Assembly (NCBI GenBank): GCA_020402865.1 | Contig: JADBYT010000019.1 | Location: 68,622-132,621 of the forward strand | Direction of reading: 5' to 3' | Length of the DNA: 64,000 nucleotides | From: Bacteroidota bacterium | Lineage (GTDB): Bacteria > Bacteroidota > Bacteroidia > Palsa-965 | Shown: one piece after another, positions 1 through 64,000 of the stretch | Numbering within the stretch: position 1 is the first letter of the stretch | Layout: the number at the start of each line of letters is the position of its first letter | The notes under the pieces: generated by a model | The model's database searches: none | What the model was told of the DNA's origin: nothing | What the model saw: the letters and a program-made list of their open reading frames with translations, nothing else | Made by a program: the position numbers and the translations under genes

Positions 1-1107
1 GCACACCTGTTTGAACACCTCATGTTTGGCGGCTCGGTAAATATTCCGAGCTACGACGAGCCTTTGCAGCGTGTAGGGGGCGAAAACAACGCTTTCACCT
101 CAAACGATATTACCAACTATTACCTCACCCTTCCGGCGCAAAACCTCGAAACCGGTTTCTGGCTCGAGTCCGACCGCATGCTGAGTCTGGCGTTTTCGGA
201 AAAAAGTCTGGAAGTGCAGCGCAATGTGGTAATTGAAGAATTCAAGCAGCGTTACCTCAACCAGCCTTACGGCGATGTGTGGCTGCTGCTGCGCCCGCTG
301 GCCTACAAGGTGCATCCCTACAAATGGGCCACCATTGGTAAGGAAATTGCCCATATCGAGCAGGCGCAGATGAGCGATGTGAAAGCATTTTTCGCCAAAC
401 ATTACAACCCGGCAAACGCCATTCTGGTGGTGGCCGGCGATGTGCATACGGAGCAGGTAAAAGCCCTGGCAGAAAAGTGGTTTCAGCCCATTGCGCAAGG
501 CACCAAGCCCCCGCGCAACCTCCCCGCCGAGCCCGCACAAAACGAATACCGCCGCCTAGAAGTAACGCGCGATGTGCCCTACGATGCGTTGTACATGGCC
601 TTTCACATGACCGACCGCCGCAGCGAAGGCTACTACGCCATGGATCTTATTTCCGACATCCTCTCGCGCGGCAATTCCTCGCGTTTGTACAACCGCCTTG
701 TAAAAGAGCAGCAGCTGTTCAGCGAAATAAGTGCATATGTAATGGGCGATCTCGACAAGGGCTTGTTTGTGGTGTCGGGCAAACTAAACGAGGGCGTGAG
801 TACCGATGCCGGTGAGGCTGCGGTGTTTGCCGAACTCGAAAAGCTGAGCACCGAAGCCGTAAGCGAACGCGAATTAGACAAGGTGAAAAACAAAGTGGAA
901 TCGTCGCTGCAGTTTGCCGAAATGGGTGTGCTCGACAAAGCCATGAACCTTGCTTACTTCGAACTGCTGGGCGATGCGGCCCGTGTAAATACCGAAGTAG
1001 ATAACTACAGCCGCGTTACTGCTGCGCACATCAAACAGTCGGCTGCCGAAGTGCTGCGCCGCACCAATTGCTCGGCTTTGCATTACCGCGCCAATACTCA
1101 CGCCTGA
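1..1107 (+). CDS. M16 family zinc peptidase (insulinase-like), 5'-truncated by the window edge
   Basis: The reading frame runs from nt 1 (AHLFEHLMFGG contains the HxxEH zinc-binding motif of inverted zincins). ORF 22..1107 is its in-window part, and the following gene is a second M16-like protein. Confidence 0.85.
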   Translation, partial: AHLFEHLMFGGSVNIPSYDEPLQRVGGENNAFTSNDITNYYLTLPAQNLETGFWLESDRMLSLAFSEKSLEVQRNVVIEEFKQRYLNQPYGDVWLLLRPLAYKVHPYKWATIGKEIAHIEQAQMSDVKAFFAKHYNPANAILVVAGDVHTEQVKALAEKWFQPIAQGTKPPRNLPAEPAQNEYRRLEVTRDVPYDALYMAFHMTDRRSEGYYAMDLISDILSRGNSSRLYNRLVKEQQLFSEISAYVMGDLDKGLFVVSGKLNEGVSTDAGEAAVFAELEKLSTEAVSERELDKVKNKVESSLQFAEMGVLDKAMNLAYFELLGDAARVNTEVDNYSRVTAAHIKQSAAEVLRRTNCSALHYRANTHA

Positions 1108-1121
1108 TTTAAGCAGATACC

Positions 1122-2408
1122 ATGTCAATAGACCGCACTTTGGCTCCGGCCTTTCAGCCTGTAAAAGACGTGCATTTGCTGCAGGCTTCAGAAGTAAAAC
1201 TCAGCAACGGCATTCCGGTGTTCCGTCTCGATGCGGGCACACAGGAAGTAGTGAAAATTGAATGGCAGTTTGCCGCCGGCATCCGCATGCAGCCGCAGCC
1301 GCTGGTAGCTACCGCCGTAAACGATATGCTCGACGAAGGCATAGCCGGCCGCAGCGCCGAGGAACTGGCCGAAGAGCTTGATTACTACGGCGCGTTCATC
1401 GAGTCGGAAACCACGCACGATGTGGCTTCGTTTACGCTGTACAGCCTCAACCGGCATTTGCCCGCGGTGCTGCCGCTGGTGCGTGCCATGCTGTTTGAGC
1501 CGGTGTTTCCGGCGGCCGAGTTTGACGTGTACCTCAGCAACCGCCGCCAGAAATTTGTGGTGGATGCCGCCAAAGTGGGCAACATGGCCCGCCGCGGCTT
1601 TGCCGAATTTTTGTTCGGCTCCGCGCATCCCTACGGCGCCAAAGCCGAACTCGCAGATTTCGACCGCCTCGGCCGTGAGCAGCTGGTGAACTTTCACCGC
1701 AGCCACTACACGCCCGCAGCCTGCACCATTATTGCCGCCGGCAAAGTAACCGATGCCGTAACCGGCGAACTGGAAAAAGCCTTTGGCGCCCTGCCCGTGG
1801 GCGAAAAACCGCAGCACACCCTCATAATGCCCGCGCCGGCCACACATGCCGCACGCATACACACCCTCGAAAAGCCCGACGCCCTGCAATCGGCCATCCG
1901 CACCGGCTGCATGCTGTTTAATAAAACCCATGCCGACTACCACGCCATGCAGGTGCTCAACACCGTGCTGGGCGGCTATTTCGGCTCGCGCCTCATGGCC
2001 AATATCCGCGAGGACAAAGGCTATACCTACGGCATCGGCTCCGGCATCGTATCCATGCAGCACGCCGGCTACTTTGTCATTTCTACCGAAGTAGGGGTTG
2101 ACGTAACCAACGCCACCCTGCACGAAATCCGCACCGAAATAGACAAACTCCGTCAGCACGAAATTCCGGCCGATGAGCTTGAGCTGGTGCGCAACTACAT
2201 GACCGGCGTGTTCCTGCGCAGCACCGACGGCCCCTTCGCGCTGGCCGACCGCCTCAAAGGCCTGCTCGGCTACGAGCTTGGTTACGACTACTACTCGCGC
2301 TTCCTGCACACCGTGCAAAGCATCACCGCGCCGCAGCTGCAGCAGCTGGCGCAGCGTTACCTCAATCCTGAGCAAATGACGGAAGTGGTGGCGGGCATGC
2401 GGAAATAA
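1122..2408 (+). CDS. M16 family peptidase, second (probably non-catalytic partner) subunit
   Basis: 428-aa ORF 15 nt after the first M16 gene. It lacks HxxEH but has the typical M16 C-terminal-domain length and composition; paired M16 genes are a common arrangement. Confidence 0.75.
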   Translation: MSIDRTLAPAFQPVKDVHLLQASEVKLSNGIPVFRLDAGTQEVVKIEWQFAAGIRMQPQPLVATAVNDMLDEGIAGRSAEELAEELDYYGAFIESETTHDVASFTLYSLNRHLPAVLPLVRAMLFEPVFPAAEFDVYLSNRRQKFVVDAAKVGNMARRGFAEFLFGSAHPYGAKAELADFDRLGREQLVNFHRSHYTPAACTIIAAGKVTDAVTGELEKAFGALPVGEKPQHTLIMPAPATHAARIHTLEKPDALQSAIRTGCMLFNKTHADYHAMQVLNTVLGGYFGSRLMANIREDKGYTYGIGSGIVSMQHAGYFVISTEVGVDVTNATLHEIRTEIDKLRQHEIPADELELVRNYMTGVFLRSTDGPFALADRLKGLLGYELGYDYYSRFLHTVQSITAPQLQQLAQRYLNPEQMTEVVAGMRK

Positions 2409-2411
2409 ATT

Positions 2412-2461
2412 AAGGACGTGTGCATATAGTTTGCATCACGTCCTTATGAACTGTTTTTTTC
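2412..2461 (+). terminator. putative intrinsic terminator after the M16 peptidase pair
   Basis: Inverted repeat aaggacgtg...cacgtcctt followed a few nt later by a T7 run. It lies between convergent genes. Confidence 0.4.
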
Positions 2462-2564
2462 CTAGATGCGATTCGTTGATATAATATTGTTCTTATAGTT
2501 AATAAGTCTTTTGTTAATTTATCAGATCACAATCTTAACGTGTATTAATGGTATTGAATAAATA

Positions 2565-3863
2565 CTATATTTTACTTAAAGGGGCAAATAAAGTACTCAG
2601 ACTTGAAAAATTTATTGCTTTTGATAATGTTACGACATATTGTGGCATTGGAGATTTCAATGTATTCGTAATTTCAGCTTGAATTGTAATGCCAGTAGAT
2701 GCTTCAGTAATCCATGCTCTGCCAGAAAAGAAATAATCATTAGTGGACTTGTATGTTTGATTGTTAATTTTACTTGATTCTGGAGTATAAATTGTAGTCC
2801 AACCGGCAGCAAAATAGATAGATACTGTTATGTTTTTGTTTTGATGATTAATATACAAACCAAGCCCCTTGTTGAATTTAAACTGATTAGATTTAGAGTT
2901 AAAACTTCTTGGGTAATTTAATATTTGCGGAAATTGTGAGGATACTGTTCTTGTTTGCGAATACGCAGAGTCGCCAATAAGATATTCTGTGTTTTTTGCA
3001 ATTCTTTGCCAGATAAATTCTGCTGATGGCGAGAAATATAGTTGAACTAAGTTAGAAGAAGAACTCAAGGATTTTATCTTAAATTTTTTGTGATTAATGT
3101 TTATCAGTGGTGAAAAATATGCACCAATATTTTCTGATGAAAATTTAGTGATGGCATCTGTTTGCTCATAAGAAAAAACCGATGTAGTGTCATTTATTTT
3201 TACAGCTTGATAAGGACGAATTACGTCTTTGAGCGTATCAACTGATGTAATATTTCTATTTCCATATAAGTTTAAAAAGAAGCCACTTTTAAAACCATTT
3301 TCATGGGAGTTAGGGACAAAAATATTTGTAGCAAAAAATAAATTTTTCGCTTGTATCCCATCTACCAGATCAAAATTTGTTCCTACATACGCCAAGTAGT
3401 TATATTGATTTATGGACTCACTTTTTTTTGTTGTGATAGATGTCATTCTATCTTTTGATAGATTAAGAGAAGAGATGTTTTTTTTGTTCTTGAATACTAC
3501 TAAATCTATTAAAAGTGTTCTTTGCTTGTCAGGAATACTGTCAGGAAAAATTGTTACAAGAAAAAGTATGGTGTCCCCGTTGTTTTTTGAAGTAAGTGTT
3601 TGTTTGTTGTGAAGAATTTCATAGTCTGTTGCAGGCAGAGAACTATTATTGATATTAGCTACGATGTCAACTTCTAGTGTATCTCCAATTGGAATACTGT
3701 CAATATAGTATTTGCAGATTACTTCGGTCGATTTGAGTGGGGCTTTAGTGATCGCTATCTCCTTATTAATCATCGATATCATAAATTTAGAGTCAGATTG
3801 TGCAGATGAGTTAATTGATAGAAAAACACCAGCAGCAATTAGGAGTTTTGTCAGTAGTTTCAT
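2565..3863 (-). CDS. hypothetical secreted/outer-membrane protein, compositionally atypical (AT-rich)
   Basis: 432-aa ORF with an N-terminal signal peptide (MKLLTKLLIAAGVFLSINSSAQ). Its GC is far below the neighbouring genes; the protein is Ser/Asn/Thr-rich with no recognisable catalytic motif. Confidence 0.6.
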   Translation of the reverse strand: MKLLTKLLIAAGVFLSINSSAQSDSKFMISMINKEIAITKAPLKSTEVICKYYIDSIPIGDTLEVDIVANINNSSLPATDYEILHNKQTLTSKNNGDTILFLVTIFPDSIPDKQRTLLIDLVVFKNKKNISSLNLSKDRMTSITTKKSESINQYNYLAYVGTNFDLVDGIQAKNLFFATNIFVPNSHENGFKSGFFLNLYGNRNITSVDTLKDVIRPYQAVKINDTTSVFSYEQTDAITKFSSENIGAYFSPLININHKKFKIKSLSSSSNLVQLYFSPSAEFIWQRIAKNTEYLIGDSAYSQTRTVSSQFPQILNYPRSFNSKSNQFKFNKGLGLYINHQNKNITVSIYFAAGWTTIYTPESSKINNQTYKSTNDYFFSGRAWITEASTGITIQAEITNTLKSPMPQYVVTLSKAINFSSLSTLFAPLSKI

Positions 3864-4008
3864 GAGTTTAGAGGTTTGGTTTCATGAAATTTATGTAATT
3901 TTAATGTGCAAGTTTATTTTTGGGGTATATTTTATTAAATCATTGATTAATTTCCCTAAATCATAGGATTTAACACTCCTTAGTACACAAGCCGCGCAAA
4001 GGCTTGCT

Positions 4009-7000
4009 TTGCATCCTCAGAATCCTATCTTTGTGTTGGCTCACAACACATTGATAACACGATTTATGATGCAAATAGGAATAAAGCGACTCCTGCTTTT
4101 CCTCTTACCCGCCTTTTTCCTGCTTCCGCAGGCAAAAGCTTCGCACCTGATGGGTGGCGAAATTACGTGGGAATGTCTGGGTACCGGGCAGTTTGTGTTT
4201 CAGATGAAACTTTACCGTGATTGCAACGGTGTTACGGCTCCGCCGGCGGCTGCGCTCGATGTATTTAACAATCCGGCCATTACGGTAATCAACCTCACAC
4301 TGGTTTCGCAGCAGGATATTTCGCCCGTGTGCAACGGCGCGGGGCCTACCATTACCTGTGCTGCAGCTTCTGCGTCAACCACACCCATTCCGGGCGCGGT
4401 GGAAGAATACATTTATCAGTCGGCACCCATTTTTATGAATGGTACACCGCCCCCGCAGGGCTGGGTGTTTACTTACGACGACTGCTGCCGCAACAATGCC
4501 ATTGTGAATTTGCAGAATCCCGGCGGTGCGGGGTTCACGCTGCGCGCCATTATGTATGCCTACAATGCGCAGAACATGAATCCGTGCTACGATAACTCAC
4601 CGAAATTTCTCGAAAGTCCCAAGTCAATTATCTGCACCGGTTATCCGTTTACCTACAACCACAATGCAGTGGATGTGGAGCTCGACTCACTTTCCTACGC
4701 CTGGGCCGAGCCGCTTGATCAGTTTACCACGTTTCCGCCCGCCGCCTACAACCCCGGTGTGGATCCGCCGTTTATTCCGTTTGTGGCCGGTTTCAGTATG
4801 ACCAGCCCGCTTCCCGGCACCAACCTCGATCCGAACAACGTGCCCGCCACACTCGATCCGTTTACCGGCGAAGTTTCTTACACTTCCTTTACACAAGGCG
4901 CGTTTGTTACCTGCATTAAAGTGCAGGCGTGGAAATGCGGACAGCTTGTAGCCGAAATTTTCCGCGAAATTCAGGTGGTGCTTTTACCCTGCGGCACCAA
5001 TACGCCGCCCGATGTGAATGCACCGTTTCAGGATCCCGTTACCGGCCTCTTTACCTTGTATGCCGATACGGTAACGGCCGGGCAGCTTGTTACCTTTACA
5101 CTCACCGGAAGCGATTTTGAGTTTTTACCCAACGGCGCACCGCAAACGGTAACCATGACCGCCACCGGCCTGCAGTTTGGCACCGGCTTTACCAATGCGG
5201 CTTCCGGCTGTTTAAATCCGCCCTGCGCCACGCTTAATCCGCCTCCGCCCGTGTCGGGGGCATTGGGTACGCAAACCACCTTTACCTGGCAAACCGACTG
5301 CAACCACGTATCCTACACCAACCAGTGTTTTGTGCAGTCGAACACCTACAATTTTGTAATCCGCACGGCCGATGATTTTTGTCCGGCACCGGCCCAAAAC
5401 ATTGCCACCATTTCCATTACCGTGCTCAACTTGCCGGTGGTGCAATCGCCGGAGGTGCATTGCCTGGCGGTGGATGCTGCCGGCGGGGTTACGCTTACGT
5501 GGGAGCAGCCGCTTGATACGGCCAACACCTTCAACAGCTACCACATTTACAGCTCCGCCAATGCCAGCGGGCCGTTTACGGTTATTGATTCTATTTTCAA
5601 TTACAACCAGACCAGCTACACCCACGCCGGTGCCAACGCCAACAGTGCGCCGGTGTATTACTACGTGCAAACCCGTTCGGGATGCGGTGGTGCGGTTATG
5701 CTGCCTCCGCAGGATACACTCAGCTCCATTTACCTGCAGGTGGTAAACAACAATAACCTTACCGCTACACTCAACTGGAACAACATCAGCACACCGCCCC
5801 CGGTTTCGCAGTTTGGCTGGTTCCGCATTTACAAGGAATATCCCGCCGGTGTGTGGACACTTATTGATTCCACCCAGTCGCTCAACTACACCGACAGTAT
5901 TCCGTATTGCAACGCCAACGTAAATTACCGCATCGAAATAGGCGATTCGCTGGGCTGTGTGTCTGTATCCAATGTGGACGGCGTGCTGGCGCAGGATGCC
6001 ATTGTGCCTGCCGTGCCCGTGCTCGACAGCGTGTCGGTAAATGCGGCCGGTAATGCCGTGCTGGGCTGGCAGCCTTCCACCTCAACCGACGTAACGGCCT
6101 ACATCATTTTCCAGTTCATCAACAACATCTGGACGGCCATTGATACCGTGTATGGCTACAACAACACGTCATACACCAACACCATTTCCAACGCCGACCA
6201 GCAAAGCGAACTCTACGCCGTGGCGGCGGTTGACAGCTGCAGCAACGTAACCGTGTTCAGCAGTCAGCACAACACGCTGTTCCTTACCGGCATACTTGAT
6301 GTGTGCAACGTGGCCAGTGTGCTTTCGTGGAATGCCTACAACAACATGACCGGCGGTGTGGCCGCGTATGAAATCTGGTTTACCGAAAACGGCGGGCCGC
6401 TTCAGCAGGCCGGCACAGTGGCCGGAAACATCACCACCTTTACACACAGCGGCCTCACCCAGTTTTCGACCTACTGCTATTATGTGCAGGCGGTTGATGC
6501 CACGGGGTTAATTACGTCCACCTCGCAGGAGTTTTGTCTTTTTGCCAACGTGCCCCAGCTGCCGGCGTTTGAATACCTGCGTGTGGCTACCGTAAATGCG
6601 CCGAACACCGTTGAAGTGCGCGCCTTTGTGGATGTAACGGCCGACGTGATCCGCTATGATGTGTATCGCTCAGAAACACAAACCGGCCCGTGGGCGCCGC
6701 TTGGCAACGTACCTTTTTCGGCCACCACACCGCAAATCAGCTTTACCGACAACACCGCCGAAACCAGTGTGAAAAGCTACTGGTACAAAATGGTGGCGGT
6801 TGACAGTTGCGGCAACGATGCGTACACGTCAAACCTTGGCCGCACCATTCTGCTTCAGGCCACCGCCAACAACGAAATTACCAATACCCTCATCTGGAAC
6901 CCGTATGAAGCCTGGGCTTCGCCGGTGCTGGGCTACAACGTTTACCGCGCAGTTGACGGTGTGCTTGCGCCCGTGCCTGTAACCTTTGTGCCGCATACCG

Positions 7001-7431
7001 GTACAATGACCTACACCTACGTAGATCAGGTTGAAACCTACATTCCGCAGCGCGGACGTTTCACCTACCTGATTGAAGCCGTGGAAACACCTGTAAATCC
7101 CTTCGGCTACACCGATACCAGTTACTCCAACCTGGCCGAAGTGGTGCAAAAGCCGCTGGTGTATGTGCCCAACGCCTTTACACCCAACGGCAACGGCCTG
7201 AACGACTTGTTTATGCCCTCGCTCGGTTTTGTGGATGTGGAGGAATACGACTTTACGGTGTTTAACCGCTGGGGCGAAATTATTTACCGCACCAATGTGA
7301 AAACCGAAGGCTGGGACGGACGTTACCTCGGCGATAAATGCCAGCCGGGCGTGTATGTGTGGACGGTAACCTTCCGCGCCGCTTCCGGCGATTTTGTGGA
7401 CCAGAAAGGTACAGTTACGTTAATTCGTTAA
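4009..7431 (+). CDS. large cell-surface protein with FN3/Ig-like repeats and a T9SS type B C-terminal sorting domain
   Basis: 1140-aa ORF. The probable start is the MMQIGIKRLLLFLLPAFFLLPQAKA signal peptide at ~4066. The C-terminus (VPNAFTPNGNGLNDLF...FNRWGEIIY...GWDGRY...GVYVWTV) matches the gliding-motility-associated (type B) CTD. Confidence 0.85.
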   Translation: MHPQNPIFVLAHNTLITRFMMQIGIKRLLLFLLPAFFLLPQAKASHLMGGEITWECLGTGQFVFQMKLYRDCNGVTAPPAAALDVFNNPAITVINLTLVSQQDISPVCNGAGPTITCAAASASTTPIPGAVEEYIYQSAPIFMNGTPPPQGWVFTYDDCCRNNAIVNLQNPGGAGFTLRAIMYAYNAQNMNPCYDNSPKFLESPKSIICTGYPFTYNHNAVDVELDSLSYAWAEPLDQFTTFPPAAYNPGVDPPFIPFVAGFSMTSPLPGTNLDPNNVPATLDPFTGEVSYTSFTQGAFVTCIKVQAWKCGQLVAEIFREIQVVLLPCGTNTPPDVNAPFQDPVTGLFTLYADTVTAGQLVTFTLTGSDFEFLPNGAPQTVTMTATGLQFGTGFTNAASGCLNPPCATLNPPPPVSGALGTQTTFTWQTDCNHVSYTNQCFVQSNTYNFVIRTADDFCPAPAQNIATISITVLNLPVVQSPEVHCLAVDAAGGVTLTWEQPLDTANTFNSYHIYSSANASGPFTVIDSIFNYNQTSYTHAGANANSAPVYYYVQTRSGCGGAVMLPPQDTLSSIYLQVVNNNNLTATLNWNNISTPPPVSQFGWFRIYKEYPAGVWTLIDSTQSLNYTDSIPYCNANVNYRIEIGDSLGCVSVSNVDGVLAQDAIVPAVPVLDSVSVNAAGNAVLGWQPSTSTDVTAYIIFQFINNIWTAIDTVYGYNNTSYTNTISNADQQSELYAVAAVDSCSNVTVFSSQHNTLFLTGILDVCNVASVLSWNAYNNMTGGVAAYEIWFTENGGPLQQAGTVAGNITTFTHSGLTQFSTYCYYVQAVDATGLITSTSQEFCLFANVPQLPAFEYLRVATVNAPNTVEVRAFVDVTADVIRYDVYRSETQTGPWAPLGNVPFSATTPQISFTDNTAETSVKSYWYKMVAVDSCGNDAYTSNLGRTILLQATANNEITNTLIWNPYEAWASPVLGYNVYRAVDGVLAPVPVTFVPHTGTMTYTYVDQVETYIPQRGRFTYLIEAVETPVNPFGYTDTSYSNLAEVVQKPLVYVPNAFTPNGNGLNDLFMPSLGFVDVEEYDFTVFNRWGEIIYRTNVKTEGWDGRYLGDKCQPGVYVWTVTFRAASGDFVDQKGTVTLIR

Positions 7432-7440
7432 CTTGAGCCG

Positions 7441-7938
7441 ATGGAAACCACCGCCGGTACAAAAGAAGCGCAGTTAGCCACCATTACCCGTTTTTTGCAC
7501 GAAATAGGCCTGGAAACCCGCCAAGGCGAGGTGCCCGAAAACACGTTTTTGTCTGCTATTTTGATCAAAAACGGCGTTATTGTCTATAATCCTGAACAAT
7601 TACTGTATCCCGGCGACCTTTTGCACGAGGCCGGGCACGTGGCTGTAAGTTTGCCGCATGAGCGGGCCGGGCTGCACAACAATGTGCTGGAACTTGACCA
7701 GAACAAGCAGGGCGAGGAAATGGCCGTGCTGCTGTGGTCGTGGCTGGCAGCAAGGCATATTGGTATTCCCGACGAGGTGTTGTTTCACGATACCGGCTAC
7801 AAGGGCGAGGCCGCCTGGCTGCGCGAACAGTTTCAGAGCGGGCACTACCTCGGTGCGCCGCTGCTGCAGTGGATGGGAATAATTGAACCGGCAGAGCCGG
7901 GCAAAATGCCCCGTGTAAAAAGCTGGCTGCGCAGCTGA
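7441..7938 (+). CDS. hypothetical protein
   Basis: 165-aa ORF starting 9 nt after the type-B cargo gene. No signal peptide or known motif recognised. Confidence 0.55.
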   Translation: METTAGTKEAQLATITRFLHEIGLETRQGEVPENTFLSAILIKNGVIVYNPEQLLYPGDLLHEAGHVAVSLPHERAGLHNNVLELDQNKQGEEMAVLLWSWLAARHIGIPDEVLFHDTGYKGEAAWLREQFQSGHYLGAPLLQWMGIIEPAEPGKMPRVKSWLRS

Positions 7939-7957
7939 GCCGGTTGTGAAGAAGTAA

Positions 7958-9508
<1,551 letters not shown>

Positions 9509-9529
9509 CGCGGAATGTTCAATTTTGAA

Positions 9530-9850
9530 TGCTAAATGTATAATGCAGCCGGACTTTGTCCGGCTGTTTTTTTTGGGGTGTGTGTAATAATGCAGCCGGC
9601 TGTTTTTTTTGGGGGGAATGTTTGGAGTGGTTTTTTGTGTGTTGTAATGCAGCCGGGTGTTTTTTTTGGGGTTAGGCTGTTTTTTTTGGGGGGGAAGTGT
9701 TTGGAGTGGTTTTGTGGTGTTGTAATGCAATTGGGTGTTTTTTGGGGTTCGGCTGTTTTTGGGGTTGGAGTGTTTGGTGTGGTTTTGTGGTGTAGTAATT
9801 CAGCCGGGTGTTTTTTTGGGGGAGTGATGTAATTCTTTAAGTGGGGTGTT
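9530..9850. repeat. degenerate tandem array (4-5 units, ~58-76 bp) of terminator-like GC-stem/T-run units
   Basis: Reiterated units gtaatgcagccgg(c/g)tgttttttttgggg...gtttggagtggttttgtgtgtt at about 9540, 9588, 9646, 9722 and 9797. ORFs 9536..9832(+) and 9532..9900(-) are artefacts of the repeat. Confidence 0.7.
9546..9574 (+). terminator. Rho-independent terminator of guaB
   Basis: Perfect hairpin cagccgga-ctttg-tccggctg followed by T8, 38 nt after the guaB stop. Confidence 0.7.
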
Positions 9851-10048
9851 TGGGGACGCGTATTTTGGGTAGTTGTCACCGGGATATAGGTTTTACGCAT
9901 AATGCGTATATTAAATAGTTGATAATGTAATGTGTTTATAAATAATGAGTTAATGTATTTTGTAGTTAGTTGTGTTTTTGCGGGGTAATTGCGTATATTT
10001 AGGAGTTGCCTGCAACCCTAACAGATCCTAATAGCAAAGACAGAATTT

Positions 10049-11284
10049 ATGTTTGGATATAGAAATACAATTAAGGCTTTCTATGAAATAGACAGCTACA
10101 CTTACAGACAAGAAAAATCAAATAGCATTGTAAGTGAGATAACAAATAAAGGCAAAGAATACATTTTGGGGGTTGATGAAAATGAATTTATAGAGTATTT
10201 AATTGAAAAATATAGTATTGAACCATTAACGGTTGACAGGGAAAATCCAAGTATCAACGAACCAACTGTTTCAAAAGAATGGGTAGAAGACAGAATGTGG
10301 AGAGAAAAATATCAAACTGATGTTTATACTTTTACAATTAGTTACAAATTTTCAGGTTCGTCTGAATTATTTAAGGTTAGACCTGACACTTGGACAATGA
10401 CTACAACTGAAATTTCAATAAATGAACAAAACTCAACAGTATCGTTTAGTTTTAAACTTTATAGAAAAGACCCAGGAGAATTTAATAATGCTAAAAGAGA
10501 TTTTGAAAACAGAGCCTTTGCAAATCTTCAAAATGTAAATAACTTAGTTAGTAGTTGGAATAATTCAATTAAAGGACTTGCAACTTCAACATTTCAAGAA
10601 CACAAAAGAAAATTTCAGCAAGAGAATGATTTTTTTGCTGCAATCAATGTAAAAGTAAATACAAATACTTCATCAGTATTTACTGCACCAACAATAAAGA
10701 AAAAAGTTATACCACAACCAACAGTAAGTCCAAAAAAAGAATTTTCATCAGAGCCAATGATGAGCAAAGAAATGTATGATGACATCTTAAAAGTGATCTA
10801 CGATTCTGGAAAGAATATGGAGAAGAAACCAACTTTATATCAAAACAAAGACGAAGAGGGTTTAAGAGACCAATTTTTGTTCGTATTAGAAACAAGATAT
10901 GATGGAACTACTGCAAGTGGTGAAACATTTAATAGAAGTGGTAAAACAGATATACTTTTGAAATACGCTAATGATGGAAGTAATTTATTTGTAGCAGAAT
11001 GTAAGTTTTGGCACGGAATAAACGAATTTCAAAAAGCAATTTCACAACTATTTGACAGATACTTAACTTGGAGAGACTCAAAAACAGCCTTGATAATGTT
11101 TGTGAAAAATAAAGACTTTTCAAATGTAATTGAGACAGTAAAAAAAGAAATTAACGAACATCCTTACTTTTCTAAATTAGTCGGACATCGTGGTGAGACT
11201 TCTTTTAGTTACTTGTTTCATTTACCACAAGACAATCAAAAACCAGTACAATTAGAAATAATGCTTTTTCATTATGACAAATAA
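10049..11284 (+). CDS. hypothetical protein with an unknown N-terminal domain and a C-terminal PD-(D/E)xK-like nuclease motif; candidate defence effector
   Basis: 411-aa ORF in the AT-rich island. Its C-terminal region (FVLETR ... GKTDILLKYANDGSNLFVAECKFWHG) matches the E...D...ExK spacing of the restriction-endonuclease-like fold. Confidence 0.7.
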   Translation: MFGYRNTIKAFYEIDSYTYRQEKSNSIVSEITNKGKEYILGVDENEFIEYLIEKYSIEPLTVDRENPSINEPTVSKEWVEDRMWREKYQTDVYTFTISYKFSGSSELFKVRPDTWTMTTTEISINEQNSTVSFSFKLYRKDPGEFNNAKRDFENRAFANLQNVNNLVSSWNNSIKGLATSTFQEHKRKFQQENDFFAAINVKVNTNTSSVFTAPTIKKKVIPQPTVSPKKEFSSEPMMSKEMYDDILKVIYDSGKNMEKKPTLYQNKDEEGLRDQFLFVLETRYDGTTASGETFNRSGKTDILLKYANDGSNLFVAECKFWHGINEFQKAISQLFDRYLTWRDSKTALIMFVKNKDFSNVIETVKKEINEHPYFSKLVGHRGETSFSYLFHLPQDNQKPVQLEIMLFHYDK

Positions 11285-11488
11285 ATAGGGCAGCAGGCAA
11301 CATCGGTTTGGCAATATGGCGGCTGAAGTGCTTCTATGAAACATTTGTGCAAGGTTCAACAGCATTAATTCTATTGAACTTTATTGCTAAAAATCCGCCA
11401 CATCGCCAAGCCGTTTCCCGTTAGCAACAATTATATGACAAACCATGATATCAGTAAAATTGGTTTAAGCCCAAAAAAATGCAACAAA

Positions 11489-14158
11489 ATGAAAGAGGAA
11501 ATATATATTTCATATGCATGGATTAAATCCCCTACAGGCAATAAGGGGCACTCAACAATTGTTAACTCTATTGAGAAAAAATTGAAAGGTCATTTCAGCG
11601 TTAAAATTGATAAAAAAGATTTAAAGTACAAGGGAAACATAAAGGAATTTGAACAACGACTGGGACGAAATGGAAAAATTGTTATTGTCATTAGTGATAA
11701 GTTTCTTAAGTCAAAACATTGCATGCACGAAGTGCAATGTATAGTTGAGAAAGGCAATGTATATGAACGGATATTTCCAGTTGTGTTGGATGATGCTGAC
11801 ATTTATAACTCAAAAGGGATTCTTAAGTACGCTAAGTATTGGGAGAAGGAAAAGGAAAAATTAGAAAAGGAGTTGAAAAAAACTAAATCGCAGGCCAATC
11901 TTATTCCAGTACAAAACGACATCAATTTATTTTCTAAGTACCGTGAAATTATTGCTGGTTTTATTGCCATACTCAACAATATGAATACGCTAACTCCAGA
12001 AATTCATGAAGGGGCAAAATTTGAACAATTAATTGAAGCACTGTATGGAAAAAATCCACGACCTGACCATAAGCAGGAAAAGGATTACGCCAAGCGAATC
12101 TCAGAGACCAAAAAACTATTTGATAGTGCAATAAAGATTATAGAAAAGGAAATCAAAGAGAGAAAAATTAAGGCTGAGGAAATTCTTGGAAAAATAAGGC
12201 ACTTTCAAAATCAATGCACCCAACAAACATTTCAAATTGCTGTAATGGCAATTTTAAAATCGGGGAAATCCACCTTTTTAAATTCGTTACTCGGCAATGA
12301 GTTTTTGCCCGTTTCGAATGTTGCGGCAACTTCTGTCCCCGTTAGGATTAATCATTCAAGACATAAAGACGGGTATCTTACTTTTGGGAAAAGCAAAATT
12401 GATGGTGTAGAAAAGATTAGGAAGCAAATCGAATTGACCAATGAAGAAAAGAGAGATAAGGGAATGCAAGAGGTTCAATTTAATTTGTTTGCTTCTTTCA
12501 GGGCACTTGAGGATAAGGAAATGACTGATATTAAGTTTGAAATATTAGACACACCTGGCTTTGGTGAAGCACTTACTGAAATTACAATTGGAAAAACAAT
12601 TGACGAATCCAATTTGGAGCTTATTGATAAAATCAGCGCAATAATCTATTTGCTGGATTACACCAAATTGAAAACAACAGACGAGGATAAGGTGTTTGCA
12701 AAGTTAACTGAGATGCGAAGTGACATTCTGGATAAAATATCAGACAGGTTGTTTTTTATAATTAACAAAATTGATGAGGAAAACAGGAATAGTTTGCCAC
12801 CAGATAAAGTAGTTGATTATGTATTTGACATCGTTAAAACGAAAATGCCGAATGTTTTAAAGCAGCACATTTTTACAATATCCGCTAACCGTGCATTATT
12901 ATCTAGATTAATTCTTTTTGAGAATGCGACCAGTGAAGCGAAAAAGGACTTTGGTAGAATGGCCTTTGGATTTAAAGCAAACCAAAAGGATGAATCGGAA
13001 TACAAAGAAGTAGCAAGAGAAATATTAGCCGCCAGTAACATTCTTGAAGTTGAAAGCAGAATTCTGAATCACATTTTCGATAATCGAAGTAGGATATTTG
13101 TCGAAGGTCTGCAGGACAGCTTGAAACATTTAATGAAGGAATTCAAGAATAAATTTATTATCACTGCTGAAGGAGTTCTTAGCAGAACAATTGAAGAAAT
13201 TACTGACCTTGAATCAAAAATTGAGGCAGCAAAAAAAAAACAACAAAGTATCCAGGACGAAGCGGATAAATTTGAAACGGAAATCAAGGAATGGAATGAA
13301 ATAGAATTTCGAAACTTTGAAAAAAGCATCACAGATCAAATTGACTCAGCTTTCAATATTGAAAAGGTTGAAGAAAAGCAATCGTTTTGGGGTAGAATGA
13401 TGCCAAATTGGGTAAAGAGAGTTGGAAATAAATTGCGCGAGGTACAAGACTCCGTTGATTCCAGTTCGAAATATGATGTTGAGGAATCAATTCGTGCGCT
13501 TAACAAGGAAATTAATGAGGAGTTAATTAATTCATTCGGAATATTCAGACGGGAATTAGAGAATAAATTAGCCTCAAAGCAGAAAGCACTTTTTGAATCG
13601 CTGAAGCAAACGATAAATACATTAGCAAAAGAGTTCGAGAGCACATTAAAAAAAGGACTTAAAGTGGAATTTGAACAAACAGAGGTTCGCTTAGACGAGC
13701 CAGATTTTGACAGAACCCTAATAAAGGCAGATGAGCTCATTGATAGATTTGTACAAAGCGACTGGAAAGGAGTTCGTGTTGCAAAAAAAGAAAAGGTTTA
13801 CAACGAAAGAAAGAATTGTTATCTGGGGGGATACGACACTTTTACTACTTATGAAACTCAATACTTTGAGGAGAATAGAATAAGCAAGACCTCCTTAGAA
13901 TTGTTTTGGAAAAAAGTAATTGATGACAGGCATCAAAATGCGAAGGGAGTGACGAATAAGTTACTTGAAAACAGTATAAAAGCTCAGATTAAGAACGCAA
14001 GGAAAAGTTTCGACACATACGTGGGAGATTACCTTTTAACTATCCAAGAACAAAAGGCTCGATTGACGAATAGCGACAAATCGGAAATTGCAAATCAGAT
14101 AGCACACTTAAGACAATTAAATGAGACGGTATCGAGTATTATTCAAGATTTGAAATAG
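11489..14158 (+). CDS. TIR domain + dynamin-like GTPase + coiled-coil fusion protein; candidate defence sensor/effector
   Basis: The ORF runs 11384..14158, and the likely ATG is 11489 (MKEEIYISYAW). The N-terminal segment has a TIR signature (IYISYAW...VIVISDKFLKSKHCMHEV, containing the conserved Glu). A P-loop GTPase follows with G1 AILKSGKSTFLNSLLG, G3 ILDTPGFGE and G4 INKIDEE, a dynamin_N-like pattern. The remainder is a long heptad-rich, K/E-rich tail. Confidence 0.8.
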   Translation: MKEEIYISYAWIKSPTGNKGHSTIVNSIEKKLKGHFSVKIDKKDLKYKGNIKEFEQRLGRNGKIVIVISDKFLKSKHCMHEVQCIVEKGNVYERIFPVVLDDADIYNSKGILKYAKYWEKEKEKLEKELKKTKSQANLIPVQNDINLFSKYREIIAGFIAILNNMNTLTPEIHEGAKFEQLIEALYGKNPRPDHKQEKDYAKRISETKKLFDSAIKIIEKEIKERKIKAEEILGKIRHFQNQCTQQTFQIAVMAILKSGKSTFLNSLLGNEFLPVSNVAATSVPVRINHSRHKDGYLTFGKSKIDGVEKIRKQIELTNEEKRDKGMQEVQFNLFASFRALEDKEMTDIKFEILDTPGFGEALTEITIGKTIDESNLELIDKISAIIYLLDYTKLKTTDEDKVFAKLTEMRSDILDKISDRLFFIINKIDEENRNSLPPDKVVDYVFDIVKTKMPNVLKQHIFTISANRALLSRLILFENATSEAKKDFGRMAFGFKANQKDESEYKEVAREILAASNILEVESRILNHIFDNRSRIFVEGLQDSLKHLMKEFKNKFIITAEGVLSRTIEEITDLESKIEAAKKKQQSIQDEADKFETEIKEWNEIEFRNFEKSITDQIDSAFNIEKVEEKQSFWGRMMPNWVKRVGNKLREVQDSVDSSSKYDVEESIRALNKEINEELINSFGIFRRELENKLASKQKALFESLKQTINTLAKEFESTLKKGLKVEFEQTEVRLDEPDFDRTLIKADELIDRFVQSDWKGVRVAKKEKVYNERKNCYLGGYDTFTTYETQYFEENRISKTSLELFWKKVIDDRHQNAKGVTNKLLENSIKAQIKNARKSFDTYVGDYLLTIQEQKARLTNSDKSEIANQIAHLRQLNETVSSIIQDLK

Positions 14159-14388
14159 CTATTCAGTAAAATAGTGAAGTTTAGTAAACTTTGGGAAAAT
14201 TATAAAACAACTATTGCTAACAGGCGTTTGGCTCAATGGTGGGTACAGTGGTTAAATGAAGCTTTTGCTTCTTTCTAAGTTTCTGCTGCTTTGACTGTGA
14301 AGTGCTTCGAAATACTGCACGAACGCCAAACGGCAAAACCTTACTACTAATTCTAAATCATATCACATCGACAACAAATAGAAAGAAA

Positions 14389-15021
14389 ATGATCGAACCT
14401 GAAATACAATATAAAGTACCAAATTACTGCCCGACTTGTAATTCGATAGTTGAGACTGGAATTCTTTTCAGTTATGCTTTGAATATTATATACACAGACG
14501 AATTAGAAAACCAAGGGACAGCCGTAATATTAGGAAAGTGCTTGAATTGCAACAGTCCGTTTTTATCACAAGAAGATTTTCAAAATATTGAAGAGCATTC
14601 TTGGGTAAATGACAAATTTCAACTTTACCCATTGACAGACAACTTCGCATTAAAAAACGCACCTGATATTGTTATTAATCCATACAAAGAAGCCCAGAAA
14701 TGTTTTAGGGCTCAAGCATATGAAGCTTGTGTAATAATGTGCCGAAAAGGAATTGAAGCGATATGCACTGACAAAGGCGAGACAAAGGGCAACCTCGCAG
14801 ACAAATTAAAAAAACTAAAAGACAACCATATTTTAGAAGAAACATTTTATAACTGGTCAAACGAATTGCGACTTATTGGAAATGACGGAGCCCACTCACA
14901 CGACAAAATAATTAACAAGCAAGATGCGAGAGACGCCATTGACTTTTTTGACGCTTTGATAACATATTTATATCATTTGGTTGATCAATACAAAAAATTA
15001 AAAACTCGTAGAACTAAGTAA
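14389..15021 (+). CDS. Zn-ribbon + DUF4145-like domain protein
   Basis: The ORF runs 14302..15021, and the likely start is MIEPEIQY at 14389. It has a CxxC...CxNC zinc ribbon (CPTCNS...CLNCNS). The C-terminal block AQAYEACVIMCRKGIEAIC...LRLIGNDGAHSHD...ARDAIDFFDALITYLY resembles DUF4145, a domain found on type I restriction endonuclease (HsdR) C-termini and abortive-infection/defence proteins. Confidence 0.65.
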   Translation: MIEPEIQYKVPNYCPTCNSIVETGILFSYALNIIYTDELENQGTAVILGKCLNCNSPFLSQEDFQNIEEHSWVNDKFQLYPLTDNFALKNAPDIVINPYKEAQKCFRAQAYEACVIMCRKGIEAICTDKGETKGNLADKLKKLKDNHILEETFYNWSNELRLIGNDGAHSHDKIINKQDARDAIDFFDALITYLYHLVDQYKKLKTRRTK

Positions 15022-15062
15022 TGACAAGTGGAGTAAAGAATATTATTTATTTCAGTGTCTAT

Positions 15063-15869
15063 CTATAGAGTATCAAATTTATTAGCATAGTAATGAGCTT
15101 TTTCACGGTCTTTAGGTTCGCTATTCCCATAGAAGTTACTATGAGAAAATAGTGTTTGTGTAAGGTAATTTTTAAGCCAAAGATATTTTGCATAGTTTTG
15201 AGTTCCACTGTATAATTCATTTTTAATATTAGTATATATATATTCTAAATCATCGATATTTTTAAGGGCTATTCGTTCTGCAAATGAAATAAAAATTGCA
15301 TCATTATTTATGATCGTAAAGTCGGTGGGATATTGATATATTAAACGATTTGGTCTATCAACTGCGCCGGGGTAAATGCTATCATAGTTATATTGTAATA
15401 TAAAATATTCTTTGGTTTGGTGGGAAGGATTACTATCATATGATGCAATGATTCTTGGGTCAATAATTACTCTAGGATATTTTTCCTGTGATTCTAAAAT
15501 ATAAGCATCACTAAGTCCATTTCCTACAACAATATTTAGTTCAGTATCAAAATGAATGTCACCTAAAGTTACTGCTCCTCTAATCCAAATATTTTCCCTT
15601 GCACAGTCGCATTGTATTGTTTGAACTGCAGTTAATAGCTCTCTTAATCCTTCTATGCTTAACTCACTGGCAAGAATAACTGAATCACTCACTAATTGAC
15701 CGCGAACATTTTCTTTACTCGATTTTACTTTTTTTAGAGTTTTAGTAATTACTTCGAAATACTTATCAAACCTAAGGTCTGTATCTTTTTTGCGTAACAT
15801 TTCTTTAAATCCTAAGACATCTAAAAATGCAACATATTGCTTCTCTTTTAGATTTTTTGACATTGACAT
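15063..15869 (-). CDS. class III nucleotidyl cyclase-like (palm-domain) protein; possible signal-generating cyclase
   Basis: 268-aa ORF convergent with the DUF4145 gene. YVAFLDVLGFKEML (first metal Asp), QLVSDSVILASE (second Asp), IWIRGAVTLGDIHFD and VVGNGLSDAYILES resemble the conserved blocks of class III adenylyl/guanylyl (and Pycsar pyrimidine) cyclases. Confidence 0.6.
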   Translation of the reverse strand: MSMSKNLKEKQYVAFLDVLGFKEMLRKKDTDLRFDKYFEVITKTLKKVKSSKENVRGQLVSDSVILASELSIEGLRELLTAVQTIQCDCARENIWIRGAVTLGDIHFDTELNIVVGNGLSDAYILESQEKYPRVIIDPRIIASYDSNPSHQTKEYFILQYNYDSIYPGAVDRPNRLIYQYPTDFTIINNDAIFISFAERIALKNIDDLEYIYTNIKNELYSGTQNYAKYLWLKNYLTQTLFSHSNFYGNSEPKDREKAHYYANKFDTL

Positions 15870-16062
15870 TGTTTTCTGTTTTTGTATGATTGCGTCTTTC
15901 TGGTGTTTATTTATATATTGTAAATATATTAAGTGTTTTATTTAGATCAAGATTTGTGCTAATATTTATATTAAAGGAGTAATAAATTGTCATTTTTAGG
16001 CAGATCTCTTTCTGATCTAGCTTCATGGTGAATTTAATGTATATGACACTAACATACCCCCT

Positions 16063-16103
16063 CAAAAAAAACACCTGCCGGCATTGCTGCACAGCAGGTG
16101 TTT
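16063..16103 (-). terminator. intrinsic terminator of the 1530-aa cargo gene
   Basis: On the minus strand, hairpin aacacctgc...gcaggtgtt followed by T8 (plus strand: ctcaaaaaaaacacctgccggcattgctgcacagcaggtgtt), 20 nt past the stop. Confidence 0.55.
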
Positions 16104-16121
16104 ACTTCAACATTAATCAAT

Positions 16122-19100
16122 TTACTCGTGAATGAGTTTGGCGGAGTAGCTGAACCCGCTGCGGCGGTCTTCAATTTTAAGCAGATACACACCCGCTGCA
16201 CAGCCCGTAAGCTGCGTGTTTATTTGCATGCGGCCGGCATCGGTTTCGCGCATTTCCTGATGCACCACGCGGCCGGCAAGGTCAGTTACCGTAATAGAAA
16301 TGGTATTGCTTTGCGGCGATACGAAGTCGAAAATGAGTGTGCCGTTGGTGGGATTGGGATGCAGATTGTCCACAAACACGCTGCCGGGCTGGTAGTTGAT
16401 GAGCACCACCGGCGAGTAGGTGTAGGTGCCGTTAAAATCAACCTGCTTTAAGCGGTAGTAGTTTTCGCCCTGTTTCGGGAAAGCGTCAACCTGCACATAA
16501 TGCAGCGGCTGTGTGCTGTTTCCGGCCCCGTCAATGGTAGCAATAGGCTGGAAGAACTGCCCGTCGGTTGAGCGTTCGAGCACGAAGTAATCGTTGTTCT
16601 GCTCGGTGGCAGTAGTCCAGCGCAGCACGTTGTGCTCGTTTTCGCTGGTGCCGGTAAAGGAAATAAGTTCAACCGGCAGCGGCGTTTGCGACTGCGCCAC
16701 GGCAAATACCGAGAAGCCGTTTAAGCCCGTGCGGCTGGTTTGCGCAGCGGTGCTGGTGGCTACACACGTGCCCTGCAAACCCCAGGCGCTGGCTATGTTG
16801 GCGGCTTTCATTACCGTCCACCCCGAAGCGCCCGCCGTGTTGCTGTAACTGGTGCTGAACAGCGTGACATCATAATTGCCCGAAGTGGCATTGGCCGAGG
16901 CATTGATGGTCCAGTAACCGTTGTTGAGCGCCTGCAGCGCATTGTAGGTGGCGTTGGGGCATTCGCTGGCGGCAGGGCCGTTGGGCAACACCGCCCACGG
17001 ATCAAACCTTGCAATGAGCTGCGGAATGGTGGTGGTGGTGGTAAACGTAATTTGTGCGCGCTGGTAGCCCTGCAGCACCGTGCCCACGGGCAGGTTGTAA
17101 GCCACCGCCGCGCCCGAAAGCCAGCGGCGCAGGTTGCCGGCCACAAAACTGTTTGTATTGCCCGCCGTGCAGGCTGCCGAAGCGGTGTTGGTTACCTGCA
17201 CTTCGTTGGCGGCAGTAACAATGCGGCCGTTAGTAAGTGTAAGTGTGCCCGATGTGCCCAGCACCATATTGGTGGCCAGCGTTACACCCGTGCCGGTGTG
17301 GTTCATAAGCACATTGTTAAGCGTGAGTGTGCTTGTGCCTTGATTATACGTTTGCGCGGCGGTGCCGTTAAACTCAAGCGTGCCGGTGGTGCCGGTGTTG
17401 GTGTAGGTGCTGCTGCCGTTGCTGTTGGTGAAGTTGCCGGCTACCCGCACGTAGTTGCCCGTGGTGTTGAATACACTGGTGTTGTTGGTGGTGGTAAAAT
17501 TGCCGCCAATATCAATGGCTGCATTCAATATTACCTGTCCGCCGGTTTTGGTAATGGTGAGGTTGCCCACTTTATCGGCTCCCACAAACGAGCCGGTAAT
17601 GTTTTGCACCACCGAACCGTTGTTGAACACAATGGTAGAAAGCGGACTGCACACGAGTGAACCGAAGTTGGTAAAATCGCCGCAGATGTTGAGTGTGGCG
17701 CCGGCCTGCAGGGTAAGTGTGGCGCCGGGATTGATGGTGAGGTTTTTTACGTTGTATGTACCTGCGGTGAGAATGGGTTGTGTAACCGACGAGGGCGAAA
17801 TTACCGCATCAATGCCGCAGGTGGGCGAGTTGCAGCCGCCCCAGTTGCCGGTGGGCACCCACGCACTGTTGGTGCCGCCGGTCCACGTAACCGAGTTGCC
17901 CGCAGCGGTGTAGTTGATGGGCGATGTGGCCGAGAAGTTGAGCGTAAAGCCGGAGGTGGAGTTGGAGAAGTTACTTACGCAAAGCAAATACACATCGCCA
18001 TTGTTCACGGCCAGCTGCTGCTCGTAGGCAAAGTTGAAGCCGGGATAGGCTGCAGGTGCGGTATTGGTTACGGTGCTGTTGAGGCCGGTAACCCCCAATC
18101 CGCTGTAGTTGCAGCGTATGGGCACTGCACCGGCGGCAATACCGGCACAGTTGGTAGCGCCAGCGCCGGCAATTTTCCACACGGCAAAATCGTAGTCGGT
18201 GGCGGCGGTGCTGGGTGCGCCGGGCCAGTCGTTGGGCACAATGTCGAAGGTAAGTGTGCCGTTGGCATTAATCGGAATGGAATACCATGCCGAGCCGCGT
18301 TCGCCGGAGGCAAGGCAGATGGATGCGCCTGTGAAATCGCAGATATTGCCGTAGGCCTGATAACCGGGGTTACCAATGGCAATGGTGGCGTTGCACACGG
18401 GGTTGGGCGCCGAGCAATCCTGCCCCACGGCAGCCGGAAAACCTACTGCGCCGTTTACCGCCATAATATCAAACGTGCCGGTGAGCGAGTTGGCGCCGTC
18501 CACACGAATGAAGTAGGTGGCGCCTGCGGTTAAGCCGGTGGCGGTTATTTCGGAATTGCTGTACGACGAAGTACCGCACACAGGCGCATCGTCGTTGCAG
18601 GCCACCTGGGTAAGCGAGGCGCAGGTGCCGCTGTAAAGTGCAATCTGCGTATTGGTGAGCGAGCCGATGCCGGTGCGGATGCGCAGCTGCCCCGAAGCCG
18701 GACACACCACTGAATACCACACGGAGTTAATGGTGCCGGTGGTCCAGCAGCTGGCTGCGGCGGGTTCAGACACACTGCCGGAGCAGGTGTTGTCGCCACT
18801 CAGGTTTACGTTGAGCGGAAGCGATTGTGCGTTGCAGGGTAAGTCGTTGGCGGGGCCGCTGCCGTTGTTTACAATGTTTATATCGTAGGTGGCGGAGCTG
18901 GGCGATGCCCAGGTATCTACCACAATGTAATAGGTTCCGGCCGCAGGCACGGTAACGGAAGCGGAAAGCGGGTTGCTGCCGCCGGCCGAGCCTACGCAGG
19001 TGGTGCCCACGTTGCCCGGGCAGCCATTATACACCTGAAAACCGATGTTGGAGGTGCTGGCGTTGCTCAGGGTAATGCCTAAGCAGGCCGCACCGCTCAG

Positions 19101-20711
19101 GGTAACCGCATATACACGGTCTTCGCCCGATTCGTAGAGCGTGGCGCAGGAGCCGGTGCTGGCATTGGTGTAGTCGTTGCCGTAGCACGCGGTGGTGTGC
19201 CCGGTAGCGGTGTAGGGAAGTGTAACGGTTGGTGCATTGCTGCACAGGGTGCCTGCCGCAGCGGCTGAAGGTGCTGAGATGCTGATGTCGTAAGGATTAC
19301 AAAACGGCGACGACTCAGAATCAACCACCACGTAATAGGTAACGCCCGATGTAACATTGAAGCACAAACTCTTGTTGCCGGTTGAACTTTGCGCATTGGC
19401 CACACAGGCTGCGGTGGAGGTAATGCAGGGCGGCACGTTTATCGGACAACCATCATACACCATTACGGCCGTGAATGAGCCTGATGATGTGAGATTGAGC
19501 GTGACCTGCCCGGTGGATGCAGCGGTGAAATAAAACACTTCATCTTCGCCGGTGTAGTAAAAACCGGAACCGCACACCGACGATACATTGGTGCTGAGAA
19601 TATTGTTGATTTTACCGCAGGTGGTACGGCCGGTAGAGGTGTAGGGCAGCGAAATACTCACGGCACCTGTACCCAAAGCCGCCACACAGTTGGTGGCAGG
19701 CGCAGAAATAGTGAGGTTGTTGTAGGCATAACACGACGAACCATCCAGCACAAGATAATAGGTAGTGCCGGAAGTTACACAGGTGGAAAGCGTGGCATCA
19801 CTGCCGCTGGTGGAGGCTACACAGTTGCTGCTGCTGCAAATGTTGGGGCATCCGTCGTACAGATACATACCGGCATCAAACGTAGAAGAGTTAAGACCAA
19901 TATTGATTAAACCGCTGACCGTTGGTGTAAATGCCCACACCTGATCTTCGCTGCTCATGTAAAACGAGTTACCGCAAACTACGGTATTGCTTCCATCCAC
20001 ATTGTTTACCGAACCGCAGGTGGTTCCGGCGCCCGAGGCATAGGGAAGCGAAGCCACGGTGGTAAAACCGGTGCCCATTAAACTGGCGCAACTAGCTGCC
20101 GTGGCGGATGATACAAGCGAGATATTATCTACAGCCGATGGCGGGTTTGTACCAATAGAACCATCGCAGTTGAAACTGAATACCAGACGCTGCGTAGTGC
20201 CGGCAATACCGGTGCAGGGCAGCGAAATGGAGGCGCTTTGCCAGGTGGCTTGTGAATTGTAGGTGGTGCCAAGCTGCCCGGTGGTGAGTTCGGTTCCTGC
20301 GGCGGGCGTGGTGGTGGTGGGCACCAGAAACACTTCCATATAATCGCAGCATGATTCGCCTACGCCGCGCCAGTTGAAACTCAGCGTGATGTTCGGCTGG
20401 CCTGCCGGAAAGGTAATGTCGCGGTAAAAGTGTTGTGTGCGCGCCTGATTTATGTTATACACATTGCCGGTGCCGCCGTTGTTTGAAATATAGGCCGATC
20501 GTGTGCCGCTGTTGGCTACTGCCGTGCCTACATACCATTTGTTTGCAGCACCGCCGCCGTTTTGAGCTTCCTGCCAGTTATTGGCCGCAAATGTATTTCC
20601 GCTTTCAAAGCCGCCGTCGCCGGCCGGATTAATGAGTGTGGTTTGTGCCTGAATACCGGTAAACGCTGCACATGCAATAATTGAACAGAGTAGTTTTTTT
20701 GTCATACGCAT
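16122..20711 (-). CDS. giant secreted multi-domain protein (N-terminal lectin/MAM-like domain, repeated beta-sandwich and beta-helix modules) with a T9SS type A C-terminal sorting domain
   Basis: About 1530 aa. The ORF opens with TTG at 20714, and the ATG/signal peptide MTKKLLCSIIACAAFTGIQAQ follows. The C-terminus (LHPNPTNGTLIFDFVSPQ...GVYLLKIEDRRSGFSYSAKLIHE) is Por-secretion-tail-like. It is a paralogue of 21250..25851. Confidence 0.85.
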   Translation of the reverse strand: MRMTKKLLCSIIACAAFTGIQAQTTLINPAGDGGFESGNTFAANNWQEAQNGGGAANKWYVGTAVANSGTRSAYISNNGGTGNVYNINQARTQHFYRDITFPAGQPNITLSFNWRGVGESCCDYMEVFLVPTTTTPAAGTELTTGQLGTTYNSQATWQSASISLPCTGIAGTTQRLVFSFNCDGSIGTNPPSAVDNISLVSSATAASCASLMGTGFTTVASLPYASGAGTTCGSVNNVDGSNTVVCGNSFYMSSEDQVWAFTPTVSGLINIGLNSSTFDAGMYLYDGCPNICSSSNCVASTSGSDATLSTCVTSGTTYYLVLDGSSCYAYNNLTISAPATNCVAALGTGAVSISLPYTSTGRTTCGKINNILSTNVSSVCGSGFYYTGEDEVFYFTAASTGQVTLNLTSSGSFTAVMVYDGCPINVPPCITSTAACVANAQSSTGNKSLCFNVTSGVTYYVVVDSESSPFCNPYDISISAPSAAAAGTLCSNAPTVTLPYTATGHTTACYGNDYTNASTGSCATLYESGEDRVYAVTLSGAACLGITLSNASTSNIGFQVYNGCPGNVGTTCVGSAGGSNPLSASVTVPAAGTYYIVVDTWASPSSATYDINIVNNGSGPANDLPCNAQSLPLNVNLSGDNTCSGSVSEPAAASCWTTGTINSVWYSVVCPASGQLRIRTGIGSLTNTQIALYSGTCASLTQVACNDDAPVCGTSSYSNSEITATGLTAGATYFIRVDGANSLTGTFDIMAVNGAVGFPAAVGQDCSAPNPVCNATIAIGNPGYQAYGNICDFTGASICLASGERGSAWYSIPINANGTLTFDIVPNDWPGAPSTAATDYDFAVWKIAGAGATNCAGIAAGAVPIRCNYSGLGVTGLNSTVTNTAPAAYPGFNFAYEQQLAVNNGDVYLLCVSNFSNSTSGFTLNFSATSPINYTAAGNSVTWTGGTNSAWVPTGNWGGCNSPTCGIDAVISPSSVTQPILTAGTYNVKNLTINPGATLTLQAGATLNICGDFTNFGSLVCSPLSTIVFNNGSVVQNITGSFVGADKVGNLTITKTGGQVILNAAIDIGGNFTTTNNTSVFNTTGNYVRVAGNFTNSNGSSTYTNTGTTGTLEFNGTAAQTYNQGTSTLTLNNVLMNHTGTGVTLATNMVLGTSGTLTLTNGRIVTAANEVQVTNTASAACTAGNTNSFVAGNLRRWLSGAAVAYNLPVGTVLQGYQRAQITFTTTTTIPQLIARFDPWAVLPNGPAASECPNATYNALQALNNGYWTINASANATSGNYDVTLFSTSYSNTAGASGWTVMKAANIASAWGLQGTCVATSTAAQTSRTGLNGFSVFAVAQSQTPLPVELISFTGTSENEHNVLRWTTATEQNNDYFVLERSTDGQFFQPIATIDGAGNSTQPLHYVQVDAFPKQGENYYRLKQVDFNGTYTYSPVVLINYQPGSVFVDNLHPNPTNGTLIFDFVSPQSNTISITVTDLAGRVVHQEMRETDAGRMQINTQLTGCAAGVYLLKIEDRRSGFSYSAKLIHE

Positions 20712-20714
20712 CAA

Positions 20715-21095
20715 TTATTGTGGTGAATTGGTTGATTCGTTGCCTGTACGCATGCCGCACAGCTCGCGCACCTGTGCAATGGTGCATGATTCCTTTACAT
20801 GATACTCAAGCTGGAAACGGTGCATGAGCTGGTCGAGAAACAGATTGTCGGGCTGTTGGGTGCGGTTAATAAGCAGCAGAAACATTTTGCGTTCTTCGCA
20901 ATAGCCGTTTACAAACACACCAGGACTTGATGCCAGCGCTGTTTGCACCTGCAACTGATTTTTTTCATTCACCCGTGGCGTTTCAACCACCAGTTCGCTT
21001 AACGCCGGTGGTGTGGCCGAAAGGGAAAACAAACTAATACATACAATACAAAATCCGGCCAGTGCAGCCGGCGAAAAGCAGGAGATGATTTTCAT
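20715..21095 (-). CDS. small secreted hypothetical protein, partner of the downstream giant cargo gene
   Basis: 126 aa with a signal peptide. Its stop TAA at 20715-17 lies 3-9 nt from the cargo start. A paralogue at 25861..26241 shares the C-terminal motif KESCTIAQVR.(L/M)CGM. Confidence 0.7.
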   Translation of the reverse strand: MKIISCFSPAALAGFCIVCISLFSLSATPPALSELVVETPRVNEKNQLQVQTALASSPGVFVNGYCEERKMFLLLINRTQQPDNLFLDQLMHRFQLEYHVKESCTIAQVRELCGMRTGNESTNSPQ

Positions 21096-21120
21096 ACGTG
21101 CTGGTTAATGTTTCCGTAAT

Positions 21121-21142
21121 TTCTATTAAATATTTAATAGAA
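21121..21142. promoter_or_regulatory. 22-bp perfect palindrome ttctattaaatatttaatagaa upstream of the small-protein/cargo module
   Basis: Perfect inverted repeat 26-47 nt upstream of the ATG at 21095 (minus strand), within an AT-rich promoter region. Confidence 0.3.
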
Positions 21143-21249
21143 TTAATTCTGATCTAACCAGCCAAAATCAGTTACGTTATGAATGCGTTTATTTGTCCGA
21201 CAAAGACCGATTATTCTTCGCCGGATGAAAAATGAAGTAAACGCGGAAA

Positions 21250-24200
21250 TTATTCGTGTACGATACGTGCGGTGAACGTATATCCTTTCCGTTGATCGGT
21301 TACACGCAGCAGGTACACGCCGGCACCACATCCGTTCAGGGCGGTGGAAACGAGTGTACGCCCGCTCTCAATGTCCTTGTGTTCGTTAAGCACAATACGC
21401 CCTGAAAGATCAGTAGCAGTAATGTGCAGCGTGGTCGATTCGGGCGACACAAAGTCGAACTGTATTGCTCCCGTAGTGGGGTTTGGATGCAGGTTATCCA
21501 GATACACACTTCCCGGATAATAATACACCAGCTCAACAGGTGCGTAGGCATAAGCTCCGTTGAAATCGGTTTGTTTGAGGCGGTAGTAGTTTTCGCCAAT
21601 GGCCGGGTAATTGTCAACAAACAAATAGTTGAGCAATTGTGTGCTGTTGCCCGCTCCGTCCACACGGCCTATTTCCACGAAGTTTACACCATCTGTTGAA
21701 CGTTCAATGGTGAAATAGTCGTTACCTTCTTCCGAAGCGGTGGCCCAGCGCAGTACGTTGTGATCGCCTTCATTCACACCACGGAAATACAGAAGTTCAA
21801 TCGGCAGCGGTGTATTGGTTTGTGCTACGGAGAACACTGAAAATCCGTTCAGTCCTGTACGCGAGGTTTGCGAAGCCGTACTTGTGGTTACACATGAGCC
21901 CTGCAAAGCCCAGGGGCCAGCCACCACAGCTGATTTCATTACCGTCCAGCCGGCAGCGCCTGCCGAATTGCTGAATCCGGTGCTGTACAACGTAACATTG
22001 TATGTACCCGATGTGGGTGTGGCCGATGCATTGATGGTCCAGTAACCATTGTTCAGCGCAGGCAGTACATTGTAGTTTGCAATCAAACACTCGCTTGATA
22101 CCGGGCCGTTGGGCACAACGGTCCACGGATCAAAACGTGCCACAAGCTGGGGAATGGTTGTAGCCGTGGTGAACGTAATATTTGCAAGCTGATAGCCCTG
22201 TGTGATATGCCCCACCGGCAAATCGTATGAACCTGCTGCGCCTGAAAGCGTGCGGCGCAAATTGCCGGCCACGTAGCTGCCTGCATTACCTGCTGTGCAG
22301 GCGGTGGTTGCGCCGTTGGTTACCTGTACTTCCCGCACACCGGTAATAATGCGGCCGTTGGTAAGCGTAAGCGTGCCCGATGTACCGAGCACCATATTGG
22401 TGGAAAGTGTTACACCGGCACCGGTATTATCCATTACCACATTGTTTAATGTAAGTGTGGATGAACCTTGATTATACGTTTGCGAAGCGGTACCGATAAA
22501 TTCAAGAATGCCGGTTGTACCTGTGTTGGTAAAGGTTGTGCTGCCGTTGTTGTTGCTGAAATTACCCGCCAGCTTAATGTGTTGTCCGGTTGTATTAAAC
22601 ACACTTGTAGCGTTTGAGGTGGTAAAGTTGCCGCCAATATCAATAGCCGCATTCAGAATTACCGAACCTCCCGTTTTATTAATGGTGAGGTTGCCCACTT
22701 TGTTAGTGCCCACCAGCGATCCTGAAATATTCTGTACAACTGATCCATTATTGAAAATGATGGTTGAATTGGGATGCGCATTCAGCGTGCCGTTGTTTAT
22801 AAAGTTGCCGCAGATATTGAGTGTCGCACCCGAATTGAGCGTAAGCGTAGCGCCTGCATTAATGGTCAGATCGCGCACATTGTATGTACCGGCCGGAAGC
22901 ACAGGCTGCACTGCTGCAGAAGGAGTAATCACCGCATCCACGCCGCAGTTTGGCGCTGCACAACCACCCCAGTTGGCGGTGGGTGCCCAGGCTGTAGTGT
23001 TGTTGCCGCCTGTCCAGGTTACCGAGGTAGGCACCGTATAGTTTACCGGCGATCCGGCACTGATATACAGTGTAAAACCGGATGTGGAGTTGGTGTAGTT
23101 ACTGATTACAAGCAAATACACATCGCCGGCAACCACGGTAATATTGGGGTGGTAGGAAGCATTAAAACCGGGATAGGAGGGTGGCGAATTACCGGTTCCA
23201 AAGCATCCGGTAACGCCCAGCGGATCAAAATCACAGGCTACGGGCAGTACTCCGGCGGCAATACCGGCACAGTTGGTGGCGCCTGCGCCCGCTACTTTCC
23301 ACATGGCAAAGTCATAGTCGGTTGATGCCGTGCTGGGCGCTCCCAGCCAGTCGTTGGGTACAATGTCAAACTCCAGTACACCGGCTGCATTAATCGGAAT
23401 GGTGTACCAAACAGATCCTCGTTCGCCATCGGCCAGACAAATACCGGCGCCTGAAAAATCGCAGGTATTGCCGTAGGCCTGATAACCGGGGTTACCAATC
23501 GGAATAACTGATGCACACACCGGGTTAGGCAACGAACAGTCTGAACCCGCCGCAGCCGGGAAACCTACCGCACCGTCCACCGCCATAATGTTAAACGTAC
23601 CGGTAAGGTTATTTAAGCCATCTACAGCAATGTAGTAGGTAGCGCCGGCTGTAAGTCCCAGTGCCGTAATTTCAGAATTGGTGTAGGATGAAGCACCGCA
23701 GGAAGGAGCATCGTCGTTGCAGGCAATTTCGGTAAGCGAGCCACAGGTGCCGCTGTAAAGTGCAATTTGTGTATTGAGAAGCGTGCCATTGGTGGTTCGT
23801 ATGCGTAACTGCCCCGACGCAGGCGCTACTACTGAATACCAAACCGTATTAATGCTGCCGTTTGTCCAGCATCCCGGTGCAGCCGGCTCAGATGCAGAGC
23901 CCGAACAGGTGTTGTCGCCCGCAAGGTTTACATTCAGCGCAAGCACATCGGCACTGCAGGGGAGGTCATTTACAGGCCCTGTTCCGTAATCGGTAATGGA
24001 TAAGTTATATGTGGCATTGCTCGGAGCGGCCCAGGTATCAATGCTGATGTAATAGGTGCCGGCCGCAGGCAGCGTAAATGCACCGTTGAATGTGGTGGCC
24101 GCTCCATAACCACCCAAACAGGTTGTGCCTGCCACACCCGGACAGCCATTGTACACAAATGCGGCAATGTTGGCTGTGCTGGCATTGGTTACTTCCACAC

Positions 24201-25851
24201 CAATACAGGTTGAGCCGGTTACGGTAAGCGCATAAATCCGGTCTTCGCCCGATTCATACACCGAATTGCAGGAACCCGTGCTGGCCGAGGTATAATCGTT
24301 GCCATAGCAGGCGGTAGTGTGGTTGGTAGCTGTATAGGGCAATGTAATTGCAGGCGCATTTGAACATACCGAACCGGCCAGCGTGGCCTGCGGTGCACTG
24401 ATGCTGATGTCGTAATTGTTGCAAAGCGGCGGAAAGTCTGAGTCAACCACCACAAAATACGTGGTGCCGGCCACCGCATTGATGCAAAGTCCTTTGTTGC
24501 CCGATGAGTTTTGCTGAAACGCCACACAGGTTGCTGTAGAAGTAATACAGCCGCCGGGAAGATTAATCGGGCAGTTATCATAGACCATTACACTGGTATA
24601 TGAACCGGTTGAAGTGATTGAAATCTGAACAATTCCTGAAGAAGGGGCGGTGAAATAAAACACTTCATCTTCGCCATCGTAAGAAGCTGCCGAACCACAA
24701 ACGGATGAGACGTTGTTGGCGCGTATATCATTCATTCTTCCGCAGGTGGTGCGGCCAGTAGAAGTATAGGGAAGTGCGCCCACGTTTATCACCCCAGTGC
24801 CAAGTGCTGTAATACAGCTTGAATAGGGGGCCGAAATGGTGAGGTTTGAATAGGCAAAACAGCCCGGACTACTCGTACCGTCGAGCACAAGCCAGTATTC
24901 AGTACCTGCAGTTACGCAGGCATTCAGCGATAAGCCTCCGCCAAACGTGGAGGCCACGCAGGTTCCGGAAACGCAGCTGGTGCCCACCGCGCAGCCCGTA
25001 TAAAGCGAAAGACTGCCGCCTGATGTGTTGGCGTTGAGATTAATGTTTATTGCCCCGCTTGTTAAAGGCACAAAACGCCATACCTGATCTTCGCCGGCCG
25101 AGTAGGTTGTACCGGCGCAGGTTGCGGAAGTAGTTGTTGCGTTTATCTGATCGCCGGCGCCGCAGGTAGTGCCGGCTCCTGAACTGTAAGGAAGTGTGGC
25201 CACATTGGTAAAGGCACCAATTATTGTATTACACACCGGCGGCACAGAAGATACCACCGAAATATTGTCCACCGCAGGCGGAGGCTGTGTGCCGGTACTG
25301 GTGTTGCAGCGGAAGCTGAAAATAAGGCGTTGGGTGGTTCCTGCAATGTTACAGGGCAATGTGGCGGTAAAGGTTTGCCAGGCAGGCTGGTTGCTGAGTG
25401 TAGCACCAATCTGATAAATTGTATTCATTTGAGTGCCAACTACCGGCGTAACTGAGGTAGGCGCCAAAAATACACGCAGATAATCCTGTCCTGACTGCCC
25501 TTCGCCTTTCCAGTTGAAGGTGAGCGTCACGTTGCTTTCGCCGGCGGGTATGGTAATATCGCGGTAGAAATGCTGTACACGGCCATCGGTAACCGTGTAG
25601 GCATTAGCCACGCCATTGTTGTTTGAGATATAACAGGAACGTGTGCCACTATTGAATGTGGCATTGCCCACAAACCAGCGGTTGTGTGTACCACCGGTTG
25701 ATTGTACAACCGTCCAGTTATTTAAGGCAAGTGTGGGACCTGATTCAAATCCACCGTCGCCGGCGGGGTTCACAATTGTGGTTTGTGTTTTTGCAATGAA
25801 GGGGACAAAAAGCAAAAACAGCAGGAAAGGAATGGCGTAGTTCTTTTTCAT
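21250..25851 (-). CDS. giant secreted multi-domain protein with T9SS type A CTD (paralogue of 16122..20711)
   Basis: 1533 aa with signal peptide MKKNYAIPFLLFLLFVPFIAKTQ. It shares with the 16-20 kb gene the same N-terminal block (NPAGDGGFESG...HFYRDIT.PAG...AVDNIS.VSS), internal repeats and C-terminal tail (...GVYLLRVTDQRKGYTFTARIVHE). Confidence 0.85.
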   Translation of the reverse strand: MKKNYAIPFLLFLLFVPFIAKTQTTIVNPAGDGGFESGPTLALNNWTVVQSTGGTHNRWFVGNATFNSGTRSCYISNNNGVANAYTVTDGRVQHFYRDITIPAGESNVTLTFNWKGEGQSGQDYLRVFLAPTSVTPVVGTQMNTIYQIGATLSNQPAWQTFTATLPCNIAGTTQRLIFSFRCNTSTGTQPPPAVDNISVVSSVPPVCNTIIGAFTNVATLPYSSGAGTTCGAGDQINATTTSATCAGTTYSAGEDQVWRFVPLTSGAININLNANTSGGSLSLYTGCAVGTSCVSGTCVASTFGGGLSLNACVTAGTEYWLVLDGTSSPGCFAYSNLTISAPYSSCITALGTGVINVGALPYTSTGRTTCGRMNDIRANNVSSVCGSAASYDGEDEVFYFTAPSSGIVQISITSTGSYTSVMVYDNCPINLPGGCITSTATCVAFQQNSSGNKGLCINAVAGTTYFVVVDSDFPPLCNNYDISISAPQATLAGSVCSNAPAITLPYTATNHTTACYGNDYTSASTGSCNSVYESGEDRIYALTVTGSTCIGVEVTNASTANIAAFVYNGCPGVAGTTCLGGYGAATTFNGAFTLPAAGTYYISIDTWAAPSNATYNLSITDYGTGPVNDLPCSADVLALNVNLAGDNTCSGSASEPAAPGCWTNGSINTVWYSVVAPASGQLRIRTTNGTLLNTQIALYSGTCGSLTEIACNDDAPSCGASSYTNSEITALGLTAGATYYIAVDGLNNLTGTFNIMAVDGAVGFPAAAGSDCSLPNPVCASVIPIGNPGYQAYGNTCDFSGAGICLADGERGSVWYTIPINAAGVLEFDIVPNDWLGAPSTASTDYDFAMWKVAGAGATNCAGIAAGVLPVACDFDPLGVTGCFGTGNSPPSYPGFNASYHPNITVVAGDVYLLVISNYTNSTSGFTLYISAGSPVNYTVPTSVTWTGGNNTTAWAPTANWGGCAAPNCGVDAVITPSAAVQPVLPAGTYNVRDLTINAGATLTLNSGATLNICGNFINNGTLNAHPNSTIIFNNGSVVQNISGSLVGTNKVGNLTINKTGGSVILNAAIDIGGNFTTSNATSVFNTTGQHIKLAGNFSNNNGSTTFTNTGTTGILEFIGTASQTYNQGSSTLTLNNVVMDNTGAGVTLSTNMVLGTSGTLTLTNGRIITGVREVQVTNGATTACTAGNAGSYVAGNLRRTLSGAAGSYDLPVGHITQGYQLANITFTTATTIPQLVARFDPWTVVPNGPVSSECLIANYNVLPALNNGYWTINASATPTSGTYNVTLYSTGFSNSAGAAGWTVMKSAVVAGPWALQGSCVTTSTASQTSRTGLNGFSVFSVAQTNTPLPIELLYFRGVNEGDHNVLRWATASEEGNDYFTIERSTDGVNFVEIGRVDGAGNSTQLLNYLFVDNYPAIGENYYRLKQTDFNGAYAYAPVELVYYYPGSVYLDNLHPNPTTGAIQFDFVSPESTTLHITATDLSGRIVLNEHKDIESGRTLVSTALNGCGAGVYLLRVTDQRKGYTFTARIVHE

Positions 25852-25860
25852 GCCGTTTTG

Positions 25861-26241
25861 TTATTGAGGATTTTGAGCCGGATCAGTGCCTTCGGCAGGC
25901 ATGCCGCACATGGTTCTCACCTGGGCTATTGTACAGCTTTCTTTTATATAGTAGGAAAACTGATAGTGATCGTGAAAAACGGTTTCCAGAAAGCTGTTAC
26001 CCGGTTGCAGGGCACGATCAACCCGGATCAGGTAAATCTGAAGATCTTCACAATATCCGTTCACATACACGCCCGGAATAGCGGTAAGACGTGTCCGGAT
26101 ATCCGTTACGTTTTTATTTGTGGTTGAAGGCACCTGCACGATTACTTCTTCCAAAACCACAGGAGGAGCAGGTACAAAGGCAAACAGCATTGTTACACTA
26201 AGTAACAATGCCCAAACGGGGGCACGCAGGGCTAATTTCAT
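25861..26241 (-). CDS. small secreted hypothetical protein, partner of 21250..25851
   Basis: 126 aa with a signal peptide. Its stop lies 9 nt before the cargo ATG. It is a paralogue of 20715..21095 with three conserved Cys. Confidence 0.7.
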   Translation of the reverse strand: MKLALRAPVWALLLSVTMLFAFVPAPPVVLEEVIVQVPSTTNKNVTDIRTRLTAIPGVYVNGYCEDLQIYLIRVDRALQPGNSFLETVFHDHYQFSYYIKESCTIAQVRTMCGMPAEGTDPAQNPQ

Positions 26242-26356
26242 GGGTCGATTCAGCTATCAGGGGACTTTTACGAAAGGCTGAGCAGTAAGTTATAATTTTT
26301 TCCTGATAAATATTAAAAATAATATCAAAATCAGGGTTTTGCATGAGTACAAGTGT

Positions 26357-26399
26357 ACAAAAAAGCCATTACCCGGTATCGGGTAATGGCTTTATATTT
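26357..26399 (-). terminator. intrinsic terminator downstream of pckA
   Basis: Hairpin gccattacccg-gtat-cgggtaatggc flanked by an A-run (plus strand), which is a T-run on the minus strand. It lies about 25 nt after the pckA stop. Confidence 0.5.
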
Positions 26400-26418
26400 G
26401 ATGTTGTACTGTTGAATG

Positions 26419-28038
26419 TTAGGCATTTACGGCAGCCACGAGGGGGGCTGCACTCAGTACATCGCTTGAAACGCCTGAAGCATACTGCTCGAAATTCTTG
26501 ACGAATTTGGCGGCCAGATCAGATGCCTGCGCATCGAAAGCAGCCTTATCGGTCCAGGTATTGCGGGGCTCAAGAATTTCGGAGGGAACGCCGGGGCATG
26601 CTTTGGGGAAACGGAGTTTGAAGAAGGGAGTTTCGCCAAATTCAACGCCGTCGAGTTTTCCTTCGAGGGCTGCGGTGATGAGTGCGCGGGTGTAGGCCAG
26701 TTTAATGCGGCTTCCGGTTCCGTAAGCGCCACCTGTCCAGCCGGTGTTTACCAGCCACACGTTTACATCCGGGTTTGCGTTGAGTTTTTTGCCCAGGAGT
26801 TCGGCGTATTTGCCGGGGTGCAGGGGCAAAAATGCCTTCCCAAAGCAGGCCGAGAAGGTGGTTTGCGGTTCGGTAATTCCCATTTCGGTGCCGGCTACCT
26901 TTGCGGTATAGCCCGAAATGAAGTGGTACATGGCCTGCTCGGTGGTGAGTTTTGAAATGGGAGGCAGTACGCCAAACGCATCGGCAGTGAGGAAGAAAAT
27001 ATTCTTCGGAGCCGCACCCATTGAGGGTTCTTTGGCATTGTCGATGTGGTGAATCGGATAAGCTACGCGGGTATTCTCCGTTTTGGAGGTGTTCGTGTAG
27101 TCAACCGAGCGGGTGCCTTCGTGGAATTCGATATTTTCAACCAGCGCGCCAAATTTGATGGCGTTCCAGATTTCCGGCTCTTTTTCTTTGGTCAGGTCGA
27201 TGCATTTTGCGTAGCATCCGCCTTCAAAGTTAAACACGCTGTTTTCAGCCCAGCCGTGCTCATCGTCGCCGATGAGTTTGCGTTTAGGATCGGCGCTGAG
27301 GGTGGTTTTGCCGGTGCCGGAAAGACCGAAGAAAATGGCGGTGTCGCCGTTTTCGCCTTCGTTGGCCGAGCAGTGCATGCTCAGTACACCGCGCTCATGG
27401 GGCAGGATGTAGTTGAGCAGTGTGAAAATGCCTTTTTTGATTTCGCCGGTGTAGCCGGTGCCGCCAATGAGAATAACCTTGCGGGTCATGTTCAGAATGG
27501 CGAAGTTGTGCTGGCGGGTACCGTCAATGGCCGGGTCGGCTTTGAAACCCGGTGCGCATACAATGTGCCAGTCGGGCGCAAAAGCCGCAATTTCTTCGGC
27601 AGTGGGGCGCAGGAAAAGGTTGTTGGCAAACAGGTTCGACCAGGGGAACTCAGTCACAACGCGGATGTTGAGGCGGTAGGCCGGATCGGCGCAGGCGTAA
27701 GCATCACGCACATACACTTCTTTCCCGGCCAGATAAGCGGCTACACGGTTGTAAAGTGCATCAAATTTACCGGCATCGAACTTAATGTTCACGTCACTCC
27801 ACCAAATCGAATCTTTGGTGATGTCGTCCAGCACAATAAACTTGTCTTTGGGAGAGCGGCCGGTAAACTCGCCGGTATCAATGGCAAGCGCACCGTTGTC
27901 AGTAAGTACTCCTTCGTCGCGAAGGAGGGTATCTTCCACCAGCTCGGCCGGGGTAAGATTCCAGTAAGCAGCTCCTACATTGCTCAAACCGATGTGGGCA
28001 AGTGAAGCAGTTTTGGCTTTGAAACCGAATTCGTTCAT
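26419..28038 (-). CDS. pckA: phosphoenolpyruvate carboxykinase (ATP)
   Basis: 539 aa. The N-terminal region (MNEFGFKAKTASLAHIGL...GALAIDTGEFTGRSPKDKFIV...) and the kinase-1a motif FFGLSGTGKTTLS are diagnostic. Confidence 0.95.
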   Translation of the reverse strand: MNEFGFKAKTASLAHIGLSNVGAAYWNLTPAELVEDTLLRDEGVLTDNGALAIDTGEFTGRSPKDKFIVLDDITKDSIWWSDVNIKFDAGKFDALYNRVAAYLAGKEVYVRDAYACADPAYRLNIRVVTEFPWSNLFANNLFLRPTAEEIAAFAPDWHIVCAPGFKADPAIDGTRQHNFAILNMTRKVILIGGTGYTGEIKKGIFTLLNYILPHERGVLSMHCSANEGENGDTAIFFGLSGTGKTTLSADPKRKLIGDDEHGWAENSVFNFEGGCYAKCIDLTKEKEPEIWNAIKFGALVENIEFHEGTRSVDYTNTSKTENTRVAYPIHHIDNAKEPSMGAAPKNIFFLTADAFGVLPPISKLTTEQAMYHFISGYTAKVAGTEMGITEPQTTFSACFGKAFLPLHPGKYAELLGKKLNANPDVNVWLVNTGWTGGAYGTGSRIKLAYTRALITAALEGKLDGVEFGETPFFKLRFPKACPGVPSEILEPRNTWTDKAAFDAQASDLAAKFVKNFEQYASGVSSDVLSAAPLVAAVNA

Positions 28039-28162
28039 TTGAACATTTTCTTTTTGCGGGTAATTGAAACCAGTATCGGCGTTACCCGCGGATGAAGAAA
28101 TAATGAAAAAATCGGCACAAAGGTAAGTATAACTCCTTTACCGGAGCCATTAACTTATAGCA

Positions 28163-28741
28163 CTAACGTTTGCCTTTACAGGGTACGTTTTCCTGAATTA
28201 AGACTAAGTCTTTGCCAGACAATGCTATACGCGCATCCTGTACAAATTTGTCCTGTTCACGCGATGTTGAAAACTCATCGAGTTTTAAACAGTAACTCTG
28301 TTCACCCTCGCGGCCCCAGCGTGTATTTTCCCATTTCACGGGCTTGCTCTGGTTTTTCAGCCAGGCTTCAAATTCCTGACGGGCTTTTTCATTTATTCCG
28401 CTTCCCTTACTGATAAATAATACGACCAGACGATAGTTTTCTGCAGCCGGTGTGGTTTGGGTTGTGCCGGTTGACGTAGAAGTGCCGGTGGTGGTACCCG
28501 TAGTTGTAGTAGTTGTAGTGGTTGTAGTGCCGCCAGCTCCGGTGCGTGCAGGGCCGTGTACAAAAAACGAGTCGTTTTCCATATCTATGCTGTCGGTATC
28601 AGGCGGAAGCGGTGTGGGCGTATTGGTGGCTACAGGCGTAGCCGGAACCGGAGGAGCGGTGCTCACTGCGGCTTTGGGTTTACATCCGTTAATGGCAACT
28701 GCAAAAAGTGCAGCAGTGGCAAAAGCGTAAAAGCGTTTCAT
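28163..28741 (-). CDS. lipoprotein with a poly-Thr/Gly low-complexity linker, function unknown
   Basis: 192 aa with lipoprotein signal MKRFYAFATAALFAVAINGCK. It has a ~40-aa T/G-rich linker encoded by a degenerate trinucleotide repeat (28450-28560) and a conserved-looking C-terminal domain. Confidence 0.6.
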   Translation of the reverse strand: MKRFYAFATAALFAVAINGCKPKAAVSTAPPVPATPVATNTPTPLPPDTDSIDMENDSFFVHGPARTGAGGTTTTTTTTTTGTTTGTSTSTGTTQTTPAAENYRLVVLFISKGSGINEKARQEFEAWLKNQSKPVKWENTRWGREGEQSYCLKLDEFSTSREQDKFVQDARIALSGKDLVLIQENVPCKGKR

Positions 28742-28838
28742 AACATGTGGTATTTACTGCAATGGTAGCAAAATCGTGCCAAACTTAGCACGATGCCCCG
28801 ATTTAAAACAGGATCTTATCTTTTAGATCTGTTTCACG

Positions 28839-31800
28839 TTAACGTATCAGCGTTACATGACCAATGTATGCGTGCTTTTGTCCGAGCACATCCACCACCT
28901 TACATTTCCACACATACACATCCTGCATGCAAATGTCGGGCTGCCCCTTCACCCGGCCGTCCCAACCCTGGTTCATATCATCCGTGAAATAAATCATATT
29001 TCCCCAGCGGTCGAAAATATACAGTTCAAATGTGGCTATCCCGATTCCGTATCCGGTAAAGAATTCATTTTCACCATCTGCATTCGGGGTAAAGGCGTTG
29101 GGGAAATAAATAATGAATTCGGGCAGCACACATACTTCCTGCACCGAAGTATCCGGACAGTTGTAGGTGTTGTTTGCAATGAGCTGTACATCATAACAGC
29201 CTGCCACTTCGCTTGGGAAAGTGAATACCGGATTCTGGTCGGTTGAACTGCCCAGCTGATCAAAGTCCCAGGTCCATGTGGTGGCACCCGTGGAGAGGTC
29301 GGTGAAATTTACCGTTGGATTAAGCACGGTGGTATTTACGGGCGAGAAACTGAAATCGGCCACGGCACTGGGATTGGCACACACATAACCGGGCATTACG
29401 GTAGTGGCCTGGCAGCCATTGTCGTCGGTGTAAGTAAGTGTGACATCGAAACATCCGGTTGCGGTGTAAATATGGGTAGGATTACAGTTTGCGGAGGTGA
29501 AGCCGTCGCCGAAATCCCAGAAGCAATTCGGGTTGTTGGCTGCGGTTGATGTGTTTGTAAATACCACCTGAAGCGGAGCGCAGCCGTTGAGCGGTGTGCC
29601 TGTAAAGCTTACGGTTGGCGGCGGATTAACCGTTACCGTAACCGTGGCGCTGGCCGTAGGTGTGGTGCAGCCGTCGTCAACAATTACGGTGTAGGTAGTA
29701 GTTACCGCCGGATTCACTGTTGCCGTAGCGGAGTTGCCACCGGTTCCGGCGGGTAGCCAGGTGTAGGTATAAGGCCCGCCGTTGCCGCCGCCGGGCACCG
29801 CAGTAAGTGTGGATGGCTGCCCCACACATACTGCAGCCGGATTGGCCGAAAGCTGTGCGCTGAGCGGAGGATATACGGTAACGGTAATGGTTACCGGAGC
29901 CGCAGCACAGCCGTTAATGTCTCGCACCACAAGTGTGTAGGTTGTGGTGGCATTGGGCGTATCGGTTACTACAGCACCACTGCCGGTTACCACCGGCGAC
30001 CAGTTGAAGGTGTAGGGGCCGCCGCTGCCGCCGCCCGGTGTGCCGGTGAGTGTGGTGGTTTGGCCAATACAAATGGTTTGCGGCGCGGCGGTAAGCAGTG
30101 CCGTTACCTGAGGAGGCTCATTCACCTGCACGTTCTGTGTATCGGTGCAGCCGTTTGCATCAGTAACCAGCAGGGTGTAGGTGCCTCCGCACAAGGCATT
30201 GAGTGCATGTGTGTTCTGGTTTGTAGCCGTACCTATCACTACGTTATTTGCATCGGTCCACGAAAAATCGTAAGGCGCCGTGCCGCCTGCGGGTGTGGCA
30301 GTGGCCGACGCATCGCAAATGCCAAAGCATGAGGCATCAGTGGTGACGAAAGCCACGTTTATGTTGCCGTTGTTGCCGGCCACCGGAATATTCACGTTGG
30401 CTACACAACCGTTGGCATCGGTAACCTGACAGCTGTATGATCCCGCAGCGAGGTTGTTGGCGGTGTTGGCGCCATTAAGATTGTTGGCCGTTTGAATGGT
30501 TACGTTGGCGGCATCTGTCCAGATAAAATCATACGGCCCGGTTCCGCCCTGTGGTGTTACCGTGGCCGTGCCGTCGTTCTGGTTGCAGGATGCGGAAGTG
30601 GAGCCAACCAGCAGTTGCAGCGCGGTGGGCTGTGTTACGGTAATGGATTGGGTGGTAACGCAGCCGTCGTTGTTATCGGTAACCTGAACAGTATAAACGC
30701 CTGCGGGCAGGGTGTTGAGTGTGCTCGGGCCGGGTATGCCGTTTTGAGTAAGCAGTACGGTATTGCCGGCATCGGTCCACACATAATCAAAAGGCCCCAC
30801 TCCCTGCGCGGTGGCAGTAACGGAACCGTTGCTGTTTCCGTAGCAGTCAACCGCCGTCATTTGCATGAGTGGCTGCATACAGCACGAAAGCGAGGCATTA
30901 AACTGATACACCGGATCGCCTACGCAGGCTATGTTGGTCCAGTTGCCTGTTTCGCCGTCGCCGAAGGTGTTAATGATAATGCCCAGGTCGTCGCCGGTGT
31001 TTCCGGGCGGACAGTCTTTGGCGGTGATTGTCCAGCAGAATTGCCAGTTTACCTGTCCGTCACAGTTGTCGCCAAAGTTATCTGCCGGATTGCCGTTGGG
31101 GCCTCCCTGTACCACATCGCCGTCGAAGAAAAAGCCGCTCATAATGCCGTTTCCGTTGGGCGTGTTTACGTTGTTGAACCATTGCCACACGCCGGGGCCG
31201 TTGTCGCAGGTGTTGGCGGGCTGCAGGTTGGTAAGGGTGCTCAGATCCCAGCCGTTTCCAAAAGTGGGAATAACGGCATGCAGCCAGTTGGTGTTTTGCT
31301 GATCCCACTGTGTAATGGTATAGCAAAACGTTACCGTAGTGCCACCCTGATAGGTTCCGTTTACCGGTGCGGGGTTTACAGTAAGGTTGGAGGCCAGCAA
31401 ACAATCGTCGCAGCTGTTGTTGTTTTGCAGGGTCATGGTAAACGTACCCTGATCGGCGGGAGTGCCGCCACTGATCTGGATGTAGTAAGTATTGCCCGGC
31501 ACCATCTGATCAAAGCTGGCCGAAAGTGTGCCGCCCGAACCAATGGCACAGCCGCGCCCCACAAGTCCGGCACAGTTGCCCTGATACACGGCCACGTTAG
31601 GCGTGCTTATGTTTCCGTTTATGTTGATGATAAGTTCATTGCCTGTAACCGTAACCGCATACCACACATCGGTGGCGGGTGAAGCCATGGGCGTGTTGTT
31701 TGTGGGCTGGCAGTTTATGAGTGTGGTGTAAGGCTGTTCGGTAACTGAGTTTACGTTGGTGAGGTTGTTCACCGTCATTACCGCGCCCAGGCCGCTGGGG

Positions 31801-31919
31801 CAGGGCGCCGGCGTGCCAAGTGAGCCCAGGTTCTGTGCGCCAAAACAGTCGTCGTTGGCTACCTGTGCATGCAAAAATGCGGTCTGAATAAGAACCAGAA
31901 GTGTAAGCAGTTTCTTCAT
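28839..31919 (-). CDS. SprB-repeat adhesin-like surface protein with a T9SS type B C-terminal sorting domain
   Basis: 1026 aa with signal peptide MKKLLTLLVLIQTAFLHAQ. It carries many C.G..NG...T..A.GG.GPY.Y.W SprB-type repeats. The C-terminus (FPNAFTPNADGENEFF...FDRWGNMIYF...GWDGRVKG...YVWKCKV) is a type B CTD. Confidence 0.85.
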   Translation of the reverse strand: MKKLLTLLVLIQTAFLHAQVANDDCFGAQNLGSLGTPAPCPSGLGAVMTVNNLTNVNSVTEQPYTTLINCQPTNNTPMASPATDVWYAVTVTGNELIININGNISTPNVAVYQGNCAGLVGRGCAIGSGGTLSASFDQMVPGNTYYIQISGGTPADQGTFTMTLQNNNSCDDCLLASNLTVNPAPVNGTYQGGTTVTFCYTITQWDQQNTNWLHAVIPTFGNGWDLSTLTNLQPANTCDNGPGVWQWFNNVNTPNGNGIMSGFFFDGDVVQGGPNGNPADNFGDNCDGQVNWQFCWTITAKDCPPGNTGDDLGIIINTFGDGETGNWTNIACVGDPVYQFNASLSCCMQPLMQMTAVDCYGNSNGSVTATAQGVGPFDYVWTDAGNTVLLTQNGIPGPSTLNTLPAGVYTVQVTDNNDGCVTTQSITVTQPTALQLLVGSTSASCNQNDGTATVTPQGGTGPYDFIWTDAANVTIQTANNLNGANTANNLAAGSYSCQVTDANGCVANVNIPVAGNNGNINVAFVTTDASCFGICDASATATPAGGTAPYDFSWTDANNVVIGTATNQNTHALNALCGGTYTLLVTDANGCTDTQNVQVNEPPQVTALLTAAPQTICIGQTTTLTGTPGGGSGGPYTFNWSPVVTGSGAVVTDTPNATTTYTLVVRDINGCAAAPVTITVTVYPPLSAQLSANPAAVCVGQPSTLTAVPGGGNGGPYTYTWLPAGTGGNSATATVNPAVTTTYTVIVDDGCTTPTASATVTVTVNPPPTVSFTGTPLNGCAPLQVVFTNTSTAANNPNCFWDFGDGFTSANCNPTHIYTATGCFDVTLTYTDDNGCQATTVMPGYVCANPSAVADFSFSPVNTTVLNPTVNFTDLSTGATTWTWDFDQLGSSTDQNPVFTFPSEVAGCYDVQLIANNTYNCPDTSVQEVCVLPEFIIYFPNAFTPNADGENEFFTGYGIGIATFELYIFDRWGNMIYFTDDMNQGWDGRVKGQPDICMQDVYVWKCKVVDVLGQKHAYIGHVTLIR

Positions 31920-32308
31920 TTCACTTTGGTTTTAGTCATTACTTCCACAAGCACGCCGTCGGCAGTAAGTTTAAAAACCGATCCGGTATCAAACCCCGGC
32001 TTGGCCGTGCGCACCCGTTCCATACGCACCGGCATGCCCAGCGCAGTCATTTCGTTGGCCGACAGCAATTCCACCTTCAGTCCGCCCTCAAACAAAAGTG
32101 TATTCCGCTCATCCATGTAGCGGTAGCGGTCCATGTCGGCCACTTCCAGCGCCTTGGTGTAAGGCGTAAGATCTGTCACCACTTCCGGATTCAGGAAACG
32201 ATAGCTGCCCGCTGGCGTGGAAAACGATAAAAGCACGATGCTGAATGCGCTGATCAGCATACTGAACAGCACCGCCACATAACGTGTGGAAAATGAGCGT
32301 GTGAACAT
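31916..32308 (-). CDS. hypothetical membrane-anchored protein
   Basis: 130-aa ORF with an N-terminal TM helix. Its stop overlaps the start of the type-B adhesin gene (ATGA), suggesting co-transcription. Confidence 0.5.
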   Translation of the reverse strand: MFTRSFSTRYVAVLFSMLISAFSIVLLSFSTPAGSYRFLNPEVVTDLTPYTKALEVADMDRYRYMDERNTLLFEGGLKVELLSANEMTALGMPVRMERVRTAKPGFDTGSVFKLTADGVLVEVMTKTKVK

Positions 32309-32648
32309 CAGGGGACTGGTATTTTGGTTGATGCAAGTACAGATTAGTTATGCAGATAAACACTCCCGGTAGTTTTCGAATTATCAGATTGATTTAGGTG
32401 ATTGATAATGAATTTATTGTGCAGGAGCTTTGGGCTTGGCTGACGTAGAATTCCCTACGCGTTTTCTTGATGAAGTTTACACATCGGGTTTTTACCCGAT
32501 CGTTTACCGCGGAAACACAGTTGTTTTTACTGGCTTTGCTAAACGGGTAAGACCGAAAAAAATACGTTCGGCATCAGCCGGCAGTAAACGCGAACAGTCT
32601 GAACGCTTGAAAGAGAATTGCGTTCTGTGATGCCGCTCTGCCAGAAAA

Positions 32649-33428
32649 TCAGTTCGGGTTTTTGGAGGAGGTTTGAGGCTGTTTGCGCACAATCACCAGC
32701 CAGTTGCTTTGCCGGTTTGTTTGTGAACACATTAAGCCGATGCGCGCACACTTTCCCTGGCTGTTTCTTATCCAGCCTTCGTCCCAGCCGCCCATGTCGA
32801 GATAAAGCGCATCAACCGCCCCAAGCATCAGCAGATCATCGGCAAATTGCTGTAGTGTAACAGCGCCTGCGCTTTCCACCACAGCCGCCGGTTTACTGGC
32901 AAATGTGACCAGCGCACGGCGTTGAAACAAGGACATGTCTTTGCCATAACGCAACGCCTGTGCATTGCGTACGAGCTGAAGCTGCTGGAAATAAGCCGCT
33001 TTTTTAGCTGTGATGTTGGTGTCAATCCAGCCTTGCGAAAGCAAACTACCATCACGTGTGCCTTCAATTACCACACCCGAACCGGGCAGCAGCAAACAGC
33101 CTCCGCCCAGTCGCTTATTTACATGGCCTTGTACATTTCCGTTTACAGCATAAAGTCCGTCAATGCCGCCATTGTCCTGCCTTGTAAACGCTGCGGCCAC
33201 ACACAACAGCACGGAGGTATCTTTCATTGCCGGGCGTGAAACTGTAAAATCGAAAGAATAGTTTTGTGGGAGCGTATATTGAAAATAGCTTCGTTCGGCA
33301 ACCTTTAATGTATCGGTAAGAATGTATCCGGCGTTTGCTTTTTGTGGCTTTGCAGCGGCAGTTTGTGGCTTACATTGATAAAACAAAAGTGCAAAGCAGG
33401 TTGAAAAAAGCAAGGCGGCAGTTCTCAT
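32649..33428 (-). CDS. phosphodiester glycosidase (NAGPA-like) family protein
   Basis: 259 aa with a signal peptide. The C-terminal block LQQFADDLLMLGAVDALYLDMGGWDEGW resembles the ...LNLDGGGS motif of the PF09992 family. Confidence 0.5.
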   Translation of the reverse strand: MRTAALLFSTCFALLFYQCKPQTAAAKPQKANAGYILTDTLKVAERSYFQYTLPQNYSFDFTVSRPAMKDTSVLLCVAAAFTRQDNGGIDGLYAVNGNVQGHVNKRLGGGCLLLPGSGVVIEGTRDGSLLSQGWIDTNITAKKAAYFQQLQLVRNAQALRYGKDMSLFQRRALVTFASKPAAVVESAGAVTLQQFADDLLMLGAVDALYLDMGGWDEGWIRNSQGKCARIGLMCSQTNRQSNWLVIVRKQPQTSSKNPN

Positions 33429-34606
33429 TTTTTCGAATTTACGGCAGCTTCAAATACCGCGTTCAGTTTACGGATACTGCCTTCCCAGCTAAATTGCTGC
33501 TTCACAAATTCATAACCGGCCTGTGCAAGTACATTGGCTTTATCGGTATGATCAAGCAGGGTAAGAATTGCTTCGGCAAATGCTTCGGGTGTATCGGCTA
33601 CAATAATCTGGTGCCCGGCTTCGGCTTTGAGCGCATTGTTGGAGAGCGTAGTAGTAAGGCAGGGCATACGCATGGCCATTGCTTCAAGCAATTTGTTTTG
33701 CAGGCCAATGCTCGACTGCATGGGTGCTACCAGCATACGGCTTTGCGCAAAACCTGTTCGCACATCATCAACCCAGCCGGTTACAGTTACATGTGTACTT
33801 TTCAACGCCAGCACCGCAGCAGAAGGAGTGGCGCCTGAAATAAGCACATTTACACCGGGCCTGCGGGCATGCACGAGCGGAAGAATTTTCTGTACCAGAT
33901 ACTGTGCGCTTTCCACATTGGGCGGATAGCTCATGTTGCCGTTAAAAAGTATGTCGTACGTTTTGGGTACTTCCATCGGGTGAAAAAAATTCATATCCAC
34001 CCCGTTCTGTATCACTTCAATCCGCTGCTGATCCGCTACGGGTAACAAATGCCTGTCCTGATCGGAAATAATAAGATGGCCGTCAAAATCAGTAAAAACG
34101 TCGCGTTCGTAGTTCAGCAAACGCATCCATTCCATCTTAAAAATCCAGCGTTTCCACGGCGCTACTTTTTCCATCCGCCGCTCGGTACCTTTGGAAAATA
34201 CATCCATATAATCCAATACTTTCGGCACACGTTTATGTTTGCGTGCATACTCGCTGGTACGAATAAGCTGGCAGTAAATCAGATCAGGTTTGTAGAATGT
34301 AATGAAACTGTCCACTAATTTTTGCGCTTTCCGGTGCCAGAAATATCCCACCTGAAAAGGTAGTTTTCCGAAAAGTGTGCGCACAAGATTTAAGCCCAGC
34401 GTGAGTTTCGAATAATGGATGTAATGAATGTGTTTGCAGAATTTACGTAGTTCGGCATCGGCATCGGGGTGCAGTTTGCCGTCGTTCAGTGCGCAAAGAA
34501 TAATTTCATGTTCCTGTGCCAGTAAGCGTAGCTGATGATACATACGCAGTTTGTCGCCCTTTTCGAGCGGCCACGGAATGCGCGATGTAATGACAAACAG
34601 TTTCAT
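33425..34606 (-). CDS. glycosyltransferase family 4
   Basis: 393 aa with a GT-B C-terminal signature (VLISGATP...TGWVDDV...LQNKLLEAMAMRMPCLTT). It overlaps its neighbours by 4 nt. Confidence 0.8.
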   Translation of the reverse strand: MKLFVITSRIPWPLEKGDKLRMYHQLRLLAQEHEIILCALNDGKLHPDADAELRKFCKHIHYIHYSKLTLGLNLVRTLFGKLPFQVGYFWHRKAQKLVDSFITFYKPDLIYCQLIRTSEYARKHKRVPKVLDYMDVFSKGTERRMEKVAPWKRWIFKMEWMRLLNYERDVFTDFDGHLIISDQDRHLLPVADQQRIEVIQNGVDMNFFHPMEVPKTYDILFNGNMSYPPNVESAQYLVQKILPLVHARRPGVNVLISGATPSAAVLALKSTHVTVTGWVDDVRTGFAQSRMLVAPMQSSIGLQNKLLEAMAMRMPCLTTTLSNNALKAEAGHQIIVADTPEAFAEAILTLLDHTDKANVLAQAGYEFVKQQFSWEGSIRKLNAVFEAAVNSKK

Positions 34607-35808
34607 CAGTGCCGGGTAATGCGGGTGTAAAAATCACATAATTTTTCGGTTGCGCGATGCCTGTTGAGCGTTTCGGCAGCCAGATTACGTGCATTTTCGC
34701 CAAGTTTTCCGGCAGTTTCGGGGTGTTCAAACAGGCGGATTACGGCATGTGCAAAGGCCCGTGCATCGTCGGCCAGCAGTACGTGCTCGTGTTCGTGTAC
34801 CGGAATGCCTTCGGCGCCGGTAGTTGTGCTTACTACGGCAGCGCCCAGCGCCAGTGCTTCGGCCAGTTTAATGCGTACACCGCTGCCACTGCGGGCAGGC
34901 ACAGCCACTACAGCAGCCTGCTGAATAAACCGGTGTGCATTTTCCACCTCGCCAAGTACCACAATGCCGGGTCCGCTCCATTGCAAATCGTCTTCGCGCA
35001 GGTGCCTGCCGGCCAGCAGCAGCCGCGCTTCAGGATTTATTTCATAAATCAGCGGCCACACTTCGCGGCAAAGCCAGCGCACACCCTCGGCTGTGGGCGC
35101 CCAGTCCATAGCGCCGATGTGCGCAAGCGTAAAGGGCTGTTTTTTTATGGACGTGTCGGGCGCGGGCAGATTGAGTGCAAAAGGAATGTATTCAACCGGT
35201 ATGCGCTCGTGCAGCAGGCGGCTAAGCAGTTGTGCATCAGTTTGGGCAATGGCCGCAAGGCCGTCGGCCTGAGCCAGATAATGCTGCTCGGCTTTTTTCA
35301 GCTGTGCAGCAATACGATTAAATATAAGCCGTTTCAGCCACGACCGGTTTTCGGCGGCCTGCCGCTGCCAGAGCTGATGTTCGGCGTTGTGTGTGCGCAC
35401 CACTACCGGCACTTTGCTGTGCTGCCTGATGGTGGCGATGTACGGCGTCATGTACAAACTTTCAAGATGGATCACATCAAACTCATCCTTCGCAAGCAGC
35501 GCGGTAAGTTTGGTATGAAAAGCCGGCACATCAAAACGACTGAGGTTGTATGAACTGCGCCCCGCTAAGCTGAGCAGCAGCGAAAACGGCTTCACCCGCG
35601 TATCTGCAAAAACAGCTTCAATAGCGGTGGCTTCGCGAAAAGCCGGCGGAATGGCATCGGGCTGAAACGGATGCTTATGGGTATGCAATGTAAGAATCTT
35701 CACCTGGTGGCCGGCTTCCAGCAGCCCTTCCGTAATGCTTTGCATAGCTACACAGCCGCCGTCAACAGCAGGCAGCGGTGGTTTAAGGCAAAGTTGAAGG
35801 ATGCGCAT
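34606..35808 (-). CDS. glycosyltransferase family 4
   Basis: 400 aa with N-terminal MRILQLCLKPPLPAVDGGCV and C-terminal EGIPVHEHEH/GT-B pattern. It sits in an operon with the adjacent GT4 gene. Confidence 0.8.
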   Translation of the reverse strand: MRILQLCLKPPLPAVDGGCVAMQSITEGLLEAGHQVKILTLHTHKHPFQPDAIPPAFREATAIEAVFADTRVKPFSLLLSLAGRSSYNLSRFDVPAFHTKLTALLAKDEFDVIHLESLYMTPYIATIRQHSKVPVVVRTHNAEHQLWQRQAAENRSWLKRLIFNRIAAQLKKAEQHYLAQADGLAAIAQTDAQLLSRLLHERIPVEYIPFALNLPAPDTSIKKQPFTLAHIGAMDWAPTAEGVRWLCREVWPLIYEINPEARLLLAGRHLREDDLQWSGPGIVVLGEVENAHRFIQQAAVVAVPARSGSGVRIKLAEALALGAAVVSTTTGAEGIPVHEHEHVLLADDARAFAHAVIRLFEHPETAGKLGENARNLAAETLNRHRATEKLCDFYTRITRH

Positions 35809-35835
35809 GAGTGGAGTGGCTTTGCAAAAAGCGGC

Positions 35836-37332
35836 TTAGTTTTCGTCGGTTCCGTCGTCCTGCGTAAACGGATTGGCCGGTCTCGCTTCAGTCTGCAGTG
35901 TTTTTTTACGGCGCGGAATAAGTTTGCCAATACGGCTGAACAGCTTCTGGTAGTTTTCGCTTTCAAACAGCGGTGAATCGGCAGTCGCCTTGCGCGTAAG
36001 CCAGATTCCCAAAGGCATAAATACCGCACAGCCCAGCCACATACCCCACTGCGGAGGAACAGTGCCTTCCTTAGAAAGCTTTTCGCCCGTAATACTCAGC
36101 ACCCAGAACAAAATAAAACAACCCACCGAAATCACCACTGGCATGCCCAGTCCGCCCTTGCGGATAATGGCGCCAAGCGGTGCACCAATAAAAAACATAA
36201 TCAGGCAGGCCACAGACAGGGTAAACTTGCGCCAGAATTCAATCCTGAAACGGGTAATTGAATTGTGCTCTCCCTCAAGTTCATTTATTTTCGATTCGCA
36301 GGCACTTTTGCTGTTGCGCGCCGTGTTTAATGCTACTTCAAAAACCTTTTGCCGTTCCTGCCGCGTAAACTCATTCAGGAAATTTCCCTGTGCCGGTATG
36401 GTCTTTAAACTATCGTTCAGCTTGAAATATTTTTTGGTGCGGCTCATGTAGCCGTTACTCAGGTTGTTGTAAAACTTTACCCGGTCTTCATTCATCTCCA
36501 TTTTCATCGTGTCAATATAGGAGAGAAGTTGCTGGCCGTTCAGCATCTGATGATTGTCTTTAAAAAGATCTTCATCCGTTTTCTGCATCTCAAACCCCGA
36601 TAAATCAAGCCGGGCCTGCTGCGTTTTGAAGTGCATGCGCATAAACGGTTTCCGCGTGGCTGCATTTTGCTGGTTCCATACATCGCGGTAAGTGTTGCCG
36701 TTGTAAAGCTCAATCATCAGATAACGCTGGTCGGGACTCATAAACATTTTGCCCGTTTCGGCCATAGTGAGTTGTGTATTGCCCATCTGATCCGTATGGT
36801 CATACACCATCACATTGCGCAGCGTTTGTCCGTCTTTGCCAATTTTACTGATGCGCAGGCTGTAGCCGTCAATATCATCATAAAACACACCTTCCTTTAT
36901 GTTCATGGCCGGTTTCTGATGCCGGATGTCGAACAGGGTCGAAAGCATTTTCAGATTGGTATAGGGCAGGAGGTAGTTGGAAAAAAGAAAGGCTCCCATT
37001 GCAATGCCAACTGTACACACAATGAGCGGCCGCGATAAACGGAAAAGCGAAATGCCTGAAGCCTTCAGCGCCGCCAGTTCATAGTTTTCGGCCAGGTTAC
37101 CAAACATCATGAGCGACGAAAGTAATACGGCCATAGGCAACGCAAGCGGCACGGTTGAGAGTGCTGCATAACAAAATAGCTCAATCACCACATCCGTGTC
37201 AAGGCCCTTGCCCACCAGCTCATCTACCCATTTCCACAAAAACTGCATAAACAGCACAAACACCGAGATGACAAACGTCATCAGAAACGGCGGCAGGTAC
37301 GACCTTAAAATGAAGCGATGCAGTGTTTTCAC
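35836..37332 (-). CDS. LptF/LptG family permease (YjgP/YjgQ)
   Basis: 498 aa with N-terminal MKTLHRFILRSYLPPFLMTFVISVFVLFMQFLWKWVDEL, typical of the family. It has multiple TM segments and a large periplasmic loop. Confidence 0.8.
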   Translation of the reverse strand: MKTLHRFILRSYLPPFLMTFVISVFVLFMQFLWKWVDELVGKGLDTDVVIELFCYAALSTVPLALPMAVLLSSLMMFGNLAENYELAALKASGISLFRLSRPLIVCTVGIAMGAFLFSNYLLPYTNLKMLSTLFDIRHQKPAMNIKEGVFYDDIDGYSLRISKIGKDGQTLRNVMVYDHTDQMGNTQLTMAETGKMFMSPDQRYLMIELYNGNTYRDVWNQQNAATRKPFMRMHFKTQQARLDLSGFEMQKTDEDLFKDNHQMLNGQQLLSYIDTMKMEMNEDRVKFYNNLSNGYMSRTKKYFKLNDSLKTIPAQGNFLNEFTRQERQKVFEVALNTARNSKSACESKINELEGEHNSITRFRIEFWRKFTLSVACLIMFFIGAPLGAIIRKGGLGMPVVISVGCFILFWVLSITGEKLSKEGTVPPQWGMWLGCAVFMPLGIWLTRKATADSPLFESENYQKLFSRIGKLIPRRKKTLQTEARPANPFTQDDGTDEN

Positions 37333-37421
37333 AACTGCGGTAAAGATAACTATTTCAACCGAGCCGCTTTTTTACCTCTTTATCCCCGTAAATGCTATTT
37401 TATGTGAAAATGATATTGCTT

Positions 37422-37766
37422 CTAAAACCCCAATACGTCCACCACGCCCCAAAGGAAAACTATAATTCCTCCCAACGTCATGCCATACATCACAAAATCA
37501 ATCGACTTATCGTTGTACACAAAAGCCAGCGTAATTACAAAACCCAACAGCAACATTACAGCCCCGGCAAGCATGAGCTTAACACCTCTGCGCCGGCGAA
37601 TGGCATAACGCTCCTTTCTGATCAGATCAACAAGACAGGTGGTAATTGATTCACTCACCCCTTTTTTGTGCAGGTAAGCAAGAATCGCATCATTGCTTTC
37701 GCCCCGCTCTAAGAGCGTAAGCACTTCAGGCCAGTACTCGTCTGCTAATTCCTTCTCGGTCATCAT
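37422..37766 (-). CDS. small hypothetical membrane protein
   Basis: 114-aa ORF with two predicted TM helices in its C-terminal half. Confidence 0.45.
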   Translation of the reverse strand: MMTEKELADEYWPEVLTLLERGESNDAILAYLHKKGVSESITTCLVDLIRKERYAIRRRRGVKLMLAGAVMLLLGFVITLAFVYNDKSIDFVMYGMTLGGIIVFLWGVVDVLGF

Positions 37767-37897
37767 GTGCAGGTTTTGACCAAAAAGAATAAAAAATACG
37801 GTTCAGCACTATGATCTGAATCAGGTTATTGTGCGCATAAAAAGCATATCATCAAGGTATATGTCCTGATAATTTCAGAAAAAATAAGAAAAGCCGG

Positions 37898-38353
37898 TTA
37901 TTGAAGCTTCCGAAGAATCTCCCTCAACTGTGTGATTTCCTGATCAGACAATGTTTTGAGATGCTTTTCAAAATCACAATAGGCCTTAGCCGACTGGCTG
38001 AGAATTGTTTTCCCCTCGTCAGAAATGGTCACATCCACATTCCGGCGGTCATCCAGGTTAATTTCGCGACTCACAAGACCCTTCGTGCGCATCTTTTCCA
38101 CAATGCGAGATACATCCGACATTTTATCGGGCATCTGCGAGCGTATCTGCTTTATGGATACGGGTGTGGGATGTGCATCGTTCAGAATCTTCAGAATTGC
38201 AAATTGCTGAGAAGTAATCTGGTAAGGTTTGAGGGCGTTGTTTAAAGTGTAAATCAGTTTACTACCAATGCTTACAATTTGTTCAGCGGCCTGCCCGTAT
38301 AAATTTACGGGACTTGTTTGGTGGATAGAATTCATAAAATGTAACTGGGACAT
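37898..38353 (-). CDS. MarR family transcriptional regulator
   Basis: 151 aa with a winged-helix block SQQFAILKILNDAHPTPVSIKQI...LVSREINLDDRRNVDVTISDEGK. Confidence 0.85.
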   Translation of the reverse strand: MSQLHFMNSIHQTSPVNLYGQAAEQIVSIGSKLIYTLNNALKPYQITSQQFAILKILNDAHPTPVSIKQIRSQMPDKMSDVSRIVEKMRTKGLVSREINLDDRRNVDVTISDEGKTILSQSAKAYCDFEKHLKTLSDQEITQLREILRKLQ

Positions 38354-38399
38354 ACAAATATATGTCCCAGTTACCAGATATAGAAAAAAACTGAATGTT

Positions 38400-38987
38400 T
38401 TACTTCTTTTTCATCAATTCAATATCACACATAATCTCCACCATATTGCCCAAAATGGTGCCGCCGCCTTCAAGCGGTACATTCCAGGCAATACCAAACT
38501 GTGTACGGTCAATTTTGGTGCGGACAGACCAGCCTGATTTTACGTTTCCGTAAGGGTCTTTCTTTTCACCGCCATATACCGCTTCAAGCGTAATCTCTTT
38601 TGTTACACCTTTCATGGTAAGATTGCCCTTCACTTCATACAGGTTGTCTTTTACTTTTTTAAATGAAGTGCTTTTGAAGGTAATGGTGGGATTTTTCTCG
38701 GCATCAAAAAAGTCGGCACCCTTCAAGTGACCGTCGCGCTGTTCATTGCCGGTGTTAATTGAGCCGGTTTTAATGGTTACTTCAAGCACCGCATCGCTGA
38801 AATCAGCTTTGTTGGTGGTCATCTTGATTTCGTAATCGCTGAACCAGCCCATGGTTTTTGCCACGGTCATGTGCTCAATGGCAAACATTACAGAACTATG
38901 CGAGTTATCACAGCTCCATTCGGTTTGTGCGTTGCCAGTGGTCATTGCACCAGCAAGGATAAAGAGTGAAAGAAGAACTTTTTTCAT
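38400..38987 (-). CDS. YceI family periplasmic protein
   Basis: 195 aa with a signal peptide. It carries YceI-like motifs (SSVMFAIEHM...GSINTGNEQRDGHLKGADFFDAEKNPTITF). Confidence 0.85.
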   Translation of the reverse strand: MKKVLLSLFILAGAMTTGNAQTEWSCDNSHSSVMFAIEHMTVAKTMGWFSDYEIKMTTNKADFSDAVLEVTIKTGSINTGNEQRDGHLKGADFFDAEKNPTITFKSTSFKKVKDNLYEVKGNLTMKGVTKEITLEAVYGGEKKDPYGNVKSGWSVRTKIDRTQFGIAWNVPLEGGGTILGNMVEIMCDIELMKKK

Positions 38988-39092
38988 GTTTTCTGTTTTT
39001 GGTAGTTCAAATTTATGTCATTACAATATATGTATCGACATATTATTACTTGTTTTTCTTAACAGTTTTTTATCTGCCTGAAAATGAAAGGA

Positions 39093-39632
39093 TTAATTCT
39101 GAGCTGATTTCAGCCGGAACAATGCCGGTTCGAGAATTGCTTTTTTAGCCTCGTCGTTTATTGCAAAAAGAAGCGAGTTAGCTTCATTCAGTTGCGCGGC
39201 TTCAAACGGGCCGTGCATTTCATCAATTACTGTGGCAATTTCAATGCACGACTCAAGATCAGCATCAGGTACCAGCCTTGCAAAATTAATCAGGTAGGCC
39301 GAAAAATCGAGTCCGGTTTCCCAGCAGGCAGTGAGCAATGCCTTGCGGTGTTTGAGCAGACTTTTATCTTCCACAAGCATCACCATAAAATCACGCGCAT
39401 CATTGCGTTTTAACGCATCCAGTACTTCATGGCGAATATCCCGGCTGGCCGGATCGGTAAGCAATTTTACCGCATTGGCAATCTGTGCGGCATTTGCACC
39501 GCCATCCTGCTGTTTCGCTATATGGTCAGGTACCTTACCAAAATACAGGCTGCTGAAATTTTCAGTCTGATGGGAAAACCAGTTTGGCTGATTAACGGCT
39601 TCCTCGTTTTGTGGTGTATTGCCTTCGTTCAT
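39093..39632 (-). CDS. hypothetical protein
   Basis: The ORF runs 39093..39683 and opens with a non-ATG codon. The first ATG gives MNEGNTPQ at 39632. No motif recognised. Confidence 0.5.
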   Translation of the reverse strand: MNEGNTPQNEEAVNQPNWFSHQTENFSSLYFGKVPDHIAKQQDGGANAAQIANAVKLLTDPASRDIRHEVLDALKRNDARDFMVMLVEDKSLLKHRKALLTACWETGLDFSAYLINFARLVPDADLESCIEIATVIDEMHGPFEAAQLNEANSLLFAINDEAKKAILEPALFRLKSAQN

Positions 39633-39683
39633 TGCTGCAAAGTTAAGCAAACTGTTGCTAACACTGCCTGCACCAAAAAACAA

Positions 39684-39708
39684 GGCGGCACTGATTGCTC
39701 AGTGCCGC
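39684..39708 (-). terminator. intrinsic terminator of the 2453-aa cargo gene
   Basis: Perfect 11-bp stem ggcggcactga-ttgc-tcagtgccgcc followed by ttgttttttgg (a T-run on the minus strand), 24 nt after the stop at 39732. Confidence 0.55.
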
Positions 39709-39731
39709 CCTGCCATGTTATTGTGCAGTAA

Positions 39732-42700
39732 TTAGTCCTGCTTTACTACTTTCTGAATGAACGTCTTGCCATCAGCCACTACACGCACATAGTAAATACC
39801 ATTTGCGTAGTTGGTGAGGTCAAGCTGACGGTTTACATCGCCCTGAACGTTTGAAGCCATGTCTGACCACAGGATCTGGCCCTGTACGGTAAGCACTTCA
39901 ATGCTCATTTCGGTGTAATCAACGCCTTTCATAGAGAGCGTAAATGCACCATTGTTCGGGTTCGGGAACAGTGTAACTGTTGATACAACAGCCTGTTCTT
40001 CGATACCTACGCAGGGATCAACAACTACCAGATCAGAAGCCTGATTGGTACAGCCGTTAATATCGGTGTAGGTGTAGGTAATGGTGTAAGTACCCGGTGT
40101 AAGTGTGCTGGCGTTAAAGTTACCACCACCAGTGCCGGGGCCGCTCCAGTTACCACCAGCAGGTGTAGCTACGGTAAGCGGACGGGGGCCGTCGGTTGTA
40201 CAGGCAGTGTCAAAGCTCAGCGACACGGTAACCACAGGCAGGCTGTTGATTACTACGTTGATGTTGTCGGTTCCCGAACAGCCGGTTGCGGTGTCGGTAG
40301 CTACAAGGGCGTAGTTGCCAGAAGTGGTTGCAGTAATGGTTTGTGTGCTGGCAGCAGGTGTCCAGGCGTAGCTCAGGTTACCTGCGGGGCCGCTCAGTAC
40401 AATGCTGGTTCCGCAGAAGGTGGTGTCGTTACCAAGCGCAACTACCGGCGATGCATTTACAGTAATGTTAATTGAATCGCTGGCAGCGCAACCGGTTACC
40501 GAATCAGTTACAAGCACCGAATAAGCGTTTGTGGTGGTTACCGAATAAGTAACGTTGCCTGAGTTATCCTGCCACTGGTAGTTAAACGGACCAGAAGGAG
40601 CAGCAAGCACAAGCGGAGCATTGGCGCTGCAGATTGCGGTATCGTTACCAAGAGCCGGAGCCGGGGTAGCATTTACAGTAATTACTACGGTGTCGTTGCT
40701 GAAACAGGTTGTGGCTGTGTCGGTAACGAGTACGCTGTAAATACCGGTGCCGGTTACAGTGTAGTTCTGTGTGGCGGTGCTGTCTTGCCAGAGGTAGCTG
40801 TACGGACCAGAAGGACCGGCAATCACTACCGGCGTGCTGGCCGAGCAGTAGGCTGTGTCGTTGCCCAGTGTCTGTGCAGGCAGCGGGTTCACAAATACCG
40901 CAGCGGTGTCGCTTTCAAAGCAGCCGTTGGTGGTATCGGTTACAAGCAGCTCTACGTTACCTGCAGTGTTCACGCTTTCCACGTTGGTGGTGTTGGCACT
41001 GGTTGACCACACATAGGTGTAGTTTGTGCTCGACGGGCCAGAGAACGTGGCCGAGTTACCGGCGCAAAGCGTTACGTCAGCACCCAGTGAGAAGGCCGGA
41101 GCCGCATTCACACCAATCAGAATCGTATCGGTACCGGTACATCCGTTGGTGGTGTCGGTAACAAGTACGTTGTACACACCAAACGATGAGGCCGAATAGG
41201 TCTGTGTGGTGGTGCTGTCCTGCCACAGGTAAGTGTAGTTACCAGCCGTACCATCAAGCAGCAACGGTGTGTTTGAACAGATCACGGTGTCCGCTCCGAA
41301 GTTCGGCATCGGTGTGGGCAGTACGTGTACTGAAACGGTATCAGTAAGTGTACAGCTTGAAAGGGTGTCTGTAATCAGCACAATGTAGCTGCTGCTGGTA
41401 AACGGAGCCGCAGTCGGGTTCTGAATGTTCGGGTTCGATACCGTACCACCAGACCAAACGTATGAGTTGTTACCGCTTGCACGGGTAAAGATCATGTTCG
41501 GACGCTGGAAGAAGGTGCTGAAGCCTGATGAAGCACCGCATACACCTGAAGCATCCTGGTTAAGCACGGTTGTAGAAGAATACGAGGTGCTTGACTGACG
41601 GAATACCCAGTTCAACGTAAATGAATTGTTGTTGAAGCAGGTTTCCACGATGATGTTCGAAACACCATCCCAGTACCAGTTTGAGTTGAAGTTCAGGGTC
41701 ATGATACCGGTGGTCGGGTTCAGTGCAGCGTTGGTAAAGTAGCTGGTGAAACCGGTCATCTGGAATGCAGTGGTCATTGAAGTCAAAGTTGTGTTGGCAA
41801 TTTTGAGTTCAAAGTTCTGCAGCGCAGGCGACGGTGCCGGTGTGTTTGAACCAGCCGGGAGCTGGAAACCAAGTGCATTATAGAAACCAGGTGTCATACC
41901 GGCTGCGGTAAGTTCGGCAGCGGTAATCAGCATCTGGTGCTTGGCACCCCAGTAGAACTGACCAAACGGCGAGGGATAGCTGGTGGTGGTGTTAAGCACG
42001 TTCTGTGTACCCACGGTGAAGGTGGCAGGCGGGAACGTTACATCAAGCTGTACCTGAGTACCACCGCAAATGGTGTCGTTGCTTACAGAAGCATTGCCCA
42101 CAACAGCAGGAGCTACTACAGCCTGGATGGTATCAAAAGTGATACAGCCGCTGGCGGTGTCGGTAGCCTGAACTACATAGGTAGTGGTGTTGGCAGGTGT
42201 TGAAATTACAGTGTCACCTGCAGTTACGTTAAGCGCAGTGGCAGGTGTCCAGGTGTAATCATAACTAGCATTGCTGCTTGCTACGGTAAGGGTGGTTGAA
42301 CCGGTTCCGCAAATGGTGTTAGAGGTAGAAGCCGCAATGGTCGGTGCTGGTGTTACGGTAGCAATAACCGGTGTACGCGGTGTGCTGGCGCAGCCCGAAG
42401 AATAACGGATACGACCGTTCCAGTTACGGGTGGTGATGGTATAGCCAAAGTAGCTGCCACCATGTCCTTCACGAACAATCATGTCACCGTTGGTAAAGAG
42501 CGGGTTACCTACTGCAGTACCGTTGGTATAGTTCAGTGTGGGACCTGTAGTGGTTACAATGAACGAGTAGTCGGTACCGCTAGGAATGGTTACGTTAAGC
42601 GTGATGGGCAGCGGAGTGGGTACACCAAGACCTGCAGCTACTACGTTGGAAGCAGTTCCGAGCAGTGTCCAGCCCACGTTGCTTGTGGTAGAACCGGGGA

Positions 42701-45700
42701 TCAGGGTGTAGTCACCCGGGCGACCCCAGATTTCCCATGTAGCAGTACCCGAGGTCATGTGACCGTCCATACCGGTAATGGTAATGGTGTTGATAGCCGA
42801 AACACGGAACACGTTACCTGATGAACCATTACCCGCAGCAAATGTGGTGGTGATGGTGGTTGGCGGTGTACCGGTTGCATTTTCAGCATAGAAGGTGGTG
42901 GTGGTGCTTACCGTGGGGGTATAAGTGTTACCCGTGGCAAGCTGTGTACCAGCGGTGGGCTGGTTGTACCAACGGATGGTGCCTGAGCCTGTAGCGGTAA
43001 GCGTAACCGGACCTGTACCGCAACGTGTTGCACCGGCAACGGTGGGCGGAGCCACAAACTGCGGGAACAGTGTATCAATGGCCGAGTTGTGCTGGCCGCA
43101 GATTACTGCACGGTAGTAGGTGGTGTCAGTCGGAATAATTGAGAGTGAAGTGTTTGTGGCACCTACAATGTTGGTCCAGGTAATGTTGTCGGGCGATTCC
43201 TGCCACTGGATGGTACCGCCGTTGGTGAAACCGGATACGTTGAGTGTACCCTGATCGCCAAGACAAATGCGGCCTCCGCCTGAAGCGAGTGCAGTACCGG
43301 CAGCAACCACAATGTTTTGCGGGCCGAAAGCATCGTTCAGGGTAAGTACTTCAGTACCGGTGGTTGCAGTTGCGCTGAAACCATACGTACCTACAGCACC
43401 CATGTTATAGGTGGTGGTAATGGTGGTATCAAGGAAACCGCTGGCCGGAATAATGCCGCTGGTGATCGGTCCGAGTGTGTAACTCTGCGGGTTCGGGCCG
43501 GTAACGCTCACGTTAATGGTCACACCATTGCCGGGCAGCGCCATGTTAAGGGCTGAGCTGGCATAGTTACGTACACGCACACGGATGGTTTGTGTGGGCG
43601 AATAACATCCCGGTACAGCAGGCTGCAGGAATGCAAAGGCTCCGATATCCACGTTAAGCGGAATACCGTCAAATTCGTCGGCACCCATATCGGGGGCTGT
43701 ACCACCACCGTTTACGGCTGTGGGACCCGGACGCACCTGAAGGTCGATATCGTTGGGCACATAAGAAAGTGTGGTAGCGCGCGATTCGAGCGGGCTTACA
43801 GTAGCATTGTTGATGCGCAGGTTGGTGGCCGAAATAAAGTTCGGGTTTACGGCAATAGAGCTGCCGTTGCCGCCAATGGCCAGAATGATGCCGCTCACAC
43901 CGGTTACGTTTACCGCGTTAATTACTGCGGTCTGGTAACCTGTACCGTTACCGAAATAATCGTTGTTATCGCTGGTAAAGGTGGTGCCGTTGTTCAGGCT
44001 CATTGCGTAGTGTGTACCGGTAGAAGTACCGTTAGAACGGGTGTTTACCAGAATGTTATTGCGAAGTTCGTCAACAGCAGTGGTTACACGACGGTAAGCA
44101 ATGGTGTTTGCTGCACCGCCGGCTACACCGGCACCGTTAATGTTTACGGTGTTGAAGTTAACTGCAGCAGTAGCACTGGTTTCTTTGTTGATACCGATAA
44201 AGCTGTTCGGAGCAGTAATAGCCGCACCGGTAATATCGCTTCCGAGGTTCACAAAGTTGTTGAACACACGGGTCGGGTTACCCACAAGGCTGATACCATA
44301 CACAACCGGAGTGCCGCTGGTGAGCGGAGCGCCCATGCCGGCTACGTTGTTGTAAGCAACATCTGTATTCGCAAATGTGCCGGTAGAACCTGCAATGGTA
44401 ATACCGCTAACCATTACGTTACCAGTTGCTGAACCATTGGCAAGTGTATTTACCGTGTTGCTGTTTACCGCGTTGGTGCTGGTGCTGAATGTGGCCAGTG
44501 TAATACCCTGCATAGATGCACTGGCACCTGTGCTCGCGTTGGGCGCAAGAGTAGCAAGGTTGCGAACGGTGTTGCCGGTAATGGTGTTGATACCGCTGGT
44601 GGAATAAATACCACGTACCACAGCACCGGTTGAAGTACCGGCATACTGGCTCGTAAGGTTCATTACCGTGTTGTTGGTAATGTTTACGTTGTTGAATGCC
44701 GAACTGTTAATACCCATTACAATTGAAGCAGTGGTACTGCTATTAGGTGCAGTAACCACACTGTTGGGCACGGTAAGACTGCCCACGGTGTTGCCGGAAA
44801 TGGTTGACGGAGCACCGCTGGTGCTCTGAATACCGGTAAAGCTGCTGGAAATGGTGGGCAGTGAGGTATTGCAGGTAAAGCCACCCACCAGGTTGTTGCT
44901 GATTACTACAGCGCCTGACGAAGTGTTGCTGATACCCATGTTTAAACCACCTGAAGTAGAGCAAGAGGTAACAATGGCACCAGCCGCAGTGGTAGAACCG
45001 ATTACGTTGGGAGTAACCGTACCAATGTTCAGGTTATGTGTGGTACCCAGTGTCTGGATACCGCAAATGATACCCGGACTTGTGGTTGCACCGCTTGTGG
45101 TGGTAAGGTTGATGTTGGTAAAGGTGTTGCCCTGAATGCTGGTAGGTGTAAGGTTACCTGAGCTGTTACCGTTTACAGAAATACCCACCAGACGGGTTGC
45201 TGCCGCACCTGCATAGGTCCATGCTGTGCCGCCGGCGTTGGGTGCTGTACCACCAATAAAGTTAGCGGAAATGTTATGCCCGCCTGAACCAGAAGCTGTA
45301 CCTGAAATCAGAATACCGTAGTGCAGCACACCTGTGGTAAACGTGCGGGTAGCTGTCTGGTAAAAACTGTTGTTGGTAATTGTCCAGTTACGGATGTTAC
45401 CGCCAAGGTTCATGGCTGCATTCTGACCGGTAGCAATAAACCAGTCGCGGAACAGGTTGTTGCTGATGGTTACCGATGAAATGAACGAGTTGGCGAGTCC
45501 ATTTGCAGAGAAAATGAACTGCTGCGGGTTGGTGGCACCGTTTGCAAAATCGCAATTGGTGATGAAGTGGCCGCTTGAACCGTTTACGGTTGCAGGGGCA
45601 GTGTACTGTACAGCACCCAGTGCAAGACCGGTGTTTACAGAACGCACGTTTACATAGTTCAAACCGATGTTTGAAGCATCGCCGCCTACCTGTACAACTG

Positions 45701-47093
45701 CACCGGTGGTTGACGTGTTGGCAAGTGTAAGCTGAATTACGGTGCCTACTGAACCAGGACGACCATCAAACACAATGTTGCCGGCACCATTGAAGTTAAT
45801 GGTTTGTAGGGCGTTACTGGTGATTGAAAGGTTGGTGGCGCCAAGCTCCGGACGAACGGTAATGGTGTTTGCCGGGCTGTTGCCGAGGAACGGAATGGTA
45901 AGCGGGAAGGTTTCAACCGTGCTCACGTAAGCAGCCTGAAGGTCGAATACCAGCGGACAGCTTACACCGTTTGTAGCTACCGCAGCAAAAGCAGCGGTAA
46001 GTGAGGTATAGGCACCTGTGGGTCCAACGGTAAACGTACCGCAAAGTGTACCCGGCAGTGTAGCCTGCGAGCCTGAAACAGCCAGTGAGGGCGTAATGGC
46101 TACCGCATACACACGGTAATAATAAAGCGTGTTGTTGAACAAACCGGTTTGGTTAAGCGTGTAACCTGTACCCGTTGTTGCAGATGAGGTTGAGGCTACC
46201 GTACCGGCCGGAACGAATGTAATGTTGTCGAGCGAACGCTCCACAAAGAAAGACGTTTCGTTGGTTGAGTTATCCACCCAGTTCAGCGTCATTGCAGTAG
46301 CTGTAACTGCCGTAAAGGTAAGGGTGGTGGGAGCAGCCGGAGCAGCCGGAGGAGCCCAGGTGTAGGTTTGTCCGCTGGCAGGCGCAAGGGTTGAGTTCAT
46401 TTCGCAGGTTGCGTTGTTGGCAGTGCCTGCAATTGAAGTTGCCCATGTGTGAAGACCATTGGAAACAACGCGGTTATTGTAGTCGGCAGAACCGGTGCCG
46501 CGCAGACCAACCTCAAACAAGCCTGCAAGCTGCAGACTGCTTGTGTTGCCATATACTACATCCACATTGTGGTTGCTCTCCGAAAGACGGATCTGGAAGT
46601 TATAGACATCACTTCCGGTTGAGCTGGGATAATCATCGTAGTTTGTCCACTGTACCACAAGTGTACGGTTAGGAGCTGTACCGATAGTCTGGAAACGCAG
46701 ATCACCCGTAGTAGCGTCGCCCTGAATATCTGCAGAAAGCGCTGCAACTACGTTGTTGCTTGAACCCAAACTAATGGCGTTGTAGGAACTTACCACAGTA
46801 GATCCTAAAGAAAGGAAACCGTTTGAGTTTACACTGAAACGGGTAAATGCCTGTCCGTTATACCAAAAGGTAAAACCAATCGGGTTATCCGGAAAGCTGG
46901 TGTCATCATTGCCTGGTACACCAAGCACTGTTCCGCCTGAAACAGGAGCGTATGTGCCCGACGACTGCGAAAAGGAGTAAGTGGATACCTGAGCCTGTGC
47001 TACAAGCCCTAATCCCATTACACCTATCAAAGCCGAACAAAAGCGCTTGTACGCACGTCCTGTACTGCCTAACAAGGAGTAGGTTCTCTTCAT
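39732..47093 (-). CDS. giant (2453 aa) secreted beta-helix/Ig-repeat surface protein with a T9SS type A C-terminal sorting domain
   Basis: Signal peptide (...GVMGLGLVAQAQ). It has long parallel-beta-helix-like N/T/G-rich repeats and repeated Ig-like modules. The C-terminus (LFPNPNNGAFTLSM...GIYYVRVVADGKTFIQKVVKQD) is a type A CTD. Confidence 0.85.
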   Translation of the reverse strand: MKRTYSLLGSTGRAYKRFCSALIGVMGLGLVAQAQVSTYSFSQSSGTYAPVSGGTVLGVPGNDDTSFPDNPIGFTFWYNGQAFTRFSVNSNGFLSLGSTVVSSYNAISLGSSNNVVAALSADIQGDATTGDLRFQTIGTAPNRTLVVQWTNYDDYPSSTGSDVYNFQIRLSESNHNVDVVYGNTSSLQLAGLFEVGLRGTGSADYNNRVVSNGLHTWATSIAGTANNATCEMNSTLAPASGQTYTWAPPAAPAAPTTLTFTAVTATAMTLNWVDNSTNETSFFVERSLDNITFVPAGTVASTSSATTGTGYTLNQTGLFNNTLYYYRVYAVAITPSLAVSGSQATLPGTLCGTFTVGPTGAYTSLTAAFAAVATNGVSCPLVFDLQAAYVSTVETFPLTIPFLGNSPANTITVRPELGATNLSITSNALQTINFNGAGNIVFDGRPGSVGTVIQLTLANTSTTGAVVQVGGDASNIGLNYVNVRSVNTGLALGAVQYTAPATVNGSSGHFITNCDFANGATNPQQFIFSANGLANSFISSVTISNNLFRDWFIATGQNAAMNLGGNIRNWTITNNSFYQTATRTFTTGVLHYGILISGTASGSGGHNISANFIGGTAPNAGGTAWTYAGAAATRLVGISVNGNSSGNLTPTSIQGNTFTNINLTTTSGATTSPGIICGIQTLGTTHNLNIGTVTPNVIGSTTAAGAIVTSCSTSGGLNMGISNTSSGAVVISNNLVGGFTCNTSLPTISSSFTGIQSTSGAPSTISGNTVGSLTVPNSVVTAPNSSTTASIVMGINSSAFNNVNITNNTVMNLTSQYAGTSTGAVVRGIYSTSGINTITGNTVRNLATLAPNASTGASASMQGITLATFSTSTNAVNSNTVNTLANGSATGNVMVSGITIAGSTGTFANTDVAYNNVAGMGAPLTSGTPVVYGISLVGNPTRVFNNFVNLGSDITGAAITAPNSFIGINKETSATAAVNFNTVNINGAGVAGGAANTIAYRRVTTAVDELRNNILVNTRSNGTSTGTHYAMSLNNGTTFTSDNNDYFGNGTGYQTAVINAVNVTGVSGIILAIGGNGSSIAVNPNFISATNLRINNATVSPLESRATTLSYVPNDIDLQVRPGPTAVNGGGTAPDMGADEFDGIPLNVDIGAFAFLQPAVPGCYSPTQTIRVRVRNYASSALNMALPGNGVTINVSVTGPNPQSYTLGPITSGIIPASGFLDTTITTTYNMGAVGTYGFSATATTGTEVLTLNDAFGPQNIVVAAGTALASGGGRICLGDQGTLNVSGFTNGGTIQWQESPDNITWTNIVGATNTSLSIIPTDTTYYRAVICGQHNSAIDTLFPQFVAPPTVAGATRCGTGPVTLTATGSGTIRWYNQPTAGTQLATGNTYTPTVSTTTTFYAENATGTPPTTITTTFAAGNGSSGNVFRVSAINTITITGMDGHMTSGTATWEIWGRPGDYTLIPGSTTSNVGWTLLGTASNVVAAGLGVPTPLPITLNVTIPSGTDYSFIVTTTGPTLNYTNGTAVGNPLFTNGDMIVREGHGGSYFGYTITTRNWNGRIRYSSGCASTPRTPVIATVTPAPTIAASTSNTICGTGSTTLTVASSNASYDYTWTPATALNVTAGDTVISTPANTTTYVVQATDTASGCITFDTIQAVVAPAVVGNASVSNDTICGGTQVQLDVTFPPATFTVGTQNVLNTTTSYPSPFGQFYWGAKHQMLITAAELTAAGMTPGFYNALGFQLPAGSNTPAPSPALQNFELKIANTTLTSMTTAFQMTGFTSYFTNAALNPTTGIMTLNFNSNWYWDGVSNIIVETCFNNNSFTLNWVFRQSSTSYSSTTVLNQDASGVCGASSGFSTFFQRPNMIFTRASGNNSYVWSGGTVSNPNIQNPTAAPFTSSSYIVLITDTLSSCTLTDTVSVHVLPTPMPNFGADTVICSNTPLLLDGTAGNYTYLWQDSTTTQTYSASSFGVYNVLVTDTTNGCTGTDTILIGVNAAPAFSLGADVTLCAGNSATFSGPSSTNYTYVWSTSANTTNVESVNTAGNVELLVTDTTNGCFESDTAAVFVNPLPAQTLGNDTAYCSASTPVVIAGPSGPYSYLWQDSTATQNYTVTGTGIYSVLVTDTATTCFSNDTVVITVNATPAPALGNDTAICSANAPLVLAAPSGPFNYQWQDNSGNVTYSVTTTNAYSVLVTDSVTGCAASDSINITVNASPVVALGNDTTFCGTSIVLSGPAGNLSYAWTPAASTQTITATTSGNYALVATDTATGCSGTDNINVVINSLPVVTVSLSFDTACTTDGPRPLTVATPAGGNWSGPGTGGGNFNASTLTPGTYTITYTYTDINGCTNQASDLVVVDPCVGIEEQAVVSTVTLFPNPNNGAFTLSMKGVDYTEMSIEVLTVQGQILWSDMASNVQGDVNRQLDLTNYANGIYYVRVVADGKTFIQKVVKQD

Positions 47094-47384
47094 GGGGTGA
47101 AGATTTTTGTTGAGATGGATAAATTAAGTGTTGCCTGATTATTGGCGGAAAGTTAGGAAAAAAACCGACTTATGAAATGCTTGTTGTTAATAACTCAATA
47201 TCGATTTAGGCCCCGGAATACGCAATTCGGGTTGTTTCGTGGTAAGGAATTTTATATTTAATATGCTGTTTATTAGTTTTTTGTATTAGAAAAACAATTG
47301 TGCTGCTTGCATAAAAATAATATGTACTTACATTCAATTATTAACAAGAGAATCCGTGAATTTAATCTGAAATATAGGTTTGAC

Positions 47385-48041
47385 TTAACGATTTCCGAAG
47401 ATTGTGCTGCCAATTCGCACCATATTGCTGCCCTGCTGCACGGCAGTCTGCCAGTCGCTGCTCATGCCCATTGAAAGGATATTGAAATCCGTACCGGCAT
47501 GCGTGCGGACTGTTTCAAACAATGCGGCCACCTGTGAAAATTCAGCTGCCACCTGGCTTTTCTCATCAGTATTGGTGGCCATAGCCATGAGTCCACGTAT
47601 GCGTACATGGGGGTAATCCCTCAGGTTTTCAGAGGCAAAAAAGGTGGTTAATTCTTCGGGATAGAAGCCGAATTTGGTTTCCTCACGTGCTACAAATACC
47701 TGTAAAAGCACATCTATTTTCCGGCCGCATTTTCCGGCCTGTTTATTAATCTCGGCCAGCAGTTTTTCACTGTCAACCGAATGAATGAGCGACACAAACG
47801 GAGCAATATATTTTACCTTATTGCTTTGCAGGTGACCAATCAGGTGCCATTCAATGTCTTTGGGCAATTCTTCGTATTTGGGCACAAGTTCCTGCACCCG
47901 GTTTTCGCCGAAAACCCGTTGTCCGGCATGGTAGGCTTCCAGAATACGGTCAGCTGCATGAGTTTTTGAAACAGCCACAAGGGTAACACCTTCCGGCAAC
48001 ATTGCATTTACTTCAGCAAGTTTTGTGCGAATAGTTGTCAT
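47385..48041 (-). CDS. yggS: YggS family pyridoxal-phosphate-dependent (PLP homeostasis) protein
   Basis: 218 aa with LVAVSKTHAADRILEAYHAGQRVFGENRVQEL...HLIGHLQSNK, the YggS/alanine-racemase-N-terminal signature. Confidence 0.9.
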   Translation of the reverse strand: MTTIRTKLAEVNAMLPEGVTLVAVSKTHAADRILEAYHAGQRVFGENRVQELVPKYEELPKDIEWHLIGHLQSNKVKYIAPFVSLIHSVDSEKLLAEINKQAGKCGRKIDVLLQVFVAREETKFGFYPEELTTFFASENLRDYPHVRIRGLMAMATNTDEKSQVAAEFSQVAALFETVRTHAGTDFNILSMGMSSDWQTAVQQGSNMVRIGSTIFGNR

Positions 48042-48043
48042 GC

Positions 48044-49300
48044 TTACTGATGGTCTTCGCTAAGGCTGTACATCACAAGTCCGCTGCGCATTTTAGGCTC
48101 AACCCAGGTAGTCTTCGGAGGCATAATATTGCCTGTGTCGGCAATGCGTTTGAGCTCCTGCATGGCAACCGGATATAAGCCAAAGGCCACTTTAAACTTC
48201 CAGTTATCCACCTGATTTTTTAATTCTTCCGGTCCCTTAATTCCGGATACGAACCCAACACGCTTATCCACTTTCAGGTCTTTTATACCCAGCACAGGAT
48301 CGAGAATGTATTTGGTGAGCAGATAGGCGTCAAGTGATTCAACCGGATTCTCATTGTTGGTTCGGCCCTCGCGCAAATGCAGCATGTACCAGTTTTTATC
48401 GAGATACATGCTGAATACGTGTTTGTGTTCGGGCTGTACAATGTCGGGGCCGGCTTTGCGTATTTCAAAATCGGTTTCCAGTTTTGCCAGAAACTCGCTC
48501 TCGGTAAGTCCGTTGAGGTCTTTCACCACACGGTTGAAATCGTAAATGCGCAATTGTGATTCGGGAAAAAACACGCCGAGGTAATAGTTCCAGGCTTCTT
48601 TGCCCGAATGTTGTCCTGCTTTTTCACGCCTTTCCTTACCCAGCAGCGCCGAAGATGCCGAGCGGTGATGCCCGTCGGCAATGTACACGGCCGGAATCTG
48701 TTCAAAACGTTCGCGCAGATGCTTCACCTGCTCGGGCTGATCCACCACCCACAGTGTGTGTCTGACACGGTCGGTAGTGGTAAAATCAAAATCGGCCCGG
48801 CGTTCGGTGGCCAGCATCATCAGGGTGTTAATCTCGGCATCGTCGGGATAGCAAAACAGCACCGGCTCGGCGTTAAAGTCGCACACATCCAGATAATCTT
48901 TCAGTTTGTTTTCGCGCTCGGTGAGTGTTTGCTCGTGAATTTTGATGATGCCGTTGAAATAATCGTCAATGCCCGTACAGGCAATAATTCCGGTGTATGT
49001 ATTGCCCTGCTTGGTTTGCCGGTACACATAATAAGCAGGGTTATTATCCTGTTCAAAAACACCGTCGGCATAAAATTTTTCCCAGGTGGCTTTCACTTTC
49101 TGAAGCCTTTCGGGCGAGCCGGGTTTGGTTTTTTGGCCGTCGGTAAAATCAGGATTGATTACGTGGAGGAACGTGAACGGATTTCCGCGCAGTTTTTCGT
49201 TCAGATCGCCGCGGCTGTAATTGTCAACCGAGCGAGAAGCCACCAGATGCACTTTATCTGCTGCCGGCCGGATACCGCGAAAAGGTAGAATGCTTGCCAT
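48044..49300 (-). CDS. DUF1015 family protein
   Basis: The ORF runs 48044..49483, and the likely ATG is 49300 (MASILPFRGIRPA, the typical DUF1015 N-terminus). It is 419 aa and is flanked by serA and yggS on the same strand. Confidence 0.7.
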   Translation of the reverse strand: MASILPFRGIRPAADKVHLVASRSVDNYSRGDLNEKLRGNPFTFLHVINPDFTDGQKTKPGSPERLQKVKATWEKFYADGVFEQDNNPAYYVYRQTKQGNTYTGIIACTGIDDYFNGIIKIHEQTLTERENKLKDYLDVCDFNAEPVLFCYPDDAEINTLMMLATERRADFDFTTTDRVRHTLWVVDQPEQVKHLRERFEQIPAVYIADGHHRSASSALLGKERREKAGQHSGKEAWNYYLGVFFPESQLRIYDFNRVVKDLNGLTESEFLAKLETDFEIRKAGPDIVQPEHKHVFSMYLDKNWYMLHLREGRTNNENPVESLDAYLLTKYILDPVLGIKDLKVDKRVGFVSGIKGPEELKNQVDNWKFKVAFGLYPVAMQELKRIADTGNIMPPKTTWVEPKMRSGLVMYSLSEDHQ

Positions 49301-49322
49301 AATTCTGCTGCGCTGTTTTGTG

Positions 49323-50270
49323 TTAGGCCAGTGCGGCAATAATCCGTTCGGCCAGTTCCACGCCAATGCGCTCCTGGGCTTCATCGGTTGATGCGCCGAT
49401 GTGCGGGGTGAGCGAAATTTTAGGATGTGCCAGTATGTCTTTGCGCGGTGTGGGTTCATTATTGAACACATCGAGCCCCGCAAAGCCGATATGTCCGCTG
49501 TTCAGCGCGGCCAGCAGGTCGTCTTCATTCACTACACCGCCACGGGCTGCATTCACAATACCTGCGCCTTTTTTCATCAGTGCCAGTTCGGCCGCGCCCA
49601 TCATTTGTCCGCCCGGAACGTGCAGCGTCACAAAATCGGCTGTCTTCAGCACTTCTTCCATGGCAATGGTAGTCACGCTTACTTTTACATCGCCTGCACC
49701 TTCAATATGCACAGTTACATCGGCCGCACTCAGGAAAGGATCGTGAGCCACTACTTTCATGCCCAGGCCAAGTGCAATGGAAGCCACCGCCTGCCCAATA
49801 CGGCCAAAGCCGATGATGCCAATGGTTTTGCCACGCAACTCGGTGCCTCCGGCGTAATTCTTTTTCAGTGTGGCAAAAGCCGTATCACCTTCGGCCGGCA
49901 TGCGGCGGTTGGCATCGTGCAAAAAGCGCACACCGGTAAACAAATGCGAAAACACCAGCTCCGCCACCGAGTGCGACGAAGCTGCGGGCGTATTGATTAC
50001 GGCAATGCCTTTCGACTTGGCGTAATCCACATCAATATTATCCATACCCACACCGCCACGACCGATTACCTTCAGCCCCGGGCAAGCATCAATAAGTGCA
50101 GCACGCACCTGTGTGGCACTGCGCACGGTTAAAGCCACGTAGCCTTCGGCATTGATCGCATCGGCCAGTGCAGCCTGATCTACTTTGGTGGTTATCACTT
50201 CAAAGCCGGCGGCTTCGAGAAGTTGTTTGCCTTTGGCATCAATGCCGTCGTTGGCGAGGATTTTTTTCAT
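49323..50270 (-). CDS. serA: D-3-phosphoglycerate dehydrogenase / D-isomer-specific 2-hydroxyacid dehydrogenase
   Basis: 315 aa with an NAD-binding GxGxxG (GIIGFGRIGQAV) and a catalytic-domain pattern. It lies adjacent to serC. Confidence 0.8.
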   Translation of the reverse strand: MKKILANDGIDAKGKQLLEAAGFEVITTKVDQAALADAINAEGYVALTVRSATQVRAALIDACPGLKVIGRGGVGMDNIDVDYAKSKGIAVINTPAASSHSVAELVFSHLFTGVRFLHDANRRMPAEGDTAFATLKKNYAGGTELRGKTIGIIGFGRIGQAVASIALGLGMKVVAHDPFLSAADVTVHIEGAGDVKVSVTTIAMEEVLKTADFVTLHVPGGQMMGAAELALMKKGAGIVNAARGGVVNEDDLLAALNSGHIGFAGLDVFNNEPTPRKDILAHPKISLTPHIGASTDEAQERIGVELAERIIAALA

Positions 50271-50344
50271 ACAGCGTTTTGAACATACAGCCAGCGAATT
50301 GGGCGCTGGCTGTAACTTATATGTGTTTCAACAGAATGGAATGC

Positions 50345-51436
50345 TTACGCAAACTTCGCTTCAAACTCTTTCATCACATCCACCAGCACCTGCACGCTTT
50401 CGAGGGGCAGCGCATTGTAGAGCGAGGCACGGTATCCGCCCACATCGCGGTGGCCGCGTATTCCGCTTATGCCGGCTGCTTTCCACATTTTGTCAAACTC
50501 GGGCTCAAGCTCGGGTTTGGTCATTACAAACGTGGCGTTCATAAACGAGCGGTCTTCCACGGCTGTGGTGCCGGTAAACAGGCTGTTGCGGTCAATTTCG
50601 GCATACATGGAGGCTGCTTTGGCGTTGTTTATGCCTTCAATCCATTTTACACCGCCGTTGGCCTTGAGCCAGCGTAAGGTAAGCATGGTTACATAAATGG
50701 GGAACACGGGCGGTGTGTTGTACATGGAGCCGCCTTTAATGTGTACCTGATAATCGAGCATCGACAGCATTTTGCGGCCGGTTTTGCCCAGCAGGTCTTC
50801 GCGCACGGCTACCATGGTAGAACCCGCAGGGCCCATGTTTTTCTGCGCACCGGCGTAAATCAACCCGAAATCATTCCCATTTACTTCGCGGCTGAAAATA
50901 TCGCTCGACATGTCGCACACCACCGGAACGGGCGATGTGGGGAACGCTTTCATCTGTGTGCCGTAAATGGTGTTGTTGGAGGTGATGTGCAGGTAATCGG
51001 CATCAGCCGGCACTTCGTAGCCTTTGGGAATAAAGGTGAATTTTTTGTCTTCCGACGAAGCAATGACGCGGGTATCACCAATCATTTTTGCTTCTTTGAT
51101 GGCTTTTGAAGCCCACACACCGGTATTTACGTAGGCTGCAAAACCGTCGGTGCGCAGCAGGTTGTAGGGCACCATGGCAAACTGCAAACTGGCTCCGCCG
51201 CCCAGGTAAAGCACCTGCCAGCCGCTGCCCAGTCCGAGCAATTCTTTCACCAGCTCGCGGCTCTCGTCCATAACCGCTTCAAAGTTTTTGCTGCGGTGCG
51301 AGATTTCGAGCAGAGAAAGATTGAGATTGTCAAAATTAATGCAGGCTTCGGCGGCCTGTTTCAACACATCGGCCGGAAGTATGCCGGGACCGGCGCTGAA
51401 ATTGTGTGCTTTTACAGCATTCAGAACTGTTTGCAT
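50345..51436 (-). CDS. serC: phosphoserine aminotransferase
   Basis: The ORF runs 50345..51478, and the likely ATG gives MQTVLNAVKAHNFSAGPGILP, the SerC N-terminal signature. It is ~363 aa and PLP-dependent. Confidence 0.9.
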   Translation of the reverse strand: MQTVLNAVKAHNFSAGPGILPADVLKQAAEACINFDNLNLSLLEISHRSKNFEAVMDESRELVKELLGLGSGWQVLYLGGGASLQFAMVPYNLLRTDGFAAYVNTGVWASKAIKEAKMIGDTRVIASSEDKKFTFIPKGYEVPADADYLHITSNNTIYGTQMKAFPTSPVPVVCDMSSDIFSREVNGNDFGLIYAGAQKNMGPAGSTMVAVREDLLGKTGRKMLSMLDYQVHIKGGSMYNTPPVFPIYVTMLTLRWLKANGGVKWIEGINNAKAASMYAEIDRNSLFTGTTAVEDRSFMNATFVMTKPELEPEFDKMWKAAGISGIRGHRDVGGYRASLYNALPLESVQVLVDVMKEFEAKFA

Positions 51437-51935
51437 GGTGTTGGTTGAATAGTGCCCGAATTTACGAAATACAAACACGCCGGAAAGATCAGCGCCCGAA
51501 ATTTATTATGCGCTGCGTTTCGGTCTGAAGCGGCGACAGGCCTGCCGGGCAGTGCTGCACACCAGCCCAAGCGGGCAGTCAGTGGCTTTGCTCAGCATCT
51601 TCGGGTGGTTTAGCAGGCTGCGCAATAGAATCCGGCTCGCCATACCGGCTTGCCCGCAGCTGGTGTAAAGTGTAATTGTGGACAGCAGCACACCGCCAAG
51701 CAGCGCATGGAGGAGGGGAGAAGGAGTTTTCATTGTAGCGTTGGTTTTACGCTTTAACTCGCTTCAGCGGGGGGATGAGGTTGGGAGTATTTAACAGTTT
51801 TGGGGCAGATGGTTTGCTTTCTATGCCCCGGTAAACGTATTGCAAAAAGAAATTGAATTTATCACGACATGACGCGATAAATTCAATTTCTTTTAAAAAT
51901 ATACTTGACTTACTTTTTTTCAAACACCCCGTCTC

Positions 51936-53618
51936 TTACTTTACTTTAGCACCCTCCATTTTCTGTCCGCCCTGAGAAAATGTAAGACTGATAATTGTTC
52001 CATCCGTATGTAAGTTAAACACCACCTGCGCTCCCATTTCCTTAATTATAAAACGCTGCTCGGCTAAGGCAAAAAGCTCAACAGGCGGCTGCTCCGGGAA
52101 CTTTGCAAAAAGGTGTTCGTTCTCAATTTCCACTTCAATTTGTAAACCGGGTTGCAGTTCATATACCCCTGTATAGCTGACAAGTGTTTGCAACGGTAAT
52201 TGTATGGTTTCCATTTCAGCCATTGGTTTTTTATCCGTTTCAATGCCCCTGCTTTTTTCAATCCTGTCGGTATAAAGCACCTGCTTTTTACCATTTTTTG
52301 AGGAGAAGGTGTATGTGGCTAAACGGTTTTCAAATCTGAATTCTGTTGCCGACAATGGTTCGAGTTTTATCGGGCGTCCACCCTCGCGCATACTGTAAAG
52401 CGATCCGTTTTCATACGAGATGAAGCGTACCACATCCTCAAACTGATAGGCTCCTACCCATTTCTTCAACTCTTTTTCCGAAATTGTAACCGGAGCTTTT
52501 TCAATAAGTGATTTGCCTAAAAGAGCAGAAACGGCTTTTATATTGTATGCTTCCGGCCCTTTCCCGTCATCGCGGTTGGTTAATACAATGGAATAAATAT
52601 TACGTTCAGGAACATAAATGCCGGATGTGGTAAAACCATTCATTCCGCCGGTATGTTCAAGTGTAGCTGTTCCGGCTATTTCATTTATTGCCCAGCCATA
52701 TCCGTAATTTGACAACTTACCGCTTGTTAAAGTGTGGTTTGTAAATGCCAGTTTCTGACTTTGTGCTGAAATAAGTGTGTGATGATGAATGGCGCTGTGC
52801 CATAAAAACATATCGTCAATGGTTGACATTAATGAACCGGCTGCATAAGGAATAGTCGGACTCATGTACTCCGGATTTTCGTAATTGCCTTCATAGAGCT
52901 GATAGCCATTGGCCATGCGGGGAATTACTTTGTAATTATCGGCATAATACGAGTTTTTCATTCCGAGTTTATCAAAGATGTTTTTCTGCACAAAGTCACC
53001 GTAGCTCATGCCAGAAAGTTTTTCAATTATATAACCCAAAAGCACGTAGCCCGAATTGCTGTAGGCATACCTTTCGCCGGGAGTAAACTCAAGGGGAAGA
53101 TTTTTAAACGAACTGATGATTTCCTCAGGACGCATGTCGAGCCGTGTTTTTGCTCTGAATTCGGGCAAATTGGTATAGCTTGTTATGCCGGAAGTATGAT
53201 TCAGCAAATGATGCAGCGTAATCTCGTTTCCTCGTGGGTAATCAGCAATGTATTTCGACAGCTGATCGTTCAGGCTTAATTTGCCTTGTTCCATCAACAT
53301 CAATATGCTAACGCTGGTAAATTGTTTGGTTATAGAAGCCAGCTGCAGCACATTTTCGGGCTTCATAGGCACATTCAATGCCAGGTTTGCCATACCAAAA
53401 GCTTTTCGGTAAATAATCTTGTCGCCCTGAGCAATCAGCACAGTGGCACCCGGCGAATTGGCCGGGTATGCCTGATTGAAAATGGCATCAATTTCAGCTT
53501 CTGTTTGTTGTGTGGAAACTACAACTGATCCGGGATCTGCTTTCGATGATACTGGCTTTGATTGCCCGAAAAACAGGTGGGTAGATAACAGTGCTAAACA
53601 GGTGAATGTGAATTTCAT
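51936..53618 (-). CDS. serine hydrolase (class C beta-lactamase/penicillin-binding-protein family)
   Basis: 560 aa with a signal peptide. The S-x-x-K active-site motif is present (LASITKQFTSV) in the expected N-terminal position, followed by a C-terminal extension domain. Confidence 0.8.
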   Translation of the reverse strand: MKFTFTCLALLSTHLFFGQSKPVSSKADPGSVVVSTQQTEAEIDAIFNQAYPANSPGATVLIAQGDKIIYRKAFGMANLALNVPMKPENVLQLASITKQFTSVSILMLMEQGKLSLNDQLSKYIADYPRGNEITLHHLLNHTSGITSYTNLPEFRAKTRLDMRPEEIISSFKNLPLEFTPGERYAYSNSGYVLLGYIIEKLSGMSYGDFVQKNIFDKLGMKNSYYADNYKVIPRMANGYQLYEGNYENPEYMSPTIPYAAGSLMSTIDDMFLWHSAIHHHTLISAQSQKLAFTNHTLTSGKLSNYGYGWAINEIAGTATLEHTGGMNGFTTSGIYVPERNIYSIVLTNRDDGKGPEAYNIKAVSALLGKSLIEKAPVTISEKELKKWVGAYQFEDVVRFISYENGSLYSMREGGRPIKLEPLSATEFRFENRLATYTFSSKNGKKQVLYTDRIEKSRGIETDKKPMAEMETIQLPLQTLVSYTGVYELQPGLQIEVEIENEHLFAKFPEQPPVELFALAEQRFIIKEMGAQVVFNLHTDGTIISLTFSQGGQKMEGAKVK

Positions 53619-53733
53619 TTTGTGTGAGTATTATAATTGACTTTGTTCGAAATTGGTTTTGTTTATGGCAATAAATAGCCAGCTCACTGAGTGAGTAATT
53701 TTATTTTGTAAAAAGAATTGAACTAGGAGCGCC

Positions 53734-54171
53734 TTATTTTCTTATGTAGAAGAAATACGCTAAATAACTTAGGCCAAGACTAAAAGCCATTATCGCCAAA
53801 GAATGAATATTGATCGGTGCAGTCAGATAAGTAATGGTCAAACCTATACCGAGGCCACAAAAAAGAATAGCCAGTTTAATTGCATTATTCTTCTTCTCCT
53901 GAATATTTTTAGTTAATGAGTAAGCCGCTAATTGCTCAGTCATTCCCCGTTCAATAAGTTTGTTTTTTAAACGGTATTCTAAAAAATAGTTAACCAGTGT
54001 GACAAGCATAAGAACCAGAAATGACATAAACAGAATGGGGAATATCATTTCAACAACAGGTTGTGTGACAAAGGTATTTCCTGCCGGTTCATTAATCGGA
54101 TTGTTTTGCGCGGATACCAGAACAGGCATCTGCAGCATGAGTAAGCACACCAATATTTTTTTCATCTCCAT
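53734..54171 (-). CDS. hypothetical membrane protein
   Basis: 145 aa with 3-4 TM segments, immediately downstream of the anti-sigma gene. Confidence 0.45.
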   Translation of the reverse strand: MEMKKILVCLLMLQMPVLVSAQNNPINEPAGNTFVTQPVVEMIFPILFMSFLVLMLVTLVNYFLEYRLKNKLIERGMTEQLAAYSLTKNIQEKKNNAIKLAILFCGLGIGLTITYLTAPINIHSLAIMAFSLGLSYLAYFFYIRK

Positions 54172-54205
54172 ATTAATTTTGAATTATACTCAATCAGACA
54201 ACCTT

Positions 54206-54673
54206 TTATGACATCGGTTGCAAATTTGTATTAAATAAATTTCCCTCTTTTGTTTTATACTGCCGAATAATATCGGTCAGGATAATCAGTAAAACTATCA
54301 GGGCAGTTCCTGTTACCAGAAGTGTTGTAACTATTGAACCGGCGCATATATAATCCAGCACTTGAGCGATATAAGGAATTGAAAAAGAGGAAACGATAAT
54401 CAGCATAACTGCAAAAAATCCCCAAAAAAATAATTCCTGTTTTCCCCTTTTCTTCTTCTCAAAAAGCATAACTGCATGCATTGCCAGATCAGAAACATCG
54501 AATGAAAACGTTTCTGTTTCTACTTCCTGCAGCTGATTAATCAGTGCGTGATATTCATCACGCTTTTTCCTGCAAATGAAGCACCCGGCAAGATGTGCGT
54601 CATAAGTATTATCCTGAATCTCATTCAAAATAATAGCTTGAATCGTTTCGTCAGTTAAATGGTTGTTATTCAT
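54206..54673 (-). CDS. putative anti-sigma factor (zinc-finger, membrane-anchored)
   Basis: 155 aa with an HLAGCFICRKK (H-x3-C-x2-C) motif and a C-terminal TM region. It overlaps the ECF sigma gene stop by 4 nt. Confidence 0.5.
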   Translation of the reverse strand: MNNNHLTDETIQAIILNEIQDNTYDAHLAGCFICRKKRDEYHALINQLQEVETETFSFDVSDLAMHAVMLFEKKKRGKQELFFWGFFAVMLIIVSSFSIPYIAQVLDYICAGSIVTTLLVTGTALIVLLIILTDIIRQYKTKEGNLFNTNLQPMS

Positions 54674-55242
54674 AACTGCGCGTTTTTATAGTGGTGATTG
54701 ATATTGTCTTTCAGAATTTTTCTTGCCCTGTACAAATAGCTTTTTACTGTTCCTTCCGGTAGATTGGTAATCTCCGCAATTTCCTTGTTGGGTAATTCTT
54801 CTATGTGGTAAAGCGTGATTAACGTTTTATACAAAGGAGGGAGACGGCCGATTGCTGCATGCAGAATTTCTATTGACTCTGCATGAATTGTTTCAACTTC
54901 CGGGTTTGGGATTTCGATAAATCGGTTCTCCAGTTTATCTTCAATACCAACAACTTGTATTTTCTTTTTTTGCAAGTAATTTACAGTGGTATTGTAAGCA
55001 ATATTCGCAATCCAGGTTGATAATTTTGATTTGAATTGAAAAGAAGCCAGATTTTGATAAACCTTTAAATAAATATCCTGCACAAGATCTTTCTGGTCAT
55101 CTTCATTTACAGTCATTTTACGTACAATCTGAGCAACCAGTTTTTCCGTGTTTTTTATTACAACAGCAAAGCCCTGAACATTACCATTCAGGATGTTGGT
55201 CACAATAGCCTTGTCAGAAATGTAGCTACTATCGTTGCTCAT
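54670..55242 (-). CDS. RNA polymerase ECF-type sigma-70 factor
   Basis: 190 aa with a region 2 (DLVQDIYLKVYQNL) and a region 4 HTH (LYHIEELPNKEIAEITNLPEGTVKSYLYRARKILK). Confidence 0.85.
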   Translation of the reverse strand: MSNDSSYISDKAIVTNILNGNVQGFAVVIKNTEKLVAQIVRKMTVNEDDQKDLVQDIYLKVYQNLASFQFKSKLSTWIANIAYNTTVNYLQKKKIQVVGIEDKLENRFIEIPNPEVETIHAESIEILHAAIGRLPPLYKTLITLYHIEELPNKEIAEITNLPEGTVKSYLYRARKILKDNINHHYKNAQL

Positions 55243-55623
55243 GTTTTAATAATAGACAGGCAACTTTCAATCCGGTTGCAAAAAAAATGATTTATTTTTT
55301 GATGGGTAAATTGAAGGTGATTTTCTAAATATATACAATTGGCTGAATCATCTAATTTTACCCTGATCTTTGGTAACTTGCTTTTAAAGAGCCTATCCTT
55401 TGGATAGAATTAGAAAGTAGCGGCCACCGATTGTTGTGTCCGTTCAATTTCGTTTTCTTTTTAAGTCTCCGTTGCAGACTCCGTGTTTATGATAGGTATA
55501 AATTTAAAGACGAATTCCCGACAGTCTTTAACAGGCTGTCAGGAATTCGTCTGTTGAAATGATCGTTCTGATATTCAAAAATTAGCAGAACCGATGTTTG
55601 TCAAATTTTGGGTTATCAATCGT

Positions 55624-56043
55624 TTATGTGTTAACCCGCGGCCATTTCCAGGCATAATTGATAATCATACAAAGAAGAATAACTTGTATTACAGCGCCAA
55701 TCACCATGTGTATCCAGGCTTCTCCGACCAGATTAAACAAGATAAAGGGGATATTTACCGCGGCAATACAGATATTTGTCCAACGATTTACTTTTGCAGG
55801 GAGTACACCGGAAAGAGCAATCATCAGTGCCGGAGCGCCAATTAAGCCAAGTGCGATTAAAAGAAAGCCTTGCGAAATATCAAATACAAACACCTTGCCT
55901 TTCAGAATATCGTCGATTGTTCCCGGCATGTATAAATGGAAATAATCCAGATAAATGATGAAGAACATTACGCTTGTCCATAACAATGCAAGCTTCGTTT
56001 TGATGTTAATTTTCATGTCTTCCAGCTCAACTTTAGCATTCAT
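55624..56043 (-). CDS. hypothetical membrane protein
   Basis: 139-aa ORF with four predicted TM helices. Confidence 0.45.
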   Translation of the reverse strand: MNAKVELEDMKINIKTKLALLWTSVMFFIIYLDYFHLYMPGTIDDILKGKVFVFDISQGFLLIALGLIGAPALMIALSGVLPAKVNRWTNICIAAVNIPFILFNLVGEAWIHMVIGAVIQVILLCMIINYAWKWPRVNT

Positions 56044-56060
56044 GTGTGGTGAGTTTGTCG

Positions 56061-56690
56061 TTAGAAATTGAATCCAATATTGAGCCCGGGTTCAGGAAAA
56101 ATAATTTTGGGCCATTTGTCATCGAGTTGTTTAAATCCGTCGGGTAAGGGTGTGTGATAGGCACGATGAGTCATGCAAACCGATGGCTGGAAGAAAAACC
56201 GGTCTTTAAATAGTTTGATGTGATAGCCCACGCGGTATGAATTGAAAATCTGAAAACCATCTTTAATTTTCTTCCCGTTGTCATTCACAAAAATCTGCCA
56301 GGTAGGCATTACGTCAAGCTGCGCATATAAGCCTTTCCAAAAAAAACGGGTATAAGAGAATGTGGCGCCAATCTCACGTATATAGCCCGGAAATTTTTCT
56401 TCGGGTTTTTTGTACGCATCATTTAGAAACGGATGAATACCATTCGGCCATGCATATTTCCATGTTTTGGGCGCTATTCCAATTACATCTTTTCCAGTAA
56501 GCCGGTAACCAATATTGAGCTGAACGAAATTGGGCGGATTTTCCTTGTCTAAATTGCCGAACAACATAAATAATGAAGTCCCCACAAACCAACGTCTGTA
56601 TGTGCTGTCTGTTTCAGAATACTGCGCTTTAAGATGGAGCGAGCTTGTTATCATTACGATAAAAGCAATAAATAAAACTTTCTTTTGCAT
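56061..56690 (-). CDS. hypothetical secreted/outer-membrane protein (tandem paralogue 1)
   Basis: 209 aa with a signal peptide. The start MQKKVLFIAF...LKAQYSETDSTYRRWFVGTS is nearly identical to the neighbouring gene, and the protein ends in an aromatic residue (NIGFNF), as beta-barrels do. Confidence 0.6.
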   Translation of the reverse strand: MQKKVLFIAFIVMITSSLHLKAQYSETDSTYRRWFVGTSLFMLFGNLDKENPPNFVQLNIGYRLTGKDVIGIAPKTWKYAWPNGIHPFLNDAYKKPEEKFPGYIREIGATFSYTRFFWKGLYAQLDVMPTWQIFVNDNGKKIKDGFQIFNSYRVGYHIKLFKDRFFFQPSVCMTHRAYHTPLPDGFKQLDDKWPKIIFPEPGLNIGFNF

Positions 56691-56806
56691 AGTTTTTACT
56701 AATTAGAATTGATAATGCAAAAGTAGATTGGCGCCCGTGCTTAACTCCTACACTTAAGTTAAGAAATCGGCCTTGCCGGTATTGGTGTTTGTATATTTAT
56801 CAGCCT

Positions 56807-57430
56807 CTAAAAGTTAAATCCAAAGTCCAAACCGGGCTGAATAAAGTAATTGGGCCACTTGTTTTCCACAGCTTTAAAAGATTCAGGCACATTGGTTCGC
56901 AGCGGCCAATAGCTGCAACCGATAGCGGGCTCAAAAAAGAACCGGTTTTTAAAAAACTTAAATTGATATCCGAGATAAAAGTCCAGATATAAGGTGTATC
57001 CGTTTCCAATCTTTTTATCCGTTGCGTCCACATATTTTTCAAACGCATTTAGTGCATACAACGATGTATAAACACCTTTCCACCAAAATCGCTGATAGCC
57101 TAATTGTGGTGCAATTATGCGCGCATGACCAGGATAGTTCAGGCCGGGGGCATCAAATGAAGGGCCGAAAGGAATCCCAATCGGCCAGCTGTATTTTGAT
57201 CGTTTGAACCTAAAAGACACCACATCGTGAGGAGTTATCCGGTACCCCACATTCAACTGGATATACTCCGGTTTGTTGGGGTCATCCGGGATAAAATTTC
57301 CTAACATCAGCAGCGAACTTCCCACAAACCAGCGCCGGTACGTGCTGTCTGCCTCAGCATGTTGTGCCTTGAGATTAAGGCTGCATGCAATGAGTAAGAG
57401 GCTGGCAAGGAAAAAGACTTTCTTTTGCAT
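56807..57430 (-). CDS. hypothetical secreted/outer-membrane protein (tandem paralogue 2)
   Basis: 207 aa starting MQKKVFFLAS...LKAQHAEADSTYRRWFVGSS and ending LDFGFNF. It is a paralogue of 56061..56690. Confidence 0.6.
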   Translation of the reverse strand: MQKKVFFLASLLLIACSLNLKAQHAEADSTYRRWFVGSSLLMLGNFIPDDPNKPEYIQLNVGYRITPHDVVSFRFKRSKYSWPIGIPFGPSFDAPGLNYPGHARIIAPQLGYQRFWWKGVYTSLYALNAFEKYVDATDKKIGNGYTLYLDFYLGYQFKFFKNRFFFEPAIGCSYWPLRTNVPESFKAVENKWPNYFIQPGLDFGFNF

Positions 57431-57512
57431 TTTCGTTTTCTTTTAGTGAAACGATGCAGCAAAAGTAGATTGACAAAAGTGCATAGCTACAGCACTTAAG
57501 TTAAGAACGCGC

Positions 57513-58091
57513 TCAGCTTTTCTTATCCAGAATTCTTGCACGCAGCCTGCTTAACGATTGTGGCTGAATGCCTAAATAGCTGGCTAACTGGTGCTGGGGC
57601 ACACGCTGAAGAAGATCCGGCCTCTTTTCTAACAGATTCAGATAACGTTGTTCTGGCGAAGAGGTTTTAAATTCATCAAAGTCTATTTGTTGTTTAGCTA
57701 AAAGTTCTTCAGACAGTTTTCTGCACATAATTTCAAACTTTGGAAATTTACTATTCATTTCCACTTCCATAGCTGAATTTGAAATTGTAAGGATGGTGTC
57801 TTCTACGCAACTTATATAATATTCAGACGGTGTTTGGCTTATCACACAATGAGGAGTAATCGCATCCATTTCTGTGTAAAATGCAGTTGTCTTTTCTTCA
57901 CTGTCAATAATATAGTATTTTCGAATACAGCCTTTTAACACAAAATAGCTTTCGTTCGATTTTTGTCCCTCCTTCAGAATAATTGTACCCTTCTTTACCG
58001 AATGAAATAAATTCAATGAAATGAGTGTGTTTCTCTCCTCTTCATCCAAAGAAATATATTTGGAGATAAAATCAAATAGCAGGTCTTGCAT
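57513..58091 (-). CDS. Crp/Fnr family transcriptional regulator
   Basis: 192 aa with an N-terminal cNMP-binding-like beta-roll and a C-terminal HTH (QHQLASYLGIQPQSLSRLRARI). Confidence 0.8.
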   Translation of the reverse strand: MQDLLFDFISKYISLDEEERNTLISLNLFHSVKKGTIILKEGQKSNESYFVLKGCIRKYYIIDSEEKTTAFYTEMDAITPHCVISQTPSEYYISCVEDTILTISNSAMEVEMNSKFPKFEIMCRKLSEELLAKQQIDFDEFKTSSPEQRYLNLLEKRPDLLQRVPQHQLASYLGIQPQSLSRLRARILDKKS

Positions 58092-58416
58092 TTTTTTGAA
58101 GCGATTAATTTCTTATTTACAGTTATTGGCAAAGTTATGAACCTTTGGGAGCAGGAGCTACGTCTTGGTAAAATACCGCAAAATTTACTTTGCAGGATAT
58201 ATATTCTGCTAACCACTTATACGGTAATTCGTTTGCCTAAAGTTAGGAGTCGTTTTAGTGGATATTAAATTGTTTTTAGATATTGAAAAACAGACCAGAT
58301 TCAGCAGGATAATTCATAGTCGCAGTCATTCTTCACATTGTGAATGAGCAGCATAATATTTACAATAGATCAGTTTAAATAAATCATTTTCATTTTACAG
58401 TACACGTTCAACACGT

Positions 58417-59352
58417 TTATTTGGGCCTTCCGCCCAAATTAGGCTTATCGCCTTCGTTTCGCTGCTTGTTCATATCCGGTGATCCGGGCGCGTTGTACTT
58501 ATCATCCTGCCTGCGCTTTTTGTTCTTTGCCTCAATATTTTCAATCAACCGCCATTTCCCTTTTTTGAACTTAAATCCGTCGTAAGTAAACGTCTGTGTA
58601 TAAAACTGGTACATGCCGTCGGCATTGGGAATTTCAGGAGCGAGGCGGTCGAATACAATCTGCTTGTCGCTTTCTTCATAACGGAGTGTCATAACCAGCT
58701 CCGCTTTGTACTGAAAAATAATACGGCGCTTTGAAATTTTGCCCATATCGAAGAGCGAGTTTTCGCCGAAAACGGGTGCTCCGTCGCTGCGGAAGGTGAG
58801 TACTTCAATTACTTTCTTCCAGATCATGTTGTTGTTGCCGTCCCAGCCAAGCAGCGTGTAGTATTTATCTTTTTTGCTTTGTGTAAGTACAATGCGGTAA
58901 TAGAGTGCGCCATACCATTTATCGGCACTCAGTGTGGATGTTTCCGGGCTGCGAATTTCGTCGGATTTATCGGTGAGTTCGTGAATAAGGGGTTGGGCAT
59001 CTTTACCGTTATTCATCAGAATAAAACAAAAATATTGATGTGTGCCATCGTTGAGCGGCAGGTTCCAGTTAAAGATGCGGAACTTTTCGTCGGGCGCGGT
59101 GAGCCGGGCCATGAATTTGAGCGAATCAAACGGATAGCTGAATGCGCCCTGCTCGCTGAGGGCTTCGCGCAAAAAAGCGGTAAATTTTTTATTGGCCTCC
59201 AGTTTCGCTTCATCCTTTCCTTTAAATACTTTTGGTCCGATACGTTTTAACGAATCTTCAAGTACTTTGAGGCGGGGCGAAGCGGGCGTATCATCAGCCA
59301 CTGCATGCAGGCTGAGGCTGAGGAAAAAAAGGCAGGCCAGAAAACGGGTCAT
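58417..59352 (-). CDS. hypothetical secreted protein
   Basis: The ORF runs 58417..59586, and the likely ATG is 59352 (MTRFLACLFFLSLSLHAVADD signal peptide). It is ~312 aa with a basic C-terminal tail. Confidence 0.55.
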   Translation of the reverse strand: MTRFLACLFFLSLSLHAVADDTPASPRLKVLEDSLKRIGPKVFKGKDEAKLEANKKFTAFLREALSEQGAFSYPFDSLKFMARLTAPDEKFRIFNWNLPLNDGTHQYFCFILMNNGKDAQPLIHELTDKSDEIRSPETSTLSADKWYGALYYRIVLTQSKKDKYYTLLGWDGNNNMIWKKVIEVLTFRSDGAPVFGENSLFDMGKISKRRIIFQYKAELVMTLRYEESDKQIVFDRLAPEIPNADGMYQFYTQTFTYDGFKFKKGKWRLIENIEAKNKKRRQDDKYNAPGSPDMNKQRNEGDKPNLGGRPK

Positions 59353-59506
59353 AAATGGTAAACGGATATTGTGTAAAGTTATTGAGTTAAGGGAAACTGC
59401 ACATACTGTATGGTGATATGCAAAAAAAATGCCGTCAGGACGATGAAGGGTCCGAACGGCATTATTTATATGGAAATTATGCAGGACAACTAATGTCCGT
59501 ATGGCA

Positions 59507-59854
59507 CTAAAGGTGCAGTGAGCTTTTTTTCGCGAGGAGTTCTTCCTTGCTTTCGCGGTGGTTTTCATCGTCCACACAACAGTCAACCGGGCAAACGGCT
59601 GCGCACTGGGGCTCGTCGTGAAAGCCTACGCACTCCGTGCATTTGTCGGTTACAATGTAGTAGTAATCCATTTGCACCGGTTCCTGAGCAGTATCGGCAT
59701 CGGCTGAGATACCGGTTTTGGAGGTGAACATGCCTTTGAGGGAGGTTCCGTCGGCAAAACGCCATTCGGCACCGCCTTCATATATTGCGTTGTTGGGGCA
59801 TTCGGGTTCACAGGCTCCGCAGTTAATGCACTCGTCGGTTATTTTGATCGCCAT
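59507..59854 (-). CDS. 2[4Fe-4S] ferredoxin
   Basis: The likely ATG is 59854 ([20 protein letters not shown]...[22 protein letters not shown]). Two Cys clusters typical of 7-8Fe ferredoxins; ~116 aa. Confidence 0.8.
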
Positions 59855-59927
59855 AGTTGGTTGCTTCTTGTTAGTTTTGCGGTGTGCAAAAATACATAAT
59901 ATCAACCAACGGAAAGGCCAAAAGTTC

Positions 59928-60974
59928 ATGTTAAATCGAGAAGAGCGTATTGCCGCATTTGTTTCGCTTGGCGAGGCATTTGGGCGTATCGCCAATGGCA
60001 ATGCGGTTTCGGCGGCCGAAACGGACTTTCAGGAAATGATTCCGGGCTATCACCTTTCCAATGGCTGGTACACCCCTGCGTTTATCCGTCACCGCCTGCA
60101 GCAAATGGCGGCCGGACTGGGCAAAGAGGTACTGGAAAACTGGCTGGGTAACTACACTTTTCCCGCCAGCCTGCACGATAAAAATGTGGCGGTAATACTG
60201 GCCGGTAACCTGCCCATGGTGGGATTTGATGATTTTGCGGCCGTGCTGCTTGCAGGGGCAAAATTCTGCGGCAAACTATCGAGCGATGATAAACGCATGA
60301 TGCCGGCCATTGGTGCATTGCTTACCGAAATTGAGCCGAGGTTTGAAGGGCAGTTTGTGTTTACCGATTTCCGCCTGCCGAAAATTGATGCGGTAATTGC
60401 CACCGGCAGCAACAATTCATCGCGGTATTTCGATTATTACTTCGGTAAATACCCGCACATTATCCGCAAAAACCGTCACAGCGTAGCCGTGCTCACCGGC
60501 AACGAAACCCGCGAAGCACTTACTGCCCTTGGCGACGATGTGTTCATTTACTTCGGACTGGGCTGCCGCAGTGTGTCTAAACTATTTGTGCCTGAAGGTT
60601 ACTCATTCAATACTTTTTACGAATCCATTCTGCATTGGGGCGAAACCATGACCGGCCACAAAAAGTACATGAACAACTATGAATATCACCGCACGCTGTA
60701 TCTGCTGAGCCGCGAAACCCTGCTTGATAATAATTTCCTGCTGCTCAAGGAAGATGCCGCGCTCAGCTCGCCTCCCGGCATGTTGTTCTGGGAAAGCTAC
60801 AGCAGCCCCGAAGCGTTGCAGACACGCCTGCAAAGTCTCCAACCGGAATTGCAATGTGTGGCCGGCTCCGCACAACTGTGGCCCGGCGCACTGCCGTTCG
60901 GACAAACCCAATGCCCCGGCCCGGCCGATTATGCTGATGGTGTTGATACCCTGGCATTCTTGTGCAGCCTCTAA
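59928..60974 (+). CDS. acyl-CoA reductase (LuxC)-like protein
   Basis: The ORF runs 59718..60974, and the likely ATG is 59928 ([11 protein letters not shown]). It is ~348 aa. Its length and pattern are consistent with the LuxC-like family, commonly found divergent from a ferredoxin gene in Bacteroidota. The assignment is by recollection, not computed. Confidence 0.5.
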
Positions 60975-61140
60975 ATGTAGTGCCTTCAGGTTCTGATTCG
61001 GCACCGTACACCGGTATGTAACTACATCGGTAATTCTCCGTAAAATCGTTGGAAATAAACGCCAACCGAACCCTTGCCGGAGCAAAATCATTAGTAAGAA
61101 AAAATCCTAACAGTTACTGAGATTTTATTGATGTAGTTGT

Positions 61141-63561
61141 ATGAAAAACCTTTACCTGCTGCTTTTTACGCTGCTGTTGCATTTGGCTGCAAAAGGCCAG
61201 GTGTTCTGGTCGGAAAACTTTAACAACAGCTGTGCTTCTGGCTGCACTGCCATAGGCTATTCGAGCGCAAACGGTTCCTGGACTCAAACAGTAATGGGCC
61301 TTGAAGGCACTGACCCGAATGAATGGTATGTAAGCTGTGCCGAAAACGGCTATGTGGCCGGCAACTGCGGCACCGGCTGTGTGCCGCTCACAGCCACGGC
61401 CACAGGCGCTTCGCTGCATATCGGCGCTTCTGTAAACTGGTTTGGCGATATTGGCGCTGCTTACGATGCCGGCGGACTCTGCGGTATTCTTTCCTGTCCG
61501 CAAACCAACCGCCGTATCGAATCGCCTGCCATCAACTGCACCGGGCAGTCAACCATTACACTCAGCTTTACTTATATTAAACAGGGTGCCGCGCCCAACG
61601 ACGATGCCGAAATCTGGTATTTCGACGGCGCTACATGGACTTTCCTTGCCAACCCGCCGGCCACCAACAACGGGCCCTGTGCGCCGCAGGGACAGTGGAC
61701 AAACTACACCGTGGCACTACCGGCATCGGCCAACAACAACGCCAATGTGAAAATTGGTTTCCGCTGGGTAAACAACGACGACGGCGTGGGCACTGATCCT
61801 TCTATTGCCATTGATAATATGGAACTGAGCACGCCGCCTAATCCGCTTGCTCCCGTAGTGGCATTTTCGGCATCAGACAGCAGCATTTGCGTGGGCGATT
61901 GCATCAGCTTTACTGATCTTACCACAAACTCACCCACAGCGTGGAGCTGGTCGTTTCCCGGTTCGGCCACAGCCACATCGGCCGTGCAAAATCCGGCAAA
62001 CATTTGTTACAACACACCGGGCACGTATGCGGTTACACTTACTGCCACGAATGCAAACGGTACGGGCACACTTACCCAAACTGCATTCATTACCGTAAGC
62101 GCACTGCCCACGGCATCGGCAGGAGCCGGGCAAACCGTGTGTACCGGACAGCCGGCCACACTAACCGGCACCGGCGGAGGCACTTACCTCTGGCAGCCGG
62201 GCAACCTTACCACAGCCAGCATAACCGTAACGCCCGCTGCAACCACAACCTACACACTTACTGTTACAAACGCCGCCGGCTGCACAGGTACTGCACAGGT
62301 TACTGTTACCGTTATTCCCTGCGTGGGCCCGATAGCTGCATTTACTGCCAGCGACCTCAGCATCTGTGTGGGCGACTGCATCAATTTCACCGATCAGAGC
62401 ACCGGCCCGCCCACCTCGTGGAGCTGGACATTTACCGGCGCCGCCACGGCTTCTTCAACCGTACAAAATCCAACCAATATTTGCTACAACAGCCCCGGCA
62501 CGTATGCCGTTACACTTACCGTAACCAATGCCAACGGCAGCAATACGCTCACACAAAACAGCTACATTACCGTAAATCCGCCGCCTTTGGCTAATGCAGG
62601 CAGCAACCAGACCGTGTGCAGCGGGCAGCCGGCCACACTTACCGGCAGCGGGGGCGTCAGCTACAACTGGCAGCCGGGCAACCTTAGCGGTGCCACCGTT
62701 ACTGTTACGCCCGCCACCACAACCACCTACACACTCACCGTAACCGATGCCAACGGATGCACCGCCACAAGTTCAGTAACAGTTACGGTGCAGCCATGTG
62801 TGGCTCCGGTGGCTCAGGCTTCTGCTTCCGACCAAACGCTTTGTGAAGGTGACTGTATCAGCTTCAGCGATTTGAGTACAGGTGCGCCCTCGTCGTGGAG
62901 CTGGCAGTTTCCGGGCGGTACTCCGGCTTCATCCACCCAGCAGAATCCGGGTTCGGTATGTTATGCTTCTGCCGGTGTATATGATGTAATTCTGATTGTG
63001 ACCAACACCTTTGGCAGCGATACGATTACGCTTACTAATTATATTAACGTAGCTGCTCCACCGGTGCTCACTGTAAGTTCGGGTGCCACCATTGGTATCG
63101 GAAGCAGCCTGCAACTCACCGCTACTGGTACAGGCACATACAGCTGGGCGCCTTCTGCCGGATTAAGTTGCACTTCCTGCGCATCGCCGGTAGCAAGTCC
63201 TACGGTAAATACGGTTTACACCGTAACACTCACAAACGCAAACGGCTGTACCAGTTCCGACACAGTACGTATTCAGGTAATTGAAGCGTATGGTTTGTTT
63301 GTGCCTTCGGCATTTTCGCCGAATGACGACGGGGCAAACGATGTATTGTTTGTGTACGGTCCGGGTATCCGCACGCTTGAGTTTATTGTGTTTAACCGCA
63401 ACGGTGAAATCGTGTTTGAAACCACCTCGCAAACCGTGGGCTGGGATGGTACACACCGTGATAAGCCTGTGAATACGGGGATTTATGCCTATTTCCTGCG
63501 GGTGGAGTATTTCGACGGGCGTTCGGAAACACGAAAGGGTGATATTTCAGTAGTACGTTAA
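61141..63561 (+). CDS. secreted protein with N-terminal MAM/lectin-like domain, three PKD domains and a T9SS type B C-terminal sorting domain
   Basis: 806 aa with signal MKNLYLLLFTLLLHLAAKGQ. It has three repeats of F(S/T)ASD..IC.GDCI.F.D.STG.P.SWSW.F.G (PKD). The C-terminus (VPSAFSPNDDGANDVLFVYG...FNRNGEIVFE...GWDGTHRDKPVNTGIYAYFLRV) is a type B CTD. Confidence 0.85.
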   Translation: MKNLYLLLFTLLLHLAAKGQVFWSENFNNSCASGCTAIGYSSANGSWTQTVMGLEGTDPNEWYVSCAENGYVAGNCGTGCVPLTATATGASLHIGASVNWFGDIGAAYDAGGLCGILSCPQTNRRIESPAINCTGQSTITLSFTYIKQGAAPNDDAEIWYFDGATWTFLANPPATNNGPCAPQGQWTNYTVALPASANNNANVKIGFRWVNNDDGVGTDPSIAIDNMELSTPPNPLAPVVAFSASDSSICVGDCISFTDLTTNSPTAWSWSFPGSATATSAVQNPANICYNTPGTYAVTLTATNANGTGTLTQTAFITVSALPTASAGAGQTVCTGQPATLTGTGGGTYLWQPGNLTTASITVTPAATTTYTLTVTNAAGCTGTAQVTVTVIPCVGPIAAFTASDLSICVGDCINFTDQSTGPPTSWSWTFTGAATASSTVQNPTNICYNSPGTYAVTLTVTNANGSNTLTQNSYITVNPPPLANAGSNQTVCSGQPATLTGSGGVSYNWQPGNLSGATVTVTPATTTTYTLTVTDANGCTATSSVTVTVQPCVAPVAQASASDQTLCEGDCISFSDLSTGAPSSWSWQFPGGTPASSTQQNPGSVCYASAGVYDVILIVTNTFGSDTITLTNYINVAAPPVLTVSSGATIGIGSSLQLTATGTGTYSWAPSAGLSCTSCASPVASPTVNTVYTVTLTNANGCTSSDTVRIQVIEAYGLFVPSAFSPNDDGANDVLFVYGPGIRTLEFIVFNRNGEIVFETTSQTVGWDGTHRDKPVNTGIYAYFLRVEYFDGRSETRKGDISVVR

Positions 63562-63577
63562 TTGAGGAGGAGGACAC

Positions 63578-64000
63578 ATGAAAAAGCACATACTTGCATC
63601 GGTATTTTTCGGATTGCTGGCGGTAACTGTTTCGGCGCAGGATTTTCATTACTCGCTGTTTCACATGGCGCCGCTTACTGTAAATCCGGCGTTAACCGGC
63701 AATTTTACGGGCGATTTGCGGGTGATTAACAATTACCGCACCCAATGGTCGGCCGTATCGAAACCATTTGTTACCTATTCGCTGGGGGCGGATATGCCGT
63801 TTCAGAACAGGAACAAACGCAAACAAACACGCGATTTTTTTGCGCTGGGATTGAATGTGAATGTGGACAAGGCCGGCAGTTCGATGCTCAGGAACAACAG
63901 CTACAACGTGAGTGGTTCCTACAATAAATCGCTCGATGGGGGCAGCAAAACATTTTTCTCGTTTGGTGTTCAGGCCGGCCTTAACCAGCGCAGCATTGAT
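63578..64000 (+). CDS. PorP/SprF family T9SS outer-membrane protein (3'-truncated by the window edge)
   Basis: ATG at 63578, 17 nt after the type-B cargo gene. The N-terminus (MKKHILASVFFGLLAVTVSAQDFHYSLFHMAPLTVNPALTGN) matches the PorP/SprF signature (FSQY.....LNPA.AG). The ORF continues to the window end. Confidence 0.7.
   Translation, partial: MKKHILASVFFGLLAVTVSAQDFHYSLFHMAPLTVNPALTGNFTGDLRVINNYRTQWSAVSKPFVTYSLGADMPFQNRNKRKQTRDFFALGLNVNVDKAGSSMLRNNSYNVSGSYNKSLDGGSKTFFSFGVQAGLNQRSID

Follow-up and report, generated by a model that had tools for sequence, protein, structure and literature searches.

The AT-rich stretch between guaB and a T9SS cargo gene in this Bacteroidota MAG carries four ORFs, and it raises the question of whether these form one undescribed TIR/GTPase/nuclease/cyclase defence system, as a preliminary description proposed, or several smaller systems lying side by side. 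GC content is 0.330 over the island (9831-16057), compared with 0.499 in the rest of the window (the whole 64-kb stretch of DNA that was analysed) and about 0.50-0.56 in the immediate surroundings; at a 500-nt scale, it drops sharply to 0.29-0.36 from 9750 to 16250, with 0.52-0.61 on both sides. The individual genes follow suit (guaB 0.554, ORF1 0.298, ORF2 0.347, ORF3 0.344, ORF4 0.304, T9SS cargo gene 0.564). The guaB flank encodes IMP dehydrogenase (TIGR01302, E=4.5e-188) and the other flank a T9SS type-A sorted protein. The 6-kb AT-rich island first reported downstream of guaB is thus borne out, with abrupt edges, as is its lack of an integrase or tRNA within the window, where no tRNA was found at all and no integrase or transposase among the flanking or larger ORFs. 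Horizontal acquisition of the island is well supported, and so is its role in defence, which for ORF4 we infer only from location.

The terminators of guaB and the T9SS cargo gene converge, and the island lies inserted between them (Table 1). Within the left border, the guaB terminator precedes some five degenerate, G/T-rich half-copies (TAATGCAGCCGGxTGTTTTTTTTGGGG), a repeat reported by TRF with a period of 73, 3 copies and 83% match; a motif of at least six T and at least three G occurs six times in the 64 kb, every time in this border. The minus-strand tail of the right-border terminator, GGTGTTTTTTTTGAGGGGG, nearly copies the left-border motif in inverted orientation. Though the positions given earlier for the four ORFs stand, the start codons of two did not: ORF2 begins at ATG 11489 rather than TTG 11384, as 20/20 homologues begin MKEE(V/I)(F/Y)ISYAW, and the TTG-11384 extension falls inside a non-coding attC-like element; ORF3 begins at ATG 14389 rather than GTG 14302, as judged from homologue starts and from the position of its upstream extension, again in an attC-like element.

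Table 1. Features of the island and its borders, with positions in the window.
Feature	Position	Strand	Description
Left border	9545-9830	+	guaB intrinsic terminator (hairpin 9545-9567 + T8 GGGG)
First R'-type box GTTGCCTGC	10005-10013	+	Start of ORF1 cassette
ORF1	10049-11284	+	411 aa; PADLOC single-gene candidate PDC-S54
attC-like element 1	11289-11432	+	R'' GCAGGCAAC 11293, L'' CGGTTTGGC 11304, L' GCCAAGCCG 11405, R' GTTAGCAAC 11420
ORF2	11489-14158	+	889 aa; TIR + dynamin-like GTPase + long helical/coiled-coil C-terminal half
attC-like element 2	14209-14352	+	R'' TTGCTAAC 14214, L'' GGCGTTTGGC 14223, L' GCCAAACGGC 14325, degenerate R' CTTACTAC 14340
ORF3	14389-15021	+	210 aa; RAZR/PD-T7-4-like; Cys4 zinc ribbon + DUF4145
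ORF4	15063-15869	-	268 aa; class-III cyclase-homology domain (about 1-145) + C-terminal helical domain
Right border	16057-16100	-	Terminator of minus-strand T9SS cargo gene (hairpin CACCTGC 16072 / GCAGGTG 16094)

The initial impression that the island has no obvious att repeat proved wrong: two 144-nt structured repeats, one 3' of ORF1 and one 3' of ORF2, delimit cassettes together with matching R' and R'' boxes. The box GTTGCCTGC is the exact complement of the R'' box of element 1, GCAGGCAAC (11293-11301), and the ORF2 cassette starts at the R' box of that element, GTTAGCAAC; complementarity between a cassette start and the R'' box of its own site extends over 9/9 and 8/9 bases. The R' box of element 2 is degenerate (CTT in place of GTT), and this element shares 73% identity with one that precedes a CBASS operon in L004, an independent array that also obeys the start-to-R'' rule. 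Beyond the boxes, cognate R'/R'' extensions matched at 6, 5, 6, 5, 0 and 4 of 6 bases in six tests, the single failure (0 of 6) being the step from c to d in L004, compared with a mean of 2.05 of 6 for non-cognate pairs, only 3/93 of which reached at least 5. Ten elements have a core of 114-123 nt and the common layout R''(..AAC)-L''...L'-R'(GTT..); in their alignment 95% of cells are paired and 8/16 pairs show compensatory changes, values equalled by 0/500 shuffles, with slid controls at 26-47%. All six matches outside the training set lie 3' of a gene and are co-oriented with the genes.

These features argue against reading the 144-nt elements as some other intergenic palindromic repeat (a terminator, or REP- or MITE-like), with the genes brought in by another route such as homologous recombination between flanks in a defence hotspot. 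Complementarity between the start of a unit and its own downstream R'' is specific to circularisable integron cassettes and held in 4/6 tests versus about 3% of controls, the breakpoints of homology in two other loci (L008 and L110) coincide with GTT boxes, and the AAC/GTT ends are conserved in elements of uniform length and orientation. We therefore consider this alternative unlikely, though no integrase was seen, integrons are rare among complete Bacteroidota genomes, the elements would serve as terminators 3' of each gene too, and their R''-L'' spacer of 1-2 nt is unlike that of textbook attC sites (about 5 nt). Since neither the window nor the related loci examined yielded an integron integrase, we infer integrase dependence of the cassettes only from the architecture of their sites; the lack of an integrase in the window also makes the array CALIN-like. 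Neither ORF3 nor ORF4 is followed by an attC-like element, so that these genes represent either one shared unit or the decayed end of the array. Overall, the island is probably a CALIN-like, integron-type cassette array that holds not a single system but four anti-phage modules working independently of each other.

Small defence systems, PD-T7-4 among them, are known to be stored in integron cassettes (bioRxiv 10.1101/2024.07.02.601686). With integron arrays and CALINs, including the sedentary chromosomal integron 'biobanks' (bioRxiv 10.1101/2024.07.02.601686), the island shares short promoter-proximal cassettes of mostly one gene, a structured, AAC/GTT-ended site of some 120 nt 3' of each gene (here after ORF1 and ORF2), complementarity of each cassette start to its own R'', and small defence cargo that includes the PD-T7-4 family. 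It differs in having no integrase in the window, in its unusually short R''-L'' spacing, in its tiny size (two intact sites) and decayed distal end, and in its host, a MAG from a phylum in which integrons are rarely reported. What it adds is limited: a single-gene TIR-dynamin candidate not described before, a cyclase-like orphan family, and defence cassettes of integron type in a MAG from the Bacteroidota.

On this reading, the island lines up integron-type cassettes that move independently, each with its own small anti-phage candidate. L110 DNA is 85.6% identical to the window only over 10005-11302, beginning exactly at 10005, and L008 DNA is 95% identical only over 11483-14079 and a further 28 nt at the R' box, its homology beginning at GTTAGCAAC; the near-identical copies of ORF1 and ORF2 in these genomes have unrelated flanks. 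The neighbourhoods of ORF2 homologues all differ (Eco57I-type MTase and PLD nuclease; IS1595 and HTH genes; CBASS; ubiquitin-like/ThiF genes), and clustering of neighbouring ORFs revealed no conserved partner gene for ORF4 or for close TIR-dynamin relatives. The ORF2 family is not always solitary, because in L004 the TIR-dynamin gene shares its 8.4-kb unit with two unknown genes and a CBASS operon, and overlaps the next gene by 4 nt. No two of the four gene families co-occurred in 111 related loci, a sample with only two ORF1 contexts and no ORF3 loci, and tblastn of ORF1, ORF3, ORF4 and guaB against 95, then 100, loci fetched around ORF2 and ORF4 relatives likewise gave no co-occurrence.

These context data already largely refute a single four-gene system, in which, for example, a cyclase signal would be read by the TIR-dynamin or the nuclease protein. 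ORF1 and ORF2 each form a cassette with its own boundaries and occur alone in other genomes; the ORF1 (PDC-S54) and ORF3 (RAZR/PD-T7-4) families are classed as single-gene systems; and a cyclic-nucleotide sensor domain (CARF, SAVED, cNMP-binding, SLOG) is recognisable in none of the four proteins. The close spacing of all four genes within a single AT-rich block, their uniformly defence-type domains, and the lack of an effector of ORF4's own speak for such a system, which we nonetheless find very improbable. The fallback offered in the preliminary description, two or three stacked small systems, was essentially correct, our count being four modules, and its four domain calls are all confirmed (PD-(D/E)xK; TIR plus dynamin-like GTPase; zinc ribbon plus DUF4145; class-III cyclase fold).

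ORF1 aligns end to end with the PADLOC model PDC-S54 (E=2.6e-111), with no sequence-level difference between them. We take PDC-S54, a PADLOC name, to be a computational candidate only, and a literature search found no mention of it. A confident N-terminal domain of unknown fold (1-198) is joined by a disordered linker to a C-terminal PD-(D/E)xK nuclease domain with motif residues D301, E317 and K319; this nuclease fold and two-domain layout appear undescribed. In this single-protein candidate, the N-terminal domain presumably senses infection and controls the nuclease.

ORF2 is a candidate for an undescribed TIR-dynamin single-gene anti-phage system: a literature search found no published description of such a fusion, and no PADLOC model matched at E<=1, so that it matches no Eleos model. 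TIR_2 and Dynamin_N both exceed Pfam gathering scores. The TIR domain (about 1-160) carries an SxHCMxE motif with E81, which is invariant across 21 family sequences together with the GTPase motifs G1 (KSGKST 257-262), G3 (DTPG 354-357) and G4 (NKID 426-429). Like Eleos (LeoA/LeoBC), B. subtilis DynA and BDLP (2j68, the best PDB sequence match, E=0.0013), ORF2 combines a dynamin-family GTPase, its G motifs intact, with a long helical region; unlike Eleos, it has no LeoBC-type partner beside it and carries a fused TIR effector. The same GTPase chassis occurs with swapped effectors (EAD11 N-terminal, TIR C-terminal, or a separate coiled-coil and patatin gene pair), and the relatives nearest to ORF2 among those without a TIR have a coiled-coil protein and a patatin phospholipase as partners. 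With TIR immune proteins (Thoeris ThsB, TIR-SAVED and TIR-STING in CBASS, PycTIR, TIR-NLR/Avs-like), ORF2 has in common the SxxCxxE glutamate and the logic of an assembly-prone sensor domain that gathers TIRs, but the partner is a dynamin-like GTPase instead of a SAVED, STING, cNMP-binding or STAND domain. A signalling role would have no reader, since a ThsA-type receptor is absent. We suspect that the GTPase and helical stalk act as sensor and assembly switch, and that the protein would self-assemble in a GTP-dependent way, on a phage structure or at the membrane, drawing its N-terminal TIRs together; the clustered TIRs may then cleave NAD+, leading to abortive infection. Triggers, NADase activity and abortive outcome are proposed here for the modules in the same conditional sense.

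By its sequence, ORF3 is a divergent relative of the experimentally characterised RAZR/PD-T7-4 RNase. RAZR is a ring-activated zinc-finger RNase that acts as a single protein (PMC13017515). Size and architecture (Cys4 zinc ribbon, linker, DUF4145 divergent HEPN) agree, with ribbon cysteines C14, C17, C51 and C54 and an R161-x7-H169 motif in ORF3; the Arg/His pair is 8 residues apart in both proteins (R146/H154 in RAZR), and the host of ORF3 differs in being Bacteroidota. The PADLOC PD-T7-4 HMM is matched by 51/64 family members, though not reached by ORF3 itself at E<=0.001. Similarly, the family profile matches the solved RAZR/PD-T7-4 protein (PDB 9y9c, DUF4145, 24 chains) across both domains (E=4.4e-8), whereas ORF3 has no significant pairwise similarity to it. 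By homology with RAZR (PMC13017515), the zinc ribbon would bind ring-shaped phage proteins, such as portals, and the resulting curved oligomer would activate the DUF4145/HEPN RNase, cutting RNA and stopping translation.

The unit opened by the R' box of element 2 contains both ORF3 and ORF4, 41 nt apart with no attC-like site between them, and a two-gene module in which the RAZR-like RNase and the cyclase-like enzyme travel and work together could be envisaged. We find this improbable, because the convergent genes would not be co-transcribed, RAZR needs no partner, a DUF4145 neighbour occurs in 0/13 ORF4-family loci, and the ORF4 homologue in L099 is followed, 234 nt downstream, by an attC-like element of its own.

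ORF4, the fourth module, has a confirmed class-III cyclase fold with invariant D17 and D62, and its structural neighbours include Pycsar cyclases. It belongs to no Pfam, NCBIfam or PADLOC family; no PADLOC model matched at E<=1, and thus none for a Pycsar cyclase. Compared with Pycsar PycC and class-III adenylyl/guanylyl cyclases, it does not match Guanylate_cyc at the sequence level, carries an additional helical domain at its C-terminus, and lacks evident counterparts of the canonical Asn/Arg transition-state residues; it also differs from PycC in having no adjacent effector gene, and no effector partner was found. With neither family nor partner, a match to phrog_23933 and distant copies in viral or prophage contigs, ORF4 could possibly be a signalling or metabolic enzyme carried on a cassette, many non-defence functions riding on integron cassettes, or a phage-derived counter-defence enzyme. 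We lean towards a defence gene, as no match was found among 50,697 isolated phage genomes, Pycsar cyclases are among the structural neighbours, and its relatives lie in small variable inserts adjoining HEPN, AAA_23/MTase or toxin-antitoxin genes. ORF4 represents an orphan cyclase-like family, not yet described; with both metal-binding aspartates kept, it is probably a stand-alone class-III cyclase-like enzyme that catalyses nucleotidyl transfer or cyclisation.

The four defence-like genes between guaB and a gene for a T9SS cargo protein very probably form a stack of independent modules, as judged from gene contexts and cassette boundaries. The preliminary description had proposed a single undescribed TIR/GTPase/nuclease/cyclase system, with two or three stacked small systems as its fallback; the fallback is the reading that these contexts and boundaries bear out. 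Its observation of an AT-rich island was sound: GC content is 0.29–0.36 over about 9750–16250, against 0.52–0.59 before and 0.50–0.61 after (500-nt windows), and the island as a whole lies well below both flanking genes (see table). The flanks encode IMP dehydrogenase (guaB; TIGR01302, E=4.5e-188) and a T9SS type-A sorted protein, and farther away in the window lie genes for M16 peptidases, PEPCK, SprB/PKD/CHU_C proteins, glycosyltransferases and LptF/G. All four genes are where they had been placed, except that the starts of ORF2 and ORF3 had to be moved to ATG 11489 and ATG 14389, because of homologue alignments and of non-coding structured elements upstream, into which the longer reading frames run. 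The reported lack of tRNA and integrase genes was also confirmed, with no tRNA in the 64-kb window and no integrase, transposase or tyrosine recombinase among the scanned window ORFs. No Rfam family matched in 9000–16500, borders included, and a sigma-70 promoter scan, whose model is not suited to Bacteroidota, gave scores not above those of shuffles.

Coordinates and properties of the island genes, attC-like elements, cassette junctions and a related operon
Feature	Coordinates	Strand	GC	Details
guaB			0.554	
Island	9831-16057		0.330	
ORF1	10049-11284		0.298	
ORF2	11489-14158		0.347	
ORF3	14389-15021		0.344	
ORF4	15063-15869	minus	0.304	
T9SS cargo gene			0.564	downstream of island
attC1	11289-11432			gap after ORF1; structured element, ~144 nt
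attC2	14209-14352			gap after ORF2; structured element, ~144 nt
ORF1 junction, window	R' at 10005; R'' at 11293			R' GTTGCCTGC; reverse complement of own R'' GTTGCCTGC (R'' GCAGGCAAC); 9/9
ORF2 junction, window	R' at 11420; R'' at 14213			R' GTTAGCAAC; reverse complement of own R'' GTTAGCAAT (R'' ATTGCTAAC); 8/9
L004 a to b junction				R' GTTATAGCC; reverse complement of own R'' GTTATAGCC (R'' GGCTATAAC); 9/9
L004 b to c junction				R' GTTAGGGGT; reverse complement of own R'' GTTAGGGGGT; one indel
L004 c to d junction				R' GTTAGCGGC; reverse complement of own R'' GTTTTATCGGC; fails
L110 junction				R' GTTGCCTGC; reverse complement of own R'' GTTATCTGC; 7/9
Dynamin-coiled coil-patatin operon	L010 9986-13858			also in L011, L014, L015, L016, L051

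The absence of an obvious att repeat, also noted in the preliminary description, was not upheld. A structured element lies in the gap behind ORF1 (attC1) and another in the gap behind ORF2 (attC2). Besides being mutually related, they have relatives upstream of a CBASS operon in L004 (L-numbers denote loci fetched around homologues of the island genes) and behind the ORF1 orthologue in L110. All four share a layout of a 5' ...AAC end, an imperfect palindrome (G.TTTGGC ... GCCAA.C), a 5–6-nt spacer and a 3' GTTAGCA-like box. Read as an imperfect L''/L' palindrome flanked by R'' (..AAC) and R' (GTT..), they show the R''-L''...L'-R' arrangement of attC sites. R1, a covariance model derived from these four, found no further match in the 64-kb window, and six new copies elsewhere: three in L004, one in L008, one in L099 that lies 234 nt after an ORF4 homologue, and a weak one in L001 after a TIR-dynamin gene. 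All six are downstream of genes and co-oriented with them. When the ten elements were compared, 95% of cells paired (26–47% in slid controls) and 8 of 16 pairs showed compensatory changes, values that none of 500 shuffles matched; since the alignment was fitted to R1, these statistics lean in the model's favour. The AAC and GTT ends form A-T pairs in all nine scored elements and the C-G pair in six of them, the L stems are 96–97% paired, and the AAC-to-GTT distance is 114–123 nt, mostly 120–121.

In an integron array, each cassette opens after G|TT with bases complementary to the R'' box of its own attC. The junctions in the window and in related loci follow this rule to the extent listed in the table: over the six bases beyond GTT/AAC, cognate R'/R'' pairs matched at 6, 5, 6, 5, 0 and 4 positions, whereas non-cognate pairs (n=93) matched at 2.05 on average and only three of them reached at least 5. 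The points at which homology to L110 and L008 breaks off coincide with GTT boxes.

Several other repeats lie near these boundaries. The stretch 9894–10004, immediately before the first R' box, contains TGCGTATATT twice in direct orientation (9903 and 9990) and a palindrome, TACGCATAATGCGTA, at 9894. This arrangement resembles the direct-repeat integrase-binding sites of attI, with no adjacent integrase gene. In 9541–9830, the genuine guaB terminator is followed by about five degenerate half-copies of itself on a nearly pure G+T strand (GC skew +0.62), and the motif of at least six T followed by at least three G occurs six times in 64 kb, every time within this stretch. At the opposite border, the terminator tail of the T9SS gene (16057–16076) is an inverted near-copy of the guaB-terminator motif (GGTGTTTTTTTTGAGGGGG on the minus strand; 17 nt, one mismatch). 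Such copies may be what repeated insertion at the terminator has left behind, or low-complexity sequence may have produced them by chance. In L110, a perfect 24-bp inverted repeat (CCTCGGTCTGTGGCACACAGAACG ... CGTTCTGTGTGCCACAGACCGAGG; 8760–8835) lies between a SurA-like gene and the ORF1-type cassette and does not match the attC-like model.

In the 111 loci fetched around relatives of the four genes, the genes do not travel together. In tblastn searches of these loci, none of ORF1, ORF3, ORF4 or guaB was found next to any ORF2 relative, and neither ORF1, ORF3 nor guaB adjoined ORF4 relatives. All-against-all clustering of neighbouring ORFs gave neither ORF4 nor the close TIR-dynamin clade a conserved partner; the one exception is a sub-clade (L004, L049 and L050) in which a complete type I CBASS is the shared neighbour. 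Moreover, the ORF2 orthologue in L008, from a different Flavobacteriales MAG, has 95% DNA identity only over window 11483–14079, plus a 28-nt patch at 11419–11446, and the ORF1 orthologue in L110, which there follows the SurA-like gene, has 85.6% identity only over 10005–11302. These contexts and homology limits together indicate that each gene moves on its own. The attractive reading of four adjacent defence-like genes as a system is very probably wrong here, for a concrete reason: they are separate cassettes, and their recombination boxes have been mapped. Such neighbours need not form a system.

An apparent co-occurrence of ORF1 and ORF2 relatives (proteins P0185/P0003, each listed on a contig of 14,587 bp, and P0265/P0008, each on one of 11,434 bp) proved coincidental, as L100 contains no PDC-S54 gene and the downstream 399-aa gene is unrelated. 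The ORF2 orthologue of L008 (10001–12729; 94% identical) is split into ORFs of 235 and 616 aa and departs from the window sequence at 14079, 80 nt before the stop; decay of this copy or faulty assembly may explain both. L004 contains an 8.4-kb unit (5711–14030) with perfectly complementary R'/R'' boxes (GTTATAGCC / GGCTATAAC) at its ends, which encloses a 90-aa gene, the complete type I CBASS (CD-NTase plus 4TM), the TIR-dynamin gene and, without annotation, genes of 502 and 533 aa, of which the former overlaps the TIR-dynamin stop by 4 nt. Gene order is the same in L049 and L050. Either the unit is a single cassette of exceptional size, or the loss of internal sites has joined several into one.

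From site architecture and the cassette rule, we consider it likely that the genes have moved as integron-type cassettes, which would make their vehicle an integron-type array in a phylum where such arrays are unusual. A complete integron is defined by an adjacent IntI gene and attI site; no integrase was found among the window ORFs scanned, and the array is at most CALIN-like, that is, a cassette array lacking a nearby integron integrase. Its far end appears decayed: in attC2, GTT is replaced by CTT, and neither ORF3 nor ORF4 is followed by an element. Bacteroidota are listed among integron-bearing phyla (PMC8618304), and integrons are nearly absent from their complete genomes (IntegronFinder 2.0). 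Small defence systems are already known to be stored in integron cassettes, PD-T7-4 being one of the commonest (bioRxiv 10.1101/2024.07.02.601686); cassettes of this kind in Bacteroidota extend the view of integrons as defence biobanks beyond Vibrio and Pseudomonadota.

Within the island claim as a whole, it was the single new multi-gene system that found no support; the observation itself stood, as did the domain calls: a PD-(D/E)xK nuclease with an unknown N-terminal domain (ORF1), a TIR domain with a dynamin-like GTPase (ORF2), a Zn-ribbon plus DUF4145-like protein (ORF3) and a class-III cyclase-like fold (ORF4). Of these modules, one is a catalogued candidate, one falls in a characterised family and two are undescribed.

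The catalogued module is ORF1, a full-length match to the PADLOC single-gene candidate PDC-S54 (PDLC05036; E=2.6e-111; residues 8–409 on profile positions 5–406 of 410), on which we found no paper. It matches no Pfam or NCBIfam family, and direct sequence and profile searches of the PDB both gave nothing. The family is very large and tightly conserved (>3,000 matches at 60–70% identity, across phyla), with a single relative in the viral-contig scan. The AlphaFold model (pLDDT 76.9) comprises a confident N-terminal domain (1–198), a disordered linker and an alpha/beta C-terminal domain, whose restriction-endonuclease-like core carries the D...(D/E)xK motif of the PD-(D/E)xK superfamily as D301, E317 and K319 (GKTDI...VAECKFW), invariant in the family. 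With this fold and catalytic motif, the chances that ORF1 acts as a sensor-gated nuclease appear evenly balanced.

ORF3, of 210 aa from the start set by homologue alignment, has a DUF4145 domain (68.4 bits; cut-off 23.1) preceded by a Cys4 ribbon. C14, C17, C51 and C54 are invariant in the family alignment and R161 and H169 nearly so, which together give the architecture of RAZR: an N-terminal Cys4 zinc ribbon and a C-terminal, HEPN-like DUF4145 domain with Arg and His. In RAZR (formerly PD-T7-4), the zinc-finger domain binds ring-shaped phage proteins, e.g. portals and Gp77, and the 24-mer so formed switches on the DUF4145/HEPN RNase via R146 and H154 (PMC13017515), residues with the same spacing as R161 and H169. 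A profile of 64 family members matched PDB 9y9c, a 24-chain DUF4145 protein, over both domains (E=4.4e-8), and 51 of the 64 matched the PADLOC PD-T7-4 model, whereas ORF3 alone matched neither the PD-T7-4 HMM nor the 9y9c chain. We therefore file ORF3 as a putative divergent member of the RAZR superfamily, and homology makes it somewhat probable that it acts as a RAZR-type, ring-activated RNase. Isolated phages yielded only three distant temperate-phage matches, and the viral-contig scan no relative.

ORF2, of 889 aa by homologue alignment, exceeds the Pfam gathering scores for both TIR_2 (37.7 bits; cut-off 28) and Dynamin_N (57.2; cut-off 27). In an alignment of 21 full-length relatives (44–67% identity), the TIR motif SxHCMxE (S75, H77, C78, M79, E81) and the GTPase motifs G1 (KSGKST 257–262), G3 (DxxG 354–357) and G4 (NKxD 426–429) are invariant; we take E81 to be the catalytic Glu, by analogy with the SxWCxxE motif. 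The best solved relative is a weak match, cyanobacterial BDLP (2j68), and the C-terminal half is predicted to be helical (stalk). Against PADLOC models (E<=1) ORF2 gave weak coiled-coil noise only. It differs from Eleos (LeoA + LeoBC) in having neither a LeoA-model match nor, among close relatives, a conserved partner gene, and from Thoeris in that no ThsA (SIR2-SLOG or Macro) occurs in the island or in the examined ORF2-family loci. We found no paper describing a TIR-dynamin fusion, and dynamin is absent from an eLife survey of NTPase-centred conflict systems. The family is rare (about 22 clusters among 5.8 billion proteins), mostly from Bacteroidota plus one Nitrosopumilaceae MAG. The protein annotated from this archaeal MAG (P0020) is a full-length TIR-dynamin of 45% identity, which suggests cross-domain transfer or a binning artefact.

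Distant ORF2 relatives retain the GTPase and stalk and differ in the effector: EAD11 is N-terminal in P0023 and P0041, and TIR is C-terminal in P0035. TIR-less relatives (27–35% identity) belong to a conserved three-gene operon of a dynamin-like GTPase, a ~300-aa coiled-coil protein and a patatin-like phospholipase, found in Bacteroidota, Binatia, Chloroflexota and delta-proteobacterial MAGs. The operon has no dedicated PADLOC system model (the GTPase is unmatched, the patatin matches generic phospholipase effector models only weakly), and we found no paper on dynamin-patatin operons. Conflict systems typically exchange effectors on a constant NTPase chassis, and the exchange seen here argues that the dynamin part of ORF2 is a sensor or switch and the TIR an effector. 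ORF2 might thus be an assembly-gated TIR NADase leading to abortive infection, a reading whose chances are slightly short of even, given the domain logic, the invariance of the catalytic residues, the exchange of effectors and the neighbours in defence islands. Its GTPase chassis, combined elsewhere with EAD11, a C-terminal TIR or a separate patatin gene, makes this rare family a clean model for the way in which dynamin-type assembly might gate an immune effector.

ORF4 matches no Pfam (E<=1), NCBIfam or PADLOC family; it matches phrog_23933, has about 110 homologues of about 260 aa, and is 100% identical to hypothetical protein IM638_13595 of a Bacteroidetes MAG, which places the host in Bacteroidota. 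Its AlphaFold model is confident (pLDDT 91.7, pTM 0.91) and has the cyclase-homology-domain fold, with an extra helical domain in the C-terminal 120 residues. In a non-significant hhalign match (probability 0.18), D17 (FLDVLGF) and D62 (SDS), which are invariant in the family, fall on the two metal-binding motifs, FTD and GD, of a genuine cyclase. The Asn/Arg substrate/transition-state positions read Ser/Ile by inspection of the sequence, and Pfam Guanylate_cyc is not matched. In Pycsar, PycC adjoins an effector with a cyclic-nucleotide-binding domain (PycTIR or PycTM), whereas the island has no cNMP-binding domain, and ORF4 matched no PADLOC Pycsar model and had no conserved neighbour in 13 family loci. 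A direct PDB sequence search with ORF4 gave nothing, and a BFVD fold search gave generic cyclase-domain matches only; isolated phages gave no match, and the viral-contig scan eight distant relatives. That this confidently folded, unannotated and partnerless family provides a nucleotide cyclase or transferase for defence is doubtful, judging by its modelled fold and its location.

Three linked readings may be proposed together, though their conjunction is rather less probable than its denial. A homogeneous ~120-nt attC family would identify integron-type cassette arrays of Flavobacteriales-like Bacteroidota, which would store streamlined anti-phage genes; TIR-dynamin would be a new single-protein abortive-infection system, switched on when GTP-driven polymerisation of the dynamin kind brings TIR domains together as an active NADase; and ORF4 would be an additional new stand-alone immune enzyme. 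If true, integron-type arrays would serve as anti-phage gene reservoirs in a phylum with scarcely any documented integrons. R1 can be used to mine further cassettes.

Two ORF4-family loci contain small variable inserts: in L099 (2637–2804) the gene lies near a DUF4062 fragment, and in L096 (8009–9231) near a DUF5343 + HEPN_Swt1 pair. These inserts may be further defence cassettes.

Follow-up and report, generated by a model that had tools for sequence, protein, structure and literature searches.

A PDC-S54 phage defence candidate with a probable PD-(D/E)xK nuclease domain in a low-GC island of a Bacteroidota bacterium

In a low-GC island of a Bacteroidota genome, an ORF lies just ahead of a TIR-dynamin gene, and its protein had been read as a putative effector carrying a nuclease core. 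We asked to which family this protein belongs, whether its C-terminal part is a nuclease, and whether it would act alone or together with its neighbours. The window, i.e. the whole 64,000-nucleotide stretch of DNA that was analysed, contains the following two features, from which the analysis starts:

9900..16050, no strand: low-GC variable island, GC 29-35% compared with about 53% for the genome, delimited from composition, ORFs, and Pfam and PHROG matches
10049..11284, plus strand: PDC-S54 family ORF, complete, 411 aa plus stop, with an ATG start, from the ORF listing

The earlier, sequence-only reading had given the ORF the same limits, which are borne out, and the strings it singled out are present: FVLETR (with E281), GKTDILL (D301), and VAECKFW (E317 and K319). 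The island is bounded by guaB and a gene of 1,530 aa, and holds the PDC-S54 ORF, the TIR-dynamin fusion, a DUF4145 protein and a 268-aa protein. The fusion gene (TIR_2 and Dynamin_N; 11384-14158) begins 99 bp downstream of the ORF on the same strand. A search of the first 30 kb of the window, island included, detected no tRNA genes, Pfam finds no integrase-like domain in the four island ORFs, and neither the ORF list nor Pfam reveals a helicase neighbour in the window. A scan for sigma-70 promoters and terminators near the gene is uninformative, with 11 sites against 8.2 expected and Bacteroidota promoters outside its coverage. We treat the island as context for the ORF only, and not as a demonstrated operon.

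The ORF protein matches the PADLOC model for PDC-S54 (PDLC05036) over its full length (E 2.6e-111, 371 bits; ORF aa 8-409 on profile positions 5-406 of 410), and the same model is matched by 109/109 diverse family members. PDC-S54 is one of 145 phage defence candidates in PADLOC, which were discovered inside loci of BREX, DISARM or type I RM systems (Payne et al. 2024, bioRxiv 10.1101/2024.01.29.577857), and it is classed there as a single-gene system. Pfam, NCBIfam and the PDB sequences contain no match to the ORF protein. The literature searched has no text match for PDC-S54 or for its E. coli plasmid relative WP_097506613, nor any domain annotation or mechanism for the family. A total of 3,164 homologues were found, and the best 120 of these 3,164 are full length with 60-92% identity. 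At 50% identity, the family divides into about 3,000 clusters, and it ranges over many bacterial phyla, archaea (on haloarchaeal plasmids), plasmids and a few phages. Within the subfamily of the ORF, identity across phyla is 60-70%, i.e. conservation is unusually high. Judged by these matches, the ORF is a real member of PDC-S54, a defence candidate known from bioinformatics alone.

The nuclease core had been placed in the last 130 aa; the domain is longer, at about 172 aa (aa 240-411). Its features are:

10766..11281, plus strand: predicted C-terminal nuclease-like domain, aa 240-411, where conservation within the protein is highest, from the AF2 model and sub-threshold matches
10853..10870, plus strand: E269-x3-R273-D274, start of core helix alpha-1 (E269 147/147, R273 147/147, D274 139/147)
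10889..10891, plus strand: E281, the 'E' of FVLETR, not conserved (E 77/148; Q 15, S 14, N 11)
10919..10951, plus strand: G-E292-T-F-N-x-x-G-K-T-D301, beta1-beta2 loop, the block that varies least in the family
10997..11005, plus strand: E317-C-K319, (D/E)xK motif on beta-3 (E317 145/146, K319 140/146; model strand 78-86)
11045..11062, plus strand: Q333...Y338, helix after beta-3 (Q333 145/146, Y338 141/146; model helix 90-104)

Conservation was read in a close set of 28 homologues and in a diverse set of 149 representatives with 26-69% identity. In the close set, E281, D301, E317 and K319 are all invariant. Across the 149 representatives, D301, E317 and K319 remain near-invariant, as the sequence-only reading would have it, but E281, its first acidic residue, does not. 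Since it is not conserved, with E in just 77/148, we reject E281 as a catalytic residue; either E269 or D274 is a candidate for the first acidic active-site position, going by conservation and the model. Further upstream, E258 is kept in 148/149 representatives. The block between beta-1 and beta-2 is nearly fixed throughout (E292 146/146, F294 144, N295 143, G298 146, K299 136, T300 141, and D301 146/146). Chance alone readily yields a D...ExK pattern, but not one that stays near-invariant over about 3,000 clusters of sequences.

The AF2 model of aa 235-411 (pLDDT 89.4, pTM 0.87) runs alpha-alpha-beta-beta-beta-alpha-beta-alpha-beta-beta-beta. Its core, in ORF protein numbering, consists of helix 269-283, strands 287-290, 302-306 and 312-320, helix 324-338 and strand 345-352, i.e. 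the alpha-beta-beta-beta-alpha-beta core topology of the PD-(D/E)xK superfamily. Structure prediction had been named as a check on the nuclease proposal, and at a pLDDT of 89 the model returns the expected order of elements. D301 (model residue 67) comes directly before strand 68-72. In the model, beta-2 begins at a conserved acidic residue and beta-3 carries the (D/E)xK motif, as in PD-(D/E)xK enzymes. The ExK lysine and a downstream Q are hallmarks of these nucleases. On conservation and modelled position, the candidate catalytic residues are E269/D274, E292, D301, E317, K319 and Q333.

This domain is also portable. It is fused to T5orf172 in one protein (P0202) and to unknown N-termini in further proteins, and it stands alone in phage proteins. 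The sole PHROG match of note, phrog_9664 (of unknown function), covers aa 232-408 with an E of 1.4e-10.

Similarity to known nucleases recurs, yet always at low scores. Weak Pfam and PADLOC matches fall only within PD-(D/E)xK families and never within nucleotidyltransferases. For example, DUF234 is matched below threshold by 12/109 members (best E 0.003), and other members have sub-threshold matches to HSDR_N, PDDEXK_9, Vsr, pPIWI_RE_REase and Mrr_cat, which, like DUF234, we take to be Pfam families of the PD-(D/E)xK clan. The best Mrr_cat match (E 0.011; 16.2 bits, cut-off 21) belongs to one member and lies over the D...ExK region, and REase_MTase_IIG is matched weakly (E 1e-4). The family consensus of the C-terminal domain has no match in Pfam. 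Searches of all PDB sequences by phmmer and profile hmmsearch, run with the full length and with the C-terminal domain, give chance matches only (haloalkane dehalogenase, dynein light chain, and mannosyl-3-phosphoglycerate synthase).

The best fold matches point the same way. At E<=1e-3, Foldseek finds nothing in PDB or BFVD for the full model and nothing in PDB for the C-terminal model. The top PDB match of the C-terminal model is McrC (6hz4_M; prob 0.87, E 8.7e-3), aligned over 174 columns with a TM-score of just 0.38, and the sole clean BFVD match is a viral Mrr-domain protein (prob 0.97, E 0.054, rmsd 4.4 Å, 126 columns). In hhalign, the family profile and McrC align motif by motif (TD301I with McrC TD244I, E317-x-K319 with D257-A-K259, and QL..Y with QLMNY) at a probability of about 3%, which is not significant; the McrC profile is limited because its homologue search returned just 10 sequences. 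The same comparison with E. coli Mrr finds nothing. The C-terminal domain therefore probably has the PD-(D/E)xK (restriction-endonuclease-like) fold, which its motifs and model suggest, and is not proven to have it, because similarity to known nucleases stays sub-threshold. The proposed core thus holds as far as invariant D, ExK and Q residues on the expected elements and matches confined to one superfamily can carry it, but not by any significant score.

Ahead of this domain, a single N-terminal domain of about 270 aa had been supposed. An N-terminal part is there, but its folded portion ends at aa 199 and is followed by a linker:

10049..10471, plus strand: predicted N-terminal alpha/beta module, aa 1-141 (AF2 pLDDT mostly 75-95)
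10472..10645, plus strand: predicted long helical hairpin, aa 142-199 (AF2 helices 142-157 and 160-199, pLDDT about 90-95)
10646..10765, plus strand: basic linker, aa 200-239, with a conserved sequence and a low-confidence prediction

AF2 predicts three helices and a four-stranded sheet for aa 1-141. This module is acidic (pI 4.9) and is the least conserved, fastest-evolving part of the protein, which fits the expectation for a sensor. The earlier remark that the N-terminal part has no recognisable motif agrees with our sequence and fold searches, i.e. the module has no relative in Pfam, NCBIfam or the PDB sequences, and Foldseek against PDB and BFVD gives none at E<=1e-3. The hairpin has only chance matches of coiled-coil type, and on the model it is probably an oligomerization or lever element. 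The linker (NVKVN..SVFTAPTIKKK.IPQP....KEFSSEP; pI 10) falls in the stretch where pLDDT is <50 (aa 198-237). Its positions S209, F211, P214, P224 and P236 are invariant in close homologues, and P224 is conserved at >=90% in the diverse set.

We compared the neighbourhoods of homologues of the ORF. No neighbour family recurs in 70 loci, and the largest one without an explanation by synteny among related genomes reaches 6/70. A conserved TIR, cyclase or helicase partner was looked for across the homologous loci and none was found. Many immediate neighbours are defence or mobile genes of mixed types: downstream ones are heterogeneous (Fic, DUF3800, Abi_C, TIR_2, SMODS, RVT_1, SIR2_2, and methyltransferase), and upstream ones include HsdS twice, Abi_2, AbiEii and a HEPN domain. 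Many upstream neighbours are housekeeping genes, and for this reason we regard the link to defence islands as moderate, not overwhelming. A toxin-antitoxin reading is dropped because a small conserved neighbour is absent.

The closest homologous locus (L001) delimits the part that is shared between sites:

10005..11302, plus strand: DNA common to the window and L001 (blastn, 85.6% identity over 1,298 bp)

This is the single blastn match between the two, and the flanks are unrelated. The homologue in L001 is 91% identical, and the common DNA extends beyond the ORF by about 45 bp on the upstream side and 18 bp on the downstream side. The cassette that moves consists of this one gene, and the family is shown to be horizontally mobile. 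Its patchy, horizontally transferred, low-GC distribution is typical for defence genes.

The reading that we favour, and to which we give slightly better than even confidence, is that the product of the ORF is a candidate anti-phage nuclease of PDC-S54 that acts autonomously as a single polypeptide. The C-terminal domain would be a metal-dependent, Mrr/McrC-like DNA endonuclease. The N-terminal module and the hairpin would assemble the protein into an oligomer and hold the nuclease silent, possibly with help from the conserved basic linker in silencing or assembly. The N-terminal part would directly detect a phage cue (a protein or some unusual feature of DNA) and so free the nuclease, which would then cut phage DNA and possibly host DNA too. 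The acidity of the N-terminal module argues against direct reading of DNA by that module and does not thereby identify the cue. The protein's oligomeric state, trigger and substrate in this scheme are ones that we purely infer. A defence role is also supported by the location of the gene in the low-GC island beside the TIR-dynamin and DUF4145 genes.

The proposed logic resembles Shedu and is unlike that of a second-messenger effector, as neither a diffusible signal nor a helper gene would be needed. Shedu works by self-inhibition and direct sensing, and it is this logic that we propose for PDC-S54. Both have a fast-evolving N-terminal region fused to a conserved restriction-endonuclease-like C-terminal core, in a single polypeptide of about 400 aa that acts alone (a property that we propose for PDC-S54). 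However, the sequence-only reading had likened the arrangement to Cap4, Shedu and HamA, and 0/109 diverse members match the PADLOC models of those systems. Specifically, DUF4263, the C-terminal domain of Shedu (SduA), and SduA itself are unmatched in PDC-S54 (109 members), the GETFN..GKTD...AECKFW block is specific to PDC-S54, and its N-terminal fold resembles nothing found. Cap4 (DUF4297 with SAVED) and HamA (DUF1837, with the HamB helicase in Hachiman) are like PDC-S54 in being defence proteins built on a PD-(D/E)xK-type nuclease domain, which is probable in the latter. Still, neither the ORF protein nor the 109 members have a SAVED, DUF4297 or Cap4 match, or a DUF1837 or HamA match. The CD-NTase that adjoins Cap4 in CBASS has a counterpart in 1/65 PDC-S54 loci, where SMODS lies downstream, and is absent from the window. 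A distant relative that has only the C-terminal domain, on an E. coli plasmid, adjoins a DEAD/DEAH helicase; its architecture is different.

A bolder form of the autonomous reading, which we put forward tentatively and think possible, with less than even confidence, is that PDC-S54 represents a new and widespread class of autonomous sensor-nucleases. Here a novel N-terminal fold would read a phage component, and the linker would serve as a pseudosubstrate or latch on the Mrr/McrC-like site. As a less likely addition to this form, the gene in the window would work together with the TIR-dynamin gene next to it.

The nearest resemblances in fold and motif, McrC and Mrr, also suggest a type IV-like restriction endonuclease, with the N-terminal region and linker binding a modified base or unusual phage DNA and cleavage following without an activation step. 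The Q333...Y338 motif is similar to the Q..Y motif in a helix of nucleases of the McrC/RecB type and is aligned to YQLMNYL in McrC, and one PDC-S54 member is named 'Restriction endonuclease type IV M...' in UniRef. As with Mrr-type enzymes (Mrr_cat, PF04471), the gene is solitary and has no conserved methyltransferase, one being found downstream in 1/65 loci. The origin of PDC families in type I RM, BREX and DISARM loci, together with HsdS directly upstream in two loci, recalls a position typical of type IV enzymes, e.g. E. coli mrr and mcrBC adjoin hsdRMS, and the linker adjoining the nuclease is basic. Yet the N-terminal module is acidic, and no SRA, EVE, PUA, YTH, winged helix or McrB-N is detected (Pfam, PADLOC, and Foldseek), the winged-helix domain at the N-terminus of Mrr included. 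Mrr_cat matches all fall below the Pfam threshold, the McrC model (PF10117) is unmatched, and no member exceeds the threshold for either. The N-terminal regions of McrC and PDC-S54 are unrelated, and a McrB-like GTPase partner is not conserved in PDC-S54 loci. More generally, Pfam, Foldseek and the neighbour survey found no known DNA-modification reader domain and no conserved GTPase partner, although aa 1-239 may hold a novel reader fold. On balance, we think a type IV-like enzyme unlikely.

It is also quite improbable, in our judgement, that the C-terminal domain lies outside PD-(D/E)xK, as a Pol-beta-like nucleotidyltransferase or a non-catalytic binding module, or that the gene has a non-defence role in mobile-element maintenance or DNA repair. 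Every nuclease similarity is below significance, and Foldseek returns many matches to the palm/thumb of DNA polymerase beta/lambda with prob up to 0.99. These matches, however, span just 48-73 of 177 residues at E 0.01 or worse, the G[GS]...DxD signature is absent (D301 is followed by I-L), and the model has no helix between beta-1 and beta-2. We thus reject the Pol-beta-like nucleotidyltransferase on motif, topology and coverage. The invariant ExK lysine with its downstream Q, and the sub-threshold matches to restriction-endonuclease-fold families, speak against other folds as well. The housekeeping genes upstream would suit a non-defence role, but the patchy, mobile distribution of the gene does not.

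Less probable still is the signalling role in the earlier reading, whereby the N-terminal domain would bind a TIR- or cyclase-made nucleotide, as Cap4 and Thoeris effectors do. The TIR-dynamin gene that follows the ORF, a SEFIR/TIR_2 gene 179 bp after a Pedobacter homologue, and a SMODS/AGS_C cyclase downstream in one locus favour it; however, TIR_2 is found downstream in 2/65 loci, SMODS in 1/65 and dynamin in 1/65, none of these occurs upstream, and the 91%-identical homologue has unrelated neighbours, the common DNA stopping 18 bp past the stop codon. Pfam and PADLOC find no SAVED, CARF, SLOG, Macro or STING-like signature in the ORF protein. With TIR_2 this rare downstream and neither SLOG nor Macro found by Pfam, the loci do not resemble Thoeris-like TIR signalling, and the single-gene class in PADLOC also counts against a signalled effector. 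The nucleotide sensor is thus left with no conserved partner in 65 loci and no matching domain.

For the biology of this locus, the gene is nothing out of the ordinary within PDC-S54, which had been catalogued as a defence candidate before, and the window therefore contributes no system of a new kind. PDC-S54 as a whole is notable for its roughly 3,000 clusters, wide taxonomic range and high conservation, with neither a Pfam or NCBIfam model nor a solved structure. The analysis contributes a domain map, names a few candidate catalytic residues and provides evidence for a protein that works alone. If the defence role is true, PDC-S54 would bring to the defence repertoire a further self-contained sensor-nuclease, one whose sensor has a new fold.

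The gene at 10049..11284 on the + strand (ORF listing: ATG start, 411 aa) has exactly the coordinates and strand proposed by the sequence-only reading, and its product contains the motif strings picked out there, FVLETR (E281), GKTDILL (D301), and VAECKFW (E317 and K319). Scans of the protein against Pfam and NCBIfam return no match. The PADLOC model PDC-S54 matches it end to end (E 2.6e-111, aa 8-409 vs profile positions 5-406 of 410), and the ORF is a new member of this already catalogued candidate family, not a new kind of system. Payne et al. drew the PDC candidates from genes that lie within BREX, DISARM, or type I RM loci and expressly call them untested candidates (bioRxiv 10.1101/2024.01.29.577857). 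Our literature search found no paper naming PDC-S54.

A word-indexed database search finds 3,164 homologues, the best 120 of which are all full length (60-92% identity) and, where named, are called hypothetical; clustering at 50% identity gives 3,058 clusters at E<=1e-3 and 932 at E<=1e-30. Members occur in Bacteroidota, Chlorobi, Ignavibacteria, Desulfobacterota, Gammaproteobacteria, Firmicutes, Chloroflexi, Dadabacteria, and one Peribacteria genome, and are plasmid-borne in Spiroplasma, Rhizobium, Streptomyces, Deinococcus, and haloarchaea. Two phage records also hold a member, one being a complete 64.8-kb gut phage genome (NatCom_35866, PV036449.1, Ca. Heliusvirales). Here a full-length homologue (1437-2705 of the retrieved locus, 422 aa, about 27% identical) lies near one genome end and adjoins transposase fragments; phages too, therefore, carry this candidate defence gene.

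Significant similarity to a known nuclease is absent from Pfam, Foldseek, hhalign, and PDB profile searches, and all sub-threshold signals for the C-terminal domain point toward one superfamily, PD-(D/E)xK. Specifically, a Pfam scan of 109 diverse members (E<=1, coiled-coil families set aside) gives recurrent weak matches to DUF234 in 12 (best E 0.003), HSDR_N in 4, and PDDEXK_9, Vsr, and pPIWI_RE_REase in 2 each. Mrr_cat is matched once (E 0.011), and a type IIG REase model matches across the motif region (E 1e-4). The top Foldseek match of the C-terminal model in the PDB is McrC (6hz4_M; E 8.7e-3, prob 0.87, TM 0.38, 174 columns), and in BFVD one match alone has a low rmsd, to a viral protein annotated "Restriction endonuclease type IV Mrr domain" (E 0.054, prob 0.97, rmsd 4.4 Å over 126 columns). 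Against E. coli McrC, hhalign pairs TD301I with TD244I, E317-x-K319 with D257-A-K259, and QL..Y with QLMNY, at a probability of only about 3%; hhalign against Mrr gives nothing, and searching all PDB sequences with profiles yields no match. The sequence-only reading had likened the protein to Cap4, Shedu, and HamA nucleases, a likeness that is not supported: none of the 109 members matches the Cap4, SduA, or HamA models, and by all tests run the ORF is not a relative of any of the three.

Residue conservation separates the proposed catalytic positions. E281, D301, E317, and K319 are all invariant in 28 close homologues. Among 149 diverse representatives (26-69% identity), D301 (146/146), E317 (145/146), and K319 (140/146) stand, but E281 is kept in only 77/148 and is otherwise Q, S, or N. 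Also retained are E258 (148/149), E269 (147/147), R273 (147/147), D274 (139/147), E292 of GETFN (146/146), Q333 (145/146), and Y338 (141/146); as the extra acidic ligand, E292 and either E269 or D274, which share a helix with E281, are better candidates than E281 itself.

A full-length AF2 model (28 sequences, pLDDT 75.8) shows three regions, the C-terminal one an alpha/beta domain. The segments ahead of it are as follows:

aa 1-141: N-terminal alpha/beta module, confident, acidic (pI 4.9)
aa 142-199: long helical hairpin, confident
aa 198-237: low-confidence linker (pLDDT <50), nonetheless strongly conserved in sequence, basic (pI 10)

A second model of aa 235-411, built from 147 sequences (some at about 30-38% full-length identity), reaches pLDDT 89.4 and pTM 0.87, with the order alpha, alpha, beta, beta, beta, alpha, beta, alpha, beta, beta, beta. 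E269, R273, and D274 start the helix preceding the strands, D301 directly precedes the second strand, the third strand holds E317 and K319, and the following helix holds Q333 and Y338. These invariant, active-site-like residues sit at the positions expected of the fold, in the canonical PD-(D/E)xK layout. The C-terminal domain is probably, if unproven, of this superfamily. After McrC, Foldseek lists many 48-73-column matches to Pol beta and Pol lambda palm/thumb regions; a Pol-beta-like domain is unlikely, because the DxD signature is absent, no helix separates the first two strands, the matches span only part of the domain, and the weak matches include no nucleotidyltransferase family.

In some proteins the C-terminal domain follows a different N-terminus. 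For example, P0202, a 574-aa metagenomic protein, joins T5orf172/MUG113 (GIY-YIG-like, aa 266-373) to it (aa 400-572), so that a single protein holds two putative nuclease modules. Four further homologues (P0237, P0252, P0207, and P0226) have unrecognised N-termini, another (P0386) has an extra DUF4926 domain ahead of the full-length architecture, and phrog_9664 phage proteins consist essentially of the domain on its own. On the E. coli IncHI2 plasmid pEC_CBJ3C (NZ_ON960341.1; 5473-9898 of the retrieved locus), a 344-aa hypothetical protein has, of PDC-S54, only this domain (PADLOC E 9e-38, aa 178-341); its gene lies near a retron St85 reverse transcriptase and directly upstream of that for a 1,020-aa DEAD/DEAH helicase that weakly matches PbeA, HamB, and type I REase, and the pair could form a two-gene nuclease-helicase system not yet catalogued. 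Such varied fusions fit a portable effector module, and the N-terminal region, the fastest-evolving part of the full-length family, fits a sensor or regulator.

We infer that the C-terminal domain would act as a metal-dependent DNA endonuclease, with oligomerisation through the helical hairpin, and that the N-terminal module, perhaps together with the conserved basic linker, would hold it off until the module directly meets a phage cue. A constitutive type IV restriction enzyme is a serious rival, albeit an unlikely one; we weakly prefer Shedu-like self-regulation, since the N-terminal module is acidic and a DNA-reader fold is not detectable. A non-nuclease or non-defence role is less probable still.

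The gene lies in a compositional island (10-16 kb, 29-35% GC vs about 53% in the flanks, windowed GC) between guaB (IMP dehydrogenase, 8042-9508) and a minus-strand 1,530-aa gene. Besides the ORF under study, the island contains three ORFs:

11384-14158, + strand: TIR_2 (aa 40-160) and Dynamin_N (aa 285-462) fusion, 924 aa
14302-15021, + strand: DUF4145 protein (Pfam E 5.6e-19; phrog_1305, "DNA binding protein", E 3.3e-31)
15063-15869, - strand: 268-aa protein, sole match phrog_23933 (function not annotated, E 3.1e-24)

The last two belong to phage-associated families and lie within a chromosomal low-GC island; none of the four ORFs matches an integrase domain, and the window's first 30 kb have no tRNA genes. 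The TIR-dynamin protein, for which an ATG at about 11489 (MKEEIYISYAW...) is the likelier start, has a long helical C-terminal region and a weak CrfC-like match in its dynamin-type GTPase part; it matches no PADLOC system and could represent a TIR-dynamin defence protein not yet catalogued. Within 9530-9830, a terminator-like hairpin (9545-9567) directly follows the guaB stop codon; next, at the island's left edge, comes a tandem array (9598-9822, 73-bp period, about 3 copies), whose units ('TAATGCAGCCGG' plus T-runs and G-runs) look like reiterated terminator modules. Low GC at 2001-4000 (31-42%) and 52001-59000 (37-41%), vs about 53%, suggests further horizontally acquired segments. A 1,140-aa protein (4009-7431, + strand) ends in VYVPNAFTPNGNGLNDLF..., which resembles a Bacteroidota type-9-secretion C-terminal sorting domain and, with the closest homologues, points to a Bacteroidota host.

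Neighbours do not recur across the family. When ORFs were called in 70 genomic loci and several others and 1,176 neighbouring proteins clustered, the commonest cluster, PDC-S54 aside, occurred in 6 loci, and most of the other recurrent clusters stem from gene order shared by a few Flavobacterium genomes. The genes directly downstream in 65 loci are mixed: Fic, DUF3800, HTH_3, TIR_2 (the window and Pedobacter), and Abi_C twice each, and SMODS/AGS_C, RVT_1, SIR2_2, DNA methylase, DUF559, and SocA once each. Upstream genes are mainly housekeeping, with HsdS and resolvase twice each, Abi_2, AbiEii, and a HEPN protein. The locus of the closest homologue (91% identical) shares only 10005-11302 with the window, i.e. 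the ORF with 44 bp before it and 18 bp after it, amid unrelated neighbours. Together, these results make the gene a self-contained cassette, and the simplest explanation for its position next to the TIR-dynamin gene is that both reside in a defence island. A second-messenger effector, as in the earlier suggestion of a TIR- or cyclase-derived signal, is very improbable given TIR_2 downstream in 2/65 loci, SMODS/AGS_C in 1/65, and no SAVED, CARF, SLOG, or Macro domain in the window protein (Pfam, PADLOC). Being very widespread, with an N-terminal part that has no detectable relatives, PDC-S54 is a reasonable, not an exceptional, experimental target.

Follow-up and report, generated by a model that had tools for sequence, protein, structure and literature searches.

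The window (the whole stretch of 64,000 nucleotides analysed here) contains an island of four genes that differs strongly in composition from the sequences on either side.

9900..16100, no strand: low-GC island of four genes, GC 0.33 against 0.545 and 0.564 in the flanks (host about 55%)
10049..11284, + strand: PDC-S54 candidate defence gene (PADLOC E=2.6e-111), adjoining the TIR-dynamin gene
11489..14158, + strand: TIR-dynamin gene, 889 aa plus stop, gene GC 0.347, with TIR_2 and Dynamin_N above gathering cut-off
14302/14389..15021, + strand: gene for a DUF4145 protein (Pfam E=5.6e-19)
15063..15869, - strand: gene for a 268-aa protein, function not assigned

The island looks foreign and has the appearance of a small defence island. 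Its edges are marked by terminator-like repeats only, Pfam finds no integrase among its four ORFs, and there is no tRNA within the window. Both the DUF4145 gene and the 268-aa gene have matches among the phage families of PHROGs, in which no family matches the TIR-dynamin protein. A scan for sigma-70 promoters returned 25 sites where 25.7 were expected, an uninformative result of the kind anticipated for a Bacteroidota-type genome.

The ORF at 11384..14158 (+ strand, 924 aa) proposed in the sequence-only reading is indeed present in the window, but its start has been moved. The TTG at 11384 with which it was listed is an in-frame extension upstream of ATG 11489, which is M36 of that ORF. The ATG is taken as the true start because MKEE[VI][FY]ISY is the N-terminus in 20/20 full-length homologs and because exactly the same 889-aa product is recorded in an independent assembly. 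The motifs quoted earlier for this protein are all present and their coordinates have been verified. Numbered from M36, the product is divided as follows.

11489..11803, + strand: TIR core, aa 1-105, with the betaA strand YISYAW, the SDKFLKSKHCMHEV helix and the candidate catalytic Glu E81
11504-11521, + strand: YISYAW motif (TIR betaA strand), coordinates verified
11693-11734, + strand: SDKFLKSKHCMHEV motif (TIR helix), with the codon of Glu E81 at 11729-11731
11804..12058, + strand: helical extension of the TIR module, aa 106-190, helices 108-131, 139-164 and 170-186
11981-11992, + strand: conserved MNTL..E.H motif in the helical extension of the TIR module
12059..12223, + strand: K/R-rich helical linker, aa 191-245, predicted helices 195-225 and 230-245
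12224..12916, + strand: dynamin-type large GTPase domain, aa 246-476 (Dynamin_N, BDLP profile match, fold matches)
12245-12274, + strand: G1 MAILKSGKST
within 12323-12337, + strand: G2 Thr281
12548-12559, + strand: G3 DTPG
12764-12775, + strand: G4 NKID
12878-12889, + strand: G5 ISAN
12917..13750, + strand: helical stalk, first part, aa 477-754, BDLP/dynamin-type long antiparallel helices
13751..13882, + strand: beta-hairpin at the stalk tip, aa 755-798 (44 residues), strands 755-772 and 781-798 in the model
13883..14155, + strand: helical stalk, C-terminal part, aa 799-889, with invariant Trp807

The N-terminal TIR domain that had been read from motifs is upheld by Pfam TIR_2 (PF13676), with a match over residues 40-160 of the 924-aa ORF (E=3.3e-9, 37.7 bits, cut-off 28), and by fold searches, in which the flavodoxin-like alpha/beta TIR fold is matched to SARM1, RPS4, TIR-STING, Cat1, TIR-SAVED, SPARTA and AbTir. 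These are enzymes turned on by oligomerisation. A search of PDB sequences with the TIR region as a single sequence gave no match and only profile and fold searches succeeded; the TIR-module profile matches the PDB sequences of Roq1, RPV1, L6, RUN1 and AbTir, with a best E of 1.9e-8, the closest being the plant TNL TIRs Roq1, RPV1 and L6. In the profile alignment with these PDB sequences, E81 shares its column with the Glu of the WCLxEL motif (WCLEEL/WCLDEL/WCLMEL) that the plant TIR NADases Roq1, RPV1/RUN1 and L6 carry. No other residue occurs at this position in any of the 21 family members or of 31 TIR-module sequences drawn from a wide range of phyla, so that the description of E81 as a catalytic-type Glu stands. 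In place of the Trp of the WxxxE-type motif there is an invariant His ahead of E81. From these alignments the TIR domain is predicted to be of the enzymatic NADase type, acting by NAD+ destruction.

MyD88, MAL and the TLRs are also among the TIR fold and profile matches, and many animal TIRs, these included, are purely adaptors. This would suit an alternative in which the protein is a housekeeping or stress-response dynamin for membrane repair or fusion and the TIR is a non-enzymatic protein-protein interaction module. The invariance of the Glu at the catalytic position, in the family and in the 31 TIR-module sequences, argues against it.

The TIR core is followed by a helical segment, aa 106-245, that separates it from the GTPase. 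The first part of this segment, in which W118 is invariant and N166 nearly so, moves with this TIR subfamily into other proteins, many proteins of other architectures matching profile positions 1 to ~190 at ~200 bits. Relatives that have only the core begin to match at positions ~190-240, that is at the long helix of the linker, which is probably part of a dynamin-type neck.

In the case of the GTPase, the match to Dynamin_N (PF00350) spans residues 285-462 of the 924-aa ORF (E=2.7e-15, 57.2 bits, cut-off 27), so that both of the profiles named beforehand for this protein are above their Pfam gathering cut-offs. A profile match also connects this domain to Nostoc BDLP (2j68; E=2.2e-6), and the P-loops are near-identical, KSGKSTFLNSLLG in the window protein and KRGKSTFLNALIG in BDLP. 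The dynamin-family P-loop GTPase recognised earlier from its G1, G3 and G4 motifs is thus confirmed by profile and by dynamin folds. Comparison of 21 homologs, which share 44-67% identity, finds G1 KSGKS, G2 T281, G3 DxxG, G4 NxxD and G5 SA invariant across the sequences. To judge from this conservation, both enzymatic parts of the protein, TIR and GTPase, look functional.

The remainder had been described as a K/E-rich heptad coiled-coil tail of about 600 residues. A long helical tail is there; it is shorter, at ~410 aa, as the GTPase ends at about aa 476 in M36 numbering, and it is not a generic coiled coil. The model and Foldseek instead show a dynamin/BDLP-type helical stalk carrying a 44-residue beta-hairpin. 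The modelled helices of aa 482-720 include one of ~100 residues, and long helices extend over 482-754 and 799-888. With the full-length model, the best Foldseek match is BDLP (E=2e-12), followed by SynDLP, dynamin-1, IniA, mitofusin and MxB. The alignments to BDLP, SynDLP and dynamin-1 cover 780-860 columns with E=2e-12 to 1e-10 and have low TM-scores of 0.2-0.3, because the stalk conformations differ. The confidence of the full-length model is modest (pLDDT 75, pTM 0.51), which makes its relative placement of domains unreliable. At the level of fold the structure prediction upholds both the TIR and the dynamin calls, and the modelled scaffold is truly of the dynamin superfamily in its fold, stalk included. 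The hairpin is polar rather than hydrophobic and is the least conserved segment, with a majority fraction of 0.53 against 0.75 for the GTPase, and a Cys in its loop (Cys777) is invariant. This variability, and the analogy with Mx, make aa 755-798 a candidate recognition element.

The top structural matches, BDLP, SynDLP, IniA, mitofusin and a DynA-type pair, remodel membranes, and in this they favour the housekeeping dynamin with an adaptor TIR. Nostoc BDLP, B. subtilis DynA, SynDLP, IniA and mitofusin have a large GTPase and a helical neck/trunk stalk in common with the window protein. They are, however, membrane-remodelling proteins, whereas no hydrophobic paddle or TM segment is present anywhere in the window protein, where the highest Kyte-Doolittle 19-residue mean is 1.15, at the P-loop strand; this absence argues against a housekeeping membrane-remodelling dynamin. 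The window protein also adds an N-terminal TIR module, a long stalk-tip beta-hairpin, a patchy spread and a defence island setting. Indeed, the full-length TIR-dynamin architecture is found in only 4/185,579 species genomes, a rarity and extreme patchiness which, with the low-GC island and the defence genes that surround homologs in other genomes, would not be expected of a housekeeping function. Nor would the inactivation of the gene by a frameshift in the K/R-rich linker, as seen in one relative of 94% identity. Taken together, a housekeeping role is very improbable.

The neighbourhoods of the homologs are rich in defence genes, a qualitative statement that rests on 85 neighbours in 10 loci. 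Among these neighbours are three type IIG restriction-modification enzymes, MADS components, SIR2+HerA, a CBASS cyclase with a 4TM effector, and DrmC-like and PbeA-like proteins. Two of the ten contexts (L010 and L011) have no obvious defence neighbours; in L011 panB and a pseudouridine synthase gene flank the TIR-dynamin gene, with no other gene between them. There is no neighbour common to the 10 distinct homolog loci and the Pfam-annotated neighbourhoods differ in every locus, while PDC-S54, the DUF4145 protein and orf268 are absent by tblastn from 12 homolog loci. A multi-gene system was therefore rejected, there being no conserved partner gene across the homolog loci, and the TIR-dynamin gene is a single-gene module. 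The census of the architecture and its neighbourhood that had been suggested from the sequence thus gives a rare protein in defence-rich surroundings with no fixed partner. The earlier suggestion of a role in immunity gains support from the low-GC island, from the adjoining PDC-S54 gene and from these neighbourhoods.

In another locus, L003, the homolog is flanked by IS1595 transposases. These transposases, the foreign composition and repeat-bounded edges of the island, and the matches of the DUF4145 and 268-aa neighbours to phage protein families could be accommodated if the gene served a mobile element as toxin or addiction module, or were an interbacterial weapon, with TIR NADase toxicity stabilising the island or hitting competitors. 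No small adjacent antitoxin or immunity gene is conserved across the loci, however, and Pfam finds no secretion signal or toxin-delivery domain. Moreover, anti-phage systems typically have such an NTPase scaffold with a swappable effector and typically lie near restriction-modification, CBASS and SIR2-HerA genes, and this alternative is very unlikely.

The GTPase and stalk core is not confined to proteins with this TIR. It occurs fused to other N-terminal TIR_2 domains (P0086, P0104, P0107, P0116, P0120), to C-terminal TIR_2 (P0035, P0059, P0064), to C-terminal PNP_UDP_1 (P0065, P0074), to CHAT (P0101, P0066), to SAVED-CHAT (P0125), and to EAD1 and EAD11 adaptors (P0097, P0023, P0040, P0041). 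In three loci (L018, L019, L023) a patatin gene is in an operon with the core. One core is therefore associated with at least six kinds of fused or operonic effector and adaptor modules. That other immune effectors are carried on related dynamin cores suggests that these dynamins are probably switchable immune scaffolds. By its domain combinations the core family would fit among the NTPase-scaffold immune proteins with swappable effectors, which is a functional class and not a sequence family. As the SAVED-CHAT fusion P0125 already has a dedicated sensor, the dynamin core may not be the sensor in every case, and might instead act as an effector in its own right.

TIR NADases and dynamin-like GTPases are each already known in bacterial immunity, and no description of their coupling in one protein was found. 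PADLOC has no relevant model match for the TIR-dynamin protein. No publication describing a TIR-dynamin fusion was recovered by a literature search part of which was swamped by papers on TIRF microscopy and endocytosis, and dynamin does not appear in the main text of the Aravind-laboratory conflict-system surveys that define the EAD domains. The remark in the sequence-only reading that no such fusion has been described still holds for the PADLOC models and the literature searched.

Eleos is a two-gene LeoA/LeoBC dynamin-like anti-phage system, in which defence requires the P-loop (Millman et al. 2022, bioRxiv 10.1101/2022.05.11.491447). Like the window protein, it consists of bacterial dynamin-superfamily GTPases in defence islands, and some distant relatives of the core match LeoA/LeoBC weakly, at 38-50 bits. 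Eleos is, however, a pair of dynamin-like genes without a fused enzymatic effector, whereas the window has a single gene with a TIR. Membership of Eleos was rejected, since PADLOC gives no LeoA/LeoBC match at E<=1 and there is one dynamin-like gene only, in the window island and in every homolog locus. In Thoeris (ThsA/ThsB) a TIR protein, ThsB, is paired with a ThsA-type effector (SIR2/SLOG or Macro-TM); the window protein has no ThsB match, and neither its island nor the homolog loci contain a gene resembling ThsA.

The TIR-STAND proteins (TIR-fused Avs/bNACHT/NB-ARC and the plant TNL resistosomes) follow the same logic, joining an N-terminal TIR effector to a scaffold whose oligomerisation depends on NTP and which has a variable region for recognition. 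In the window protein, however, the scaffold is a TRAFAC-class dynamin GTPase with a helical stalk and not a STAND ATPase with repeat sensors, and its assembly would be a GTP-driven filament or ring in place of a closed resistosome. The same TIR fold and catalytic Glu are found in TIR-STING, TIR-SAVED, Cat1, SPARTA TIR-APAZ, AbTir and SpbK. In filament-activated TIR effectors the NADase is turned on when a partner domain clusters the TIRs; they are clustered through binding of a cyclic nucleotide or a guide-target duplex, whereas in the window protein this would be through a GTP-driven dynamin polymer. The eukaryotic antiviral Mx and GBP proteins belong to the dynamin superfamily as well; they are soluble, serve in immunity and polymerise around structures of the pathogen. 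The specificity of Mx is set by a variable stalk-tip loop; at its own stalk tip the window protein has a hairpin that is likewise variable, and MxB is among its fold matches. Mx and GBP proteins lack an enzymatic death effector such as a TIR, and what they share with the window protein goes no further than architecture and logic, with no specific orthology shown.

On balance, the TIR-dynamin is probably a stand-alone, single-protein anti-phage abortive-infection system, in which the GTPase and stalk would be sensor, switch and scaffold and the TIR would be the effector. The fact that the TIR module is also carried, at ~40-50% identity, by NB-ARC, NACHT and Roc-COR proteins, which are NTP-driven oligomerising switches too, counts in favour of this reading. 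In the uninfected cell the protein would be a soluble low-order oligomer with its TIR domains apart and inactive. An infection cue would then be engaged, most likely at the variable stalk-tip beta-hairpin, by analogy with loop L4 of Mx. The GTP-bound G domains would dimerise and the stalks would polymerise in dynamin fashion, the stalk being the part that drives polymerisation in the dynamin superfamily. This would bring the TIR domains head-to-tail to form composite NADase active sites around Glu81, and NAD+ would be degraded, such that the infected cell would no longer support phage replication. GTP hydrolysis may take the polymer apart, which would provide both a reset and a threshold against self-activation.

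Some TIR enzymes produce signalling molecules instead of depleting NAD+, ThsB of Thoeris being an example of a TIR that generates a messenger. The TIR of the window protein might likewise, when phage is sensed, make a cyclic-ADPR-type or other NAD-derived messenger, with the dynamin part or an unlinked protein as the effector, for example by membrane remodelling or sealing. By Pfam the window protein contains no known domain for binding a messenger, be it SLOG, Macro, SAVED or STING; no partner gene is conserved across the loci, and the protein has no membrane-binding paddle or TM segment. PNP, CHAT and patatin, which take the place of the TIR on the core, are moreover terminal effectors and do not generate signals. 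Signal generation by the TIR is unlikely.

If the switching of the TIR by dynamin polymerisation is borne out, this would be the first TIR NADase turned on by a dynamin polymer, and a third assembly engine beside STAND/NLR oligomerisation and the filaments formed on cyclic nucleotides or guide-target duplexes. It would also offer a tractable bacterial model for pathogen recognition by Mx/GBP-like dynamins. It is also possible, though the balance is tipped slightly against it, that dynamin-like GTPases constitute a hitherto unrecognised class of prokaryotic immune scaffold similar to STAND/NLR proteins, in which the hypervariable stalk-tip hairpin of a soluble core would recognise a phage structure and a GTP-driven polymer would activate the attached effector, be it TIR, PNP, CHAT protease, patatin or an effector recruited through EAD. 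Such a class would be the bacterial equivalent of the 'coat the pathogen' immunity of Mx and GBP, to which it might also be related by descent. The wider core family would be a ready set for studying how a scaffold passes on activation, and its members indicate further uncatalogued systems, for example dynamin-X-patatin, dynamin-PNP and SAVED-CHAT-dynamin.

The open reading frame reported in the sequence-only reading, 11384..14158 on the + strand (924 aa from a TTG), is present in the window. The true start of the gene, here called TIR-dynamin, is the ATG at 11489, where MKEE[VI][FY]ISY is found in 20/20 full-length homologs, and the 889-aa product from this ATG is recorded identically in an independent public assembly. 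The two proposed domains are both borne out by profile, Pfam TIR_2 matching with E=3.3e-9 (37.7 bits, cut-off 28) and Dynamin_N with E=2.7e-15 (57.2 bits, cut-off 27), and each of the quoted motifs was found at its verified coordinates. The AlphaFold2 model of the whole protein (pLDDT 75, pTM 0.51) is divided as follows, with residues numbered from the ATG.

Residues 1-105: alpha/beta TIR core
Residues 106-245: helices joining the TIR and the GTPase
Residues 246-476: GTPase domain
Residues 477-889: all-helical stalk
Residues 755-798: long beta-hairpin interrupting the stalk

The best Foldseek match in the PDB is BDLP (E=2e-12), with SynDLP, dynamin-1, IniA, mitofusin 1 and 2, the Campylobacter dynamin pair, and MxB also matched. 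Nostoc BDLP is likewise the nearest solved protein by sequence, with an almost identical P-loop. Since the Foldseek alignments span ~800 columns, the tail, which had been read as a coiled coil of ~600 aa, is a dynamin-type stalk and not a generic coiled coil. With the start and the length and nature of the tail corrected, the original interpretation is supported. There is no paddle or transmembrane segment, as no 19-residue stretch of the protein is hydrophobic enough. BDLP, DynA, and mitofusin share the fold, but their membrane-binding element, which was tested for, is missing from TIR-dynamin; that TIR-dynamin is a housekeeping dynamin of membranes whose TIR serves as an adaptor is the least probable of the readings considered.

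The catalytic motifs are intact. A TIR-only profile, built from the TIR modules (TIR plus helical extension) of 31 proteins from many phyla, matches the authentic PDB sequences of Roq1, RPV1, L6, RUN1, and AbTir. In this alignment the glutamate suggested to be of catalytic type, the invariant Glu81 (seHCmyEl), falls on the WCLxEL glutamate, which is catalytic in plant TIR NADases; the fold matches include the RUN1 E100A-NAD structure. Both enzymatic halves look functional, because the TIR signature residues and all of the GTPase motifs (G1 KSGKS, G2 Thr281, G3 DxxG, G4 NxxD, and G5 SA) are invariant in a 21-sequence family alignment. The extension of ~85 aa after the TIR (aa 106-190, window 11804-12058) is a constant companion of this TIR subfamily. 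It carries a conserved MNTL..E.H motif (N166 nearly invariant) for which solved TIR structures offer no counterpart, and it may couple the TIR to diverse NTPase scaffolds.

Exhaustive searching demonstrates that TIR-dynamin consists of two units, each of which moves independently of the other. The first, the TIR and its extension (profile positions 1 to ~190), is found at ~200 bits in many other proteins, including NB-ARC-TPR, NACHT-HEAT, and Roc-COR-LRR proteins. The second, the GTPase and stalk core (positions ~190-890), is present in ~85 of the best-scoring 150 clusters, where most core proteins stand alone at 670-730 aa and many have added domains, as in these relatives.

N-terminal, different TIR_2 domains: P0086, P0104, P0107, P0116, P0120
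C-terminal, TIR_2: P0035, P0059, P0064
C-terminal, PNP_UDP_1: P0065, P0074
Either end, CHAT: P0101, P0066
N-terminal, SAVED-CHAT: P0125
N-terminal, EAD1 adaptor: P0097
N-terminal, EAD11 adaptor: P0023, P0040, P0041

The N-terminal SAVED and CHAT module of P0125 (1170 aa) matches a CBASS peptidase-effector model (E=3e-46), which by sequence implies a cyclic-oligonucleotide sensor-protease coupled to a dynamin scaffold. In one Bacteroidetes MAG and two Binatia MAGs, downstream of a core-only gene and on its strand, there are first uncharacterised ORFs (a single one of 302-303 aa in L018 and L023; two, of 95 and 181 aa, in L019) and next a gene for a patatin-like phospholipase (L018:6986-10858, L019:6995-10957, L023:6917-10941). 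In PADLOC these loci have only weak LeoBC or phospholipase-effector similarity, and they look like a candidate uncatalogued dynamin-X-patatin operon. In known defence systems, TIR, PNP, CHAT, and patatin all act as terminal effectors. The swapping of attached effectors on the same core speaks most strongly for a core that regulates and assembles and a TIR that is the effector; the converse, in which the TIR makes a signal and the dynamin or an unlinked protein is the effector, is rather unlikely.

TIR NADases switch on when their domains come into ordered head-to-tail contact, as in SARM1, plant TNL resistosomes, TIR-STING, TIR-SAVED, Cat1, SPARTA, and AbTir, and in the dynamin superfamily stalks mediate polymerisation and GTP-bound G domains mediate dimerisation. 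For TIR-dynamin we infer, as the most economical and the probable function, that an infection cue would bring about GTP-dependent assembly, that this would cluster the TIR domains, and that clustered TIRs would destroy NAD+ and so abort the infection, with GTP hydrolysis resetting the system. The best candidate for the sensor, speculatively and on the model of Mx loop L4, would be the variable, polar hairpin at the stalk tip. This hairpin is the least conserved region of the protein (majority fraction 0.53 vs 0.75 for the GTPase).

The specific family is rare. A word-indexed search found ~20 full-length homologs (44-67% identity, 890-919 aa), mostly in Bacteroidota metagenome bins, and a pattern-seeded scan taking one genome per species found the full-length protein in only 4 of 185,579, each of them a Bacteroidota MAG, a count that is a lower bound because the scan depends on two peptide patterns. 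Among 1.84 billion cluster representatives searched exhaustively, one only spans the full length of the profile. The closest relative (94% identity; L007:9246-11851, also L016; GCA_031378885.1) has a 1-nt frameshift in the linker that leaves a 235-aa TIR ORF and a 616-aa dynamin ORF; the split is present in two assembly records, one an NCBI MAG and the other a Logan assembly made from a sequencing run, and reflects either pseudogene formation or a sequencing error in a homopolymer. One full-length homolog, P0020, carries the label Nitrosopumilaceae archaeon, but its contig is just 3,988 bp long; misbinning is a likelier explanation than true presence in an archaeon.

Across 10 distinct loci there is no conserved neighbour gene, and one genome has TIR-dynamin on its own, flanked by panB and a pseudouridine synthase gene. 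PADLOC identified, among 85 ORFs neighbouring the homologs, three type IIG restriction-modification enzymes, MADS components, SIR2+HerA, a CBASS cyclase with a 4TM effector, PDC-S54 (a candidate single-gene defence family), and DrmC-like and PbeA-like proteins. Taken together, the occurrence of homologs, the lack of a conserved neighbour, the solitary locus, and the defence genes nearby indicate a self-sufficient, single-gene module resident in defence islands.

The TIR-dynamin fusion is real and recurrent, and apparently uncatalogued. As the sequence-only reading had it, no such fusion was found described, in a literature search to which subscription journals were mostly closed; the main text of two surveys defining EAD adaptors does not mention dynamin, PADLOC v2.0 contains no model of the fusion, and NCBI names the homologs only 'dynamin family protein'. 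A TIR effector carried by an NTPase scaffold is a kind already known, and so is defence by dynamin-like proteins. TIR-STAND proteins follow a like logic, but with a different NTPase class. Thoeris was rejected as the identity of TIR-dynamin, as was Eleos, the LeoA/LeoBC dynamin-like anti-phage system, there being one dynamin gene only and no LeoA or LeoBC model match; some distant core relatives have weak Leo similarity. The fusion is open to direct testing.

In the window, TIR-dynamin is one of four genes in an island of ~6.2 kb (roughly 9900-16100) with a GC of 33%, between flanking genes of 54.5% and 56.4%.

10049..11284: PDC-S54 gene directly upstream of TIR-dynamin, full-length PADLOC match (E=2.6e-111)
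11489..14158 (+): TIR-dynamin
14302-15021: DUF4145 protein matching phrog_1305, 'DNA binding protein' (E=3e-31)
15063-15869: 268-aa protein of unknown function matching phage family phrog_23933 (E=3e-24)

The last two genes are absent beside other TIR-dynamin genes. The left edge, just after a guaB-like gene, is a tandem array (9543-9830) in which a 36-nt terminator-like unit, TGTGTGTAATAATGCAGCCGGCTGTTTTTTTTGGGG, recurs in 5-6 degenerate copies with a period of ~73, and the right edge has an inverted copy at 16052-16093 (73-79% complementary). The unit is found nowhere else in the window, and these edge repeats could be the sign of a site of repeated insertion. The window contains no tRNA, and none of the four island ORFs is an integrase. 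A toxin or addiction function serving a mobile element is highly improbable. The C-terminal half of the PDC-S54 gene also matches phrog_9664, a phage family of unknown function. Two further patches of low GC, ~2000-4000 and ~52000-58000 (0.37-0.41 against a background of ~0.52), the latter holding several small ORFs (139-209 aa) in a row on the minus strand, may be additional islands.

What the first reader, a model, noticed from the sequence alone, without database searches (positions are those of the whole stretch)
15063..15869. Class-III nucleotidyl cyclase-like palm domain protein encoded convergently inside the island
The blocks AFLDVLGF, LVSDSVILAS, IRGAVTLGDI and VVGNGLSDAYILES follow the order and spacing of the metal-binding Asp strands and the substrate-specifying region of adenylyl/guanylyl and Pycsar pyrimidine cyclases. 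The protein is only 268 aa with an uncharacterised C-terminal half. It could be the signal generator of a Pycsar-like module whose effector is not of the canonical CNB-TIR/TM type, or a GGDEF-like enzyme.
Basis: partly seen in the sequence, partly recalled or inferred. Interest (0 to 1): 0.6.

Follow-up and report, generated by a model that had tools for sequence, protein, structure and literature searches.

The report
Stand-alone divergent cyclase-fold enzyme gene
This 268-aa gene belongs to a very large, unannotated family whose front half is predicted to fold like adenylyl/guanylyl cyclases and keeps their metal-binding residues but lacks other catalytic residues, and it sits alone among anti-phage genes with no signalling partner.

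Summary
The ORF at 15063-15869 (-) encodes 268 aa with all four quoted blocks. The blocks hold the most conserved residues of a family with 12,434 cluster representatives and no Pfam, NCBIfam or PADLOC match.

The fold reading is supported. An AlphaFold2 model (pLDDT 91.6) has only class III adenylyl/guanylyl cyclases among its top 50 PDB matches. Profile alignments to real cyclases put D16, D61 and R96 on the two metal aspartates and a conserved cyclase arginine. These are 98-100% conserved in 319 homologues.

It is not an orthodox cyclase. The positions of the transition-state Asn and Arg and of the base-specifying pair are hydrophobic or variable. The C-terminal half is a helical bundle with no known structural match and an invariant K227/W230.

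The Pycsar-like reading is not supported. No island gene recurs beside any family member in 88 loci. No family member lies beside four TIR-dynamin homologues. No cNMP-binding effector is present. GGDEF is not supported either.

Close relatives are solitary genes in changing defence-gene neighbourhoods. A distant subclade takes the place of the toxic Gop in gop-beta-cII-like operons.

Best reading: an autonomous NTP-using two-metal enzyme with a role in conflict with phages or mobile elements. Its product is unknown.

The parts
15063..15869 (-). Complete ORF, 268 aa (a second in-frame ATG lies two codons downstream; database twin P0001 is 266 aa)
   Evidence: P0001 is 100% identical, from a Bacteroidetes MAG, contig 224 kb
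15459..15845 (-). N-terminal class III cyclase-like palm domain (residues about 8-136): beta-alpha-beta-beta-alpha-beta core, hairpin arm, helix and strand
   Evidence: AF2 pLDDT 91.6 with DSSP elements; Foldseek PDB and BFVD; hhalign to PF00211 proteins; hmmsearch to 1yk9
15807..15830 (-). Motif 1, AFLDVLGF: strand 1 with putative metal-binding Asp D16 and the class III-type DxxGF signature
   Evidence: D16, G19 and F20 are 98% conserved, the rest gaps; aligned to the cyclase FTD/FADIVGF motif
15666..15695 (-). Motif 2, LVSDSVILAS: beta2-beta3 hairpin with putative second metal-binding Asp D61 (S60-D61-S62)
   Evidence: D61 100%, S60 99%; aligned to the cyclase IGDS/SGDSYM motif
15555..15584 (-). 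Motif 3, IRGAVTLGDI: strand 4 with R96-G97 and G102
   Evidence: R96 100%, G97 99%, G102 97%; aligned to the cyclase IRIGIHTG/LRVGLATG motif
15489..15530 (-). Motif 4, VVGNGLSDAYILES: counterpart of the cyclase WGDTVNxASRMES helix. G115, A121 and E125 are kept; the Asn position (S119) and the Arg position (I123) are not
   Evidence: position 119 is I 52%, V 20%, S 8%; position 123 is L 45%, E 12%, K 11%; register
15066..15458 (-). C-terminal family-specific helical domain (residues 137-267)
   Evidence: Modelled alone at pLDDT 82; no significant PDB fold match, best E=3.9
15165..15212 (-). Conserved C-terminal helix motif Y219...K227-Y-L-W230-L-K-x-Y234
   Evidence: Y219, K227 and W230 are invariant in A1. 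K227 and W230 are 88% in 319 sequences, the rest almost all gaps
9900..16100 (.). Context only: low-GC island that also carries PDC-S54 (10049-11284), TIR-dynamin (11384-14158) and a DUF4145 gene (14302-15021). None of them is linked to the target across genomes

Best explanation
The gene encodes a solitary member of a very large, so far unannotated protein family. The family has two parts: a strongly diverged class III nucleotidyl-cyclase-fold palm domain and a family-specific C-terminal helical bundle.

Shown: the predicted fold; the in-register conservation of two Asp and one Arg at the cyclase motif positions; a conserved R132 opposite the cyclase's Lys; the absence of the class III transition-state Asn/Arg and of the base-specifying pair; the lack of any conserved partner gene in the close clade; and the recurrent location in horizontally acquired defence-gene neighbourhoods.

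Inferred: it is an active, NTP-consuming two-metal nucleotidyltransferase. The C-terminal bundle (invariant K227, W230, Y219) may complete or gate the active site in place of the second cyclase subunit. I could not inspect model coordinates, so this is untested.

Also inferred: it acts as an autonomous, single-gene conflict module of the abortive-infection or toxin type, not as the signal generator of a two-gene signalling system.

The product could be a 3',5'-cNMP or, given the missing Asn/Arg, the product of an intermolecular nucleotidyl transfer. My rough split is: active NTP-using enzyme 0.7; role in phage or mobile-element conflict 0.6; classical cNMP cyclase 0.25.
For: Fold: AF2 model pLDDT 91.6, pTM 0.91. 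The top 50 of 85 significant Foldseek PDB hits are all class III adenylyl/guanylyl cyclases, with target-normalised TM-scores up to 0.63 and rmsd 3.7-4.3 A over about 145-160 columns. BFVD hits are guanylate cyclase and GGDEF domains, then RT palms.

Sequence: hhalign A2 vs A3 gives P=0.0049 over 142 columns covering the whole catalytic domain. The sole PDB hit of the A2 profile is the adenylate cyclase chain 1yk9_A, collinear over 7-153 vs 5-164.

Conservation: D16 98%, D61 100%, R96 100%, R132 93%; K227 and W230 are present almost wherever that column is aligned.

Solitary: among 29 close-clade loci no neighbour family within three genes recurs in more than 2 loci, and no shared small ORFs.

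Defence context: neighbours include AbiEii, DUF4062, SIR2_2, MmeI-type and type I R-M, OLD/AAA_15, AIPR, HEPN-RES, GmrSD and SNF2-Mrr. 306 PADLOC models are matched by 139 neighbour proteins. The window island has low GC and a strong PDC-S54 hit.

Effector hint: in 11 Bacteroidota loci a distant family member precedes a beta gene (PF14350) and a convergent cII-like gene, the layout of P4 gop-beta-cII. It occupies the slot of Gop, which is unrelated and is the toxic component (PMC9122126).
Against: No biochemical or genetic data exist for any member that I could find.

Sequence-level similarity to cyclases is weak: A1 vs A3 E=0.1, 1yk9 E=0.98. The fold assignment therefore rests mainly on a predicted structure.

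The canonical Asn/Arg pair needed for efficient cyclisation is missing, so cyclase activity is doubtful.

The defence-island association was not tested against a background expectation. Several neighbours are housekeeping genes.

The gop-beta-cII analogy comes from relatives only about 17-25% identical to the target.

Only 10 IMG/VR loci and one PHROG match suggest some phage carriage, so a counter-defence role is not excluded.
Confidence: 0.5

Rival explanations
1. One reading: the protein is the cyclic-nucleotide generator of a Pycsar/Pucsar-like two-gene system, and its effector is the neighbouring TIR-dynamin GTPase.
For: Cyclase-like fold. A TIR-containing protein lies 900 bp away in the same low-GC island. 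Pycsar and Pucsar systems do use TIR effectors (10.64898/2026.08.12.744502).
Against: No TIR-dynamin homologue lies near a family member in 88 loci. No family member lies near 4 TIR-dynamin homologues, 3 of them with downstream sequence. The genes are separated by a DUF4145 gene, and the target is on the opposite strand. The TIR-dynamin has no cNMP-binding domain at E<=1. There is no PADLOC or PF00211 hit for the target. Pycsar-family systems are defined by CNBD-TIR or 3TM effectors.
Confidence: 0.04
2. It is a GGDEF, Cas10 or mCpol-type enzyme that makes cyclic di- or oligonucleotides, like OptS of Panoptes.
For: Same palm superfamily. GGDEF domains appear among the weaker BFVD hits. mCpol is also a small defence-associated palm protein with an Asp pair, Asp6 and Asp57 (PMC12657218). 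The absence of the cyclase Asn/Arg fits intermolecular chemistry.
Against: All top 50 PDB hits are class III cyclases; none is GGDEF, Cas10 or OptS. The family carries the class III signatures DxxGF, RxGxxxG and GxxxxxAxxxE, not GG[DE][DE]F. No PF00990 hit in 74 members. No adjacent 2TM effector of the Panoptes kind. No PADLOC hit.
Confidence: 0.1
3. It is a nucleic-acid-directed nucleotidyltransferase or polymerase (Thg1-like or template-independent). The C-terminal helical bundle acts like a fingers domain that presents Lys and aromatic residues to the palm.
For: The S-D-S hairpin and the 260-aa palm-plus-helical-domain size resemble Thg1 (my recollection of Thg1 motifs; the Thg1 palm is unified with GGDEF and Cas10 in the paper cited). 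K227, W230 and Y234 lie on one helix. The cyclisation-specific Asn/Arg are missing.
Against: No Thg1 or polymerase chain appears in the top 50 PDB hits. There is no Pfam Thg1 hit. The C-terminal domain has no fold match to any fingers domain. The position of K227 relative to the active site could not be inspected.
Confidence: 0.12
4. It is a catalytically inactive pseudo-cyclase that serves as a nucleotide sensor, regulator or scaffold.
For: The transition-state Asn/Arg and the base-specifying residues are lost. Some relatives are fused to a C-terminal winged HTH, as in ligand-sensing regulators.
Against: D16, D61, R96 and G97 are almost completely invariant down to about 17% pairwise identity. 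That is what selection on catalysis would produce; selection on binding alone should be looser.
Confidence: 0.1
5. It is an ordinary physiological cAMP or cGMP cyclase with no role in conflict.
For: Cyclase fold. Some neighbours are housekeeping genes.
Against: It has no regulatory domain and lacks the canonical catalytic and specificity residues. Its distribution across phyla is patchy and includes plasmids and an archaeal MAG. It sits in a low-GC island. Its neighbours vary and are rich in defence genes. No PF00211 hit.
Confidence: 0.04

Closest known systems
Class III nucleotidyl cyclases (Pfam PF00211; top structural and sequence hits include PDB entries 1wc1, 1ybt and 1yk9)
   Same: Predicted beta-alpha-beta-beta-alpha-beta palm with hairpin arm. 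Two Asp on strand 1 and the beta2-beta3 hairpin, about 45 residues apart. Arg-Gly on strand 4. The G...A...E helix. A basic residue (R132) where many cyclases have Lys.
   Different: No PF00211 HMM match in 74 members. The transition-state Asn and Arg and the base-specifying Lys/Asp positions are hydrophobic or variable. The arm is about 5 residues shorter. The protein carries a unique 130-aa C-terminal helical bundle in place of the last beta-hairpin. There is no sensor domain.
Pycsar / Pucsar cyclases (PycC, PucC)
   Same: Small stand-alone proteins of the cyclase fold found in defence islands.
   Different: Those are recognisable cNMP cyclases and are always next to a CNBD-TIR or 3TM effector. 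This family has no such partner, no PADLOC model hit and a different active-site make-up.
gop-beta-cII anti-phage system of satellite phage P4
   Same: A distant subclade of the family (11 Bacteroidota loci) is followed by a beta homologue (PF14350, 2e-23) and a convergent cII homologue (PADLOC cll, 9e-14). This is the same order and orientation as in P4.
   Different: P4 Gop is an unrelated 133-aa protein with hydrophobic N-terminal segments. The window's gene belongs to the solitary clade and has no beta or cII neighbour.
mCpol / OptS of the Panoptes system
   Same: A minimal palm-domain nucleotide-synthesising protein used in phage defence, with two catalytic Asp (PMC12657218).
   Different: OptS is closest to the Cas10 and GGDEF palms, has no C-terminal helical domain and works with the adjacent effector OptE. 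This family is structurally closest to class III cyclases and is solitary.

Membership tests
Class III nucleotidyl cyclase (PF00211) | Palm fold of the cyclase homology domain | tested here: met
   AF2 model pLDDT 91.6. The top 50 Foldseek PDB hits are all class III cyclases, E 1e-5 to 3e-4.
Class III nucleotidyl cyclase (PF00211) | Two metal-binding Asp, on strand 1 and on the beta2-beta3 hairpin | tested here: met
   D16 and D61 align to the cyclase Asp residues. They are 98% and 100% conserved.
Class III nucleotidyl cyclase (PF00211) | Phosphate-binding Arg on strand 4 (RxGxxxG) | tested here: met
   R96 100%, G97 99%, G102 97%. Aligned to the cyclase IRIGIHTG motif. The phosphate-binding role is from my knowledge of the mammalian enzymes.
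Class III nucleotidyl cyclase (PF00211) | Transition-state Asn and Arg in the GDTVNxASRME helix | tested here: not met
   The aligned positions are S119 (family I/V/S) and I123 (family L/E/K/Q).
Class III nucleotidyl cyclase (PF00211) | Base-specifying pair (Lys/Asp for ATP, Glu/Cys-type for GTP) | tested here: not met
   The aligned positions 57 (I/L/Q) and 112 (I/Q/L) are not conserved polar residues. The mapping is by motif register.
Class III nucleotidyl cyclase (PF00211) | Match to the family HMM above the gathering score | tested here: not met
   No PF00211 hit at E<=1 for the target or for any of 74 family members.
Class III nucleotidyl cyclase (PF00211) | Head-to-tail dimer with active sites at the interface; cNMP product | not testable with these tools
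   No multimer prediction, no model coordinates and no biochemistry were available.
Pycsar / Pucsar | Adjacent effector with a cNMP-binding domain (CNBD-TIR) or a 3TM effector | tested here: not met
   No cNMP-binding domain in the island proteins. No conserved neighbour in 29 close loci.
Pycsar / Pucsar | Cyclase recognisable as PycC or PucC | tested here: not met
   No PADLOC model matches at E<=1. That PADLOC v2 holds PycC models is my recollection.
Pycsar / Pucsar | Co-occurrence of the cyclase and the proposed TIR-GTPase effector across genomes | tested here: not met
   0 of 88 loci from the family side. 0 of 4 loci from the TIR-dynamin side.
GGDEF diguanylate cyclase (PF00990) | GG[DE][DE]F hairpin motif and an HMM match | tested here: not met
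   The hairpin reads V-S-D-S-V. No PF00990 hit in 74 members. No GGDEF chain in the top 50 PDB hits.
mCpol / Panoptes | Cas10-like minimal palm next to the effector OptE | tested here: not met
   No such neighbour. No Cas10 or OptS chain in the top 50 PDB hits. A direct OptS comparison was not possible.
gop-beta-cII | Adjacent beta (PF14350) and cII genes | tested here: not met
   Absent from the window island. Present only beside the distant Bacteroidota subclade.
Thg1-like 3'-5' nucleotidyltransferase | Match to the Thg1 or Thg1C families, or closest fold | tested here: inconclusive

The most novel reading that the evidence does not exclude
This is the first recognised member of a vast family (thousands of clusters across Bacteroidota, Proteobacteria, Firmicutes, Planctomycetota, Acidobacteriota and at least one archaeal MAG) of minimal cyclase-fold enzymes. 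They have rebuilt the class III active site with a private C-terminal helical domain. They act as self-contained anti-phage or abortive-infection effectors that make a non-canonical nucleotide product or drain NTPs. They are interchangeable with the toxic Gop module in gop-beta-cII systems.
Probability: 0.25. Interest if true: 0.78.

Novelty: new variant of a known kind. Interest (0 to 1): 0.55.

Why it matters
Known immune enzymes of the cyclase fold (Pycsar, Pucsar, STAND-fused cyclases) are recognisable by sequence and work with a dedicated effector.

This family is invisible to Pfam, NCBIfam and PADLOC, yet it has 12,434 cluster representatives. It keeps the metal and phosphate residues while discarding the cyclisation-specific ones, and it usually occurs alone.

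If it is active, it would show either a new chemistry on the class III scaffold or a one-protein defence strategy based on consuming nucleotides. It would also put a name on thousands of hypothetical proteins in defence islands.

Its replacement of Gop in beta-cII operons offers a testable handle on that poorly understood system.

Tried and rejected
1. Pfam, NCBIfam and PADLOC scans of the target gave nothing. PHROGs gave only an unknown-function family, phrog_23933 at 3e-24.

2. Sequence searches of the PDB with the single protein and with the A1 profile gave only spurious hits.

4. A conserved partner gene for the close clade was rejected. A conserved small upstream or downstream ORF was rejected. 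The 61-aa ORF at 15907-16092 overlaps a boundary repeat and is probably spurious.

5. Linkage to the TIR-dynamin, PDC-S54 or DUF4145 genes was rejected from both sides.

6. Homology of P4 Gop to the family was rejected.

7. Informative domain fusions in long variants: none, except a C-terminal wHTH in two Lachnospiraceae members.

8. tblastn against GenBank phages found nothing. Plasmid hits were distant and all annotated as hypothetical.

9. The C-terminal domain fold search found no match.

10. The promoter and terminator scan was no better than shuffles, and the window has no tRNA.

11. Six literature searches found no description of the family.

12. My first conservation table was mis-numbered because of hmmalign --trim. 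It was corrected.

Full report
OBSERVATION. The window holds an intact ORF at 15063..15869 on the minus strand, 268 aa with an ATG start. I checked the first three by hand against the DNA. Residue numbers below follow the 267-aa query that starts at ORF residue 2.

The gene converges on a DUF4145 gene (14302..15021, +) with a 41-bp gap. It lies in a sharp compositional island: GC is 0.29-0.35 between about 10.0 and 16.0 kb, against 0.52-0.60 on both sides. The island sits between guaB (8042..9508; IMPDH, 4e-163) and a 1530-aa gene with a type IX secretion sorting tail (16122..20714, -). It also carries a PADLOC PDC-S54 homologue (10049..11284, 2.6e-111) and a 924-aa TIR_2 + Dynamin_N protein (11384..14158).

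THE FAMILY. The protein has no hit in Pfam, NCBIfam or PADLOC at E<=1. Its only hit is a PHROG of unknown function (phrog_23933, 3e-24).

It is nevertheless far from an orphan. A word-indexed search found 193 homologues, all about 250-290 aa and all 'hypothetical'. An exhaustive profile search of 1.84 billion cluster representatives found 12,434 at E<=1e-3, 6,665 at 1e-10 and 300 at 1e-30.

A scan of one genome per species returned 80 loci. They come from Bacteroidota, Gamma-, Beta-, Alpha- and Epsilonproteobacteria, Bdellovibrionota, Spirochaetia, Chlorobi, Firmicutes, Planctomycetota, Acidobacteriota, Nitrospirota, Myxococcota and one archaeal MAG. There are distant copies on 50 plasmids and 10 IMG/VR contigs, and none in GenBank phages by tblastn. 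An identical protein (P0001) comes from a Bacteroidetes MAG contig of 224 kb.

FOLD. An AlphaFold2 model built on a 63-sequence alignment is confident: pLDDT 91.6, pTM 0.91. Residues 9-135 form strand, helix, strand, strand, helix, strand, a short hairpin, a helix and a strand. The remainder is helical.

Foldseek against the PDB gave 85 hits at E<=1e-3. All top 50 are class III adenylyl or guanylyl cyclases, including CyaC, soluble guanylate cyclase, CyaB, bPAC/OaPAC, Rv1900c, Ma1120, mammalian AC and Cya2. E-values are 1e-5 to 3e-4, target-normalised TM-scores reach 0.63, and rmsd is 3.7-4.3 A over about 145-160 columns. The viral library gave guanylate cyclase domains, then GGDEF, then RT palms.

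At the sequence level the signal is weak but convergent. A 74-sequence family alignment from the genome loci (A2) was compared with 26 genuine PF00211 proteins (A3). This gave hhalign P=0.0049 over 142 columns spanning the whole catalytic domain. The A2 profile's only hit among 177,635 PDB sequences is the adenylate cyclase chain 1yk9_A (E=0.98, collinear over 7-153 vs 5-164). The narrower A1 profile reached only E=0.1.

ACTIVE SITE. Both alignments give the same register.
- D16 falls on the Asp of the cyclase FTD/FADIVGF motif.
- D61 falls on the Asp of IGDS/SGDSYM.
- R96-G97...G102 falls on IRIGIHTG.
- G115...A121...E125 falls on WGDTVNxASRME.
- R132 falls on the Lys of GKVNIS.

From established knowledge of mammalian adenylyl cyclase, these cyclase positions are the two metal-binding Asp, the strand-4 phosphate-binding Arg and a phosphate-binding Lys. 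I applied that mapping by motif and did not compute it.

Across 319 family sequences, D16 is 98% conserved (the rest are gaps), D61 100%, R96 100%, G97 99% and R132 93%. D61, G19 and F20 stay invariant at 17-25% identity.

In contrast, the residue opposite the cyclase Asn (position 119) is I, V or S. The residue opposite the cyclase Arg (position 123) is L, E, K or Q. The positions opposite the base-specifying pair (57 and 112) are I/L/Q and I/Q/L.

The family still fails several defining features of PF00211 cyclases, and no member of A2 matches PF00211 or PF00990.

C-TERMINAL HALF. Residues 137-267, modelled alone (pLDDT 82), have no significant PDB fold match; the best E is 3.9, to generic helical bundles. 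Y219, K227 and W230 are invariant in the 63-sequence alignment. K227, W230 and Y234 lie on one long helix.

Whether this helix reaches the palm active site could not be checked, because model coordinates are not exposed. It is my inference that it replaces what the second subunit supplies in dimeric cyclases.

CONTEXT.
- In 29 close-clade loci (HMM E<1e-50), no neighbour family within three genes recurs in more than two loci. No small ORF within 600 bp is shared. The gene is therefore solitary, usually with its own 100-250 bp upstream spacer.
- Its neighbours change from genome to genome and are rich in defence genes: AbiEii and DUF4062; an MmeI-type enzyme and RhuM repeats; SIR2_2; DUF5343-HEPN_Swt1; OLD/AAA_15; AIPR, HEPN-RES, GmrSD, SNF2-Mrr and ABC-3C CTD10; type I HsdR; and an integrase-bearing element.
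- A batch PADLOC scan of 139 neighbour proteins matched 306 models at 1e-5. I did not compare this with a background.

THE PYCSAR-LIKE HYPOTHESIS. None of the window's island proteins has a homologue in any of the 88 loci then held.

From the other side, the TIR-dynamin protein has only about 22 full-length homologues. In four of their contexts neither family HMM finds a member (noise-level scores only), and PDC-S54 and DUF4145 do not recur. One of those four is a 94% identical copy.

The island contains no cNMP-binding domain. A 2026 preprint defines Pycsar and Pucsar systems by CNBD-TIR or 3TM effectors next to recognisable cyclases (10.64898/2026.08.12.744502). It does not describe this family. 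The island is best read as four independent cargo genes.

DISTANT SUBCLADES.
- Eleven Bacteroidota loci have [family member, about 286 aa][PF14350 Beta_protein][convergent cII-like gene]. This is the layout of P4 gop-beta-cII. That system is an anti-phage system in which Gop is toxic without beta (PMC9122126; 10.1101/2023.04.06.535777). P4 Gop is an unrelated small protein with hydrophobic N-terminal segments. The family member therefore fills the toxin slot.
- Six loci pair the family with a ParA/AAA_31-like ATPase.
- Two Lachnospiraceae members carry a C-terminal wHTH and sit inside type I R-M operons.
- This modular reuse is typical of conflict-system components. These relatives are only about 17-25% identical to the target.

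VERDICT. The fold interpretation is supported. The Pycsar-like pairing and the GGDEF alternative are not.

The best explanation (confidence 0.5) is a solitary, probably active, NTP-using two-metal enzyme of a new and highly diverged branch of the class III cyclase fold, acting in phage or mobile-element conflict. Its product is unknown. The missing Asn/Arg make a classical cNMP cyclase less likely than some other nucleotidyl transfer.

Novelty: a new variant of a known kind. Interest: 0.55.

Noticed in passing
window 9543-9822 and 16052-16093: The island's left edge carries about 6 tandem, degenerate copies of a 36-73 nt element: a GCAGCCGG...CCGGCTG hairpin followed by a T-run and a G-run. 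A single inverted copy (73-79% complementary) sits at the right edge. With up to 3 mismatches the element occurs nowhere else in the window. It may be a duplicated terminator or an insertion-site scar. The ORFs 9532-9900 (-) and 15907-16092 (-) overlap these repeats and are probably spurious.
   Followed up: partly
window 11384-14158 (+): A 924-aa TIR_2 + Dynamin_N protein has no significant PADLOC match (best E 0.02). It has only about 22 full-length homologues (44-67% identical) plus a 94% identical copy split into two ORFs. It sits next to R-M genes, PLD nucleases or a SMODS/S_4TM pair, with no conserved partner. It may be an undescribed single-gene TIR-GTPase defence protein.
   Followed up: partly
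window 10049-11284 (+): A strong match to the PADLOC candidate single-gene system PDC-S54 (2.6e-111), with a weak vWA-TerF-like hit at the C-terminus.
   Followed up: no
window 14302-15021 (+): A DUF4145 protein (5.6e-19) that also matches phrog_1305 'DNA binding protein' (3e-31). It is convergent with the target and does not co-occur with it elsewhere.
   Followed up: partly
window 2565-3863 (-): A second low-GC patch (GC 0.31-0.42 at 2-4 kb) holds a 432-aa ORF with no Pfam match. It lies between M16 peptidase genes and a CHU_C/T9SS protein gene. It may be another small horizontally acquired insertion.
   Followed up: partly
L080 7956-10648 (Kaistella palustris DSM 21579); also L041, L043, L065, L066, L073, L079, L081, L083, L085, L087: A gop-beta-cII-like operon in which a cyclase-fold protein replaces Gop. 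It often lies directly after type I R-M hsdR and hsdS genes.
   Followed up: partly
L033, L034, L051, L053, L060, L063 (for example L051 6934-8690): Another distant subclade is always preceded by a ParA/AAA_31-like ATPase of about 355 aa, which hits PADLOC PDC-M28B weakly.
   Followed up: no
L045 7824-9044 and L046 644-1762 (Lachnospiraceae MAGs): Family members fused to a C-terminal winged HTH (HTH_24, 8.7e-8; similar to the SoFic, CasR and Csa3 C-termini). They are embedded between type I R-M hsdS and hsdR genes.
   Followed up: no
L105 6060-7980: One TIR-dynamin homologue lies directly downstream of a SMODS-like gene and an S_4TM gene, which looks like a CBASS-type pair.
   Followed up: no
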